Shown here: one piece after another, positions 1 through 40,360 of the stretch
Layout: every line of letters starts with the position of its first letter
Position numbering within the stretch: the first letter of the stretch is position 1
Assembly (NCBI GenBank): GCA_046582735.1
Contig: JAYGDV010000040.1
Location: forward strand, 1 to 40,360
Origin: Planctomycetota bacterium
GTDB lineage: Bacteria; Planctomycetota; UBA8108
DNA: 40,360 nucleotides
Reading direction: 5' to 3'
The notes under the pieces: model-generated
Databases searched by the model: none
What the model was told of the DNA's origin: nothing
Seen by the model: the letters and a program-made list of their open reading frames with translations, nothing else
Position numbers and translations under genes: made by a program

Positions 1-1
1 C

Positions 2-1957
2 TCGCTCATCGAGCGCCTCGAGCGCAACAACAGCCTTGGGTACTATACTTTCGGCTCAAAGACCCGGGAGGTCAGCCCCTTCACCAGTGAATCGGTACCG
101 GAGCCGGCCCAGAACGAAACCAGGCTGGGTAATGCCCTTGAGGATGTTGTCGCGGATCTCGACCGCGGGGTTCCCCTTGCGGGGATCGTCGTTCTCTCCG
201 ATGGACGAAACAACTCCGGTACCCCGCCGCTGAAAGCCCTCGATACGATCTCCCTCGGCCGCAGGGTTCCCGTCTACACTGTCGGGGTGGGGGTGGACAA
301 GCTGCCGAAGAACTTCATCGTAGAGGAGCTGAACCTGCCCTCGCTTGTGGAGGTTGGTTATCCCGTCGAGATTGATGCGAAGGTCGTTCTCTCCGGCATC
401 CAGCGCGAGGTCAAGGTCCAGCTCTACCGCAGCAGGGAGGATGGGCGGGACCGCAAGAGAATCGACGTCCGCAAGCTTACTCCGAAAAACAAGCTGCTCG
501 AAGAACGCCTGCGGTTTACCGACATTCCGGCCGAGAAGGGGAAGTACCGCTATACCCTCAGCATCGAGCGGGATGCGACAGAGACAGAGTGGCGTGACAA
601 CCAGCAGATCGCGGAGGTGACGGCCGCCAGCGAGCTGCGCCGGGTGCTGCTCATGGCCGGCCATGCCACCAATGAATACCGCTTCCTGAGGAACCTGGCA
701 ATCCGTGATGATGGGATCCAGGTTTCCTGCTGGCTCAGCAGCGCGGACACCGAGTATCCCCAGGATGGTGATATTCTCATCAGCGAGTTGCCGCAGACGA
801 GTGAAGCCCTGCGCGAATACGATGTCGTGCTGCTGCTGGATCCCCAGCCGTCGACGGTGACCGCGGAATTCCAGGAGGCGCTGGTGGATTTCGTTACCGA
901 GCAGGGAGGCGGCCTCGCCTTCGTTGCCGGTGAGATCAATACCCATACCCTGGCCGGCGATGCCCGCTTCCGGAAGCTGCGGTCCCTGCTGCCGGTCGAT
1001 CTTGCATCGGGCCGGTCGCCCCTGGCCGGCAGGATCTTCGATAAGCCCTGGCTGCCTGCGCTTACCGCCAGGGGGCGGGATTACCCGCTCTGCCGGCTGC
1101 GGGATGAGCCGGTGGAAAACCTGGAGATCTGGCAGCATCTTCCGCCGTTTTATTTCTGGTACAAGGCCAGCAAGCTCCGCCCGGGCGGAGTTCCGCTGCT
1201 GCAGAAGGATGCTGACATCGTCGCCGCGACGCACCGCCTCGGATTCGCCGAGGTTTTCTACCTCGGCACCGATGATTTCTGGCGCTGGCGCTCAGCTGAT
1301 GTCGGGCTCCACGAGAGGTTCTGGGCAGCGATCATCCGCCAGCTTTCGCTTGGAAAACAGCAGGCGGGAACGCGGCGGGCGACGATCGAAACAGATCGCG
1401 ACCGCTACAGCAAGGAGGAGGACGTACGGATCAATGTCCGCCTGGTCGATTCCCGCCGGCGTCCGGTGGAGAACCCATCGGTCGAGGTCTTTATCGAGGC
1501 AGGGAAAAAACCCGCCGGGCAGGAGGAAGCGGAGAAACCGGCTGAGGTTGCGGAGCGGGACAAGGGCAAGAGCCGCAGGCGACTGACTCTCTCGCCGGTT
1601 CCCGGGTCAACCGGAAGCTACAGCGGAATTTTCAGGACCTCGCAGGCCGGTCAGTACCAGGTGAGCCTGGGTGATGAGGCGAAGAGCTTCTTCGAGGTTG
1701 TCGATATTTACTCTGAGCGCGATGATCTCTCCCCCGATTTTAAGACGCTTGCCCAGGTCTCGGAATTGAGTAAGGGCCGGTTTTTCAATATCTCACCGGA
1801 GCTCGAGGCGCTGCCCGAGCTCATTGAGAAGGTGGAAAGAAAAGTGGTGACTGCACGCCGCGCTTCGGAGGTCTGGGATTCGGCGATGATGATGTTCCTG
1901 TTTACGGGCCTGCTGGTGTTAGAGTGGATTCTCAGAAAGCTCTGGAGGCTCAATTGA
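2..1957 (+). CDS. VWA domain-containing, C-terminally membrane-anchored protein (BatA/BatB-like); 5' end lies outside the window
   Basis: The frame of ORF 287..1957 stays open back to base 2. The upstream part reads ...ETRLGNALEDVVADL...GIVVLSDGRNNSG...VYTVGVG, the C-terminal half of a von Willebrand A/MIDAS fold. It is followed by a Rossmann-like module (LLMAGHATNEYRFLRN...YDVVLLLDP) and a single C-terminal TM helix (MMMFLFTGLLVLEWIL). GTG 287 is only the first start-like codon inside the window. Confidence 0.8.
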   Translation, partial: SLIERLERNNSLGYYTFGSKTREVSPFTSESVPEPAQNETRLGNALEDVVADLDRGVPLAGIVVLSDGRNNSGTPPLKALDTISLGRRVPVYTVGVGVDKLPKNFIVEELNLPSLVEVGYPVEIDAKVVLSGIQREVKVQLYRSREDGRDRKRIDVRKLTPKNKLLEERLRFTDIPAEKGKYRYTLSIERDATETEWRDNQQIAEVTAASELRRVLLMAGHATNEYRFLRNLAIRDDGIQVSCWLSSADTEYPQDGDILISELPQTSEALREYDVVLLLDPQPSTVTAEFQEALVDFVTEQGGGLAFVAGEINTHTLAGDARFRKLRSLLPVDLASGRSPLAGRIFDKPWLPALTARGRDYPLCRLRDEPVENLEIWQHLPPFYFWYKASKLRPGGVPLLQKDADIVAATHRLGFAEVFYLGTDDFWRWRSADVGLHERFWAAIIRQLSLGKQQAGTRRATIETDRDRYSKEEDVRINVRLVDSRRRPVENPSVEVFIEAGKKPAGQEEAEKPAEVAERDKGKSRRRLTLSPVPGSTGSYSGIFRTSQAGQYQVSLGDEAKSFFEVVDIYSERDDLSPDFKTLAQVSELSKGRFFNISPELEALPELIEKVERKVVTARRASEVWDSAMMMFLFTGLLVLEWILRKLWRLN

Positions 1958-2032
1958 TGGTCCGGACATTGAGCAGTTTTAATCAACGCTGTACCGGGTT
2001 CGCACCGGGTTCATTGGAAAGCGGAGGGCGCG

Positions 2033-5000
2033 ATGAAGCATAGGGGCTCTGCGGCAGATCCCGGTCCTGCTCTGAACGAGCTTTTCGCCCGCCTTGAGCG
2101 CAGGTATTACCACCTGCTGGCCTGGCATGGGATTGCGTCCATATTTCTCATGCTGGCAGCCACCGCAGCCATCTCCTTTATTCTCGATTCTGTTTTCGAG
2201 CTCGATAAGTGGTTGCGCGTGGTGGTGATCATCGTTGCCGTGCTGCTCTGGATCCGGGTTCTTCTGCAGGGCCGTGGACGGCTGCGCTCCGCCCTGTCCA
2301 AGGAAGATCTGCTCGCCGCCGTGGAGAACAGCTCGGAGGATCTCGAGGGTGAGCTGGCGAATATTGTCGAGATGCGCAGGGAACTCGCTGATAGAGGGAA
2401 AGGAACTGAGCAGCGAACGGGCCTCGAGAAGGAGCTCTTTGACAGGGCCCTTCGGGAATCACAACAGGCGGTCAGCGCCCTGGAGGTCGGATCTGTACTG
2501 GATGCAGGCTCGGTACGCAGAAACCAGCTTGCCGCTGTGGCGGCGGTTCTCTTCCTGGTTTTCTGCGGATTTCTTTTCCCGGCTCATGCGGCTCTCTGGG
2601 TCCAGCGCAACATCGCGCTTTCATCGGTTCATTGGCCCAGGGAGACACACTTCTTCCTGGAAAGCTCCGGAAACGTTGATCACCCGCGCAAGAACCGGCT
2701 CGACCTGAAAGCCTGGGTAACGGGCGCTCCGCGCGGGGGTGATGTCTTTATCGTGATCAACTCCGAATCAGGCCCTCGCAAGAGCCGGCTTGTACTGGAA
2801 ATTCCAGAGGAGCCCGCGGGGAAGCTGGCCTCGGAGGTGGCGGAGGGTGGTCCCGATGGGGGAGAACCATTCAAGGCGGCCAGGCTCAACTACACGTTCC
2901 CCAATGTCCTCGAATCGTTTGAATTTTATTTTGAGGGAGGGGACAACCGGAGCACGAAGACCCAGGTCACAGTTCATGACAAACCCAGGATTGTTTCCTC
3001 CCGTCTCAGGGTTCGAGCGCCTGAACACACCGGCCGCGGTGAGCAGGAGGTTCCCAATCCCACCGGGGAGGTCGAGGTTGTCGCCGGCTCGAAGGTCATC
3101 TTCGAGGGGATCTGCGACAGGGAGATCAGGAAAGCCTGGGGGCGTTTCGGCGAAGATGAGCGGAGCGATGCAGACCTCAACGGCAAGGAGGGGTTCAGCT
3201 ATTCTTTCGCGGTAGAGTCCAGTGCGTTCCTGGAGGTTGGCGTGGAGGGTGCCCAGTGGGGTTTTGACAGTGAGCAACTCCGCCTGGCGATGGTTGCGGT
3301 GCCGGATGCCCAGCCCGAGATCGAACTGAAGATCGCCGGGGAGGCCCGCGAGGTGACGCCGGAGGGCCGGATCGAGTACACCCTTCGTGCCAGTGATGAT
3401 TTCGGGTTTTCCCAGCTGCAGCTTCTTATCGATGGGCTCCAGGATGTTGATCTCGAGGATGGAAAGCCGAAACCCGCAGAGCTTCCACCATGGGAGGTTG
3501 TGCGGACAGGGGAAAGCATGGTGGTTGAGATTGCGGGCTCGATTGAGCTGGCAACCCTGGCCCTGGAGCCGGGCATGAATATCAGCTTTCGCGGCCTGGT
3601 TCGGGATAACGATGCTCCGGGTGGTTACAAGGAGAGCTCTTCAGAGGAGATCACCTTCGCGGTCGTTTCAGCCCGGAAGCTGAAGGAGAATCTCGACAAG
3701 GTGAGGGTCAAGGCGCAGGAGCGTCTCGAGGAGCTCACATTTCGTGAGAGCGCCCTGGGCAAAGAGCTTCTGCGCCTGCAGGAGGAGCTCTCTCAAACGC
3801 CCCCGGTTTCGGCCGGTGAGGAGGGCCGTCCGGGAGAGATTGCTGCCGGGGCACAACGTGAGGAGGGCTCACGGGGACAGGAGGAGAATTCGGAGCAGAA
3901 CCCGGTCGAGCTTGCACTGGCTGAACCTTCCGAGGCGGGCAATCCGGCACAGGGGGGCAGGGACCCTGGTGGAAGGCAGGGGCGCGCTACAGAGGGAGGA
4001 AGGCAGGCCTCCGCCCGCCAGGGACAGAATACCGAGGACCAGCCCGGAGAGAATGCTTCAGAAGAGCCGGGTGAGGGAGAAGAACCCGGAGAAAGAGAGC
4101 CGCGTGAAGGCGAAGAGTCCGGGGAAAATGAAGAAAATGGCGAGAGTGAGCCCGGCAGGGGGCAGCAGCAGGCTGGTTCCAGGCAGGGTAGCCGGGGTGG
4201 GCGGCCGGGGCAGTCCGGCGAATCCAGGGAAGGCCGGCAGGGCCAATCTGGTGAGGAAGGGGAAAACCCGCCCGAAGATGGAGAAGAGGGTGGGAATGAA
4301 CCCGGTGAGCGCTCCGGTGAGGAAGAAGAAAACGGCGAAGAGACGGGCCGCGAGGAAGGTGAGCAGCCGCGGACAGAACAGGGCGAAAGTGAAACTCCCG
4401 AGGGCCAGAGAAATTCCGCCGGCACTGGCAGGCGTTCGCAGCAGGACCAGCAGGGCCAACAGCAACAGAGCCAGCAAGGTCGCCAGCAGCAGCAGGGTCA
4501 GCAAGGTCGTCAGCAGCAAGGCCAGCAGGGCCAACAGCAGCAGGGCCAGCAAGGTCGTCAGCAGCAGGGTCAGCAAGGCCAGCAGCAGCAAGGCCAGCAG
4601 CAGCAGGGTCAGCAAGGCCAGCAGCCGCGGCCGGAGAATGATTTTGACCGCCTTTCGCGTGAACAGGAAGGAATCGCTAATGAAGCTCGTGACCTGGCAC
4701 GCAGCCTGAGGGAGATGGCCGATGATCTCGAGCGCAATCAGCTCATGGAGCGCAGCGAGAGCGAGCGTTTTGAAGAGGAGGTGGCCCGGCCTCTCGAAGA
4801 GCTCGGTGATGACCGCCTGCCGCGCAGTGCTGAGGACATCGAGGCGATTCCCCGTTCAGGGAATCCGCAGGATGAGGCGACACGGGCTGAAGCCGAGGCC
4901 CGGAAAATATCCAGGAACCTGCGTGATGTGTCTCGAAATCTTGCCGGTAGTGGTGATTTCAGGGAGATCCTGCAGAGGCTTGAATCGATCGTTGAGCTCC

Positions 5001-5089
5001 AGGGCAAGGTTATCAGTGAAACCAGGGATGCGGCTGGACCAGAAGACAGCGCACCTCAAAAAGGCTCCGACGGTAAAAAAGACAAATAG
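2033..5089 (+). CDS. Large 3-TM envelope protein, DUF4175-like, with a very long E/G/R/Q low-complexity region and a C-terminal coiled coil
   Basis: The ATG is preceded by GGAGGG. There are three hydrophobic helices near the N-terminus (IASIFLMLAATAAISFIL, VVVIIVAVLLWIRVLL, LAAVAAVLFLVFCGFLF). The beta-rich middle contains RASDDFGFSQL. About 280 aa of low complexity ends in (QQG/QQQQG)n, followed by a helical tail. The family name is from memory of proteins adjacent to VWA/Bat genes and was not searched. Confidence 0.75.
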   Translation: MKHRGSAADPGPALNELFARLERRYYHLLAWHGIASIFLMLAATAAISFILDSVFELDKWLRVVVIIVAVLLWIRVLLQGRGRLRSALSKEDLLAAVENSSEDLEGELANIVEMRRELADRGKGTEQRTGLEKELFDRALRESQQAVSALEVGSVLDAGSVRRNQLAAVAAVLFLVFCGFLFPAHAALWVQRNIALSSVHWPRETHFFLESSGNVDHPRKNRLDLKAWVTGAPRGGDVFIVINSESGPRKSRLVLEIPEEPAGKLASEVAEGGPDGGEPFKAARLNYTFPNVLESFEFYFEGGDNRSTKTQVTVHDKPRIVSSRLRVRAPEHTGRGEQEVPNPTGEVEVVAGSKVIFEGICDREIRKAWGRFGEDERSDADLNGKEGFSYSFAVESSAFLEVGVEGAQWGFDSEQLRLAMVAVPDAQPEIELKIAGEAREVTPEGRIEYTLRASDDFGFSQLQLLIDGLQDVDLEDGKPKPAELPPWEVVRTGESMVVEIAGSIELATLALEPGMNISFRGLVRDNDAPGGYKESSSEEITFAVVSARKLKENLDKVRVKAQERLEELTFRESALGKELLRLQEELSQTPPVSAGEEGRPGEIAAGAQREEGSRGQEENSEQNPVELALAEPSEAGNPAQGGRDPGGRQGRATEGGRQASARQGQNTEDQPGENASEEPGEGEEPGEREPREGEESGENEENGESEPGRGQQQAGSRQGSRGGRPGQSGESREGRQGQSGEEGENPPEDGEEGGNEPGERSGEEEENGEETGREEGEQPRTEQGESETPEGQRNSAGTGRRSQQDQQGQQQQSQQGRQQQQGQQGRQQQGQQGQQQQGQQGRQQQGQQGQQQQGQQQQGQQGQQPRPENDFDRLSREQEGIANEARDLARSLREMADDLERNQLMERSESERFEEEVARPLEELGDDRLPRSAEDIEAIPRSGNPQDEATRAEAEARKISRNLRDVSRNLAGSGDFREILQRLESIVELQGKVISETRDAAGPEDSAPQKGSDGKKDK
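4437..4625 (+). repeat. In-frame Gln/Gly-rich coding repeat (QQG / QQQQG units, mixed CAG/CAA and GGC/GGT codons)
   Basis: Direct reading gives QQDQQGQQQQSQQGRQQQQGQQGRQQQGQQGQQQQGQQGRQQQGQQGQQQQGQQQQGQQGQQ. The DNA is imperfect 9- and 15-nt periodic CAG/CAA/GGY. Confidence 0.9.
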
Positions 5090-5147
5090 TCACTCATAGT
5101 TATCTAGTTATTAATTCCAGTTACTATCCCTTAATCTGTTTGGGAGA

Positions 5148-5174
5148 GGCCCGGCAGTTTCTGCGGTCCTTTTT
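5148..5174 (+). terminator. Intrinsic-terminator-like hairpin plus T5 between the DUF4175-like gene and the next gene
   Basis: GGCCCGGCAG-TTT-CTGCGGTCC forms about 8 bp with one mismatch and one bulge and a minimal 3-nt loop. It is immediately followed by TTTTT (5170..5174), 15 nt before ATG 5189. Confidence 0.4.
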
Positions 5175-5188
5175 CCAGGAATCCTCAT

Positions 5189-7216
5189 ATGGCAAACCAG
5201 CTCATTTTTATTACGCTGCTGAGCTTCTCGGGTGTCCAGGACTCGGCGAAGACGGCTCCTGAAGATCCGGTCGGTATTGACCAGGAGCAGAAGGATCTTG
5301 CCGGCGAGGTGGAACGCCGTTTTCTGCGGTTGATCTCGTTGATGGGAAAACTTCTCGCCAAGGAGGAAGAACTCCAGGAGTCGGGGCGCCTGCAGCAGGC
5401 TCTTGTCCGTAGCCGCGAGTTGAAGATTGTTCCCCGGCTCGAGCACATCCGGGACCTGCTGAAGAAGAAAGCCCTCGAGGATGCGCTTGAGGAAGAAATT
5501 TTTGCGGAAAAAGATCTTCAGAGGATCCTGCTTATTCTCCAGGGGGAGGATGAGGCCCAGAAGCTCAGGGAAGAGACCGATGCAATTCGTGAAATCACCG
5601 AGCAGCTCGAGCGCCTGCAGCGTATTACAGGGGACCAGGAAGAGAATATTGAAGACACCCAGGAAGAGCTGGGTGGCCGCGAGGGTGAGCGTGGCAATAA
5701 TGCTGCCGGTGAGCGAGGGGAAGAGGAAAACGATCGTCTTGCCCGTCGCGAGCAGGACCTCCAGCGTAAAACCCGCCGGCTTGCCGATGAACTCGAACGA
5801 GAAGCTGACCGCAACCAGCAGGGCCAACAGCAGCAAGGCCAGCAAGGTCAGCAGCAACAAGGTCAGCAACAGCAGGGCCAGCAGCAACAAGGTCAGCAGC
5901 AACAGGGCCAGCAGCAGCAAGGTCAGCAGCAACAGGGCCAGCAGCAGCAAGGTCAGCAGCAACAACGTCAGCAACAGCAGGGCCAGCAGCAGCAAGGTCA
6001 GCAGCAGCAGGGCCAGCAGCAACAACGTCGCCAGCAGCAGAGCAGATCCCAGCAGCGTCAGCAGGAAACCCTGGAAGCCCTGCGGCGGGCCGAACGCAAC
6101 ATGCAGGATGCAGTCCAACGTCTGGATGCGGAAAACCTGGAGGGAGCCCTCGAGGACCAGGAGGATGCTCTTGCAGAGCTCAACCGGACTGAAGACCAGC
6201 TTCGCCAGGAGCGGGAGCGGCTGGAGCAGGAGCGCCGCGAAAAAGTGACCAGCGTCGTGCTGGCCCGACTCTACACCATGCTGGCTGACCAGCAATTGAT
6301 CGGCAAAGAAACTTCGGAGCTGGAAAAACAGCGCAAACTTCTTCCTGCCGACGGGAAACGCTCTGTCTTCGGTGTTGCTGAAGCCTTTGATTTTGCCGGT
6401 CGTTCGCTCGCCAGGCGCGAGCGCTCCCTTGCGACTGATGCAGAGGACATCCTGCGGGTTCTTACAGAAGATGCCTCATCGGTGGTGGCTCCGGAAATTC
6501 TCCGGAGAATTATTGCCGACCTGGAGAATGTCTCCGGGCGCATGGATGAATCCGATACCGGCCCCCTCGTCCAGGCGCTTCAGCAGGATGTCGAGACCTC
6601 TCTGAAGGAATTGATCGAAGCCCTGCAGCCGGCGAGAAACCGTAACAGGATGGAACGAAACCGGCAGAGGTCGGGCGGTGCCGAAGAAAAGCGGCAGCAG
6701 GGCCAGCAGCAGCAGCAGGGCGAAGGCGAAGAGGGAGAGCAGGACCAGGATCAAAAGGACCTGATCACTCCCGTTATGGAGTTGCGCATGCTCATCAGTG
6801 CCCAACGGCGCGTGCGGGCCCGTACGGCGAGGTGGAACGAGCTTGGAGTACTTCCCGGCGGTAAAAAGCCCGGGTCGGCTGAATCCACCAGGGACCGGGA
6901 GCTGCGTACCGACCAGGCAAAACGGCTCTCGGAGGCCCAGGAGGCCCTGGGCGGACTTACCGATGAGTTGATCAGCAAATACCCGATCATCGACCAGTTT
7001 CTTCTCGGTATGGATCTCAACCAGCTGCAGGGAATCGTTGAGGGCCTGCGCCCTGGAGGAGATGAAGCATCGGAAGGCTCTGAGGACAAAGAGGGTGAGA
7101 GAGGTGGATCACGTCTGCGCCGCCTTCTTCCACGTAAACGGGATCGTGGAACAGAATCTCCTGGCGACACTGAAAGTGTCGAAAAAGAGGCAAAAGGACA
7201 GGATGGAGATGAGTAA
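5189..7216 (+). CDS. Secreted coiled-coil protein with a (QQQQG)n tract; Bat/DUF4175-cluster associated
   Basis: AGGAA lies 8 nt upstream of the ATG. There is a signal-like N-terminus (MANQLIFITLLSFSGVQDSA) and long E/L/R/Q heptad-like helices. A tract of about 13 QQQQG units and a second short QQGQQQQQGEGEEGE patch are present. The stop TAA at 7214..7216 overlaps the start region of the next gene. Confidence 0.7.
   Translation: MANQLIFITLLSFSGVQDSAKTAPEDPVGIDQEQKDLAGEVERRFLRLISLMGKLLAKEEELQESGRLQQALVRSRELKIVPRLEHIRDLLKKKALEDALEEEIFAEKDLQRILLILQGEDEAQKLREETDAIREITEQLERLQRITGDQEENIEDTQEELGGREGERGNNAAGERGEEENDRLARREQDLQRKTRRLADELEREADRNQQGQQQQGQQGQQQQGQQQQGQQQQGQQQQGQQQQGQQQQGQQQQGQQQQRQQQQGQQQQGQQQQGQQQQRRQQQSRSQQRQQETLEALRRAERNMQDAVQRLDAENLEGALEDQEDALAELNRTEDQLRQERERLEQERREKVTSVVLARLYTMLADQQLIGKETSELEKQRKLLPADGKRSVFGVAEAFDFAGRSLARRERSLATDAEDILRVLTEDASSVVAPEILRRIIADLENVSGRMDESDTGPLVQALQQDVETSLKELIEALQPARNRNRMERNRQRSGGAEEKRQQGQQQQQGEGEEGEQDQDQKDLITPVMELRMLISAQRRVRARTARWNELGVLPGGKKPGSAESTRDRELRTDQAKRLSEAQEALGGLTDELISKYPIIDQFLLGMDLNQLQGIVEGLRPGGDEASEGSEDKEGERGGSRLRRLLPRKRDRGTESPGDTESVEKEAKGQDGDE
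5816..6066 (+). repeat. In-frame 15-nt periodic (QQQQG)n coding repeat, about 13 units
   Basis: Reads QQGQQQQGQQGQQQQGQQQQG...QQQQRQQQQGQQQQGQQQQGQQQQRRQQQSRSQQRQQ. Units are CAG/CAA x4 plus GGC/GGT, with occasional CGT (R). Confidence 0.9.
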
Positions 7217-8519
7217 GATGGCTCAAAGATATCCCGGGATGCTGTTTTTGAGCGTTTTCCTGCCAGCAGTTTTGGTGGTTGAAGGTGGGGAGGTTTCCGC
7301 CCAGGGAGTCGCCGGGATCAAGGACCTGCAGGAGTTTCTCGTTGCGGGTGATTTCTGGACCCCGGCGGGGGTATGGAGGAAATTCGTCGAGCACCAGATC
7401 CGGGAAGGCCGGGAGGAGCTGATCTTCGAAAACCTTGATGATTCGCTCAAGGACCTCGAAGATGACAGGCTCGGAGGCCTGGCGGCAGGACTCCTCGGTC
7501 CGGAAGCTTTCCCCATGCCGGATCTTGCCAGGGGTGATCCAATCCTGGGAATTCTCTTCCGCCAGTCAGGCGAGCTCATCAACCTTCATGCCCTTTTCGA
7601 TGAGACCGGACAGGAGGGTGGCGCAAGGGATGAGAAGATAGCCTCGCTGATCGAGAAGTTGCGCTCAGGCGGAGACCCATTCCTGGGATCGTATGCTGAT
7701 TTTTATGCCGCCCGCCATGCGATGGAAAAAGACGACACCACGACCGCAGTGGAGATCATGGAGCGCCTGGTCAAGTCCGAGTATTTTCTGCCCCGGTACA
7801 AGGTTCGCAGGTTCCTGGCGAGTCTCTACAGAAGCAGGGGCGAGGTAACCCTGGCTATCCTGGAACTGCAGTTTTACCTGAAGGATCTTTCCGACGATCA
7901 TTCCACCGAGCGAAAGTGGGCGGAAGACCAGCTCGCGGAAATCCGCAAGGATCACGATGGGCCTCTGCATGATGTCGCCGGCCGCACCCGTGATATTTCA
8001 GAGACGATGTCTGAACCGAAACTCGACCAGGGGGTTCAATCGGAGCAGAAGGATGTCGAGGTCATCCTCGAGAAGATTGTTCTGTTGATGGAAGAAGAGA
8101 CACGGCGCCAGATCGAGGAAATGCTCGAGCAGATGCAGCAACAACAACAGCAGCAACAACAGCAACAACAGCGACAGCAGCGACAGCAGCAGCAGCGACA
8201 ACAACAGCAACAACAGCAGCAACAGGCAAATCAACAGCAGGAGGGCAACAGGAATAAGCCGCGGGATGAGACCGCCGGCAAGACCAGGTTGCGCCAGGGA
8301 GATGCGGCCGAGGTGAATCTCCGCAAGTTGACTCCCGATGAGAAAGAAATGTGGGGCAAGATCAATGACCGGGAGGTCAGAAGATCCCTGCAGGAAGTAT
8401 GGGGGCGCATGCCGACGCGCTACCGCAAGCTGGTGTCCCAGTACTACAAGGACATCAACGATCTCTCGCCGCCCTCAAAGAAACCCGCCGCCTCCGGAGC
8501 GAAGAAAGGCCGGAAATAG
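7203..8519 (+). CDS. Secreted TPR-like/helical protein with a poly-Gln tract and a conserved C-terminal WG..P.RYR..V..YY motif
   Basis: The track ORF starts at 7038, but that part overlaps the previous gene. In-frame ATGs at 7203, 7209 and 7218 sit on or next to the upstream stop; GGAG lies 9 nt before 7218. They give the signal peptide (MEMSK)MAQRYPGMLFLSVFLPAVLVVEGGEVSAQG. The C-terminus reads LQEVWGRMPTRYRKLVSQYYKDIN. The exact start (7203 vs 7218) is uncertain. Confidence 0.7.
   Translation: MEMSKMAQRYPGMLFLSVFLPAVLVVEGGEVSAQGVAGIKDLQEFLVAGDFWTPAGVWRKFVEHQIREGREELIFENLDDSLKDLEDDRLGGLAAGLLGPEAFPMPDLARGDPILGILFRQSGELINLHALFDETGQEGGARDEKIASLIEKLRSGGDPFLGSYADFYAARHAMEKDDTTTAVEIMERLVKSEYFLPRYKVRRFLASLYRSRGEVTLAILELQFYLKDLSDDHSTERKWAEDQLAEIRKDHDGPLHDVAGRTRDISETMSEPKLDQGVQSEQKDVEVILEKIVLLMEEETRRQIEEMLEQMQQQQQQQQQQQQRQQRQQQQRQQQQQQQQQANQQQEGNRNKPRDETAGKTRLRQGDAAEVNLRKLTPDEKEMWGKINDREVRRSLQEVWGRMPTRYRKLVSQYYKDINDLSPPSKKPAASGAKKGRK
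8136..8240 (+). repeat. In-frame poly-Gln tract, CAA-rich, interrupted by Arg
   Basis: Reads QQQQQQQQQQQQQRQQRQQQQRQQQQQQQQQANQQQ. It is encoded mostly by CAA with CAG interspersed, which stands out against the surrounding GC-rich coding sequence. Confidence 0.9.
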
Positions 8520-8538
8520 CCTGTTTCCCGGGGGTTTT

Positions 8539-9678
8539 TCAGGCCGGAAACAGTCCTTCCCGGCCTGCATCGAGGAAGCCGACCGGAAGGCCGTGATCTT
8601 CTCCTGAGCACATACAGGCCAGCATTTCTCCAAGCACGCTGGTGAATTTGAATCCGTGGCCGGAGAGCCCTGCGGCAAAGACGACGCGCTCGCACCCCGG
8701 GTGCCTTCCGAAGATGAAATGTTCATCGGGTGTGCAGGTGTAGAAACAGACCTCGTGACGTGTGAGCTCTTCTTCGACTCCCGGCAGGTAGTTTCCAAGG
8801 AAGTCACGCACCGAGGCAAGATCCTCTTCTTCAAGCTCCCGGCAGATTTCCAGGGGGTCTGCCACCTGCTGCCCGCCGCAATGCCGCGCCACCTTGATAC
8901 TCTCGCCATCGATGGAGGGGAAGCCGTAGAAGAATCCACCTGGTGTTTCAAAAACGAAAGAGGGGAATCCGGAGCTGTCCCGGTATTGTTCGCCCGGGCA
9001 GCGAAACCAGTAGAGATGTTTCCTGCGCACCTCCAGCGGAACACCCACCGTCTGCAGGAGCTCCGGCGCCCATGCCCCGGGAGTGATGACAAGGTTCGCA
9101 GCCTGGAACGACCCCCGGTCTGTTTCAACAGTGACCCTGTTTTCCTGTTCACTCCAGCCCAGGATGCTCACCCCGGTTTCCAGCTGTGCCCCCCGCCGTA
9201 CGGCCTCTTCGGCGTGGGCCCTTACACAGTTCTCAACGAGGAGGTAGCCGGCCCCTTTCTCATAAACAGCCTCCATGGAATCTCCCAGGGCGAAGCCGTT
9301 GAAACGTCCGGCAGCCTCGGCTGCCCCCAGCTCCTCAACCTCCAGGCTGTGTTCACGGGCGCTGCGCAGGACTCCCTCGACGATGAACCCGGCTGCGGGG
9401 CCGGCCTGCAGGAGCCCGGTTTCAAAGCGGAGCTTTTCGCTGCGCGCCTCCTCTAGCTGCCCCCAGAGGTGATGTGCCCGCTTGAGAAGCGGGACGTAAT
9501 CGGGGTGCTCGAAGTAGGCCATCCGGATAATCCGGGTGTCGCCGTGTGAGCTGCCGCGGTCGTGTCCCGGGGTAAAACGGTCAAGGCCCAGGACCTTGCA
9601 GCCCCTGGCGGCAAGGTGCATGAGGGCAGAGCTTCCCGCACCTCCGACACCGGCAACGATACAGTCATAGCTGTCCAT
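8539..9678 (-). CDS. solA: FAD-dependent N-methyl-L-tryptophan / monomeric sarcosine oxidase family protein
   Basis: N-terminal dinucleotide fold DCIVAGVGGAGSSALMHLAARG, then GSSHGDTRIIR, and the family signature AAGLSGHGFKF near the C-terminus. AGGAGA lies 5 nt upstream of the ATG. Confidence 0.8.
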   Translation of the reverse strand: MDSYDCIVAGVGGAGSSALMHLAARGCKVLGLDRFTPGHDRGSSHGDTRIIRMAYFEHPDYVPLLKRAHHLWGQLEEARSEKLRFETGLLQAGPAAGFIVEGVLRSAREHSLEVEELGAAEAAGRFNGFALGDSMEAVYEKGAGYLLVENCVRAHAEEAVRRGAQLETGVSILGWSEQENRVTVETDRGSFQAANLVITPGAWAPELLQTVGVPLEVRRKHLYWFRCPGEQYRDSSGFPSFVFETPGGFFYGFPSIDGESIKVARHCGGQQVADPLEICRELEEEDLASVRDFLGNYLPGVEEELTRHEVCFYTCTPDEHFIFGRHPGCERVVFAAGLSGHGFKFTSVLGEMLACMCSGEDHGLPVGFLDAGREGLFPA

Positions 9679-9707
9679 CGCGGTCTCCTGTCGGCCTTCT
9701 TCCAGAG

Positions 9708-10271
9708 TCAGTCATCGCCCAGGAACTCGGCCGCAAGCTCATCCCATCGCCCGCGCACCTGTGGACCCCAGCGGTCCATGGCCTTTTCGATGGAGGGCGT
9801 CTTTTTTTCTTTCCAGAGCTTCCCGGGTTTCTTGCTGTAGAACTTATCGGCAACGCAGATGATCTTTTCTTCAAGGCTCACCGGAAGGTAATCGCGTACG
9901 GGAAGCGGGAGACCTCCCTCACGAATTTCTTCGGCAGTAATACCTGCCCCGGTATGCCTCTCGCAGACGAGGGCATGGAGTTCCAGCCCTTCTTTTTCCA
10001 GGAGCTGCCGTCCCAGGATACCATGGGCGAGGTACGGTTCTGTCCCGCTGCAGTGCAACTGCGGGGCCTCGCAGAGCCCGATGCCGATATCATGCAGCAT
10101 CGCCGCCTCGGTCAGGAAATCAAGGTCGGGGGATTCGCCCGGGTGCCGGCTTGCCCAGTGCCTGGCAATCTCGCGTGCTTTTGCCGCCACGAGCGTCGAG
10201 TGGATCACGAGGAGTTCGAAGATCGACCCTGCCGGATCGTGATGGCGCGCTAGGATCTCGAGGGGATTCAA
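9708..10271 (-). CDS. HD-domain (HDIG-like) metal-dependent phosphohydrolase
   Basis: VIHSTLVAAKA...MLHDIGI contains H...HD signature residues, with a C-terminal small helical domain. The apparent TTG start lies 4 nt after the upstream gene's stop, which suggests coupling. The start is not certain. Confidence 0.65.
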   Translation of the reverse strand: MNPLEILARHHDPAGSIFELLVIHSTLVAAKAREIARHWASRHPGESPDLDFLTEAAMLHDIGIGLCEAPQLHCSGTEPYLAHGILGRQLLEKEGLELHALVCERHTGAGITAEEIREGGLPLPVRDYLPVSLEEKIICVADKFYSKKPGKLWKEKKTPSIEKAMDRWGPQVRGRWDELAAEFLGDD

Positions 10272-10275
10272 AGGA

Positions 10276-11388
10276 TCAGTTGCCGTCGAGAGGTTTGACC
10301 TGGAGGAATACCTTGACCGCTTTCTTCTCGGTGGTCAGGAGATGCATCATCTTCTCATATTCACCGAGGCCTTCAACCGGGTGGGAGAGCAGCTTATGCA
10401 GCCAGTCCGGGTAGGCGCTCTGGGCGTGGGCGAAATCTTTCACGCCCAGCTCGAAGTATTCCCGGTTCGCGTTGACCGTCCCGAACATCACCTTGTTGTG
10501 CAGGACAAAGTCGAGGTTTACCTGGTCGCCCGGAACCTCCACCTTGGTATCGCCACCGGTGATGCTGGTGAGTATAAGGATCCCGTTCTTGGCAAGGACC
10601 TCCATGGCCTTGAAGGCGATCCAGGACACTCCCGTTGCCTCGAATACCAGGTCAAAGGGACCGTATTTCTCTGCCACCTCGGTCAGGTCCATCTCCTCTG
10701 TGCTGAGGTAGCGGGCCCCGAGCTCTTCGATAAGCTCGGATTTGAGGTGGGGTGGGGGGGTCCGGGCCATGGTGACAACCTCAAGGCCGCTGAGTCTCAA
10801 CACCAGGGTCGCCAATTGTCCGATGGCTCCGGCGCCCAGCACCAGGGCCTTCCCGGGGCGCCAGAGCCGCAGTCTTTGCTGGATCTTGTAGGCCTGGACG
10901 ATTCCCTTTTCAACAACGCTCATGGGCTCCATGAGCACTCCTACCTTTCTGAGGGTGTCCGGCACCTTGACGAGGTACTCCGGTTCATCGACGTAATATT
11001 CCGTCAGGAAACCGTGCAGCAGGTTGATGCCTCGCTCGTAGTAGGTTTCGTCGGTGGTCATATCGTAATGACCGATCTTATCGTAGAGGCTGTTTCCAGG
11101 ACGGCGGACCGTGGCGGTCACATAGTCTCCCGGCTTCAGCTCCGTAACGTTTTCTCCGGTCTCCACGACCCTCCCGAAGCTCTCGTGGCCGATGACAAGA
11201 AAGTCATAGCCGGGAGGGGCGCCACCGTACTCGGCGGCATTGATCTCCTTGTCGGTTCCATCTACGCCGACCTGGAGAACCTCGACCAGGACGCCTCGGC
11301 CGTTGGGAACGTCATCGAGGGCTGGTTTCTCGAGCTCTGCGAGGTGAACACTGCCGGGTGTTCCGGGGATGACCGCGATTGCTTGCAA
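10276..11388 (-). CDS. Zn-dependent medium-chain dehydrogenase, archaeal-type glucose 1-dehydrogenase-like
   Basis: (M)[21 protein letters not shown]...[10 protein letters not shown]...[12 protein letters not shown] shows MDR GroES-like plus Rossmann motifs. The track ORF extends to 11772, but that 128-aa extension is Pro/Ser/Ala junk. An in-frame TTG at 11388 with GGAG 10 nt upstream gives the canonical MxAIAV start and a product of 370 aa. Confidence 0.75.
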
Positions 11389-11545
11389 AGATCGAACGCT
11401 CCATGGGGGTTTACTGTTGAGGGCGGTATTGTCACCACAAGGCACCGCCAAATCAAGAGATGGAAGAAACGGTCCCGCCCGTAGTATTCTGGGTAGCGTA
11501 CATTTACCGGTTTTCCGGCAGGCGCCGGAATCAGAAGGGGACGAA

Positions 11546-13702
11546 ATGAACTGCACGATGAAATGGAGCTTACTGGCGGCTGTTTCCCTGTTTTTCCCGG
11601 CCTGGCTGGCTGGTCCACAGGGCGGATATCTTGCCGCGCAGGAAGAAGCAGCTGGTTCCGGGCCCAGGGCGGAGATGCTCCGGCAGGAGCTGCGTAAGCA
11701 TATCGAAAAGATGGACAAGGCGGCGGACAGGTTGAAAGCGCCTGATTTCCCAAAGGGTAAGGAATGGTTCAATTCGCCATCGCTCTCCCTCGAGCGAGAG
11801 CTGCGCGGTAAGATTGTCGTGCTGGATTTCTGGACCTATTGCTGTATCAACTGCATCCATGTGCTGCCGGACCTCGCCTGGCTCGAGCACCGTTTTTCTG
11901 GATACCCGGTGGCTTTTGTCGGGGTTCATTCAGCCAAGTTTGATAACGAGAAGGTGTCGGAAAATATAAGACAGGCCGTCCTTCGCTACGAGATTGCGCA
12001 CCCGGTTATCAACGATGATGAGATGAAGATGTGGAGGGGCATCGGTGTGCGCAGCTGGCCGAGCATCGCGCTTGTCGGGCCGCGCGGTAACCTGCTTCTG
12101 CTGGTAGCCGGAGAGGGCCAGCGCGATGTGCTGGAGGCGGCGATTTCTGCGACGCTTGACTTCTATCCGGCCGACTCTTTCAGGCATGATCCCATTCCTG
12201 TTCAGCTCGAGAGCAGGAAGAACCCGGTTAAATCACCACTGCGTTTTCCAGGCAAGCTGGCCATCGACACCCCGGGCAAGCGGCTCTTCATCAGTGACTC
12301 CAACAACCATCGAATCGTGGTGACGGATCTCCAGGGAAAGTTCATCGAGTCTATCGGCAGCGGGCGAGTCGGCCTGCGGGATGGCGGTTATGCGGATGCG
12401 AGGTTCAACAGGCTCCAGGGCCTTGCCGTAGATGGCGACCGTCTCTACGTTGCCGACAGCGAGAACCATGCGCTGCGCGTTGTGGATCTGTCCGCGAAGA
12501 CGGTCTCGACCCTGGCCGGCGATGGGGTCCAGGGCAGGGACTACATCGGCGGCGGCAAGGGGCGAACGCAGCAGCTCAGCACTCCCTGGGACGTTACCGT
12601 CGACAGCTCGAGGGTGTATATCGCCATGGCGGGCACCCACCAGATCTGGACCTACGACAAGAAAAAGGGGACCGTGAAAAACTTCAGCGGAACCGGACGG
12701 GAACAGAACAGCAACGCACCCGACCGTCTCCTGGCTGCGTGGGCACAGCCCTCCGGCCTGAGCATTGGCCGTGGAAAGCTCTATATCGCCGACAGCGAGA
12801 GCAGCACGGTTCGTGCCATCGACCTCAAGAGCGGTGCAACCTCTACCCTGGTAGGAGGAGAGGATGCCGCGCCGAGGAATCTCTTCGCCTTCGGAGATGT
12901 CGATGGAGTCGGGGAGAAGGCTCGCCTGCAGCATGACCTCGGGGTGCTCTGGCTCGAGGCCAGTGCCCGGGTTGCCGTGGCTGACACCTACAACCATCGG
13001 CTCAAGCTGCTGGATCCGGCGAAAAACCGGGTAGCGAGGTGGATCGGATCGGGGAAGCCAGGCCTGCGCGATGGCAAGGGGCTCGAGGCGCAGTTTTCGG
13101 AGCCCTCCGGATTTGCGCTTGCCCCCGGAGGCAAGCAGCTTTTCATAGCTGATACGAACAACCACGCGATCCGTATTGCTGACCTGGAAACCCTGGAGGT
13201 CAGCACGCTCAAGCTCCAGGGGGTTCCGGCGCCCCTGTCGCCGCTTGCCCCGCGCAGCCAGCGCCTCGCTGATCTGCCCGGCACTGTCGAGGTGAAAAGC
13301 AAGGGCCTGAAGCTTGAAGCAGGTGCCGGTGGTAAGCTGGTGCTCAGGCTGGCGCTTCCCGCGAAGCACTACTATTCGAAATCTGCTCCGAGTCGCTGGC
13401 AGCTCCTGGCTTCAGATTCTTCACCTGTCCTGTTGAAGGAGGAGGCGGCCCAGGGAGCTCTCGGGGCGGGTGGAGACATCGTGATCCCCCTTGAGGCGGT
13501 AGTCTCCGACGCCAGCGGCGAGGTGCTTGTTGAAGCCCTGGCCTACTATTGCGATGACGCCGGCACCTGCAAAGTTTCCGGCGTGATCTTCAAGGTTCCC
13601 GTGTCGGTTGGAACAGGAGGAGCTGCGGAGGCAGTGCTTGAGCATACCTTCGGACTCAAGGCTCCTGATTTCAGCAATCCCTTCAAGACCGGCGGCAAGT
13701 AG
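11546..13702 (+). CDS. Exported NHLRC2-like protein: thioredoxin-like domain (CCINC motif) + six-bladed NHL beta-propeller + C-terminal beta domain
   Basis: ATG 11546 has GAAGGGG 5 nt upstream and yields the signal peptide [23 protein letters not shown]. The Trx-like motif reads [21 protein letters not shown]. There are repeated NHL blades (...[12 protein letters not shown]..., ...[13 protein letters not shown]..., ...[13 protein letters not shown]..., ...[13 protein letters not shown]..., ...[13 protein letters not shown]...). Confidence 0.85.
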
Positions 13703-13755
13703 TGATGGGTCTTGTTTTGATTCTGTTCTCAGGTACTGCAGAAAGCGGAAACTAA

Positions 13756-14607
13756 ATGCCAGCAGATCCGGAACTGTCCGGTTTCAGTTTTACCTTCCTC
13801 GGTACCGGCACCTCTGCAGGTGTACCCGTCATCGGTTGTCAATGCGATGTCTGCACTTCCGATGATCAGCGTGACAGGCGACGGCGGGCCAGTGTCTGCC
13901 TGGAATTTATCGATGGAGAGGGGGAGGATCGGGTCATCCTGGTTGACACCTCGCCGGATCTTCGCGCCCAGGCCCTCGATCATCAACTCGAGCGTTGCGA
14001 TGCAATTCTCTTCACCCATGATCACGTGGACCATACCTTCGGCCTTGACGAGGTGCGCCGGTTCAATGCGGTTATGGGCTCCGCGATTGACATTTACGCT
14101 GAGAAGGAGACCCTTGATTTTCTGCACAGAGTTTACCGGCATATTTTTGAAGCGGAGAAAAACGTTAACGCATCCTTTGTCGCAAGCCTTGTGGAACATG
14201 AGCTTCGGGTGGGGGAGCCCCTCGATCTCCATGGGCTTCGTTTTACCCCGCTTCGACTGCTGCATGGACGCCAGCGCATCCTCGGCTTCAGGATCGAGGC
14301 GTTGAACGATTCAGCGGAAGTTGCACAGAGGCAACCCGGGCCGCTGCCGCTGGCCTATTGTACCGATGTGTCGGAGATTCCAGATGAGACCTGGCCGGTC
14401 CTGGAGGGCCTGCAGACGGTTGTTCTTGATATGCTGCGTCCGCAGGGCCATCCGACCCACTTCTCGACGTCGGAGGCCATCGCCGCCGCCGGTGAAATAA
14501 GCGCCGGGCAGACCTGGTTTACCCATATGACCCACGACATCTCCCATGCCGGGCTGGAATTGCCTGCCGGGCTGGAACTTGCGTATGACGGCCTGGTCCT
14601 GCGGTAA
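13756..14607 (+). CDS. MBL-fold metallo-hydrolase, PhnP-like phosphodiesterase family
   Basis: FLGTGTSAGVPVIGCQCDVCTS is a Cys-rich structural-Zn motif typical of PhnP-like proteins. The beta-lactamase-fold motif LFTHDHVDH is present. Confidence 0.8.
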   Translation: MPADPELSGFSFTFLGTGTSAGVPVIGCQCDVCTSDDQRDRRRRASVCLEFIDGEGEDRVILVDTSPDLRAQALDHQLERCDAILFTHDHVDHTFGLDEVRRFNAVMGSAIDIYAEKETLDFLHRVYRHIFEAEKNVNASFVASLVEHELRVGEPLDLHGLRFTPLRLLHGRQRILGFRIEALNDSAEVAQRQPGPLPLAYCTDVSEIPDETWPVLEGLQTVVLDMLRPQGHPTHFSTSEAIAAAGEISAGQTWFTHMTHDISHAGLELPAGLELAYDGLVLR

Positions 14608-14648
14608 TACCGGCGAAGGTAATTCCTGCCCGCAGAGTGCTGCAGAGC

Positions 14649-16112
14649 TCATTTGCTTCTGCTGTGGCGGTAAAGTTCCGTAAGCAGCAGGATTGCAAGG
14701 AGAAGGAGACAGGCGGGGCCGAGAGCCCATCCCCAGGCTGCAAAGTGGCTGGGCCCCCTGTTGAGTGGCGGCGCAGGAATTGTATTCACAGTGGCCCAGG
14801 CCTGGCCCCGGGGGGCCTGCGCTACAATTGAGCCCCGGTCATTACAGATAGCCGAAATTCCGCCTTGGGTTGCCCGGCATGTCCATGCGCCGGCTTCCCT
14901 GGCTCGGAAGGCCTCCAGCCGGGAACGAAGATGACCATAGACCCCCTGGCTGTTGGTTTCATTATTGCCGGCGATCAGAAAAAGCCTCGCTCCCCTGGCG
15001 GCGAGGGAGCGCATCCGGATCGCTGAGTGGTGCACTGAGTCTGAAACCAGGGCTGCTTTCGTGTCCCCTATTTCAAACAGAAGAGCCTCCTCGTTGTTTG
15101 CTCCTCTTTTGAGCCGGGCAACGATCTCTCCATCTGCTCCGATGTGGAGGATACCAGGTCCCTTTGCCGTGTCCCGATCGCCACTCCCACCGGGCTTGTT
15201 CGCGATGCCGACTACGACAGGGACTTTTTCTTTTCGGCTCAGAGCGCGGAGGTCCTCCTCGAGCCATTCCTGCCGGTCAGCTTCGACAAGGAAACTATCG
15301 GCTGGAAAGAGGATCAATTGAGGTTTGGAGCCGGACAATTGTTTTGCAAGCTCGAGGTGTTTTCCGTTGTCTTCCCCTGCGGTCTGGACTACCCCGATTA
15401 TCGTGGTTGCCGAAGGTGTCGATGGCGCCGCATGATCTCTTCCTGCGACCAGCATCCCGATAACTGCGAGGGCGCCTGAAAGGGCGCAGGCCAGCTGTAC
15501 TCGGCTGCGTTTGTTTTTCAAGGTGAGGTAGAAGGCGCAGTTGACCAGGCACATTATGAAGCCGAGTCCCGACAAGCCAACGACCGCAGCGGAGCATGCT
15601 TCCGGGTTGGCGGGCTTGATGGCCTGCCCCAGCTGGAACCAGGGCATCGCCATAGGGATCCATTCGGTGCGAAGGAGCTCAATCCCTGTCCATAGAACGG
15701 CCAGTCCGGGAAGTACCGCCAGGGGTGATGGGTGCCGGAAAAACCACCCCCCCGTGGAGCAGAAGAGCATCCAGGAGCCCGTCACCAGCAGGATGGCTAC
15801 AGCGGTTTCCAGGAGAGCTGCCGAGGGCGTGAAAAATTCTCCGTCCGCCGTCTGAAGTTGCCAGCAGCAGGTGATGAGACCGAAGAACAGTCCGTGCAGC
15901 AGCCGCCATTTCAGGCTGTAGCGATGACGCTCCAGGCTGATAAAGAGGGGGAGCAGCCCGAACCAGGGGATGACCCGCTCCAGGATGCCGCTGTGTTCGA
16001 AAAAACACAGGGACAGCAGCATCGCAGAGAGGGGGCCGCCGAGAAAAACCCCTCCTCGCGGTTTTTCCCGGGAGTCATTCCGTCTGCCTTCGGCGGGTTT
16101 TGAGATCGGCAC
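14649..16112 (-). CDS. Apolipoprotein N-acyltransferase (Lnt)-like membrane protein with CN-hydrolase domain; catalytic triad apparently substituted
   Basis: Multiple N-terminal TM helices plus a C-terminal nitrilase-like domain (IIGVVQT..., FRAREAG, RATQGGISAICNDRG) and a final TM helix. The track ORF starts at TTG 16271, but that stretch is AT-richer and non-hydrophobic. GTG 16112 has GGAAGG 6 nt upstream; ATG 16022 is the alternative. Confidence 0.65.
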   Translation of the reverse strand: MPISKPAEGRRNDSREKPRGGVFLGGPLSAMLLSLCFFEHSGILERVIPWFGLLPLFISLERHRYSLKWRLLHGLFFGLITCCWQLQTADGEFFTPSAALLETAVAILLVTGSWMLFCSTGGWFFRHPSPLAVLPGLAVLWTGIELLRTEWIPMAMPWFQLGQAIKPANPEACSAAVVGLSGLGFIMCLVNCAFYLTLKNKRSRVQLACALSGALAVIGMLVAGRDHAAPSTPSATTIIGVVQTAGEDNGKHLELAKQLSGSKPQLILFPADSFLVEADRQEWLEEDLRALSRKEKVPVVVGIANKPGGSGDRDTAKGPGILHIGADGEIVARLKRGANNEEALLFEIGDTKAALVSDSVHHSAIRMRSLAARGARLFLIAGNNETNSQGVYGHLRSRLEAFRAREAGAWTCRATQGGISAICNDRGSIVAQAPRGQAWATVNTIPAPPLNRGPSHFAAWGWALGPACLLLLAILLLTELYRHSRSK

Positions 16113-16398
16113 TTGGGACCTTCCGGTTATTGTCCGGGCCTGATTCGGACCTTCATCAATTTTTGACCACGCTGCGTGCGGAGGTTCTTTCTGTAAGGCA
16201 TTTCCAATTGTCGAAGCTTTCAGTAATTGAACGGGAAAAGTATCTGTGAAAGGCAGTTGAGCATCCAGCAAATCCCCTGCTGGAGGATGATAGCTACTGC
16301 CCGGAATATGGGACTTTAACTGGCGGTTGGTAAAGGGTTAAGATGAAGGTCATCGCAGAATCTTCCGGCTCTGTGATGGTTGGAGTCTCAGAGGAACG

Positions 16399-16998
16399 AT
16401 GCAAACTACCTGCCTTACCGATCCCACCCTGGTTCTGAACAAAAACTGGCTACCGATACAGGTTTGTCCAGTACGCCGCGCTTTCACACTGCTGTTCAAG
16501 GGCCTTGCCCGTGTTGTCGAACCGCAGGACTACTCTCTCTATGATTTTGACAGATGGTCGGACCTGGCCATCCCCCGTGGCGAGCCGTTCGTCCAGGGTG
16601 TCCGCAGTCGCATTCGAATTCCCGAGGTCATCGTTCTGCAGGGATGCGACCGTTTTAACCGGCCGCGGGTGGCCTTCACCCGCCGCAATCTCTTTCGCCG
16701 TGATCGTAATTGTTGCCAGTATTGCGGCAAGAAATGTTCCACCGAGGACCTCTCGATTGACCATGTTATTCCCAGGTGCGCAGGTGGAGAGGGCAGCTGG
16801 ACCAATTGCGTGGTCGCCTGTCTTGCCTGCAATGCCCGCAAAGGAGGGCGGCTGGTAGGCGAGGCGGGGATGCACCTGCTGCGCGAACCGGTTGAGCCAC
16901 CCGCCCAGTCGGCCTTTACGCTTCACGTCAATCGTCGCAAAGCAAGCTGGGAACATTTTGTCAGCGAGGCCTACTGGAACACCGAGTTGAAGCCCTGA
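16399..16998 (+). CDS. Stand-alone HNH endonuclease (about 200 aa)
   Basis: CCQYCGKKCSTEDLSIDHVIPRCAGGEGSWTNCVVACLACNARKG is an HNH/zinc-ribbon core, with a conserved-looking N-terminal domain. GAGGA lies 4 nt upstream of the ATG. Confidence 0.85.
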   Translation: MQTTCLTDPTLVLNKNWLPIQVCPVRRAFTLLFKGLARVVEPQDYSLYDFDRWSDLAIPRGEPFVQGVRSRIRIPEVIVLQGCDRFNRPRVAFTRRNLFRRDRNCCQYCGKKCSTEDLSIDHVIPRCAGGEGSWTNCVVACLACNARKGGRLVGEAGMHLLREPVEPPAQSAFTLHVNRRKASWEHFVSEAYWNTELKP

Positions 16999-17009
16999 GC
17001 AGGAGGAGG

Positions 17010-17032
17010 CCGGGTGTAATCTCCGGGTTTTT
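17010..17032 (+). terminator. Weak intrinsic-terminator candidate after the HNH gene
   Basis: CCGG(G)-tgtaatc-(T)CCGG is a short stem followed by GTTTTT (17028..17032), 12 nt after the stop codon. Confidence 0.3.
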
Positions 17033-17040
17033 GTCTTGGC

Positions 17041-17069
17041 TTGACTCCTGCCGCGCAGCGGCCCATTAT
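17041..17069 (+). promoter_or_regulatory. Sigma70-like promoter candidate for the SDR/chrA genes
   Basis: TTGACT (17041..17046), a 17-nt spacer, then CATTAT (17064..17069), about 55 nt upstream of ATG 17124. Confidence 0.3.
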
Positions 17070-17123
17070 GCTCCTGTTGTTTGCGGATAAGGGTTAACCC
17101 GCAGTTCCTTCATATTCCACCTT

Positions 17124-17891
17124 ATGGATGATGTCATGCCATTTTCCCTCGATGGCCGAGTTGCCCTGGTGACCGGAAGTTCAACAGGACTCGGTAAGGC
17201 AATCGCCTTTGGCCTGGCCCGCTGTGGAGCCAGGGTCGCACTGAACTATTACAACAACGAGGAGCGCGCAGCGAAAACTTTCAGTGAATTCGAGGCTGAG
17301 GGCTTCGAGGGACTGATGCTGCGTGCAGATGTGTCCGACGAAGAGTCGGTGAACGCCCTGTGCGATGAGGTTGCCGGGAAACTCGGCGGTATCGATATCC
17401 TCGTCGTCAATGCGACTCCTGACCAGCCTCAGATGCCGATCGAAGAGTTCACCTGGAAGCATTTTCAGACGATGATCGATTTCTTTATCAAGAGCCCCTA
17501 CCTGCTTACAAGGGCGGTTCTGCCGCATATGAAGGAAAAACGCCGGGGCCGGATCATCAATATCACCAGCGAGGTTTTCCAGCGCAGCATCGGCAACTTC
17601 AGTGCCTATGTGTCAGCCAAGGGCGGGCAGATTGGTTTTACCCGTAGCATGGCTACCGAGCTGGCGCCGTTCAATATCACCGTCAATCTCGTAGCACCGG
17701 GCTGGATTCCGGTCGAGCGGCATGAAAACGATCCCCAGGAGCAGAAGGATGGATACAGGGAGTCGATCCCGATGGACCGGTGGGGGGTTCCTGATGATAT
17801 TGCCGGAGCGGTTGCCTATTACGCCAGCGAGGAGGCTGGGTTCGTGACCGGACAGACGATCTGTGTCAACGGGGGGATGAGTCCCTGGTAG
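17124..17891 (+). CDS. SDR-family oxidoreductase (FabG-like short-chain dehydrogenase)
   Basis: GRVALVTGSSTGLGKAIA is the TGxxxGxG motif. The NITSEV Ser and the YVSAK (YxxxK) catalytic motif are present, and the C-terminus reads GQTICVNGG. Confidence 0.85.
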   Translation: MDDVMPFSLDGRVALVTGSSTGLGKAIAFGLARCGARVALNYYNNEERAAKTFSEFEAEGFEGLMLRADVSDEESVNALCDEVAGKLGGIDILVVNATPDQPQMPIEEFTWKHFQTMIDFFIKSPYLLTRAVLPHMKEKRRGRIINITSEVFQRSIGNFSAYVSAKGGQIGFTRSMATELAPFNITVNLVAPGWIPVERHENDPQEQKDGYRESIPMDRWGVPDDIAGAVAYYASEEAGFVTGQTICVNGGMSPW

Positions 17892-17947
17892 GAAGTGGTG
17901 GCAGCCCGGCCATTGGCCCGGGTGCCCGCTTGAGATGGTGAGTTCTC

Positions 17948-19138
17948 ATGTCGCGTATTGGCGAGTTGGCATCGGTCAGTTTCAGATTGGGAGTTTTAGG
18001 CTTTGGTGGGCCTGCGGCGCACATCGCCATGCTCGAGGACGAGGTCGTCAAGCGGAGGGAATGGATCACCCCGGAACGATTCCTCGATATGCTGGGGGCG
18101 ACCAACCTGATTCCGGGTCCGAACTCCACCGAGATGGTACTTCACGTCGGTTATCTCAGGGCCGGCTTTCCGGGCCTGCTGGTTGCCGGAACGTGCTTCA
18201 TCCTTCCGGCCGTGGCGATTGTTACCTTTCTCGCCTGGCTCTACGTAGGCTACGGCAGCCTTCCTGAGGTGAAGCCCTTTATCGTGGGAATCCAGGCAGT
18301 TGTTCCAGTATTGATTGCCATGGCAGTCTGGAGGCTTGGCTGGACTGCGGTGAAAAGCCCGCTGCTGGCGGTAATCGGGCTGGCTGTGGTGGCCGCGGTA
18401 TTACTTGGAGCTGACCCCGTACTGGTTCTGCTTTGCGGTGGATTGGCGGGGTTGCTGATGCTCAGGTCCGTAAAGGGTGGGGCGGGAGGAGGGGCTGCCG
18501 GGGCGGCCCTGCTGGGTGGCGGCCTGCTTACAACGGGCGGCGGCACCCTGCTTGCGGCCGGTGCAGCCGTGAAGGTCACCCTGGTTGAACTCGGCCTCGT
18601 ATTCCTCAAGATCGGCTCGGTTCTTTTCGGAACGGGCTATGTACTTGTCGCATACCTCAAGGGCGAACTGGTCAATGACACCTTTGGTCTTACCAATACC
18701 CAGCTCATGGATGCAGTAGCAGCCGGGAATCTCACCCCGGGCCCAATTCTCTCGACAGCTTCGTTCATCGGCTATATTCTTCAACCCCCGGACTGGGAGC
18801 ATGTTCTCGGCCTGCCGGGAGCGATCGTTGCATCGGCCGGTATCTTTCTTCCTTCCTTTTTTTTCGTTCTTTTGCTGGCGCGGGTGCTGTGGAGGCTTCG
18901 TTCTTCCCCACGGATGGGAGCATTCCTCGACGCTGTGAATGTCAGCTCTGTGGGGCTGATGGCAGCTGTTGCCATCACACTCACCCGCGATACCCTGCTG
19001 CCTCCTGAAGGGGGATTTCCCTGGCAGAACGGTGTCTTGATGGTCATCGCAGCGGTTCTGCTGGCAGGCTTCAAATTGAGTCCACTGTGGCTCATTCCCT
19101 CTTCCTGTGCCGCAGGCTGGATCCTTTTTAAGATATGA
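17948..19138 (+). CDS. chrA: Chromate ion transporter (CHR family)
   Basis: GFGGPAAHIAMLEDEVVKRREWITPERFLDMLGATNLIPGPNSTEM is the canonical CHR motif, duplicated in the second half (GNLTPGPILSTASFIGY). The protein is polytopic and hydrophobic. Confidence 0.85.
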   Translation: MSRIGELASVSFRLGVLGFGGPAAHIAMLEDEVVKRREWITPERFLDMLGATNLIPGPNSTEMVLHVGYLRAGFPGLLVAGTCFILPAVAIVTFLAWLYVGYGSLPEVKPFIVGIQAVVPVLIAMAVWRLGWTAVKSPLLAVIGLAVVAAVLLGADPVLVLLCGGLAGLLMLRSVKGGAGGGAAGAALLGGGLLTTGGGTLLAAGAAVKVTLVELGLVFLKIGSVLFGTGYVLVAYLKGELVNDTFGLTNTQLMDAVAAGNLTPGPILSTASFIGYILQPPDWEHVLGLPGAIVASAGIFLPSFFFVLLLARVLWRLRSSPRMGAFLDAVNVSSVGLMAAVAITLTRDTLLPPEGGFPWQNGVLMVIAAVLLAGFKLSPLWLIPSSCAAGWILFKI

Positions 19139-19163
19139 TTCCCGGGGGAAATTGTGAGGTTCT

Positions 19164-19191
19164 TTTACCTGCGGGAAAAAAAGGTTAGAAT
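19164..19191 (+). promoter_or_regulatory. Sigma70-like promoter candidate upstream of the FHA-kinase gene
   Basis: TTTACC (19164..19169), a 16-nt spacer, then TAGAAT (19186..19191). This implies a leader of about 105 nt before ATG 19306. Confidence 0.3.
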
Positions 19192-19305
19192 ATACATCTG
19201 CCCTCGGAAATTAATGAGGGTGTCGCGTCACAAGTTATGGTGCTGACAAAGTTTGACAAACTCATCCTTGTCGGTATCCGGGGCTGATTTTATCTTGGGA
19301 ACACT

Positions 19306-22300
19306 ATGGCCAAGCTAACAGTTGAATCAGGTTCAGAACGGGGGAAGCAGTTCAAGCTCCCCGATTCCGGTACCTTTGCGATCGGCAGGGATGAGACGTG
19401 TGCCGTTTGCATCGACGATCTTATGGCTTCCCGGGTACATTGCGTGGTGCGCTGTGATTCGGGGAAATGGATTATCGAGGATCACAAAAGCACCAACGGC
19501 ATCAGGGTTAATGATGTTCCTGTTGACCGCCATACCCTTATACCGGGCGATACGATCGAAATCGGCGATACCCTCCTGGCGCTTTCTGCGACCGATGAGG
19601 ATCCGCTGATCGGCGCCACCCTGGCCGGTTACGACATTGAGAAACGGCTTGGCCGGGGGGCCATGGGTACGGTCTATCTCGCGCGACAGCTTTCCCTCGA
19701 CCGGCCGGTTGCCCTGAAGATTCTCGCCCCGAGGTTTTCCAAGGACGAAGATTTCATCCAGAGATTTCTGGAGGAGGCGCGTGCTGCCGGCCGTCTGAAC
19801 CATCCCAATGTCGTCCAGGTCTACGATGCGGGCCATGAAGGCGACTATCACTATATGTCGATGGAGTATCTCGAAGGCGGAAGTCTCGAGGAGCTCCTCG
19901 AGAAGGAAGAGCGTCTCGATGTAATTCGCGCGGTAGAGGCTGCCAGGGACGCAGCCCAGGCGCTCCAGTTCGCCCAGCAGAACCACATTGTCCATCGTGA
20001 CATTAAGCCTGCCAACCTGCTGCTGACCCTCGATGGAACTATCAAGGTTGGTGACCTGGGAATCGCAGCTGACCTTCGGCAGTATTCCGGCGGCGTAGAG
20101 GCTACCGGCAAGACCTCGCCGGCTGGCTCGCCGCGTTACATGGCTCCTGAACAGGCACGGGGTGAGTCCCTCGATCAGCGTGCTGATATCTATGGTCTCG
20201 GCGCGACGCTTTACAAGATGATTTCCGGGGTTGCTCCCTTTGATGGGTCGAGCGTTAAAGAGATCCTCAAGGCCAAGATGGATAACGACCCACAGCCTCT
20301 CAGGAAACTTATTCCTGAAGTGCCGGGAGGGCTTTCTTCGGTTGTCCAGAAGATGCTCGCACGGAACCCGGACAGCCGCTACGAGAATGCAGAGCAGGTT
20401 TATACAGCACTCGATCCTACCCAGTATCGAAAGAGCATTTCATCCAAGGGCAAGGCCCGGGTTGCCCGTTCCACCCCTGCCTCCCAGGGCTCCAGGGCTC
20501 CAGCCGCCCGCCGCGGGCCACGCAGGTCCCCCCAGAAATCCCAGTCGAACCTGGTTGTTGGAGCCGTACTTGGAATTGTGGCGCTGGTCTTCGGGCTCGT
20601 CCTGGTTACGAAGTTGATGGATAGCGGCAATGGAGACCGCAAGGTTTCCAGGCCGGACAGGAGTGAGGAAACAACCTCAAGACCGGTGGAACAACCGCAG
20701 CAGAGCGGGATCGAGAGAGACCCCTCCAAGATCGCGATCAATGAACGTGACAGAATATCAGGGGAATACTCCAAGGGGCAGATCGATGCGGCGACGGCTC
20801 TGCAGCGCCTGGATAATCTCCTGGGAAACAACCCCCGGATCGCACCCAGCTCTGAGAAATTGCGGAAGAAGCTGTTTGCGGCGGTGGAGATCGAGAAGAA
20901 GGAGAAGGAGAGAAAGCTGCAGATTGAGGCCAAGAGCGCCGTAGCTGCGATCGATCTCCTGATCGAAAAGAAAGAGCTCAAGAGCGCAACAGATTCCATC
21001 GCCGGGTTCCTGCAGAAGTATTCCGATTTCGGGCCGGATATGGTTTCCGCCCAGCGGCAGAAGCTCAGTGGCATTATCCGTTCGGTGGTGGCGGAATCGG
21101 CGAAGCGGGTCGCCCAGCTGGTCAAGAGCGCGGATTTTGAGAAAGCCCTTGCCGAGATCGCTGCTCTCAAGGGGAAGGTGCCGGGAAGTGAAGCGGCCCG
21201 GATCCAGTCCCTGGAGGCGGAGGTGAACCTGGTCAAGAACCGGATGGCGAACAGCCTGATATTCGTTCAGGAGAAGCGTTCCGGCATCTACAAGTTCCTG
21301 GCAGACCTTGATTTTTCCGAAGCCGAAAAACAGCTTGCCGACATCATCGGCAAGCTGGGTGGCATCGAGAAGGTCAACCAGGAAGCCAGGGATCTCCTTG
21401 GATTGATTGGTAATCATGTTTCATCAAGTAAGCTGGCCTGGGAGGAACTCCAGGTAATCTTTTCGGCAGCGGCAAAGTCCAAGGCAGCAGTGAAGCTCAA
21501 GTTTCTTCTTGCCACCGCGGATGACAAGGAGCTGCGTTACAAGGTGCTCGGGCTCGAAGGGCATGCGGTAAGAGTCCAGGAGTCCGGCTCCAAGGCACCG
21601 CCTCCGGTGGCCTATCGTGTCCTTGGACTCGATACCGGGATCGCCGTAAACCTCCTGGGAAAGCAGGGCCGCCAGGGGCTTGGGGAGGAAAAGATTTTAC
21701 AGGGAGTTGGCCTGCTGCTGTTGTTGCGGGATGGTCCGGGCCGCGCACGTGAGCTTCTCCTGGATGAAAAGATTCCCGCTGCCGGCAGGAAGGCCAATGA
21801 AGAGTTGCTTGCCAGCTACGGCAATAGCTGGAGAGAGGCACGCCTTTACGCTCTTCAGAAGCTTGAGAACAGCCTGGGAACAGCCAAGAGCTCTGTGCCG
21901 ATGGATATGTGGAATCTTATTGCCACCGATGCCGGTGTTCTGATCACTGCCTGGCGAAAAAGGCCTGACTACGCCAAGGTCCGCGATACCCTGCACGAAC
22001 TGTTTCTTCGTACCCGCATAGCAGCCCTGCAGGGCGCCTCGGTGGAGGGGGTTTTCAACGCCAAGACCGTTAAGGAAGGCCGTGACGGTCTCACCACCCT
22101 GCAGTACGATTTTTCCACGGTGGACCAACTGAAGGATTTTCTCCCGGCACGCAGGGGCAATTCGTCAATTGAATGGGTAGAGAAAAGGAAACTGCTCAAG
22201 CTCAAGGGCGAAGTGCGTTTTCTTGCTGCTAATCCTTTTGAATCACGGTTGTCAGTCACCGGCCTGGTGCCCACAGGTGGGTACAACTCCCAGGCACCGA

Positions 22301-23220
22301 ATATCAATGTGGCGCTCTGGACAGAGGAAGACGATGTAGTCTCCTCCGGGCTTGACGGAAGGACCCTTGATTACTCAGCCTGGCGCGACCGGAATGAAGA
22401 TGCAGAGCCGCCTGCTGATTTCTTTGTGGCAGGCATGGGCTACAAGGTTGAAGTCCGTCTTGGCGGTGGTCTTACAGGAGGGCGTCTCAGTGCACTGGCA
22501 AGAACCCTGACCAACTGGCTCCCTGTCTATCTGAAGGAATCTTCCCTGGCGCTCCTTTCGGTCGATCATGGAAGCTCTCTCCACAAACGTCGCGATGAAA
22601 AAATATGGGACCAGCCGGCCGGCAGCTTTTTTCGCTCCGGGGCAGTGCGGTTTGCAGTCTCGATGGATGGACGGGATTTAAAGTGGAAGCTCAACAACAA
22701 GACGATCAACTACAAGACCAGCCTGGCCGTTGGCCGCCTGGGAGACAGGATTCCGCACGCTGGTTCGTTCAGTCTCTTTACCAATAACTCGACGGTCTTT
22801 TTCCAGTCCCTGGAAATTGTTGGCCGGATTTCGAAGGAATGGGCTTCCGGTCTTGCGAAAAGTATTGCCGAGAGAGAGCTCAAAAAACTGGATCCTTCTC
22901 CGAGCAGCGGGTCAGGCGGGAGTGGGCAGGACGATAAAAAGCCGGGTTCGGGGAAACCGGCAGAAAAGAAGTCGGCGGACGCGGGTAAAGTTGGCGACCC
23001 CTCGTCCTCTCCTGCGGGGAGCGCTGAATTAAAAGGGCTGATGGGACAGTTTGACAAGAACGGCAATGGGACCCTGGATGCCGACGAACGAAAAGCCCTC
23101 CAGGATTTCCTGCGAGGGCGTTCTCAGGAAGATTCGGCCCCCAGCCCCAAGGGCGACCAACCGGATGGTTCGGGGAAGACTTCGCCTCCCGCAGCGGCAA
23201 AGAAAACTACTTCCGGATAA
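19306..23220 (+). CDS. FHA domain + Hanks-type Ser/Thr protein kinase + single TM + large extracytoplasmic helical and lectin-like region + C-terminal EF-hand loop
   Basis: FHA: FAIGRDETCAVCIDDLMASRVHCVV...STNGIRVN. Kinase: LGRGAMGTVYLA...VALKIL...HRDIKPANLL...DLGIA...GSPRYMAPE. TM: LVVGAVLGIVALVFGLVLVTKL. C-terminal beta domain ending ...NNSTVFFQSLEIVG. EF-hand loop DKNGNGTLDADE at 23053..23088. Confidence 0.85.
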   Translation: MAKLTVESGSERGKQFKLPDSGTFAIGRDETCAVCIDDLMASRVHCVVRCDSGKWIIEDHKSTNGIRVNDVPVDRHTLIPGDTIEIGDTLLALSATDEDPLIGATLAGYDIEKRLGRGAMGTVYLARQLSLDRPVALKILAPRFSKDEDFIQRFLEEARAAGRLNHPNVVQVYDAGHEGDYHYMSMEYLEGGSLEELLEKEERLDVIRAVEAARDAAQALQFAQQNHIVHRDIKPANLLLTLDGTIKVGDLGIAADLRQYSGGVEATGKTSPAGSPRYMAPEQARGESLDQRADIYGLGATLYKMISGVAPFDGSSVKEILKAKMDNDPQPLRKLIPEVPGGLSSVVQKMLARNPDSRYENAEQVYTALDPTQYRKSISSKGKARVARSTPASQGSRAPAARRGPRRSPQKSQSNLVVGAVLGIVALVFGLVLVTKLMDSGNGDRKVSRPDRSEETTSRPVEQPQQSGIERDPSKIAINERDRISGEYSKGQIDAATALQRLDNLLGNNPRIAPSSEKLRKKLFAAVEIEKKEKERKLQIEAKSAVAAIDLLIEKKELKSATDSIAGFLQKYSDFGPDMVSAQRQKLSGIIRSVVAESAKRVAQLVKSADFEKALAEIAALKGKVPGSEAARIQSLEAEVNLVKNRMANSLIFVQEKRSGIYKFLADLDFSEAEKQLADIIGKLGGIEKVNQEARDLLGLIGNHVSSSKLAWEELQVIFSAAAKSKAAVKLKFLLATADDKELRYKVLGLEGHAVRVQESGSKAPPPVAYRVLGLDTGIAVNLLGKQGRQGLGEEKILQGVGLLLLLRDGPGRARELLLDEKIPAAGRKANEELLASYGNSWREARLYALQKLENSLGTAKSSVPMDMWNLIATDAGVLITAWRKRPDYAKVRDTLHELFLRTRIAALQGASVEGVFNAKTVKEGRDGLTTLQYDFSTVDQLKDFLPARRGNSSIEWVEKRKLLKLKGEVRFLAANPFESRLSVTGLVPTGGYNSQAPNINVALWTEEDDVVSSGLDGRTLDYSAWRDRNEDAEPPADFFVAGMGYKVEVRLGGGLTGGRLSALARTLTNWLPVYLKESSLALLSVDHGSSLHKRRDEKIWDQPAGSFFRSGAVRFAVSMDGRDLKWKLNNKTINYKTSLAVGRLGDRIPHAGSFSLFTNNSTVFFQSLEIVGRISKEWASGLAKSIAERELKKLDPSPSSGSGGSGQDDKKPGSGKPAEKKSADAGKVGDPSSSPAGSAELKGLMGQFDKNGNGTLDADERKALQDFLRGRSQEDSAPSPKGDQPDGSGKTSPPAAAKKTTSG

Positions 23221-23244
23221 GGGTTTCCCCGAGGGGCCAATGGG

Positions 23245-26200
23245 ATGGTTGTAAATCAAAAGGGGCAGAGTTGCAGGCCCGGCCAGGCTACGGGTTCAGG
23301 GAGTTTTCTTTCGGTTCTGGCCTGGGCGGCGGTTTTTTCCCTGGTCACCGGATCGGCCTGGAGCGAGGTGTTATCGCTTCGTTGCGGAATAACAACGACC
23401 AGGGGAGTCCCGGCCGAGGGGCGCAGTCTTCCTGACCTGCCTTTCAACGTTGAGAGGGGTTATGGGTTTATTGGCGGGAAGGCTGGAGTACTTGAGACAG
23501 CTGCGGTTCGGGGGCTGCGTGCCGCGCCGCGGGTTTCCTGGCGGGCCGGGGAATCAAAATACGTCTTCAAGCTCAAACGGGGCGAATACCTCGTAACCCT
23601 GGACTTTATAGAAACCGAGGTCGCTGCTGCGGGGCTCCGGATTTTTGATGTAGAGGCAGAGGGCAAGGTAAGTATAGAGGGATTGGATATCTTTGATGAG
23701 GCTGGAGATTTCAGCCTTCTCCAGAGGTCCTTTCGGGTAGGGGTTTTTGATGGGTGGCTCGATCTGCAGCTTGTTGCTGTTACAGGGGACCGGGGGCCGC
23801 GTGTATCTGGAATCAGGATTGAGCCGTTTTCAGCGGCGGACTCTGCCGGACTCTCCCTGGGCAAGCCGGTTCTCAGCGGCCGTTCGGGTCTTTTTCGAAA
23901 CACCCTGGCCTGGAAGCCCCCGGTGGGGGAGGGTTGGGGTACGGCTCCTCTTGCAGGGTTCAATCTCTACAGAAGCAAGGTCGCTGGGGGGCCCTTTGCG
24001 CCTGTCAATGACCGCCTTCTGCGGGTTCCTTACCTGGTGGACCGGGACCTCGTTCCCGGGACCACCTATTACTACCGGGTACAGAGCCAGGATATAGCGG
24101 GCACCAGGAGCTCCGCTTCCGCAGCGGTTGCCCTGGAGGCGCTCTCGCATTCAAAGACAGATCCGAAGATTTACGATATCCGGATAAGCGATGCTGACTT
24201 CCGGCGCATGGCGACCCGGGAGGGATCGGCCGAGAGGGTCCCCGCGGAGGTTCTTTATATGAAAGGCCGCTTTCCGGCGGAGATTGGTTTTGATGTGCGG
24301 CCCGGGAGTTGGTTGCGACAGAAGAACCTGGTTGTCGATATGAGCAGGGACAGCTTCAGGGCTTTCCGCAAGAGAGATTTTCTCCTGCTCAGCGCAGAAG
24401 AGCCTGACTTTACCCGGATGCGGAGAACCCTCACGTCCATGGCAGCCGGGTCGGTCGGGCTCGCCGCCGGCCTTACTGAGCCGGTCATTGTCCTGGTCAA
24501 CGGCAGGTTTTTCGGCTTGCGCTATGATGTAGAAAGGATTGACAGCAAGTTCAGGAAGCGCACGCTGCTTGACAGGACCGGTCCCTTGAGCCGCCTTACC
24601 GGTGATGACCACTGGCGGGCGGACTGGAGTATGCGCGCCCGGAGGGTGGGCAAGAGTGGAGACCTGCTGTCAGTCAATGATCTTGTACGGCAGCTCAACC
24701 GCCTTCACCCGGGAGAGATTGAAAGTTTTTTCAGGAGCCGTTTTTACCTGGGGAAGCTGATCGACCGCCTGGCATTTTCAGCGGTAAGAGGCGAACTGGA
24801 CCCTGACCCCGAAGATCTTTTTTTACTGAAGGATTCGCGCAACGGCAAGTGGGAGATGTTCAGGCAGGATTACAGCGGTGGAGCCTGGGGGATCAGGGAT
24901 CTCGATACAGCGATTCGGGATCTCACACCGGGAGAACTGGAGCGGGCGCTGTTTCCCCTGTGTCAGCGCAGCGGGACGCCCCAGAGAAAGGCCTGGATGG
25001 TTCTCTTCACCCGTTTTTTCAATACTCCCGCTTTGCGTGAGCTCTATCTCCAGAGGGTGGAGTCAATGATCCGGGAGGAGCTCTCTGCAGAGCGGTTTGA
25101 TGCAATGGTGGACAGGGCGGCAGCCACCGCCGCTTCAGCCCTCGAACACAGCAGGCTGCTCTCCCCCGGTGTCCGGGTAGCTTCCCCCGGGGTCCTGGGG
25201 GATGAGATTAAGGCAGCTCACCGAAGGCGGACAACGGCCCTGAAGGTGCTCATTGATGCAGTCAGAGCGCGCCCCCGGGAACCCGTTATGATCTCTTCTT
25301 ATTTTCTCAACCCGGCCAGTGGTTCACTCTGGGTCGAGTTGCGCAATCGTTCAGATGCAGTGGTTAAGCTCGCGGATTTAAGGTTCTCCGGTGGCTTCAG
25401 TGATAACCCCCGCCTGGTTTCCAGGGTGGGAGACCTGGCCCCGGGAACGGCTTTCAGGCTGGAGCTGCCCCCGGGACCGCAAACCAGGAGCCTGGCAAGC
25501 GGCGGATCACTGGTGTTGTGGCGTCGCGTACCGCAGGCTGGGATCATCGTTTCCGATTTTGTTTTCTTTGGCCACCAAGGCAGGGGCGTCGTTCAGAAAA
25601 AAGTGCCCGCCGGTGAGGGCGACTGGGTTTTTGTTTCTGAAGGCGAAAAAAAGAGCGAATGCCCAAGTCCGTTTTATTCCCATGAAGTAGTCCGTCGCAA
25701 CAACGGTGACCTGCTGCTCTCCTTCAGGTTGAATAGTTTACCTGGAGGTTCCCGGGGGCAGAGGCCGGTGGTAGAGCTGATGTACCGGCCGGTGGGTGAT
25801 AAGGCCTATGAGGGTGTTCCCATGACCTGGGATGAGGAGCGGCATCGGTACCTGGTTACTCTTCAAAAGGACGAGAATCGACCGCGTACAGAATATTACT
25901 ACCGGGCGAGGGGAACGAACGGTCTTGAACGGGCTTACCCCCTGGGGGCTCCTGCGTTGACACTGGTGCTGCCTGTTCTTCCGAAGTTTTTCATCAACGA
26001 GGTCTGTCCCCGGCCCGGTGGAGCTCCCGGGGCACCGGGTGAGTTCATCGAGATTATCAACGAGTCCGACCGGGCTCTCTCTCTGAAAGGTCTCTATCTC
26101 TCCGACGACCGGGGAAGGAAAGCGAAGTGGTGTATCACCGATGACATCGTCGTCAAGCCGGGAGGCTACGAGGTTTTTTACGGGGATGGACTGAACCAGG

Positions 26201-26457
26201 GTCGGCATACGAGTTTCAAGTTGTCCAATTCAGGGGAGTTCGTAGGCCTCTATACGTCTCCTCACGAGGGGAGTCTCCTGGTCCACGGGTGCGCTTTCAG
26301 AGGCGTTCCCCTTGGGAACTCCTGGGGAAGAAAGCAGGATGGAAGCAGGTCATTCAGAGCCTGGAAGGATCCTACTCCCGGTAAGAGAAACCTGCCGAAA
26401 ATACCCGAGGGCTACCTCGAGAAGTTGCGCGCCAGGCAGAAGGCAAAGGACGATTGA
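23245..26457 (+). CDS. Secreted multidomain CotH-family (atypical kinase-like) protein: malectin-like + FN3 + CotH + two lamin-tail (LTD) domains
   Basis: GAGGGG lies 8 nt upstream. Signal peptide: FLSVLAWAAVFSLVTGSAWS. Malectin-like: YLVTLDFIETE...RIFDVEAEGK...LDIFDEAG...VSGIRIEP. FN3-like: LAWKPP...YYYRVQSQD. CotH-like: VIVLVNGRFFGLRYDVERIDSKF...NGKWEMFRQDYSGGAWG. LTD: FINEVCPRP...EFIEIINESDRALSLKGLYLSDD...FKLSNSGEFVGLY. Confidence 0.8.
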   Translation: MVVNQKGQSCRPGQATGSGSFLSVLAWAAVFSLVTGSAWSEVLSLRCGITTTRGVPAEGRSLPDLPFNVERGYGFIGGKAGVLETAAVRGLRAAPRVSWRAGESKYVFKLKRGEYLVTLDFIETEVAAAGLRIFDVEAEGKVSIEGLDIFDEAGDFSLLQRSFRVGVFDGWLDLQLVAVTGDRGPRVSGIRIEPFSAADSAGLSLGKPVLSGRSGLFRNTLAWKPPVGEGWGTAPLAGFNLYRSKVAGGPFAPVNDRLLRVPYLVDRDLVPGTTYYYRVQSQDIAGTRSSASAAVALEALSHSKTDPKIYDIRISDADFRRMATREGSAERVPAEVLYMKGRFPAEIGFDVRPGSWLRQKNLVVDMSRDSFRAFRKRDFLLLSAEEPDFTRMRRTLTSMAAGSVGLAAGLTEPVIVLVNGRFFGLRYDVERIDSKFRKRTLLDRTGPLSRLTGDDHWRADWSMRARRVGKSGDLLSVNDLVRQLNRLHPGEIESFFRSRFYLGKLIDRLAFSAVRGELDPDPEDLFLLKDSRNGKWEMFRQDYSGGAWGIRDLDTAIRDLTPGELERALFPLCQRSGTPQRKAWMVLFTRFFNTPALRELYLQRVESMIREELSAERFDAMVDRAAATAASALEHSRLLSPGVRVASPGVLGDEIKAAHRRRTTALKVLIDAVRARPREPVMISSYFLNPASGSLWVELRNRSDAVVKLADLRFSGGFSDNPRLVSRVGDLAPGTAFRLELPPGPQTRSLASGGSLVLWRRVPQAGIIVSDFVFFGHQGRGVVQKKVPAGEGDWVFVSEGEKKSECPSPFYSHEVVRRNNGDLLLSFRLNSLPGGSRGQRPVVELMYRPVGDKAYEGVPMTWDEERHRYLVTLQKDENRPRTEYYYRARGTNGLERAYPLGAPALTLVLPVLPKFFINEVCPRPGGAPGAPGEFIEIINESDRALSLKGLYLSDDRGRKAKWCITDDIVVKPGGYEVFYGDGLNQGRHTSFKLSNSGEFVGLYTSPHEGSLLVHGCAFRGVPLGNSWGRKQDGSRSFRAWKDPTPGKRNLPKIPEGYLEKLRARQKAKDD

Positions 26458-26478
26458 AGGGTAAGCCGCCCAGGGGGG

Positions 26479-27468
26479 CTAGATCTCTTCATCCTCGAAA
26501 AGCCTGCCAAGCTTCTTCATGAAGGCGGGGAATCCCGGGTCCTTCCTGAGATTGATCAGGTCACCATCCTTGCCGATGTTGCCATAGTGTTCCGGGTTGC
26601 CCTGGACGGCCTTCAGCAGGTATTTTTTCGCGCGCTCGAGGTTCCCTCCGAGAGAATTGGAGCAGGCGGCGTTGTAATAGTGGAGGTTGAGCTGCTGCTC
26701 CCCCTCGCGCAACACTTCCTGTGGGACCCGGGCCTGGCGTTGGGTTTTGAGGAGCTTTTCGGAGAGCTCGAGAATTTTTTCGTAGGCTTCGATGGCCCTG
26801 GCGTAATTACGAATACGGTAATAGAGGTTGGAGAGCTCGATGTTGGCGCTGAGCCGTACCAGGCTGCGCTGGTGGTCAGTAAACCGGGAATATCTCGTCA
26901 GCTTATTGTCGATAGCGGTGGTGTCACCGAAGATAGCAAGAATGATGCCCAGCTCGTTGCGAAGATCCGGGTCGAGGAGGATGTCCCAGTAGAGCTGGCG
27001 GAGCCTGGGAAGGAGGCTCTTGTCTCCGATATCCGCCAGGGCACGGCAGCTGCCGTGGCGGATGGCGTAAGGCGACGATTCATCATTGAGCAGGAAAAAC
27101 AGGGCCTCGATATTTTCAGTCCTGTTCTCAGCAAGTTCATTGTACTGGCCATCGAAGGAGAGCTGCGATTTGATGCCGCGCTGCAATACCCCTGCCACCC
27201 GGGTAGAGATGATCAGGTTGCGGGCTTTTACCAGGGTGGCAGAGACGGGACCCGGGCCTTTCTTGATTCCGGACCGTATCGTCGCGAGCGCCTCGGGTCC
27301 CAGCTTTGCGAGGTCGCGGACCAGCTGGTTGTTCCCGACGTTTTTTTTGATCTGCCCGATGATCGCCAGGGCTTTTTCATCGGTGCCCGGGTCCGCTGCG
27401 GCTGGCTGGCTGGACAGCCCCGGGAAAATAACAAGGATTGTAAGCAGGAGGCAGGCTGGGTACTTCAT
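26479..27468 (-). CDS. Secreted HEAT/TPR-like repeat protein (hypothetical)
   Basis: The internal ATG 27468 gives the signal peptide MKYPACLLLTILVIFPGLSSQPAAA. The track's 53-aa extension lacks this logic. The C-terminal half is TPR-like (YYRIRNYARAIEAYEKIL..., HYYNAACSNSLGGNLERAKKYLLKAV...DPGFPAF). Confidence 0.65.
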   Translation of the reverse strand: MKYPACLLLTILVIFPGLSSQPAAADPGTDEKALAIIGQIKKNVGNNQLVRDLAKLGPEALATIRSGIKKGPGPVSATLVKARNLIISTRVAGVLQRGIKSQLSFDGQYNELAENRTENIEALFFLLNDESSPYAIRHGSCRALADIGDKSLLPRLRQLYWDILLDPDLRNELGIILAIFGDTTAIDNKLTRYSRFTDHQRSLVRLSANIELSNLYYRIRNYARAIEAYEKILELSEKLLKTQRQARVPQEVLREGEQQLNLHYYNAACSNSLGGNLERAKKYLLKAVQGNPEHYGNIGKDGDLINLRKDPGFPAFMKKLGRLFEDEEI

Positions 27469-27667
27469 GATCCCTTGCTGGTTGATTGGACCCGGCATCC
27501 ACATCCGCCGGAAATTCTCTATGCGCAGAATATAACGCGCCCGCCTGTTGAGAGGATACAGAAAAGCAGCGGGGGAAGTCTTCAGCTGGTGTCTTGCCAC
27601 GGAGGTGCAGGGTGTGGAAAATGTCACTTCGCTTGTTGACAGGATTCCCCGGTGCCAGGAAGGTGAA

Positions 27668-28174
27668 ATGACAGATAGTCAGGAGAAGAAAACGCCTCCT
27701 TTTCGTGAGATTCTCTCTCCCGCCCAGGAGGATTATATCGAGACCATCTTTAATCTCAATGGTGAGCGGGAGAAGGTTCGCGTAACCGATATAGCAAAGA
27801 GGCTGGGCGTGAGGATGCCCGCGGTAACCCGGGCGGTGCAGGGCCTCGAAAAAATCGGCATGGTCAACAGGGATGAGGTCCACGGCATCCGTCTCACCTC
27901 GATTGCCCGGAAGCTGGCCGGGGCTCTTGTTCATCGCCACATCGACCTGGTTTTTTTTCTCACGGAGGTTCTTGGAGTCGATGAGAACACAGCCGAGTCC
28001 GACACCTGCCAGATGGAACATGGCATCTCTCCGGAGACTGCGCAGAGCCTGCACGAATTCCTCAAGGAATACGCCGGCCTCGATGAAAAGACGCGTCAGC
28101 AGCTGCGCTCCAGCAGCGCGAAGTCGGAGTTCAGTTTCCTTCCCGATGGCAAGGGTTCCGGCTGGCGGGCCTGA
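27668..28174 (+). CDS. DtxR/MntR-family metal-dependent transcriptional regulator
   Basis: ATG 27668 has AGGTGA upstream. The sequence AQEDYIETIFNL...VRVTDIAKRLGVRMPAVTRAVQGLEKIGMV...HRHIDLVFFLTEVLGV...EHGISPE shows the winged-helix plus dimerisation/metal-site pattern of the DtxR family. No SH3-like C-terminal domain is present, so it is MntR-sized. Confidence 0.8.
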   Translation: MTDSQEKKTPPFREILSPAQEDYIETIFNLNGEREKVRVTDIAKRLGVRMPAVTRAVQGLEKIGMVNRDEVHGIRLTSIARKLAGALVHRHIDLVFFLTEVLGVDENTAESDTCQMEHGISPETAQSLHEFLKEYAGLDEKTRQQLRSSSAKSEFSFLPDGKGSGWRA

Positions 28175-28181
28175 GGCCTGT

Positions 28182-30200
28182 TCAACCCTCCAGGAGGGCG
28201 CTGGCTTTTGCGGCCACGTTCTCGGCGGTGAAGCCGAAGTTTTCAGCCAGGTCCTTGATGGGAGCTGATGCTCCGAAGCGGTCGAGGGCGACAACCGTCC
28301 CCTCGCTGCCGATGTAGCGCTCCCAGCCAAAGGAGCAGCCCGCCTCGACAGCCACGCGTGCGGTTACGCTGCGGGGTAGAACGGATTCCCGGTAGTCTGC
28401 ATCCTGAGCTTCGAAAACCTCCCAGCAAGGCATGCTGACCACGCGGGCTCCGGCTCCCTGTTCCTTGAGCAGGGCTGCGGCTCCCCTGGCGGTGGCGACC
28501 TCCGAGCCGGATGCCAGGAGAATGACATCGGGGCCGTTGTCTCCTTCTTCCCGCTCGATCACATACCCGCCTTTTTCAGAGCCCTTGCCGATGACCGTGT
28601 TGTCATAGATCGGCAGTCCCTGTCTTGACAGGAGAATGGCGCTGGGGCCGCTGCGGTGTTCCAGGCAGAGAGCCCATGCCATTGCAGTTTCATTGGCATC
28701 TGCAGGCCGAAAGACGCGAAGATTCGGGATCGCGCGAAGGGCGGCCAGGTGTTCGACCGGCTGGTGGGTAGGACCATCTTCCCCAAGGAAAATGCTGTCA
28801 TGGGTCCAGATATAGATTACGGGCTGTTTCATCAGTGCCGCGAGCCTGACACTGGGTCTCATGTAGTCGCTGAAGACCAGGAAGGTACCGCCGTAGGGGC
28901 GGATGCCGCCATGCAGGACCATTCCGTTCATCATTGCCCCCATGGCATGTTCCCTGATGCCGAAATGCATATTCCGACCATCCATCTTCGTGCCCTGGAT
29001 GGATTCCTGGCCTGAGACCATCGTATTGTTCGAAGGTGCCAGGTCTGCCGAGCCGCCGATCAGCTCCGGGATCGCCTCGGCGATCGCGTTGATGACCTTT
29101 CCGGAGGCGGATCGTGTGGCGAGGCTGCCTTCGGAGCTCTCGAAAACAGGAAGCTTCTCTCGCAGCCCTGCCGGCATCTCGCCGGCCTGCATCCGATCCC
29201 ATTCCGCAGCCAGCTCGGGGTTTTTCTCACGGTAATCCGCCAGCAATTCGTTCCAGGCAGCGTGTTTTTCAGCTCCGCTATTACCCGGCTCAAGGAAAAG
29301 CGGCCTGACCTCATCGGGAACGGTGCATTCAGGATGATCCCAGCCGAGTGCCTCACGCGTCAGTCCGCATTCTTCTTCGCCGAGGGGTGATCCGTGAACA
29401 CCCGAGGTTCCGGCCTTGTTGGGACTGCCGAATCCGATGGTGGTCGTGGCAATAACGATGCTGGGCCTGGAGGTTTCCCCGCGGGCAGCCTCAAGGGCCC
29501 CGGCAATAGCCTGGCGGTCGTGCCCGTCGATCTGCTGAACATGCCAGCCATAGCTCGCAAAACGGCCTGCGGTATCTTCACTGCTGGCGAGGTCGGTACC
29601 GCCCTCGATGGTGATAGCGTTGCTGTCAAACAAGTAGACAAGTTTCCCGAGACTGAGATGCCCGGCGAGGGATGCGGCCTCGTGGGAGATTCCTTCCATC
29701 AGGTCTCCATCGCTGACGAGGGCATAGGTAAAGTGGTCAACCAGCGTATGTTCAGGTGTGTTGAAGCGGGCAGCCAGAAGACGTTCCGCGAGGGCGAGGC
29801 CGACGGCATTTGCGGTTCCCTGTCCCAGGGGGCCTGTCGTTGTTTCAATACCCGGAGTATCGCCGTATTCGGGGTGTCCCGGGGTCATCGAGCCCCACTG
29901 CCTGAAATTTTTCAATTCCTCCAGGGGGATCTCGTAACCACAGAGATGGAGCATGGAGTAGATCAGCATGGAGCCATGTCCGGCTGAGAGTACGAAACGG
30001 TCCCGATCAGGCCAACCAGGGTCCTTGGGGTCAAACTTGAGGCTGTTGGTAAACAGGGTATAGGCCAGGTCTGCACACCCCATAGGGAGACCGGGATGGC
30101 CTGAATTGGCTCTCTGAACGCATTCGAATGAGAGGACCCTGATGGTATTTACGGCCAGGTCTTCAAGGGCCGAGTTGTCTGCCGTGTTCGTTTCTGACAT
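28182..30200 (-). CDS. tkt: Transketolase
   Basis: [28 protein letters not shown] and [21 protein letters not shown] are ThDP-binding motifs, and the product is a full-length 672 aa. ATG 30200 (MSETNT...) has GGAAGG 4 nt upstream; the track start 30224 adds 8 residues. Confidence 0.9.
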
Positions 30201-30382
30201 GGTGCCTTCCGGAATAATCTGCACATTGAGTTAAACGGCGCATCCTAAGCAGGCATGGGTAGTTCGATCAATAGAAAACCAATAAGGGGTGAGAAGAGCA
30301 TCTTCTTCGCTAATCGGTGTTTTCGGGGTGATGGGCACGAAGATTGCTATGTTTTTGGTTGGCAGCTTAACTGCCGTCTTGA

Positions 30383-30411
30383 TTTACAAGCCCCCTGAGA
30401 ACGATTAGAAT
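30383..30411 (+). promoter_or_regulatory. Strong sigma70-like promoter candidate for the amidohydrolase-module array
   Basis: TTTACA (30383..30388), an exact 17-nt spacer, then TAGAAT (30406..30411). It lies in the largest and AT-richest intergenic region of the window (30201..30593). Confidence 0.45.
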
Positions 30412-30593
30412 GATCCGTTAACGAGTATCGAGGAGTCTTTTATTGGTGGGCTCACCAGGGCCTTCACCTTTATTTGCCTGAATAAGCCGTGACCTATTTC
30501 TTCAGCGCTTTTAGCAGCGTGGACTTATTTCTACGTACACGATTGCGCAAAAACACAATACTGCAGGGAGAGTGTCCCATTGAGGGGAGAGGC

Positions 30594-33500
30594 TTGCAGC
30601 CTTTCTCCCTTCGCCGGATTTTATTCCTCGCTGCCTGCTGCCTGCTGCCGGCTGTTTTGGCCGCGGCGGATCTCGCCATCACCTCGGCGACGGTACATGT
30701 GGGCAATGGAGAGGTGATCCAGGATGGTACCGTGTTGGTTTCGGGGGGGCAGATCACTGCAGTCGGCGGCAAAGGTGACGTGGAAATACCTCCAGGTGTG
30801 CAGCGGATCGATGCGAAAGGGCTTCACCTCATCCCGGGGATGATCGACCTGCGCAGCCTTGAACTGGTACCGGAATCCACCGCGCCCTTCGGTGTTAATT
30901 CCCGAATAGCGGTTATCGATGGACTCGATTTCTTTGAAAGGTGGGGGCCTGTCCGTGATGAAGGCGTGACGACTGTTGCCGTCAGCGGTGCGGGTGGAAG
31001 CACCCAGAGCAGTCTTGGCGCTATTCTCAAGCTTCGAAGAAGCGTGGCCGGGCTGGGATCGCTGGAGAGTATGCTGCTGAAGCGGGAGTCCCATATCGTT
31101 CTTTCGCTCGGTATTGCCGGTACCACCTCGACCAGCGCCCACCGTCTCGAACAGTATTACGCACTCCGCCGGCAGATGGTTGCGGCACTTAAATACACTG
31201 AGGCCTGGGAGAAATACTGGAAGGAAGTAGAGAAGTACAACAAGGCGGCCGAGAAATTTAACTCCGGTTTGAAGGCTCCCGGGGCTGCAGGGGAAAAGAA
31301 AAAAGAAGAGAACAAGGACGCCGGAGCGCCCGCGGCGGAGGAAAAGAAGGACCCGAAAGATCCGGCAAAGAAACCAGCCCCCGCAAAGACTGCTCCCAAG
31401 CCGCCCAAGGTCACCAAGCCGCCCAATCCGCCCAAGGTCCCCAAGCCGCCCAAGGTGCCCAAGCGGCCCAAGGTCGATCTGGCCATCGAGGCAATGAGCC
31501 GGGCTTTGAAGGGTGAACTCACCGTGTTCATAGAAGCTCATCGCGCCGACGATGTCCGCTATGCCTTGCGTCTTCATGAGGAGTTCAAGTTTGATTTTAC
31601 TCTCCTGGGAGCCGGACGTGCCGGTCCTGTTGTTAAAGAGCTTGCCTCCTCCGGAATCACTGTTGCGCTGGGGCCTGTTCTGAACACCTCTCATGATCTG
31701 CGCCAGGACACCAGGACGGAACTGCTGGCCGGTGTTTATGGAAAAGCCGGTATTCCCCTGGTGATCAGCTCCGGTGCGGCATCAACTGAGGGCAGCCGCT
31801 ACCTGCGCATGCAGGCCTGTGCGGCAGTACGTGGAGGTCTTGACCCTGAAAAGGCTCTCGAGGCACTTACCCTGCAGCCGGCGAAGAGGCTGGGGTTGGA
31901 AAAGGAAACGGGCTCCATCGAGAAGGGAAAAGCCGCTGACTTGGTTCTGCTGAATGGTCCACCACTGGATATCCGAAGCAGGGTTGTCTCGGTCTTTGTC
32001 GAGGGAGTAGCCGGCGCGGATGCGCCGGTGGCAGCCGGGCAGGTTATCCGCGGCCCGGAGGCAGGATTGAGCTTTGCCCCGGTCGAGGAAAAAGCCGCCG
32101 CGAAGCCCTCTGCCGGCTGCGTTCTCAGGAATGCGCTGGTGATGCGGATTGCTCCCGCTGGAATGGAGGTGATCAGCAAGGCTACGGTTGTCATTCGGAA
32201 CGGAAAAATCGACAAGGTAACTACCGGCCCCGTCAAGGTGGAGGCCGGGTTTGCCGTTTACGATCTCGCCGGACGCTGCCTGCTGCCAGGGTTTATCGAC
32301 GCCCACTCGCATCTCACCCTGAAGGGAGATGTGGACGACCTCGCAGTCGCCTTGAATGATGACCTGCGTGTCATGGACAGCTTTGACCCCTGGGATCGTG
32401 AGATCGGAGTCTTTCTCAGCCGCGGTGTGACCACGGTTGCGCTGAGCCCGGGCAGAAACAACGTGGTCGGCGGCGAGATCAGCATGATCAAGCTCCTGCC
32501 AGGCGGCGTTCCACTCCGCGTTCTGAAGAGAAAAGCGGCTGCAAAGGTATCCCTGGTTCCTAACCTGACCCTGCCGCGATACCCGACCTCGCTCAGTGGT
32601 GCTGCCGATGCATTTGCGCAATGGCTGAAAAACCGCTACGCGGTTGAATCAAAGGGGCTTCGCGTTCCTGTGGTTGCTTATTTCGAAAATATTACGCAGG
32701 TTGAGAGGTCCTTAGCCCTGGCGCGAACCCACAAGGTGGCGATCACTTTTCTCGAAGGAGTCGGGACCGATGGGCGGACATTCGGCAGGCTCCCCGGCGG
32801 CTCCCGGGTGATTCTTGGCCCCTATTCCATAGAGGAGCCTGAGCGGGTTCTTCGAGCTCCGGCGATTCTCGAAGAGAACGGAGTTCCTTTTTCATGGGCG
32901 ACAAGCGGCACCTTGATTGACCCCCTGAGCTCAGCCACGCTGGCCATGGTGTACGGGTTGAGCGAGGCCGGAGCGCTGCGCTCCCTGACTACGCATCCGG
33001 CAGCCCTCTACGGAGTCGATTCCCGGATTGGGAGACTCGAGAAAGGCGCCGATGCAGACCTCGTGGTCTGGGACGGCAACCCGCTGAGCCTGACCGCAGC
33101 GGTTAACATGGTATTTATCGATGGGAAGATCGTCTTCAAGGATGGTGCGAAGGTCGAATCACCGGTCAAGGTGGCCCGGACAGAAGCGGTCCGAGGTGGG
33201 ACGCCCTTACCGGCCATGGTCACAGCAGGCGCCGAGCCCGTTGTGCTGGAGCCGGCTGTTGAGTCAACCATTCTTATCCGGGCCAGGAAGGTCTACACGG
33301 TTTCAGGCGAACCTCTCGAACCCGGGCAGGTCCTGATCCGCTCCGGCAGAATTGTCCAGCTGGGCAAGAGGATAGATATTGATAAGACCACCCCCGGACT
33401 GATGGTCATTGATGTTCCCGGTTCACTTTGTCCCGGCCTGATCGACGGAGGATCCGGGATGGGGATTGACGGGCGTCGTGCCGATGAGTTCAGAGAGATG

Positions 33501-34511
33501 ACACCCGTCCTGCCAGTCCTTCTCGGGGCTGATCTCGACGCTATTGAACGCCGCAGAGCCCTGCAGAGCGGCGTGACGGCGGCCGCGATCACCCCTGGTG
33601 ACCGGAATGTAATCGGTGGTCTCGCAGCTGTAATCAAGACGCATGGAGACAATCTCTCCGAGGCAGTTCTGAACGGAGCATCTTCTCTCTCCATGTGCCT
33701 GACTCAAATGGCGAGCTCCGGCAACAGGACCCTGCGGTCCGGCCGTCCGAGCACCTACCTGTACCGGATTCCCACAACCAGGATGGGAACCGTCTTCCTC
33801 GCTCGCAGAGCGCTGCTTGAATCTGTCCCCGGTGGCTGGGATAGCAGCCACGCAGTGGGGGATCTGAAAGATATGCTGACGACTTCCGAGCGGCGGGTCG
33901 TTCGCGAGGTCCTCGCCGGCAAGAGAACCCTCAGGATCAGGGCCCAGGCCCGCTACGAGATCTTGACGGCGCTGAGGATCGCGGGCGAATTCGGCCTCCA
34001 GGTCCAGATCGAGGGCGGCAGGGAGGCGATTCACCTGGTCAGCCTCCTGAAGGAAAAGAAGGCCTCCGTGTTCCTGGCTGCAAATGAAAGATGGTCCGGT
34101 CGCGAGCTGGAGGCGAACCTGAACTTGAGTGCCCGGCTTCCTGCCGAGCTCCACAAGGCAGGAGTTCCTTTCGCTTTTTATTCGGACTCCGCCTCTGCTG
34201 TTGCGGGATTGCGCGACAGGGTCACCTGGTGTGTTCGCCGGGGCCTTCCAGAATCGGCGGCACTCGAGGCACTCACCCTGGGGGCGGCGCGTATGCTCGG
34301 AGTGAGCAATCGGATCGGCAGTATTGAACCCGGGAAAGACGCCGATCTTGTTGCCTTCGGAGGTTCTCCCTTCGATACCAGGTCGGCAGTGCTCTGGGTC
34401 ATGGTTGACGGCAAGCTTGTTGCGGACCCGTTCCAGGGAGAGAAGCCGGTGGAGCGTCCCCGTGCAAAGATCAATAAACGAAGATCACTGGTCCCCCAGG
34501 GGGACTTCTGA
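30594..34511 (+). CDS. Exported three-module amidohydrolase-fold fusion protein (modules A1-A3); Pro/Lys-rich repeat inserted in module 1
   Basis: The longest ORF starts at GTG 30489. An in-frame TTG at 30594, preceded by GAGGGGAGAGG, gives the signal peptide (M)QPFSLRRILFLAACCLLPAVLAAAD. The unit [beta-sandwich ...G.I..VG...IDA.G..L.PG.ID...] ... [G.T....PG..N..GG....K] ... [G(S/R)(I/L)E.GK.ADLV...G.P] occurs three times. Only module 2 has the HxH motif (FIDAHSH). Confidence 0.8.
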   Translation: MQPFSLRRILFLAACCLLPAVLAAADLAITSATVHVGNGEVIQDGTVLVSGGQITAVGGKGDVEIPPGVQRIDAKGLHLIPGMIDLRSLELVPESTAPFGVNSRIAVIDGLDFFERWGPVRDEGVTTVAVSGAGGSTQSSLGAILKLRRSVAGLGSLESMLLKRESHIVLSLGIAGTTSTSAHRLEQYYALRRQMVAALKYTEAWEKYWKEVEKYNKAAEKFNSGLKAPGAAGEKKKEENKDAGAPAAEEKKDPKDPAKKPAPAKTAPKPPKVTKPPNPPKVPKPPKVPKRPKVDLAIEAMSRALKGELTVFIEAHRADDVRYALRLHEEFKFDFTLLGAGRAGPVVKELASSGITVALGPVLNTSHDLRQDTRTELLAGVYGKAGIPLVISSGAASTEGSRYLRMQACAAVRGGLDPEKALEALTLQPAKRLGLEKETGSIEKGKAADLVLLNGPPLDIRSRVVSVFVEGVAGADAPVAAGQVIRGPEAGLSFAPVEEKAAAKPSAGCVLRNALVMRIAPAGMEVISKATVVIRNGKIDKVTTGPVKVEAGFAVYDLAGRCLLPGFIDAHSHLTLKGDVDDLAVALNDDLRVMDSFDPWDREIGVFLSRGVTTVALSPGRNNVVGGEISMIKLLPGGVPLRVLKRKAAAKVSLVPNLTLPRYPTSLSGAADAFAQWLKNRYAVESKGLRVPVVAYFENITQVERSLALARTHKVAITFLEGVGTDGRTFGRLPGGSRVILGPYSIEEPERVLRAPAILEENGVPFSWATSGTLIDPLSSATLAMVYGLSEAGALRSLTTHPAALYGVDSRIGRLEKGADADLVVWDGNPLSLTAAVNMVFIDGKIVFKDGAKVESPVKVARTEAVRGGTPLPAMVTAGAEPVVLEPAVESTILIRARKVYTVSGEPLEPGQVLIRSGRIVQLGKRIDIDKTTPGLMVIDVPGSLCPGLIDGGSGMGIDGRRADEFREMTPVLPVLLGADLDAIERRRALQSGVTAAAITPGDRNVIGGLAAVIKTHGDNLSEAVLNGASSLSMCLTQMASSGNRTLRSGRPSTYLYRIPTTRMGTVFLARRALLESVPGGWDSSHAVGDLKDMLTTSERRVVREVLAGKRTLRIRAQARYEILTALRIAGEFGLQVQIEGGREAIHLVSLLKEKKASVFLAANERWSGRELEANLNLSARLPAELHKAGVPFAFYSDSASAVAGLRDRVTWCVRRGLPESAALEALTLGAARMLGVSNRIGSIEPGKDADLVAFGGSPFDTRSAVLWVMVDGKLVADPFQGEKPVERPRAKINKRRSLVPQGDF
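31395..31474 (+). repeat. In-frame 9-nt periodic Pro-Lys repeat (PKPPKV-type)
   Basis: Reads APKPPKVTKPPNPPKVPKPPKVPKRPKV. The DNA consists of CCGCCCAAG / GTSCCCAAG units. Confidence 0.85.
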
Positions 34512-34532
34512 AACAGGACTACAGGATAAGAT

Positions 34533-35864
34533 ATGAATTCCATTACCCCGATCTTGATTCTAACCGCCAGCCTTGCCGTGGCATCCGACGAGGTTGTCGT
34601 GCTTAAGGTCGGCCGGGCGATCACCGCCGCCGGCAAGGATATTGAAAAAGCCACCATCGTCCTGGAGGGAGGGCGCATCAAGTCCATCGGGACCGATGCC
34701 GAGACTCCCCGTACAGCCCGGGTTGTAGAAATGCCCCGGGCGGTGGCGATGCCGGGAATAGTCGATGTTCACAGCGTCAACGGGCTGAGGGTGTCCAACG
34801 AGCGCCTGGCGAATGTGCCCTATGTAACGGTGCTCGACGGAATAGACCCGTCATCTCCGGGACTGGAGAATGCGCGCCGCCATGGGGTTACGACTGTTCA
34901 TTGTATCCCCGGAAATGTAACCCGGTTTGGTGGGCAGGGAGCAGTGATCCGCACCAGCGGCAGGACCGTTGATGAGCTTGTCGTGAAATCTCCTTCGGCC
35001 ATGAAAATGTCTCTCCAGCCTGCTGCCGGTGAGAACCGGATGGGGAACATCGCCGCCCTCAGGAAGAGCTTTTATGATTTTTACACCCGGATGAAGGCTC
35101 TGCAGGACCCCGGTGGTAAAGCTCCGCTGGTGAAGAAAAAGAAGCTTTCGCTCACCGACCTGGTGAAGTCCCGTCCGAACTGGGATGAGATCGACTGGAA
35201 GAAGATTCCCGATGACAAGGTCTCGGAGCGGGAGAAGCCCATGCGTGACCTGGTACAGGGCAAGCTCAGGGCCTTTATCAACTGTCCGACTGCTTCGGAT
35301 GTATTCAAGGCGTTCGAGCTGATCGACACCCACCACCTGGACGCGACGCTTGTTCTCGGCCCGGATGCCTGGAAGCTCGGTAAGGTCCTGGCCGCGCGCA
35401 AGAACCTGGGACCGGTGGTTCTCAATCCCCTGCTCGAGGTCTGGGAGCGTGATCCCGGCACCGGCGGGGAAAAGCGCCAGCTCACTCCTGTGCTGCTGCA
35501 CAAGGCCGGCATCTCCTTCGCCTTACAGGTAGTGACCGACTCCAGTTTCAATTCGGGCCCTTCTTTCGGGCGCAGCGGACCCTATCACCACTGGTACCAG
35601 GCCGCCCGGCTGGTTCAATACGGTCTGCCCCGGGCTGAGGCAATCGAGACGATTACGATCACACCCGCGAAGATCCTCGGCCTTGACCATCGGATTGGTT
35701 CGCTGGAGGCCGGCAAGGATGCGAACATCGCCATCTTCTCAGGTGATCCGCTTGATGCCCGGAGCTGGGTTGAGAGAGTCTTCATCGAGGGCCGCGAGGT
35801 TTATAACCGCAGCAAGGACCGTGACCTCGAGCTGTTGTTGAAGGATCCGGAGAGGTCGTTCTGA
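34533..35864 (+). CDS. Exported single-module amidohydrolase-fold protein (module B), HxH half-degenerate
   Basis: Starts 21 nt after the previous stop. Signal peptide: MNSITPILILTASLAVAS. Reads PGIVDVHSVNG (second His replaced by Val), GVTTVHCIPGNVTRFGGQGAVIRT, and GSLEAGKDANIAIFSGDPLD. Confidence 0.8.
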   Translation: MNSITPILILTASLAVASDEVVVLKVGRAITAAGKDIEKATIVLEGGRIKSIGTDAETPRTARVVEMPRAVAMPGIVDVHSVNGLRVSNERLANVPYVTVLDGIDPSSPGLENARRHGVTTVHCIPGNVTRFGGQGAVIRTSGRTVDELVVKSPSAMKMSLQPAAGENRMGNIAALRKSFYDFYTRMKALQDPGGKAPLVKKKKLSLTDLVKSRPNWDEIDWKKIPDDKVSEREKPMRDLVQGKLRAFINCPTASDVFKAFELIDTHHLDATLVLGPDAWKLGKVLAARKNLGPVVLNPLLEVWERDPGTGGEKRQLTPVLLHKAGISFALQVVTDSSFNSGPSFGRSGPYHHWYQAARLVQYGLPRAEAIETITITPAKILGLDHRIGSLEAGKDANIAIFSGDPLDARSWVERVFIEGREVYNRSKDRDLELLLKDPERSF

Positions 35865-35883
35865 GGCGTTTGCCCAGGCCGTC

Positions 35884-38418
35884 ATGAACAGAAGAACAGA
35901 CATGCACCTTCCACGAAAAATAACTGCACGGAGTTCAGCCGCGTGCTCCCGGATGGCCGGGTGGATTGCCGTTGCGTTAGCGGCACTGCTGCCGGCCTGG
36001 CTCGAGGGCAGTGAAGAGACCGCCAGCCGCAGCTTTGCCATGCGCGGAGCCACCATCCACACGATCTCAGGCGATATCCAGGAGAATACGAACCTGGTCG
36101 TCAAGGATGGGAAGATCGTCGCCCTGGGTCAGAAGGTAGTGATTCCCAAGGGCCTGAAGGTTTACGACCTGAAGGGATATGTGGTTATTCCCGGTCTTCT
36201 CGACGCAGAGACCACGCTGGCCAGTGGCAATCGAGACACCCTCGAGAGCGTGTCACCCCATGTCCGGGCCCTCGATGGCTGGGATTATTTCCGCGACAAT
36301 AGGGATCTTCTCAAGGGTGGGGTTACCGCTGTTTATCTCTCCCCGGGAATTGCAGCTTCCAGGACGCGGACGCGGCTTGTTTCGGGCCAGGGTGCTGTCG
36401 TCAAGACTGCCGCCTCCAATGGGGATCCGCTCAGAAGGATCGTTTCTTCTTCGAGCGGGCTGCAGGTAACGCTTGGTGATCTGTCAAAAATCCAGCCCTC
36501 GGTTTATGTTCCCCCGGTGGGCGCTTCACCTGACAACCCCTTCGAGGTGCTCCTGCCGCCTCTTCCCCAGTCCCGCTCGGGAGAGTTCCTGGCCCTGCGC
36601 CAGGTGATCTCCAGGGCCCGGCTTTACAGTGATTCGCTTGCGAAGCACATCAAGGGAAGAGCTGCTGCTCCGGGCTTCGACAGGATCTCCTCTGCCTTCC
36701 ATCCAGTGGTGGCCGGCAGCGACCACCTCCGTGTACGTGCCAACAAGGCCCGGGATATCTATCACATTCTCGAGCTTGCCCGCGAGGCTGGCATCAAGAT
36801 CGTTATCGAGGGTGGGGCTGAGGCTGAACGCCTGACTCCGTGGCTCGTCAAGATGAAGGTCCCGGTGATCTTTCCGGGGGCTTTCCAGCCAGGGAGGCTG
36901 CCCGGCGGAGACCTGCAGAGCCCTGCCATCGAGGGGCGACTGCGTGAGGAATCGATTCTCCGCATGCATCGGGCAGGGGTCAGGGTGATCCTCAACAGCC
37001 CCAGCGATGGAGAGGTGAAGGATCTTCTCCTGCAGGCGGCTGCAGCGGTTCGTCTCGGGATGAAGCCAGCAGAAGCATTGCGGACCATCTCCCTCAATCC
37101 TGCAGAGGTCCTGGGGGTCGCTGACCGTATCGGAAGCATAGCTCCGGGGCGGGATGCGGACCTGGTGGTTCTGGGTGGAGATCCACTTGGCTCTGACAAC
37201 CAGGTCCAGGCAGTCTTTATAGATGGAGAGCTCGTTTTCAATCCTGCTCCTGCGGTGACGTCTGATTGCACGGTTATCCGCGCCGGGCGCCTGGTAACAG
37301 GGAGTGGAACCGAGTATTCCCAGGGTGTCGTTATCGTCAGGAAAGGGAAGATCGAATATGCCGGGCCGGGGCTTGCCCTCGTCTCCGGTGTAAAGGGTGC
37401 GAAGGTAATAGACGCCTCCAGCCAGACGGTGATTCCCGGGTTGATTGATGCGGGTGGAATGGCTGGAACACGGGCAGAGGCGCTGGTTCCCGGGTTTGGA
37501 GCCGGCCAGGGCAGCTCCGGTGCGGGAAAAACGGCTGATTTCCGTCTTGCCGATTCCATCGATCCGCGCGACCCCTCGCTGATGGAACTCGTTCGGGCCG
37601 GGATCACCACGGTATTGATTACCCCGCCGAGCGCCGGCCAGGTCTCGGCCTTGAAGCTCGCCGCCGCTGATCCTGCCAAGGCGCTTATCAGGCCGTATGC
37701 GGCGCAGTATTTCACCAAGTCATCCAGCAAGACGCTCAAGAGTGCCAAGGCCTACCATGACAGCTGGATCCAGTTTGATAAAAAGAAAGAAGCCGCTGCG
37801 GCGGCAGGCAAGGAGTTCAAGGACAAGCCTCCCACGGTGCAGGATGCTTACGAGCCCTACCGGGCCCTGTTCAAGGGAGAGGTCCCGGCCCTGGTCGAGG
37901 TCCCCAATGCTGCCTCCGTGGCAGCCGTGGTGGCTCTCTACAAGGACCAGTACGGGATTCGTGTTCTCTGCAGTGGGTTCTCAGGCCTGCGACAGGATGA
38001 GAACCTCGCAGGGCTGGCCGGTCTCCTTCTTTCGAAGACCGGCGGCATCATCCTGCAGAACCCGCTGATCGTGAAGCAGGATAACCAGCAGGTAAACTGG
38101 CCGCGGAAGTTGAGCGGGCTTGGAGTCATGCTCTCGCTGCGGTCCCGTGTAGCTGGAGGCGCCAGGTTGTTGCCCCTGCAGGTTTCCTACGCGGTTCGAG
38201 AAGGGTGGAACTCCCGCCTTGCTCTGCGGTCGATGACCTCGATTCCGGCTGAACAATTCGGTATTTCCGACCGGGTCGGCACCATCGAGAAGGGCAAGGA
38301 TGCAGACCTGGTTATTCTTTCGGGAGAACCTTTCTCCGTTGCAGCCAGCGTCATGGCCGTCATGGTCGATGGGAAGCTGGTGCACACAGTCGAGCAATTT
38401 GATGGAGAGGTTGAATAG
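35884..38418 (+). CDS. Exported two-module amidohydrolase-fold fusion protein (modules C1, C2), both lacking HxH
   Basis: Starts 19 nt after the previous stop, with a hydrophobic N-terminus (MAGWIAVALAALLPAWLEG). C1 reads PGLLDAETT ... GSIAPGRDADLVVLGGDPL. C2 reads PGLIDAGGM ... GTIEKGKDADLVILSGEPF. The exact start is uncertain (ATG 35884, 35902 or 35953). Confidence 0.8.
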   Translation: MNRRTDMHLPRKITARSSAACSRMAGWIAVALAALLPAWLEGSEETASRSFAMRGATIHTISGDIQENTNLVVKDGKIVALGQKVVIPKGLKVYDLKGYVVIPGLLDAETTLASGNRDTLESVSPHVRALDGWDYFRDNRDLLKGGVTAVYLSPGIAASRTRTRLVSGQGAVVKTAASNGDPLRRIVSSSSGLQVTLGDLSKIQPSVYVPPVGASPDNPFEVLLPPLPQSRSGEFLALRQVISRARLYSDSLAKHIKGRAAAPGFDRISSAFHPVVAGSDHLRVRANKARDIYHILELAREAGIKIVIEGGAEAERLTPWLVKMKVPVIFPGAFQPGRLPGGDLQSPAIEGRLREESILRMHRAGVRVILNSPSDGEVKDLLLQAAAAVRLGMKPAEALRTISLNPAEVLGVADRIGSIAPGRDADLVVLGGDPLGSDNQVQAVFIDGELVFNPAPAVTSDCTVIRAGRLVTGSGTEYSQGVVIVRKGKIEYAGPGLALVSGVKGAKVIDASSQTVIPGLIDAGGMAGTRAEALVPGFGAGQGSSGAGKTADFRLADSIDPRDPSLMELVRAGITTVLITPPSAGQVSALKLAAADPAKALIRPYAAQYFTKSSSKTLKSAKAYHDSWIQFDKKKEAAAAAGKEFKDKPPTVQDAYEPYRALFKGEVPALVEVPNAASVAAVVALYKDQYGIRVLCSGFSGLRQDENLAGLAGLLLSKTGGIILQNPLIVKQDNQQVNWPRKLSGLGVMLSLRSRVAGGARLLPLQVSYAVREGWNSRLALRSMTSIPAEQFGISDRVGTIEKGKDADLVILSGEPFSVAASVMAVMVDGKLVHTVEQFDGEVE

Positions 38419-38420
38419 GG

Positions 38421-39671
38421 ATGAATCGAACCTGCAAGACCTGTATTTTCCTGTTCCTGTTGAGCCTCTACGCTTTGCCGGTTCGTTGCGGCGATCCTGC
38501 AGTTGGGCGGAAATGGGCCATCCGCGGAGGAAAGGTCGTTACCATTACAAAGGGTAACCTCGAGGGGGCGGTCGTGCTTGTATCCGGCAGCCGGATCGAG
38601 AAGATCATCCCCCGCCCCGCTGCAGACTGGAAACCCCCGGCTGGTTACAAGCTCATCGATGCAGGTGAGCGTTGGGTTGTTCCGGGCTTCATCGAGCTGC
38701 ACTCCCATATCGCTGGCGGTGATCTCAACGACATGGTCTACCCGGTGAATCCCGGTTTCAGGACATTGGACAACGTGATTCCCCGCAATGCCCTTCTCAA
38801 GAGGGCGCAGGCCGGCGGCGTGACGACGGCCCTGTTCATTCCCGGAAGCGGCACCAATATGGGTGGCTTCGGAACCCTGATTAAAACGGCAGGCAAAGAT
38901 CTCGATGAAATGCTCATCCGCTTTCCCGGGGCGCTCAAGATTGCCCAAGGTGGAAATCCCGAGCGCAGGGGCGGCGATATTGGCTACTCCAGGATTGGTA
39001 TGAACTGGCTGATCCGCAATGCCCTGAAGGAAGGCCAGGCCTACACCCGGGCATGGGATGCATGGGAGGCGGACAAGACGAAGAAGAAGCCGGTGAAGAA
39101 CCCCCGCCTGGAAATGTTCCGGGGGCTGTTCCACAAGGAATATCCCGTCGTGGTTCATACCCAGGGCTATCACCTGATCCAGTCAACGATCCGTATCCTG
39201 CACGATGAGATGAAACTCTGGGTGGTCATTGACCACGGAACCTTTGACGGTTTCGAGCTGGCACCCGAGGTCGCCAGCCGGGGGATCCAGGTAATGAATG
39301 GCCCGCGTGAGTTTCGCTGGGATACCCGCCTGGGCGGCTTCCGGGGATTGGCCTATGAATGGTATCGCGGTGGAATCAAGACGATCGGCGTCAACACCGA
39401 CTCCCCGGTGGTTCCTGCCGAGGAGCTGATCTACCAGGCATCGATGGCGGTGAGGCTGGGGCTGAAAGAAGACGTTGCGCTTGCCGGTATTACTCTTCAT
39501 GCCGCCCGCGCCCTTGGAATGGAGAAGAGACTGGGCAGCCTGGAGGCCGGCAAGGATGCGGATATCGTCATCTGGACAGGTGATCCGCTCGATCCGCGCC
39601 AGTCTGTGGTGCTGACGATGGTTAACGGAAAGATAGCTTACGACACCAGCAAGGAGCCCCAGAGGTTCTGA
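38421..39671 (+). CDS. Exported amidohydrolase (module D), the only module with an apparently complete metal-ligand set
   Basis: Starts 2 nt after the previous stop, with GGAGAGG upstream. Signal peptide: MNRTCKTCIFLFLLSLYALPVRC. Ligand motifs: PGFIELHSH (HxH), GALKIAQG (Lys), VVVHTQG (His), VIDHGTF (His), GVNTDSP (Asp). The C-terminus reads GSLEAGKDADIVIWTGDPLD. Confidence 0.85.
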   Translation: MNRTCKTCIFLFLLSLYALPVRCGDPAVGRKWAIRGGKVVTITKGNLEGAVVLVSGSRIEKIIPRPAADWKPPAGYKLIDAGERWVVPGFIELHSHIAGGDLNDMVYPVNPGFRTLDNVIPRNALLKRAQAGGVTTALFIPGSGTNMGGFGTLIKTAGKDLDEMLIRFPGALKIAQGGNPERRGGDIGYSRIGMNWLIRNALKEGQAYTRAWDAWEADKTKKKPVKNPRLEMFRGLFHKEYPVVVHTQGYHLIQSTIRILHDEMKLWVVIDHGTFDGFELAPEVASRGIQVMNGPREFRWDTRLGGFRGLAYEWYRGGIKTIGVNTDSPVVPAEELIYQASMAVRLGLKEDVALAGITLHAARALGMEKRLGSLEAGKDADIVIWTGDPLDPRQSVVLTMVNGKIAYDTSKEPQRF

Positions 39672-39689
39672 GCCTGCTGGAGATTTAGA

Positions 39690-40360
39690 ATGAAAACACG
39701 CACTGAACATACCACCGGAAAAGACCGCCGCCGGCTGCGGCTTCGCCTGCTGGTGCTGGCATTGCTGCTGGCACTGGGCCCGGCTCTTGCCGCGGACGAG
39801 GACCTGGTTGCTTACAAGGCTGCCCGGATCGTCAGCAAGGCAGGCCAGAGCGTTTCCCCCGGTTTCCTTCTTGTTCGCAGCGGGAAGGTCGAAAAAGTCC
39901 TGGGCGCAGACGCGAAGCTTCCTGACGGAGCCAGGGTGGTTGATCTCAAGGAAGCGGTCATATTGCCCGGCCTGGTCAATCCGCTCAGTGCCATCAGCCA
40001 GGCCAATTACAGGTCAGGTCCCGGCAGGGCCTCGCAATCCAACTCTTCCCCCAGCGATGGCAGGAAGCTGCTCGGGTCCTCGGGTGTGAACCTGAAGCAC
40101 GAGATCTACCGCCGCCTGGGAAGGACCGGGTATACGACATTCGCAGTCGTTCCGAATGACACCAGGGGGTTGATCGCCGGGCAGGCCTCCGTGATCCGCC
40201 CGGCCCTTGGAAACGAGAAAGAGGCCAAGGAGCTTGTGCTGGCGGAGTCGGCCTACCTCATGCTGGGCTTTGCCTCCGGAAAGGTCTGGTATGACGCCGG
40301 TATCAAGTACCTGAAAAAAGCCGTCGATGGCATCCTGAAGCAGAAGGCCGACAAGAAGAA
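39690..40360 (+). CDS. Exported amidohydrolase-fold protein (module E), 3' end outside the window; HxH absent
   Basis: This ORF is not in the supplied track because it has no stop in the window. ATG 39690 lies 18 nt after the previous stop. My manual translation is open to base 40360: MKTRTEHTTGKDRRRLRLRLLVLALLLALGPALAADEDLVAYKAARIVSKAGQSVSPGFLLVRSGKVEKVLGADAKLPDGARVVDLKEAVILPGLVNPLSAIS...GYTTFAVVPNDTRGLIAGQASVIRP... It has the same module grammar as the four upstream genes. Confidence 0.75.
   Translation, partial: MKTRTEHTTGKDRRRLRLRLLVLALLLALGPALAADEDLVAYKAARIVSKAGQSVSPGFLLVRSGKVEKVLGADAKLPDGARVVDLKEAVILPGLVNPLSAISQANYRSGPGRASQSNSSPSDGRKLLGSSGVNLKHEIYRRLGRTGYTTFAVVPNDTRGLIAGQASVIRPALGNEKEAKELVLAESAYLMLGFASGKVWYDAGIKYLKKAVDGILKQKADKK

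Follow-up and report, generated by a model that had tools for sequence, protein, structure and literature searches.

A conserved array of nine amidohydrolase-fold module types in Planctomycetota in which one position appears to retain the catalytic metal site

Planctomycetota carry a colinear gene array that encodes nine amidohydrolase-fold modules, each with its own fixed place in the order, and position 7 is, judging from its ligand residues, the sole one of the nine module types that retains a catalytic metal site. We lean towards the interpretation that the products form a periplasmic hetero-oligomeric particle in which a single type of catalytic subunit is combined with eight paralogs that are pseudoenzymes. 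The array came to light in a window of 40,360 nucleotides (the whole stretch of DNA analysed), where its first five genes occupy the last 10 kb.

Five co-directional genes, here called g1 to g5, lie on the + strand of the window (Table 1), and the gaps of 21, 19, 2 and 18 nt reported for them in the first-pass annotation were reproduced by ORF listing and translation. A module HMM divides the five genes into 3+1+2+1+1 modules, in agreement with the 3+1+2+1 and at least 1 counted previously, and the motif PG[FLIM][IVL][DEN] occurs eight times in them with the same distribution. The C-terminal signature G[STR][IL][EA].G[KRA][DA]A[DN][LI][VA]....G.P is found seven times, with an eighth expected past the window end. 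A further motif that had been ascribed to every module, GVTT...P...GG...K, proved looser than claimed; when rendered as a regular expression with variable gaps, it is present in only three of the eight modules. The start of g1 is probably the TTG at 30594, which lines up with the called start in the relative L004; alternatively, if the upstream GTG is the true start, the conserved leader would be an N-terminal extension of g1. The start of g3 may be an internal ATG (M24), in which case the gap before it widens to 88 nt.

Table 1. Features of the amidohydrolase-fold array and its upstream region in the window
Feature	Coordinates	Strand	Remarks
Sigma-70-like promoter candidate TTTACA-17 nt-TAGAAT	30383-30411	+	10/12 matches; putative function
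Conserved leader, promoter candidate to probable g1 start	30412-30593	+	alignment with L004 and L001
g1	30489/30594-34511	+	1340 aa from GTG 30489, or 1305 aa from TTG 30594
g1 module 1 (position 1)	30594-32048	+	signal-like N-terminus; predicted pseudoenzyme, without HxH, K, H, H, D
K/P/E-rich low-complexity insert, g1 module 1	about 31251-31463	+	
g1 module 2 (position 2)	32049-33188	+	HSH and Lys present; both later His and the Asp absent
g1 module 3 (position 3)	33189-34511	+	predicted pseudoenzyme; 4 His in total, no HxH
g2 (position 4)	34533-35864	+	443 aa; predicted pseudoenzyme
g3	35884-38418	+	844 aa
g3 module 1 (position 5)	35884-37257	+	predicted pseudoenzyme, fused to position 6
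g3 module 2 (position 6)	37258-38418	+	predicted pseudoenzyme; just 2 His per module
g4 (position 7)	38421-39671	+	416 aa; C-terminus ...PQRF
g5 (position 8)	39690 to beyond 40360	+	223 aa, partial (cut at window end); predicted pseudoenzyme

The array had been noted to run off the window, and relatives at 88-96% identity carry exactly one more gene past that point, which brings the total to six genes and nine modules (P0002 and P0004 were the relatives used for the array comparison). Orthologues of g5 in relatives are 465-469 aa long and are followed by a position-9 gene of 434-437 aa, with which the array ends. A synteny survey of related genomes recovered 31 array loci, from Gemmataceae, Pirellulaceae, Isosphaeraceae, Planctomycetaceae and Phycisphaerae, and the order 1-2-3-4-5-6-7(n)-8-9 is conserved in every one of them without a single rearrangement. 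Of these loci, 22 extend to both array ends and retain every position; the other nine stop at a contig end. Copy number varies at position 7 alone (from 1 to 4). The nine modules constitute nine distinct orthologous groups that correspond one-to-one by position, with best-hit matrices dominated by the diagonal (132/132 for position 9, 122/132 for position 7 and 110/132 for position 4). What does differ between relatives is the way the nine modules are distributed over genes, as 3+1+2+1+1+1, 1+1+1+1+2+1+1+1 or 2+1+1+2+1+1+1. Positions 5 and 6 are fused in all 31 loci, positions 1 and 2 in 5 of 25 and positions 2 and 3 in 2 of 25, so that some lineages have a 1-2 or a 1-2-3 fusion; non-adjacent positions are never fused. 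Judged by sequence comparison, the nine-position array is specific to Planctomycetota. No accessory gene flanking it is conserved phylum-wide, nor is any transporter, regulator or other pathway enzyme conserved beside it. The neighbours found are clade-local: a transketolase upstream and an FG-GAP protein downstream in the marine clade, and an ORF of ~390 aa downstream in the clade whose position 7 is present in three or four copies. Since no neighbouring gene is shared throughout the phylum, the array is a self-contained unit.

The amidohydrolase fold proposed for the modules was confirmed by matches to Pfam Amidohydro_1 and Amidohydro_3 (PF01979/PF07969) above the gathering cut-offs of 25/29.7 bits for g1 (146.7/136.8), g2 (44.8/42.9), g3 (108.3/89.0) and g4 (57.6/63.8). 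The partial g5 has no Pfam match and weak N-terminal NCBIfam matches, and it is recognised by the array module HMM with an E-value of 6e-55. An AlphaFold2 model of g3 (pLDDT 85.7, pTM 0.79) conforms to the superfamily fold, a (beta/alpha)8 barrel plus a composite beta-sandwich domain, and has PDB entry 3OOQ as its closest structure in Foldseek (TM 0.86, E 1.6e-32), with other amidohydrolases at a TM of about 0.6, and residues 35-403 of g4 align with residues 10-382 of 3OOQ over the full length, including the helical insert (E 7e-45). As judged from its pTM, an overall score, the g3 model also suggests that positions 5 and 6 share a defined interface. Scores against NCBIfam NF051886 (Xaa-Pro dipeptidase/Cc2672-type carboxypeptidase) are 149 (g1), 57, 110 and 59 bits relative to a cut-off of 500, and imidazolonepropionase HutI (TIGR01224) is matched at 109 bits, below its equivalog cut-off of 298; the database label 'imidazolonepropionase-like' is a generic name only. 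In keeping with the earlier remark that the array maps to no characterised pathway, comparisons with NCBIfam and structure databases yielded none, and our literature search found no description of a nine-module array.

The count of eight amidohydrolase modules in the window holds for the fold and not for enzymes: seven of the eight lack the canonical metal ligands, and g4 alone has the full set (H94, H96, K173, H246, H272 and D327). In a competent binuclear-metal member of the superfamily these ligands are the HxH that follows strand 1, a carboxylated Lys on strand 4, one His each on strands 5 and 6, and an Asp on strand 8. HxH is found in modules 2 and 7 only, and the incomplete sites at window positions 1-6 and 8 were read from alignment columns and His counts, of which the HxH column, beside the conserved PGxxD, is reliable, whereas in the modules that have diverged most the later columns are aligned with less certainty. 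A His count made independently of the alignment agrees that position 7 is the sole complete site. The position-7 ligands are invariant in 13 aligned orthologues and in 11/11 array genomes, and additional copies of position 7 nearly all have them too. The exceptions are one copy in L033, with HHKHHL, and fragments that lie at a frame break or contig end and are incomplete. At the other positions the full set is absent in every lineage. Position 2 has HSH and Lys in the window lineage and is degenerate elsewhere. Position 4, which ranks second in conservation, has a conserved non-canonical pocket: its first His and its Lys never vary, the third His is a Tyr in 10/11 lineages, and none of the other ligands is present. 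Conserved pocket residues specific to a position include this H/K/Y trio, a Glu-Glu at position 1 and an Arg at position 8. The six columns once occupied by ligands vary from lineage to lineage at most dead positions.

As had been noted, every array gene in the window begins with a signal-peptide-like segment, the maximum Kyte-Doolittle value over 12 residues being 2.3-2.8 by our heuristic. Across 11 genomes, such a hydrophobic N-terminal core is present in all stand-alone genes but three, namely position 1 in L017 and position 9 in both L022 and L034, where the 50-residue stretch examined did not extend to it, and the internal modules of fusions lack one. We therefore infer from hydrophobicity that the products carry putative signal peptides and are likely to be exported. 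RR pairs of the kind used by the Tat pathway occur in many n-regions, inconsistently. A lipoprotein assignment for g4 was considered and rejected, because a lipobox is lacking and the Cys close to the predicted cleavage site varies among orthologues.

Indirect signs point to a possible co-transcription of the array, in that gaps of 2-21 nt leave little space for internal promoters or terminators, that no terminator-like site was found between array genes, and that a single conserved promoter-like site precedes them. This site is the 'one good promoter-like element' of the first-pass annotation. It does exist, with an identical sequence in L004 and TTTACA...TAAAAT in L001, but by count such sites are no more frequent than chance in the 10-kb region (2 found versus 2.4 expected). 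Rfam gave no match in the whole window at the gathering threshold and none in the leader at E<=1.

The nearest known relative, 3OOQ, is an uncharacterised Thermotoga maritima amidohydrolase from a structural-genomics effort. The g4 product resembles it over its full length, in the HxH/K/H/H/D ligands and in the K/E-rich helical insert, and it is the best structural match for the two dead modules modelled in g3 as well. The closest homologues outside Planctomycetota are likewise of the 3OOQ type and occur in Clostridia, Actinomycetes, Chloroflexi and archaea as single genes without signal peptides, whereas the array comprises nine diverged paralogs that are putatively exported, eight of them without the metal site. 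The neighbours of these single-gene homologues offered no hint of a substrate, only tsaE/tsaB-like ORFs (named by eye), regulators and ABC-transporter-like ORFs. The 3OOQ entry has 10 chains, and a preprint describes it as dihedral (bioRxiv 10.64898/2026.08.06.736029). It is thus apparently a D5 homodecamer, and the ancestral type would already have been a large oligomer.

Among characterised proteins, the best matches by sequence and structure are COG1228-type peptidases and amidases, such as the Cc2672 Arg/Lys carboxypeptidase (3MTW), the prolidase Sgx9260b (3FEQ/3N2C), the isoaspartyl dipeptidase IadA and ochratoxin amidohydrolase (8IHQ), which share the superfamily and domain layout. By analogy with them, the most likely chemistry of position 7 is hydrolysis of an amide or peptide C-N bond. 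The similarity is nevertheless weak and partial, as the NF051886 scores and the TM of about 0.6 indicate, and these enzymes are homo-oligomers encoded by single genes in which all subunits are active.

According to the interpretation we favour, a cytoplasmic homo-oligomeric amidohydrolase of the 3OOQ type would have been duplicated repeatedly to give the nine-position array, all products acquiring signal peptides and so being exported. Position 7 alone would have remained a binuclear-metal hydrolase, and the eight other positions have lost the metal site yet are retained as single copies in an unchanging order, with purifying selection acting on them. The resulting pseudoenzymes may fill the places of identical subunits in the ancestral homo-oligomer and serve the catalytic subunit as scaffold, substrate-binding or gating subunits. 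The strict order, the one-to-one orthology, the neighbour fusions that vary by lineage and the single-gene outgroups lend strong indirect support at the sequence level to the original suggestion of an extracytoplasmic assembly. A more novel, if rather unlikely, elaboration is a pseudo-symmetric particle derived from a D5 homodecamer, with eight pseudoenzyme paralogs and two catalytic position-7 subunits in ten places. These would form five dimers, possibly 1-2, 3-4, 5-6, 7-7' and 8-9, such that gene order mirrors assembly, and the catalytic pair would consist of the same gene product twice or come from the two to four position-7 paralogs of some lineages.

Hetero-oligomers of catalytic and dead paralogs are known from the beta ring of the eukaryotic 20S proteasome, CCT/TRiC, the CRMP heterotetramers and Pseudomonas ATCase. 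The CRMPs are dihydropyrimidinase-like pseudoenzymes and PyrC' is an inactive dihydroorotase-like subunit of the ATCase, so amidohydrolase-fold pseudoenzymes are able to act as structural subunits. As proposed for the array, a homo-oligomeric ancestor was duplicated in these systems, the paralogs became fixed in position and a subset stayed catalytic. To our knowledge, none is an exported bacterial system with nine to twelve paralogs in one colinear array. CRMP hetero-oligomers have been described (PMC4051505). For the array, assembly is a proposal.

The alternative we take most seriously, doubtful as we find it, is that the array encodes co-regulated but independent periplasmic proteins that form no single complex. 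The position-7 enzyme and the eight non-catalytic paralogs would then act separately, the latter for example as soluble proteins that bind or sequester related substrates, or as structural proteins of the envelope. By our heuristic call, stand-alone genes all encode a signal peptide of their own, which counts against assembly in that the subunits would need to come together once exported. The position-specific pocket residues at several dead positions suggest ligand binding over pure scaffolding, and nine positions do not fit a decamer in any simple way. The number of catalytic genes varies independently of the other positions, a pattern that fits diversifying independent enzymes as well as exchangeable subunits, and conserved gene order can reflect co-regulation alone. 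Independent proteins would, however, be expected to show gain, loss and shuffling. The order is instead never altered, no position is missing from a complete locus, fusions join only neighbours and do so differently by lineage, and the ancestral type is itself apparently a large homo-oligomer.

It is also conceivable, though distinctly improbable in our view, that all or most modules are true enzymes that use metal-independent, non-canonical or alternative-ligand chemistry in an extracytoplasmic degradation pathway with several steps or several substrates. Some members of the superfamily, such as LigI, act without metal, and ligand loss is therefore no proof of lost catalysis. Strong purifying selection on every module (dN/dS of 0.05-0.2), conserved substitutions within positions at former ligand sites and the HSH and Lys of window position 2 would all suit this explanation. 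It is harder to reconcile with the variation of the former ligand columns between lineages at most dead positions, unlike a conserved catalytic site, with the two His of window position 6, and with the lack of any conserved transporter, regulator or pathway enzyme beside the array. Tandem paralogs with degenerate active sites could in principle reflect a recent lineage-specific amplification whose copies are decaying and have no collective function. This notion is scarcely tenable: paralogs at different positions are just 21-31% identical, orthologues at the same position span the classes Planctomycetia and Phycisphaerae, dN/dS lies far below 1, and frame disruptions are confined to a few MAG loci. 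Positional orthology, dN/dS and the conserved order effectively refute it.

If the nine products do assemble as the hetero-oligomeric interpretation holds, the array would be a rare bacterial instance in which a homo-oligomeric enzyme has become a fixed, many-paralog hetero-oligomer, mostly of pseudoenzymes, a route well documented in eukaryotic machines and poorly sampled in bacteria. A ten-place particle, if real, would parallel in bacteria the proteasome- or CCT-style diversification of paralogs and rank among the most paralog-rich bacterial hetero-oligomers known. The array is in any case a conserved signature of Planctomycetota that databases label 'amidohydrolase family protein' or 'imidazolonepropionase-like', and since eight of the nine 'enzymes' very probably lack the named chemistry, such labels would mislead metabolic reconstructions. 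It further places the orphan 3OOQ family in a setting where its function could be found, in a system that is directly testable in cultured planctomycetes such as Tautonia sociabilis, which carries the array.

An AlphaFold2 model of g1 modules 2-3, built on a 13-sequence alignment, was of low confidence and uninformative (pLDDT 53, pTM 0.41). Most of the ~880-aa matches gathered for g1 modules 1-2 fall into another two-module family, whose members end in GCCLGxW.

The five consecutive open reading frames g1 to g5, which fill the plus strand from 30489 to the end of the window, encode proteins that belong to the amidohydrolase superfamily and, within it, to the subfamily of PDB entry 3OOQ, an uncharacterised Thermotoga maritima amidohydrolase. 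The amidohydrolase fold proposed in the first-pass annotation is supported by Pfam Amidohydro_1 and Amidohydro_3 matches above cut-offs in g1-g4; an HMM built from single-module proteins recovers the 3+1+2+1+1 module layout it described, and the PGxxD and C-terminal motifs it listed are present. The g4 product is a full-length homologue of 3OOQ (E 7e-45), and an AlphaFold2 model of the two-module g3 (pLDDT 85.7, pTM 0.79, 45-sequence alignment) matches that structure with a TM of 0.86, versus only ~0.6 for the characterised amidohydrolases Sgx9260b, Cc2672 and IadA. Scores against NCBIfam equivalog models (prolidase, HutI, PhnM, others) all fall well short of the cut-offs, so the genes cannot be given a specific enzyme name; judged by these profiles, no characterised equivalog family includes the array proteins.

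Coordinates of the array genes and associated features
Feature	Coordinates	Strand	Description	Source
FHA-domain Ser/Thr protein kinase and CotH-kinase/lamin-tail/malectin protein	19306-26457		1304 aa and 1070 aa; upstream of array
Promoter-like site	30383-30411		TTTACA-17-TAGAAT, 10/12 matches
Leader	30412-30593		~180 nt, promoter-like site to probable g1 start
g1 (positions 1-3)	30489-34511	+	1340 aa from GTG	ORF listing and translation
Insert in g1 module 1 (position 1)	~31251-31463		K/P/E-rich, low complexity
g2 (position 4)	34533-35864	+	443 aa	ORF listing and translation
g3 (positions 5-6)	35884-38418	+	844 aa	ORF listing and translation
g4 (position 7)	38421-39671	+	416 aa	ORF listing and translation
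g4 C-terminal tail	39660-39671		R-R-F/Q-R-F type
g5 (position 8, partial)	39690 to beyond 40360	+	223 aa, truncated by window end

The intergenic gaps of 21, 19, 2 and 18 nt match the earlier reading exactly. That the array runs off the window also held true: contigs of relatives at 88-96% identity, from marine metagenomes (including TARA) and one NCBI MAG, show one further gene. In these relatives a minus-strand transketolase gene is followed by genes of three, one, two, one, one (465-469 aa) and one (434-437 aa) modules and then by an unrelated FG-GAP protein. The array therefore comprises six genes and nine modules (positions 1-9); the window breaks off inside gene 5 and does not reach gene 6. 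Here too a divergent transketolase gene adjoins the array upstream; the remaining window genes (FHA-Ser/Thr kinase, CotH/LTD protein, chromate transporter, others) are unrelated to it, and the FHA kinase and CotH genes show no evident link to the array. Translation of g1 probably starts at TTG 30594, which aligns with the called start in a 96%-identical relative (L004) and yields a typical signal-like N-terminus, QPFSLRRILFLAACCLLPAVLAAADL; for g3, an internal ATG may be the start, in line with the L004 call. The promoter-like element reported ahead of the array is present, but in this region matches of that quality are as frequent as expected by chance. It is kept in relatives L004 and L001 together with the leader, whose DNA is highly conserved in both and has no Rfam match; this stretch may act as a regulatory 5' leader or, if GTG 30489 were the start, encode a real N-terminal extension.

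The nine positions are distributed differently among genes elsewhere, as 1+1+1+1+2+1+1+1 modules in a less closely related marine genome (64% identical at g4) and 2+1+1+2+1+1+1 in Tautonia sociabilis (Isosphaeraceae). In all-against-all comparison, modules match best at the equivalent position of other genomes, with same-position best hits across 11 genomes of 82, 57, 105, 110, 105, 86, 122, 64 and 132 out of 132 for positions 1 to 9, respectively. A scan with one genome per species, its distribution figures describing a sample (the best 80 of at least 567 matches), combined with L001-L009, gave 31 non-redundant loci with at least five modules. Thirty are labelled Planctomycetota (Gemmataceae, Pirellulaceae, Planctomycetaceae, Isosphaeraceae, Phycisphaerae); the other, the complete nine-position array L038 (PEVN01000523.1), lies in a MAG labelled Armatimonadetes, which implies either horizontal transfer or faulty binning or labelling. 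Among these top 80 of at least 567 matches, the non-array loci belong to Actinomycetes, Clostridia, Chloroflexi, archaea and others; they are 31-38% identical to g4 and carry one module each, occasionally two or three. One Planctomycetota MAG has a lone position-7-like gene (L031, JADJLZ010000006.1; 42% identity) with no array within 21 kb, and stand-alone copies therefore exist inside the phylum too. Position-specific HMMs read all arrays as 1-2-3-4-5-6-7(n)-8-9, n = 1-4, without a rearranged order among the 31 loci. Positions 5-6 are fused in all 31, positions 1-2 in 5/25 and positions 2-3 in 2/25, the latter being the window's clade; no other adjacent pair is fused among surveyed loci. No conserved genes flank the array phylum-wide. 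In the clade whose arrays carry three or four copies of position 7 (L027, L028, L029, L030, L032, L033, L036), position 9 is followed directly by a shared, conserved ORF of ~380-400 aa.

To judge from its residues, position 7 is the sole canonical-enzyme position of the nine. The g4 ligands H94, H96, K173, H246, H272 and D327 are invariant in 13 orthologues, and the six columns read HHKHHD in 11/11 genomes; the full set is absent from the other eight positions in every lineage of this 11-genome read-out, in which the later ligand columns are less certainly aligned in the most diverged modules. An alignment-free check agrees, finding HxH in the window only in g1 module 2 and g4, and window module 6 has two His residues only. 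In arrays of 10-12 modules every extra module is an additional position-7 copy, and all complete extra copies are HHKHHD but one (HHKHHL in L033). At some dead positions the replacements are themselves conserved: position 4 has invariant His and Lys with Tyr at the third-His site (10/11), position 1 has Glu/Glu at the two later His sites, and at position 8 the second-His site is occupied by Arg. All modules show dN/dS of 0.05-0.2 against two relatives, indicating purifying selection, and are functional proteins rather than decaying copies. Recent tandem decay is refuted by these values together with the mutual identity of just 21-31% over full length among window modules, which makes the duplications ancient.

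We marginally favor the view that the array forms an exported particle of one hydrolase, position 7, and eight pseudoenzymes, whose assembly, stoichiometry, substrate, export route and co-transcription we infer. The 3OOQ entry has 10 chains, and a preprint (bioRxiv 10.64898/2026.08.06.736029) cites it to illustrate dihedral symmetry; we read it as a D5 decamer. An ancestral large homo-oligomer of this type would have turned into a hetero-oligomer of position-specific paralogs, a reading suggested by the fact that the nine are never lost or reordered in loci spanning the whole array, that fusion joins neighbours only, and that catalysis is kept at one position with purifying selection on the rest. 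Independent, co-regulated binding proteins accompanying one enzyme are an unlikely alternative beside that constancy of order and neighbour-only fusion, and it seems quite improbable that the "dead" modules, some with conserved replacements, catalyse by non-canonical chemistry. In the favored particle, position 7 would probably hydrolyse amide or peptide C-N bonds, by analogy with its nearest characterised relatives, and the pseudoenzymes would form the framework and may also take part in substrate binding or gating. The g3 pTM of 0.79 is consistent with a defined interface between positions 5 and 6, and, speculatively, eight dead and two catalytic subunits could fill ten pseudo-D5 places as five dimers.

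The proteasome, CCT, CRMPs and PyrC' are paralog hetero-oligomers with dead subunits, and the putative assembly would resemble them in its system-level pattern. CRMP hetero-oligomers are described in PMC4051505. Whereas the 3OOQ type is apparently a homo-oligomer, the array has nine position-specific paralogs, and full-text literature searches turned up no published account of this array.

A heuristic search detected a hydrophobic N-terminal core after a short, often basic segment in every stand-alone gene, whatever its position, in the 11 genomes (three cases, the position-9 genes of L022 and L034 and the position-1 gene of L017, fell outside its 50-residue window) and no such segment in the fusions' internal modules. 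This points to export of the array products, which would be derived in the array because single-gene homologues outside the phylum begin directly at the beta-sandwich. Position 7 ends in R-R-F or Q-R-F in 8/11 lineages (L004, L007, L008, L011, L014, L017, L026, L034) and in RVF in a ninth, L022; R415 and F416 of g4 are invariant in alignment A1, and this tail could be a docking or sorting signal. The g2 and g1 products end in ERSF and QGDF. The low-complexity insert of position 1 (...KKKEENKDAGAPAAEEKKDPKDPAKKPAPAKTAPKPPKVTKPPNPPKVPKPPKVPKRPKV...) lies within the helical insert, and in position 9 proteins a comparable K/E/P-rich linker follows the putative signal peptide. Outside the window, a separate, widespread Planctomycetota family (P0258-P0335) of ~880-aa two-module amidohydrolases keeps metal ligands in the first module, by alignment consensus, and has a conserved C-terminal motif, G-C-C-[LM]-G-x-W.

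Follow-up and report, generated by a model that had tools for sequence, protein, structure and literature searches.

Five adjacent genes of a planctomycete encode the same amidohydrolase fold eight times over, and only one of the eight copies retains a full set of metal ligands; what are the others kept for? The stretch analyzed here (the window) comprises 40,360 nucleotides of contig JAYGDV010000040.1 from a Planctomycetota bacterium, and the tightly spaced genes A to E, with their eight homologous modules, occupy positions 30489-40360 of its forward strand. An earlier note, made from the sequence alone, had described eight modules of which one is catalytic. This is true inside the window, but the array itself has nine, the last (F) being seen in relatives. 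The features are as follows.

30383..30411, + strand: promoter-like site upstream of gene A (TTTACA, 17-nt spacer, TAGAAT); a consensus match only
30489..34511, + strand: gene A, one chain in which modules A1, A2 and A3 are fused; mechanical ORF start GTG 30489
30639..32039, + strand: module A1, degenerate
31272..31484, + strand: Lys/Pro-rich, low-complexity insert within A1, with a 9/27-nt tandem repeat at 31395-31472
32112..33170, + strand: module A2, half-degenerate
33240..34508, + strand: module A3, degenerate
34533..35864, + strand: gene B, a single degenerate module, preceded by a signal-peptide-like leader of its own
35884..38418, + strand: gene C, in which degenerate modules C1 (35884-37260) and C2 (37261-38415) are fused
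38421..39671, + strand: gene D, the sole module whose binuclear-metal ligands are all present
39690..40360, + strand: gene E, degenerate, start ATG 39690, first 223 codons inside the window

The true start of gene A is probably TTG 30594, which has GGAGAGG just before it and gives the leader QPFSLRRILFLAACCLLPAVLAAA; the orthologue at locus L084 is called at 1292 aa. The array continues past the end of the window, and close relatives supply the remainder of E (465-469 aa in full) followed by F (434-437 aa), the ninth module and also degenerate. Gaps between genes within the window are 2-21 nt, and in relatives stop and start codons overlap. The promoter-like site at 30383..30411 is the sole plus-strand match before or within the array, but a scan for promoters and terminators stayed at chance level, and since promoter-like matches occur in the number expected from shuffled sequence, the site is weak evidence. 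In the lineage of the window the array is preceded by a transketolase and followed by an FG-GAP protein, whereas in Tautonia a helicase precedes it and BNR and DUF5117 proteins follow; because the flanks are not conserved, the operon looks self-contained. The arrangement is best explained as one operon, A to E plus F beyond the window end, encoding nine paralogous modules related to the protein of PDB entry 3OOQ.

Pairwise blastp comparisons among the modules (22-31% identity over ~330-430 residues, E values of 1e-14 to 1e-36) mark them as true homologues, not chance motif matches. Against Pfam Amidohydro_1 (PF01979) and Amidohydro_3 (PF07969), whose cut-offs are 25 and 29.7, the products of genes A to D reach 45-147 bits. 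The fragment of E inside the window has no Pfam hit and matches the other modules by blastp, while full-length E of relatives gives faint Pfam hits. The nearest solved relative of every module tested is 3OOQ, a structural-genomics entry for an uncharacterized amidohydrolase of Thermotoga maritima MSB8. D aligns to it over its full length with an E value of 6.7e-45 (next PDB entry, 1.8e-13), and B likewise with 4e-40 (next entry, 4e-9). AlphaFold2 (AF2) models of C1-C2 (pLDDT 85.7, pTM 0.81) and A2-A3 (pLDDT 82.5, pTM 0.79, linker disordered) are both closest to 3OOQ, with a target-normalized TM-score of 0.86 against at most 0.64 for any other entry. The (beta/alpha)8 barrel and small beta-sandwich domain are supported by the models for C1-C2 and A2-A3 and by the full-length alignment to 3OOQ for B and D, and the modules of the window fall within the 3OOQ-type branch of the amidohydrolase superfamily. 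The models thus predict with confidence that the dead modules still fold, and in a 3OOQ-like manner.

More specific names did not hold. The top NCBIfam model for all modules is NF051886, the Caulobacter-type Xaa-Pro dipeptidase, whose matches are partial and reach 18-149 bits against an equivalog cut-off of 500; imidazolonepropionase HutI (TIGR01224) reaches 35-109 bits against 298. All curated NCBIfam equivalogs lie far under their cut-offs, so that none of them justifies a specific enzyme name for the modules. The JGI label "imidazolonepropionase-like" carried by relatives is generic. The metal-dependent bile salt hydrolases, considered as relatives through preprints citing cog1228, form a different, larger family.

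Competent binuclear members of the amidohydrolase superfamily bind two metal ions and the attacking hydroxide through an HxH motif after strand 1, a bridging Lys after strand 4, one His each after strands 5 and 6 and an Asp after strand 8. The residues of D at these places are H94 (38700-38702), H96 (38706-38708), K173 (38937-38939), H246 (39156-39158), H272 (39234-39236) and D327 (39399-39401), and all six match the HSH, K, H, H and D of 3OOQ. The earlier note had claimed, from a hand alignment, that D alone keeps the Lys, both His and the Asp; the four motifs it cited (ALKIAQG, VVVHTQ, VIDHGT, NTDSP) are present and take the expected places in the alignment to 3OOQ. None of the six ligands varies among 21 orthologues, and 36 of 36 D copies, some of them tandem duplicates, have them all; among the orthogroups of the array only that of D has the complete set. 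Outside the phylum, 65 of 79 modules, nearly all of them single-gene members of the family, show the full pattern. D has a dN/dS of 0.08 and is present in one to four copies per array, independently of the remaining modules. By its residue pattern, we infer that D is catalytically competent. Its substrate may be an amide bond adjoining a C-terminal amino acid, in a peptide or an N-acyl-amino acid, a type of hydrolysis suggested because the nearest characterized enzymes point to it. The neighbors of single-gene D-like relatives in four genomes (Wukongibacter, Bacillus, Arthrobacter and Anaerobacterium) gave no pathway signal: they include an efflux pump, RtcB, BacA, a GNAT protein, a chemoreceptor, a TsaD-family protein, a glycosyltransferase and a Cys/Met PLP enzyme, which are mutually unrelated and therefore offer no hint of a substrate.

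Each of the other eight modules retains between zero and three of the six ligands. The triplets that the earlier note had read at the HxH position translate as quoted and in the ORF frame in all eight modules of the window, but the register of A1 needed correction. The triplet given there, L-R-S (30849-30857), directly follows the Asp of PGMID, while the triplets quoted for the remaining seven modules begin one residue further on; the aligned triplet of A1 is R-S-L (30852-30860), which is still ligand-less, so that the conclusion on A1 is unchanged. Elsewhere A1 has V at the Lys position, E at strand 5, L or G (by alignment) at strand 6 and A or G at strand 8. For the half-degenerate A2, the reading that the HxH and Lys persist while the later His positions are lost proved accurate: H606, H608 and K686 are kept, and Y731, E756 and S806 stand at the remaining three positions. 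Among nine loci compared, the HxH and Lys of A2 are kept in only two or three orthologues, and they are a relic of the lineage of the window and its relatives. A3 has G, G, S, R and G at ligand positions, and an Asp beside the strand-8 position (YSDSAS) may remain. In B the first His (H80) persists along with the Lys, and V, N and L stand elsewhere; its strand-8 residue differs among orthologues, and a D is possibly a third ligand. The equivalent residues are E109, T111, Q194, R285, G310 and P373 in C1, and G524, M526, Y609, E672, S697 and R755 in C2. E has L-S-A at the HxH position and M at the Lys position.

These assignments were made with MAFFT, with hhalign of orthogroup profiles against the D group and with phmmer against 3OOQ (pairwise for B), and the independent routes, hhalign of the orthogroups against the D group and B against 3OOQ, agree that D alone is complete. 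The earlier note had itself named two findings that would undo its reading, a relocation of the ligands and a pseudogene-like drift of the degenerate modules. In profile-profile and structure-informed alignments the ligands stay put. That they are nevertheless mis-assigned, and that several "degenerate" modules are complete metal enzymes with shifted ligands, draws some support from the middle third of the modules, where divergence and long insertions make the alignment less certain, and from isolated His, Asp or Glu residues close to some ligand positions, such as a His two residues past the strand-5 position of A1 and an Asp near strand 8 in A3, B and C1. We nevertheless hold it to be very improbable, as the three alignment methods concur, the AlphaFold secondary structure of A2, A3, C1 and C2 agrees in placing the aligned positions at or just past the C-terminal ends of the expected strands, no degenerate module reaches more than three of the six ligands, and orthologues of the degenerate modules differ freely at these positions while those of D do not differ there at all. 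As for drift, none was seen apart from A1 at locus L002, where the reading frame is interrupted. That interruption and the faster evolution of the degenerate modules (median identity of 26-37% to the group reference, which is the module of the window or, for E and F, that of L001, versus 45% for D) are what one could cite for functionless duplicates on their way to becoming pseudogenes. Such decay is scarcely tenable against open reading frames that are intact at all loci other than L002, confidently predicted folds, clean orthogroups over deep planctomycete lineages and a dN/dS of 0.05-0.22 for all modules, a range that speaks against decaying pseudogenes. The central proposition of the earlier note, one competent hydrolase among fold-conserved, ligand-less paralogues that are under selection, is thus borne out by alignments, dN/dS and AF2 models alike.

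The conservation extends well beyond the window. The order A1-A2-A3-B-C1-C2-D (one to four copies)-E-F is found in Gemmataceae, Pirellulaceae, Isosphaeraceae and Planctomycetaceae and in part on one truncated Phycisphaerales contig, so that module order is fixed over five planctomycete families or orders, and all nine groups strictly co-occur. The degenerate modules are intact at 17 further planctomycete loci (L001, L003-L015, L017-L019) and at L084. Locus L003, with a full array, belongs to the cultivable Tautonia sociabilis. The nine orthogroups are clean, with 141 of 144 best between-genome hits falling in the same group. Within the overall range, dN/dS is 0.15-0.17 for A1 and 0.055-0.084 for B, and the Lys/Pro-rich insert of A1 is the fastest-evolving stretch at 0.26. 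In A3, B and F, 12-13% of columns are at least 90% identical, many of them polar and unrelated to the metal site. Judged from these comparisons, the array is ancient within Planctomycetota. With catalytic residues lost, the fold kept and purifying selection acting, the dead modules qualify as pseudoenzymes, and the conservation of eight dead copies across the phylum makes them probable non-catalytic partners of D.

Every polypeptide of the array begins with a signal-peptide-like leader, as read from the N-terminal sequences; each separately encoded module has such a hydrophobic leader, and fused modules are joined by a short hydrophilic linker alone. The leaders on all chains make it most likely that the products are exported to the periplasm. 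How the modules are distributed over chains varies. A1-A2-A3 are fused in the window, A1-A2 in Tautonia and Pirellula, and the three lie on separate genes at L008, L012 and L018; C1-C2 are fused at every locus examined. In other bacteria, degenerate-catalytic-degenerate trios occur as neighboring genes (L061, L063, L074, L087) and as stand-alone exported polypeptides that unite all three modules (P0266, P0267, P0279, P0286). The catalytic modules of these trios match D, and the degenerate ones score flat against all groups of the array. Descent of the nine-module array from triplicated trios is an attractive idea, because gene A is itself laid out as a fused trio, with A2, and its relic ligands, in the "catalytic" middle.

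Tight gaps, translational coupling, fixed gene order, variable fusions, the trios, the pTM values of the two-module chains, which point indirectly to a defined module-module packing, and the oligomeric state of 3OOQ together suggest that the modules function or assemble together. We therefore favor, as the more probable account though by no means a secure one, a periplasmic hetero-oligomer in which D is the sole catalytic subunit and the dead paralogues are its partners. The nine modules would assemble into one hetero-oligomer that replaces the homo-oligomer of the single-gene cytoplasmic relatives; D would be the only catalytic subunit of the assembly, and the dead paralogues would supply architecture, substrate access or binding, or regulation. 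Two observations sit uneasily with this. As D is present in one to four copies, the module count runs from 9 to 12, a poor fit to one invariant stoichiometry, that of a decamer for instance, and the conserved polar residues of A3, B and F could reflect an alternative activity or independent ligand binding. These polar residues, together with a D copy number that varies independently of the rest of the array, are what favor the main competitor, in which the co-regulated products act separately: D would be a stand-alone periplasmic hydrolase, and the others non-catalytic binding proteins (for substrate capture or sensing, for example) or enzymes of the same pathway with a new, non-canonical active site, with no stable complex among them. 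We think this unlikely, but it is the competitor to be taken most seriously. Recurrent and variable fusions, including those of catalytic with degenerate modules in other lineages, count against it, as do the strict co-occurrence of nine groups in fixed order, the high pTM of two-module chains and the homo-oligomeric state of relatives. Returning to the hetero-oligomer, we advance only tentatively, as a possibility on which we would not rely, the further idea that in Planctomycetota a dihedral 3OOQ-type homo-oligomer, with some ten chains, became a periplasmic particle of fixed make-up, built of nine different modules with D as the one live kind, which some lineages have in up to four tandem copies; the dead-live-dead trios of Acidobacteriota, Rhodothermales and other diderms would be smaller versions of that particle.

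Literature searches, in a collection with limited coverage of subscription journals, found no published description of this array. What sets it apart is the preservation of eight dead copies and one live copy in one operon across a whole bacterial phylum. All nine modules are labeled "amidohydrolase family protein", and eight of these labels most likely name an activity that is absent there. If the modules do form one particle, it would be a conserved, unstudied periplasmic machine in Planctomycetota, and possibly also in the trio-bearing diderm phyla, and would offer a defined target for the function of the 3OOQ-type subfamily, in which we found no member with a known substrate.

Among known systems, 3OOQ itself comes from a bacterium outside Planctomycetota and is a homo-oligomer, with 10 chains in the entry and treated as dihedral, whereas the array encodes nine exported paralogues, eight of them without a metal site; the single-gene family members examined have no leader peptide. 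The cog1228 carboxypeptidases and prolidases (Cc2672, 3MTW; Sgx9260b, 3FEQ-3N2C) and the ochratoxin hydrolases of the same group (8IHQ and 4C60) belong to the same superfamily branch and are second-tier PDB matches, their similarity to the array modules being confined to N- and C-terminal segments. The active site of the cog1228 enzymes is binuclear and includes a carboxylated Lys, and many of these enzymes form octamers; we know of no dead paralogues alongside them. The multi-chain PDB entries among the matches of D fit octameric cog1228 enzymes.

That an active enzyme has an inactive paralogue as its partner is a familiar finding, though most cases come from eukaryotes and usually involve a single inactive copy. 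The earlier note had drawn on PyrC' and on the CRMP/DRP proteins, which serve as conceptual analogies, although no module belongs to either family. PyrC' of Pseudomonas aspartate transcarbamoylase has an amidohydrolase fold, no longer carries the metal ligands and serves as a structural partner of the active enzyme, but that enzyme is unrelated to it and the complex is cytoplasmic, whereas the eight dead modules of the array are exported and stand beside an active enzyme that is their own paralogue. In sequence, PyrC' and the modules are not specifically related, and dihydroorotase models match the modules weakly. CRMP/DRP proteins, eukaryotic cytosolic proteins of signaling and the cytoskeleton, are non-catalytic and likewise have an amidohydrolase fold without metal ligands, and they match D with an E value of ~1e-3 over only ~40 C-terminal residues. 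A further parallel in kind is with the beta ring of the eukaryotic 20S proteasome and the RNase PH ring of the exosome, where an ancestral homo-oligomer gave way to fixed paralogues, most of them non-catalytic. Folds and organisms are unrelated, and the array is known from its genes, its assembly into one particle being proposed; should that assembly hold, the array would stand as a clear example from bacteria of how a complex is elaborated through duplication and catalytic loss, and as a bacterial counterpart of those mostly dead paralogue rings.

The array occupies five forward-strand genes (A to E), which follow a transketolase gene lying upstream of A on the opposite strand and are separated by gaps of 21, 19, 2 and 18 nt:

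Array genes in the window
30489-34511, forward strand: gene A, ORF of 1340 aa
34533-35864, forward strand: gene B, ORF of 443 aa
35884-38418, forward strand: gene C, ORF of 844 aa
38421-39671, forward strand: gene D, ORF of 416 aa
39690 (ATG) to beyond the window end, forward strand: gene E, incomplete ORF

The four complete proteins all score above the Pfam gathering thresholds of Amidohydro_1 and Amidohydro_3. No curated NCBIfam equivalog came near its cut-off for the array proteins in the window; the best model, a Caulobacter-type Xaa-Pro dipeptidase, gave 59-149 bits for A-D and 18 for the E fragment, against 500. All-against-all blastp resolved three modules in A (A1 to A3) and two in C (C1, C2) and revealed that all modules are mutually homologous (22-31% identity over ~330-430 residues, E 1e-14 to 1e-36), so that the eight PGxID sites represent eight copies of one domain and not chance motifs. 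Upstream, window 19306-26457 holds two very large genes, whose products are 1304 aa (FHA and Ser/Thr kinase domains) and 1070 aa (CotH, lamin-tail and malectin domains) long. A stand-alone HNH endonuclease ORF (199 aa, 16399-16998) is flanked on one side by a short-chain dehydrogenase gene and on the other by a gene whose product resembles apolipoprotein N-acyltransferase in its N-terminal domain.

D matches PDB entry 3OOQ, an uncharacterised amidohydrolase of Thermotoga maritima, from end to end (E 6.7e-45), and the D residues H94, H96, K173, H246, H272 and D327 fall on the HSH, K, H, H and D of that protein; at the residue level, D is a 3OOQ-type binuclear amidohydrolase. The other modules have the fold and lack the full ligand set, as determined from two MAFFT alignments, hhalign profile-profile comparison of each orthogroup with the D group, and a pairwise alignment of B with 3OOQ (E 4e-40).

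Residues at the aligned ligand positions of the other modules in the window (HxH pair; Lys; strand-5 His; strand-6 His; strand-8 Asp)
A1: R, L; V; E; L or G; A or G
A2: H, H; K; Y; E; S
A3: G, G; S; R; G; S (Asp adjacent)
B: H, V; K; N; L; D or T
C1: E, T; Q; R; G; P
C2: G, M; Y; E; S; R
E: L, A; M; strands 5, 6 and 8 outside the window

The eight HxH-position triplets read in the earlier note translate exactly as quoted, all in frame. The A1 triplet is ligand-less as described and one residue out of register (the alignment places R-S-L, 30852-30860, at this position, not L-R-S), a slip that does not matter to the argument. The claims that only D is complete and that A2 keeps HxH and Lys, with Tyr and Glu at the later His positions, were borne out.

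Relatives of D at 50% identity or more number in the hundreds, and those with names are all Planctomycetota. In loci L084 (D 96% identical to the window's), L001 and L002 (both 88%), the array genes lie downstream of transketolase, as in the window, and these relatives complete E (465-469 aa) and add a sixth gene, F (434-437 aa), encoding a further module of the family that is degenerate too; the earlier count of eight modules thus holds for the window, while the whole array has nine. Tautonia sociabilis (Isosphaeraceae), with a D of only 52% identity, has the same gene series. When 19 planctomycete loci were parsed with motif HMMs after a genome scan, the module order proved constant, A1-A2-A3-B-C1-C2-D-E-F; the loci represent Gemmataceae, Pirellulaceae, Pirellula, Planctomycetaceae and unclassified MAGs, together with a truncated contig of Phycisphaerales on which C2-D-E-F are seen. 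The best match in another genome lay in the module's own positional group for 141 of 144 modules, indicating that these groups are real orthogroups. D is single in the window's lineage and present in two to four tandem copies elsewhere (L008, L011-L015, L017, L018; for example L012, 8710-13667), giving arrays of 9 to 12 modules. The ligand set is complete in each amplified copy, the eight degenerate groups remain single-copy, and the variable part of the array is the live subunit, D.

The apparent loss of ligands could reflect misalignment, with His and Asp residues restored to place by a structure-guided comparison; such relocation was looked for and not seen. The AlphaFold2 models of C1+C2 and A2+A3 are confident (mean pLDDT 85.7 and 82.5) and place the aligned positions at or just past the C-terminal ends of predicted strands, where the amidohydrolase fold sites its ligands. 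3OOQ is the best PDB match of both models (target-normalised TM-score 0.86; every other entry at most 0.64). Alternatively, the degenerate modules could be drifting like pseudogenes. They do evolve faster at the protein level, with a median identity to the group reference (taken from the window, except that E and F use L001) of 26-37% compared with 45% for D. The conserved ligand set, retained in 36 of 36 D copies including tandem duplicates and unchanged throughout 21 D orthologues compared separately, is absent from all eight other groups, where the residues at these positions generally differ from one orthologue to another. Three cases depart from this variability: B (first His in 12/13 orthologues, Lys in 11/13), A1 (strand-5 Glu in 7/8) and A2, whose HxH and Lys are retained in the window's clade and lost from most other lineages, two relatives also retaining the strand-5 His. 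Pseudogene-like drift was not seen, since dN/dS (Nei-Gojobori) is low for every module: 0.055 to 0.18 between the window and L084 (D 0.078; dS 0.07-0.29), and 0.08-0.22 between the window and L001. Constraint is graded across the module groups and highest in D, the share of columns conserved at 90% or more being 15% in D, 13% in B, 12% in A3 and F, 8% in C1 and C2, and 3-4% in A1, A2 and E. Relocated ligands and pseudogene-like drift were the two outcomes that the earlier note named as refuting its reading. With ligands not relocated and drift not seen, the proposal of one competent hydrolase among retained ligand-less paralogues is supported, and D is very probably the only canonical catalytic module, the rest being selected pseudoenzymes.

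Several local features accompany these results. A hairpin, PG...GGxGxxIK/R, follows the second barrel strand (D residues 142-155, window 38844-38885) and is common to all nine module types and 3OOQ, its Lys or Arg staying invariant also in modules that have lost the metal site, which makes the hairpin a candidate for a structural or interface role. A1 contains a Lys/Pro-rich low-complexity insert (31272-31484) with a 9/27-nt tandem repeat (31395-31472), and no stretch of the operon evolves faster (dN/dS 0.26); in relatives, E carries a comparable Lys/Ala/Pro-rich insert at the equivalent position of the fold. In L002 (2064-3583), compared with the near-identical L001, the A1 frame is interrupted, its N- and C-terminal motifs lying in different frames, and the gene A call is 1002 aa long; a misassembled low-complexity insert or a true frameshift could account for this. 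Called mechanically, the ORF of gene A begins at GTG 30489, while TTG 30594 is preceded by GGAGAGG and opens a typical signal-peptide leader; the L084 orthologue is called 48 residues shorter, and the annotated start should probably be 30594.

The N-terminus of every array polypeptide resembles a Sec signal peptide, with a short charged stretch leading into a hydrophobic run and small residues (identified by eye and a hydropathy measure). Lineages that encode A1, A2 and A3 separately have such a leader on each of them; between C1 and the always-fused C2 there are only 15-19 hydrophilic residues. The leader is absent from single-gene relatives in Bacillota, Actinomycetota, Chloroflexota and archaea. 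Outside the phylum, 65 of 79 modules, nearly all single-gene family members, have the full ligand pattern, and cytoplasmic single-gene relatives have no degenerate partners. Exported trios of neighbouring genes, with a catalytic module between degenerate paralogues, occur in Rhodothermales (L061), Acidobacteriota (L063, L074) and L087, and a catalytic-degenerate gene pair in Gemmatimonadaceae (L083). P0266, P0267, P0279 and P0286 are stand-alone exported polypeptides (1260-1406 aa) of degenerate-catalytic-degenerate layout, and P0264, P0265, P0273 and P0280 are fused catalytic-degenerate pairs. About half of an A2-A3 query is matched by amidohydrolase family proteins (P0323, P0341, P0359; about 1000-1080 aa) of Opitutales, Flavobacteriales and Xanthomonadales, perhaps additional multi-module relatives from other phyla. 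Gene A shares the layout of the fused trios, half-dead A2 occupying the central "catalytic" place, which hints that the array grew by trio duplication; similarity scores gave no confirmation of this origin.

Several observations favour physical association of the modules. Gene junctions are tight or overlapping. Fusion patterns depend on lineage (A1-A2-A3 in the window, A1-A2 in Tautonia and Pirellula, all separate in L008, L012 and L018, and C1-C2 fused in every lineage) and, like the trios and fused pairs outside the phylum, would suit modules that associate physically. The two-module AlphaFold2 chains have high pTM values, 0.81 for C and 0.79 for A2-A3 despite a disordered linker, which suggest a defined packing of the paired modules. 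Relatives also appear homo-oligomeric: the 3OOQ entry has ten chains and is a dihedral homo-oligomer in a docking benchmark, and related cog1228 enzymes have many chains per PDB entry as well. Taken together, these observations suggest as the most economical reading that the array products form one periplasmic hetero-oligomer, in which the sole metal centre would come from D, and structure, access, substrate binding or control from its eight dead paralogues, a mechanism we favour with moderate confidence.

No member of the 3OOQ subfamily with an assigned substrate was found. The next-nearest solved enzymes, Lys/Arg carboxypeptidase Cc2672, prolidases and ochratoxin hydrolases, cut an amide bond beside a C-terminal amino acid, and by analogy a peptide or N-acyl-amino acid is a reasonable guess for D and no more. 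The genes beside single-gene relatives gave no substrate clue, and the array flanks differ among relatives without conservation.

The comparison with PyrC' and CRMP drawn in the earlier note is apt in its logic, a fold kept as a partner after loss of the metal, and not in membership: no array module belongs to these families, the dihydroorotase family included. In overall design the nearest parallel, by analogy only, may be the eukaryotic proteasome beta ring and the exosome ring, complexes built of paralogues with few live subunits. A literature search, with many subscription-journal papers outside its coverage, found no account of this operon or of the trios. Though the principle of pseudoenzyme partners is already known, the scale, export, phylum-wide fixation and family appear to be new, making the array a striking, unreported and testable case.
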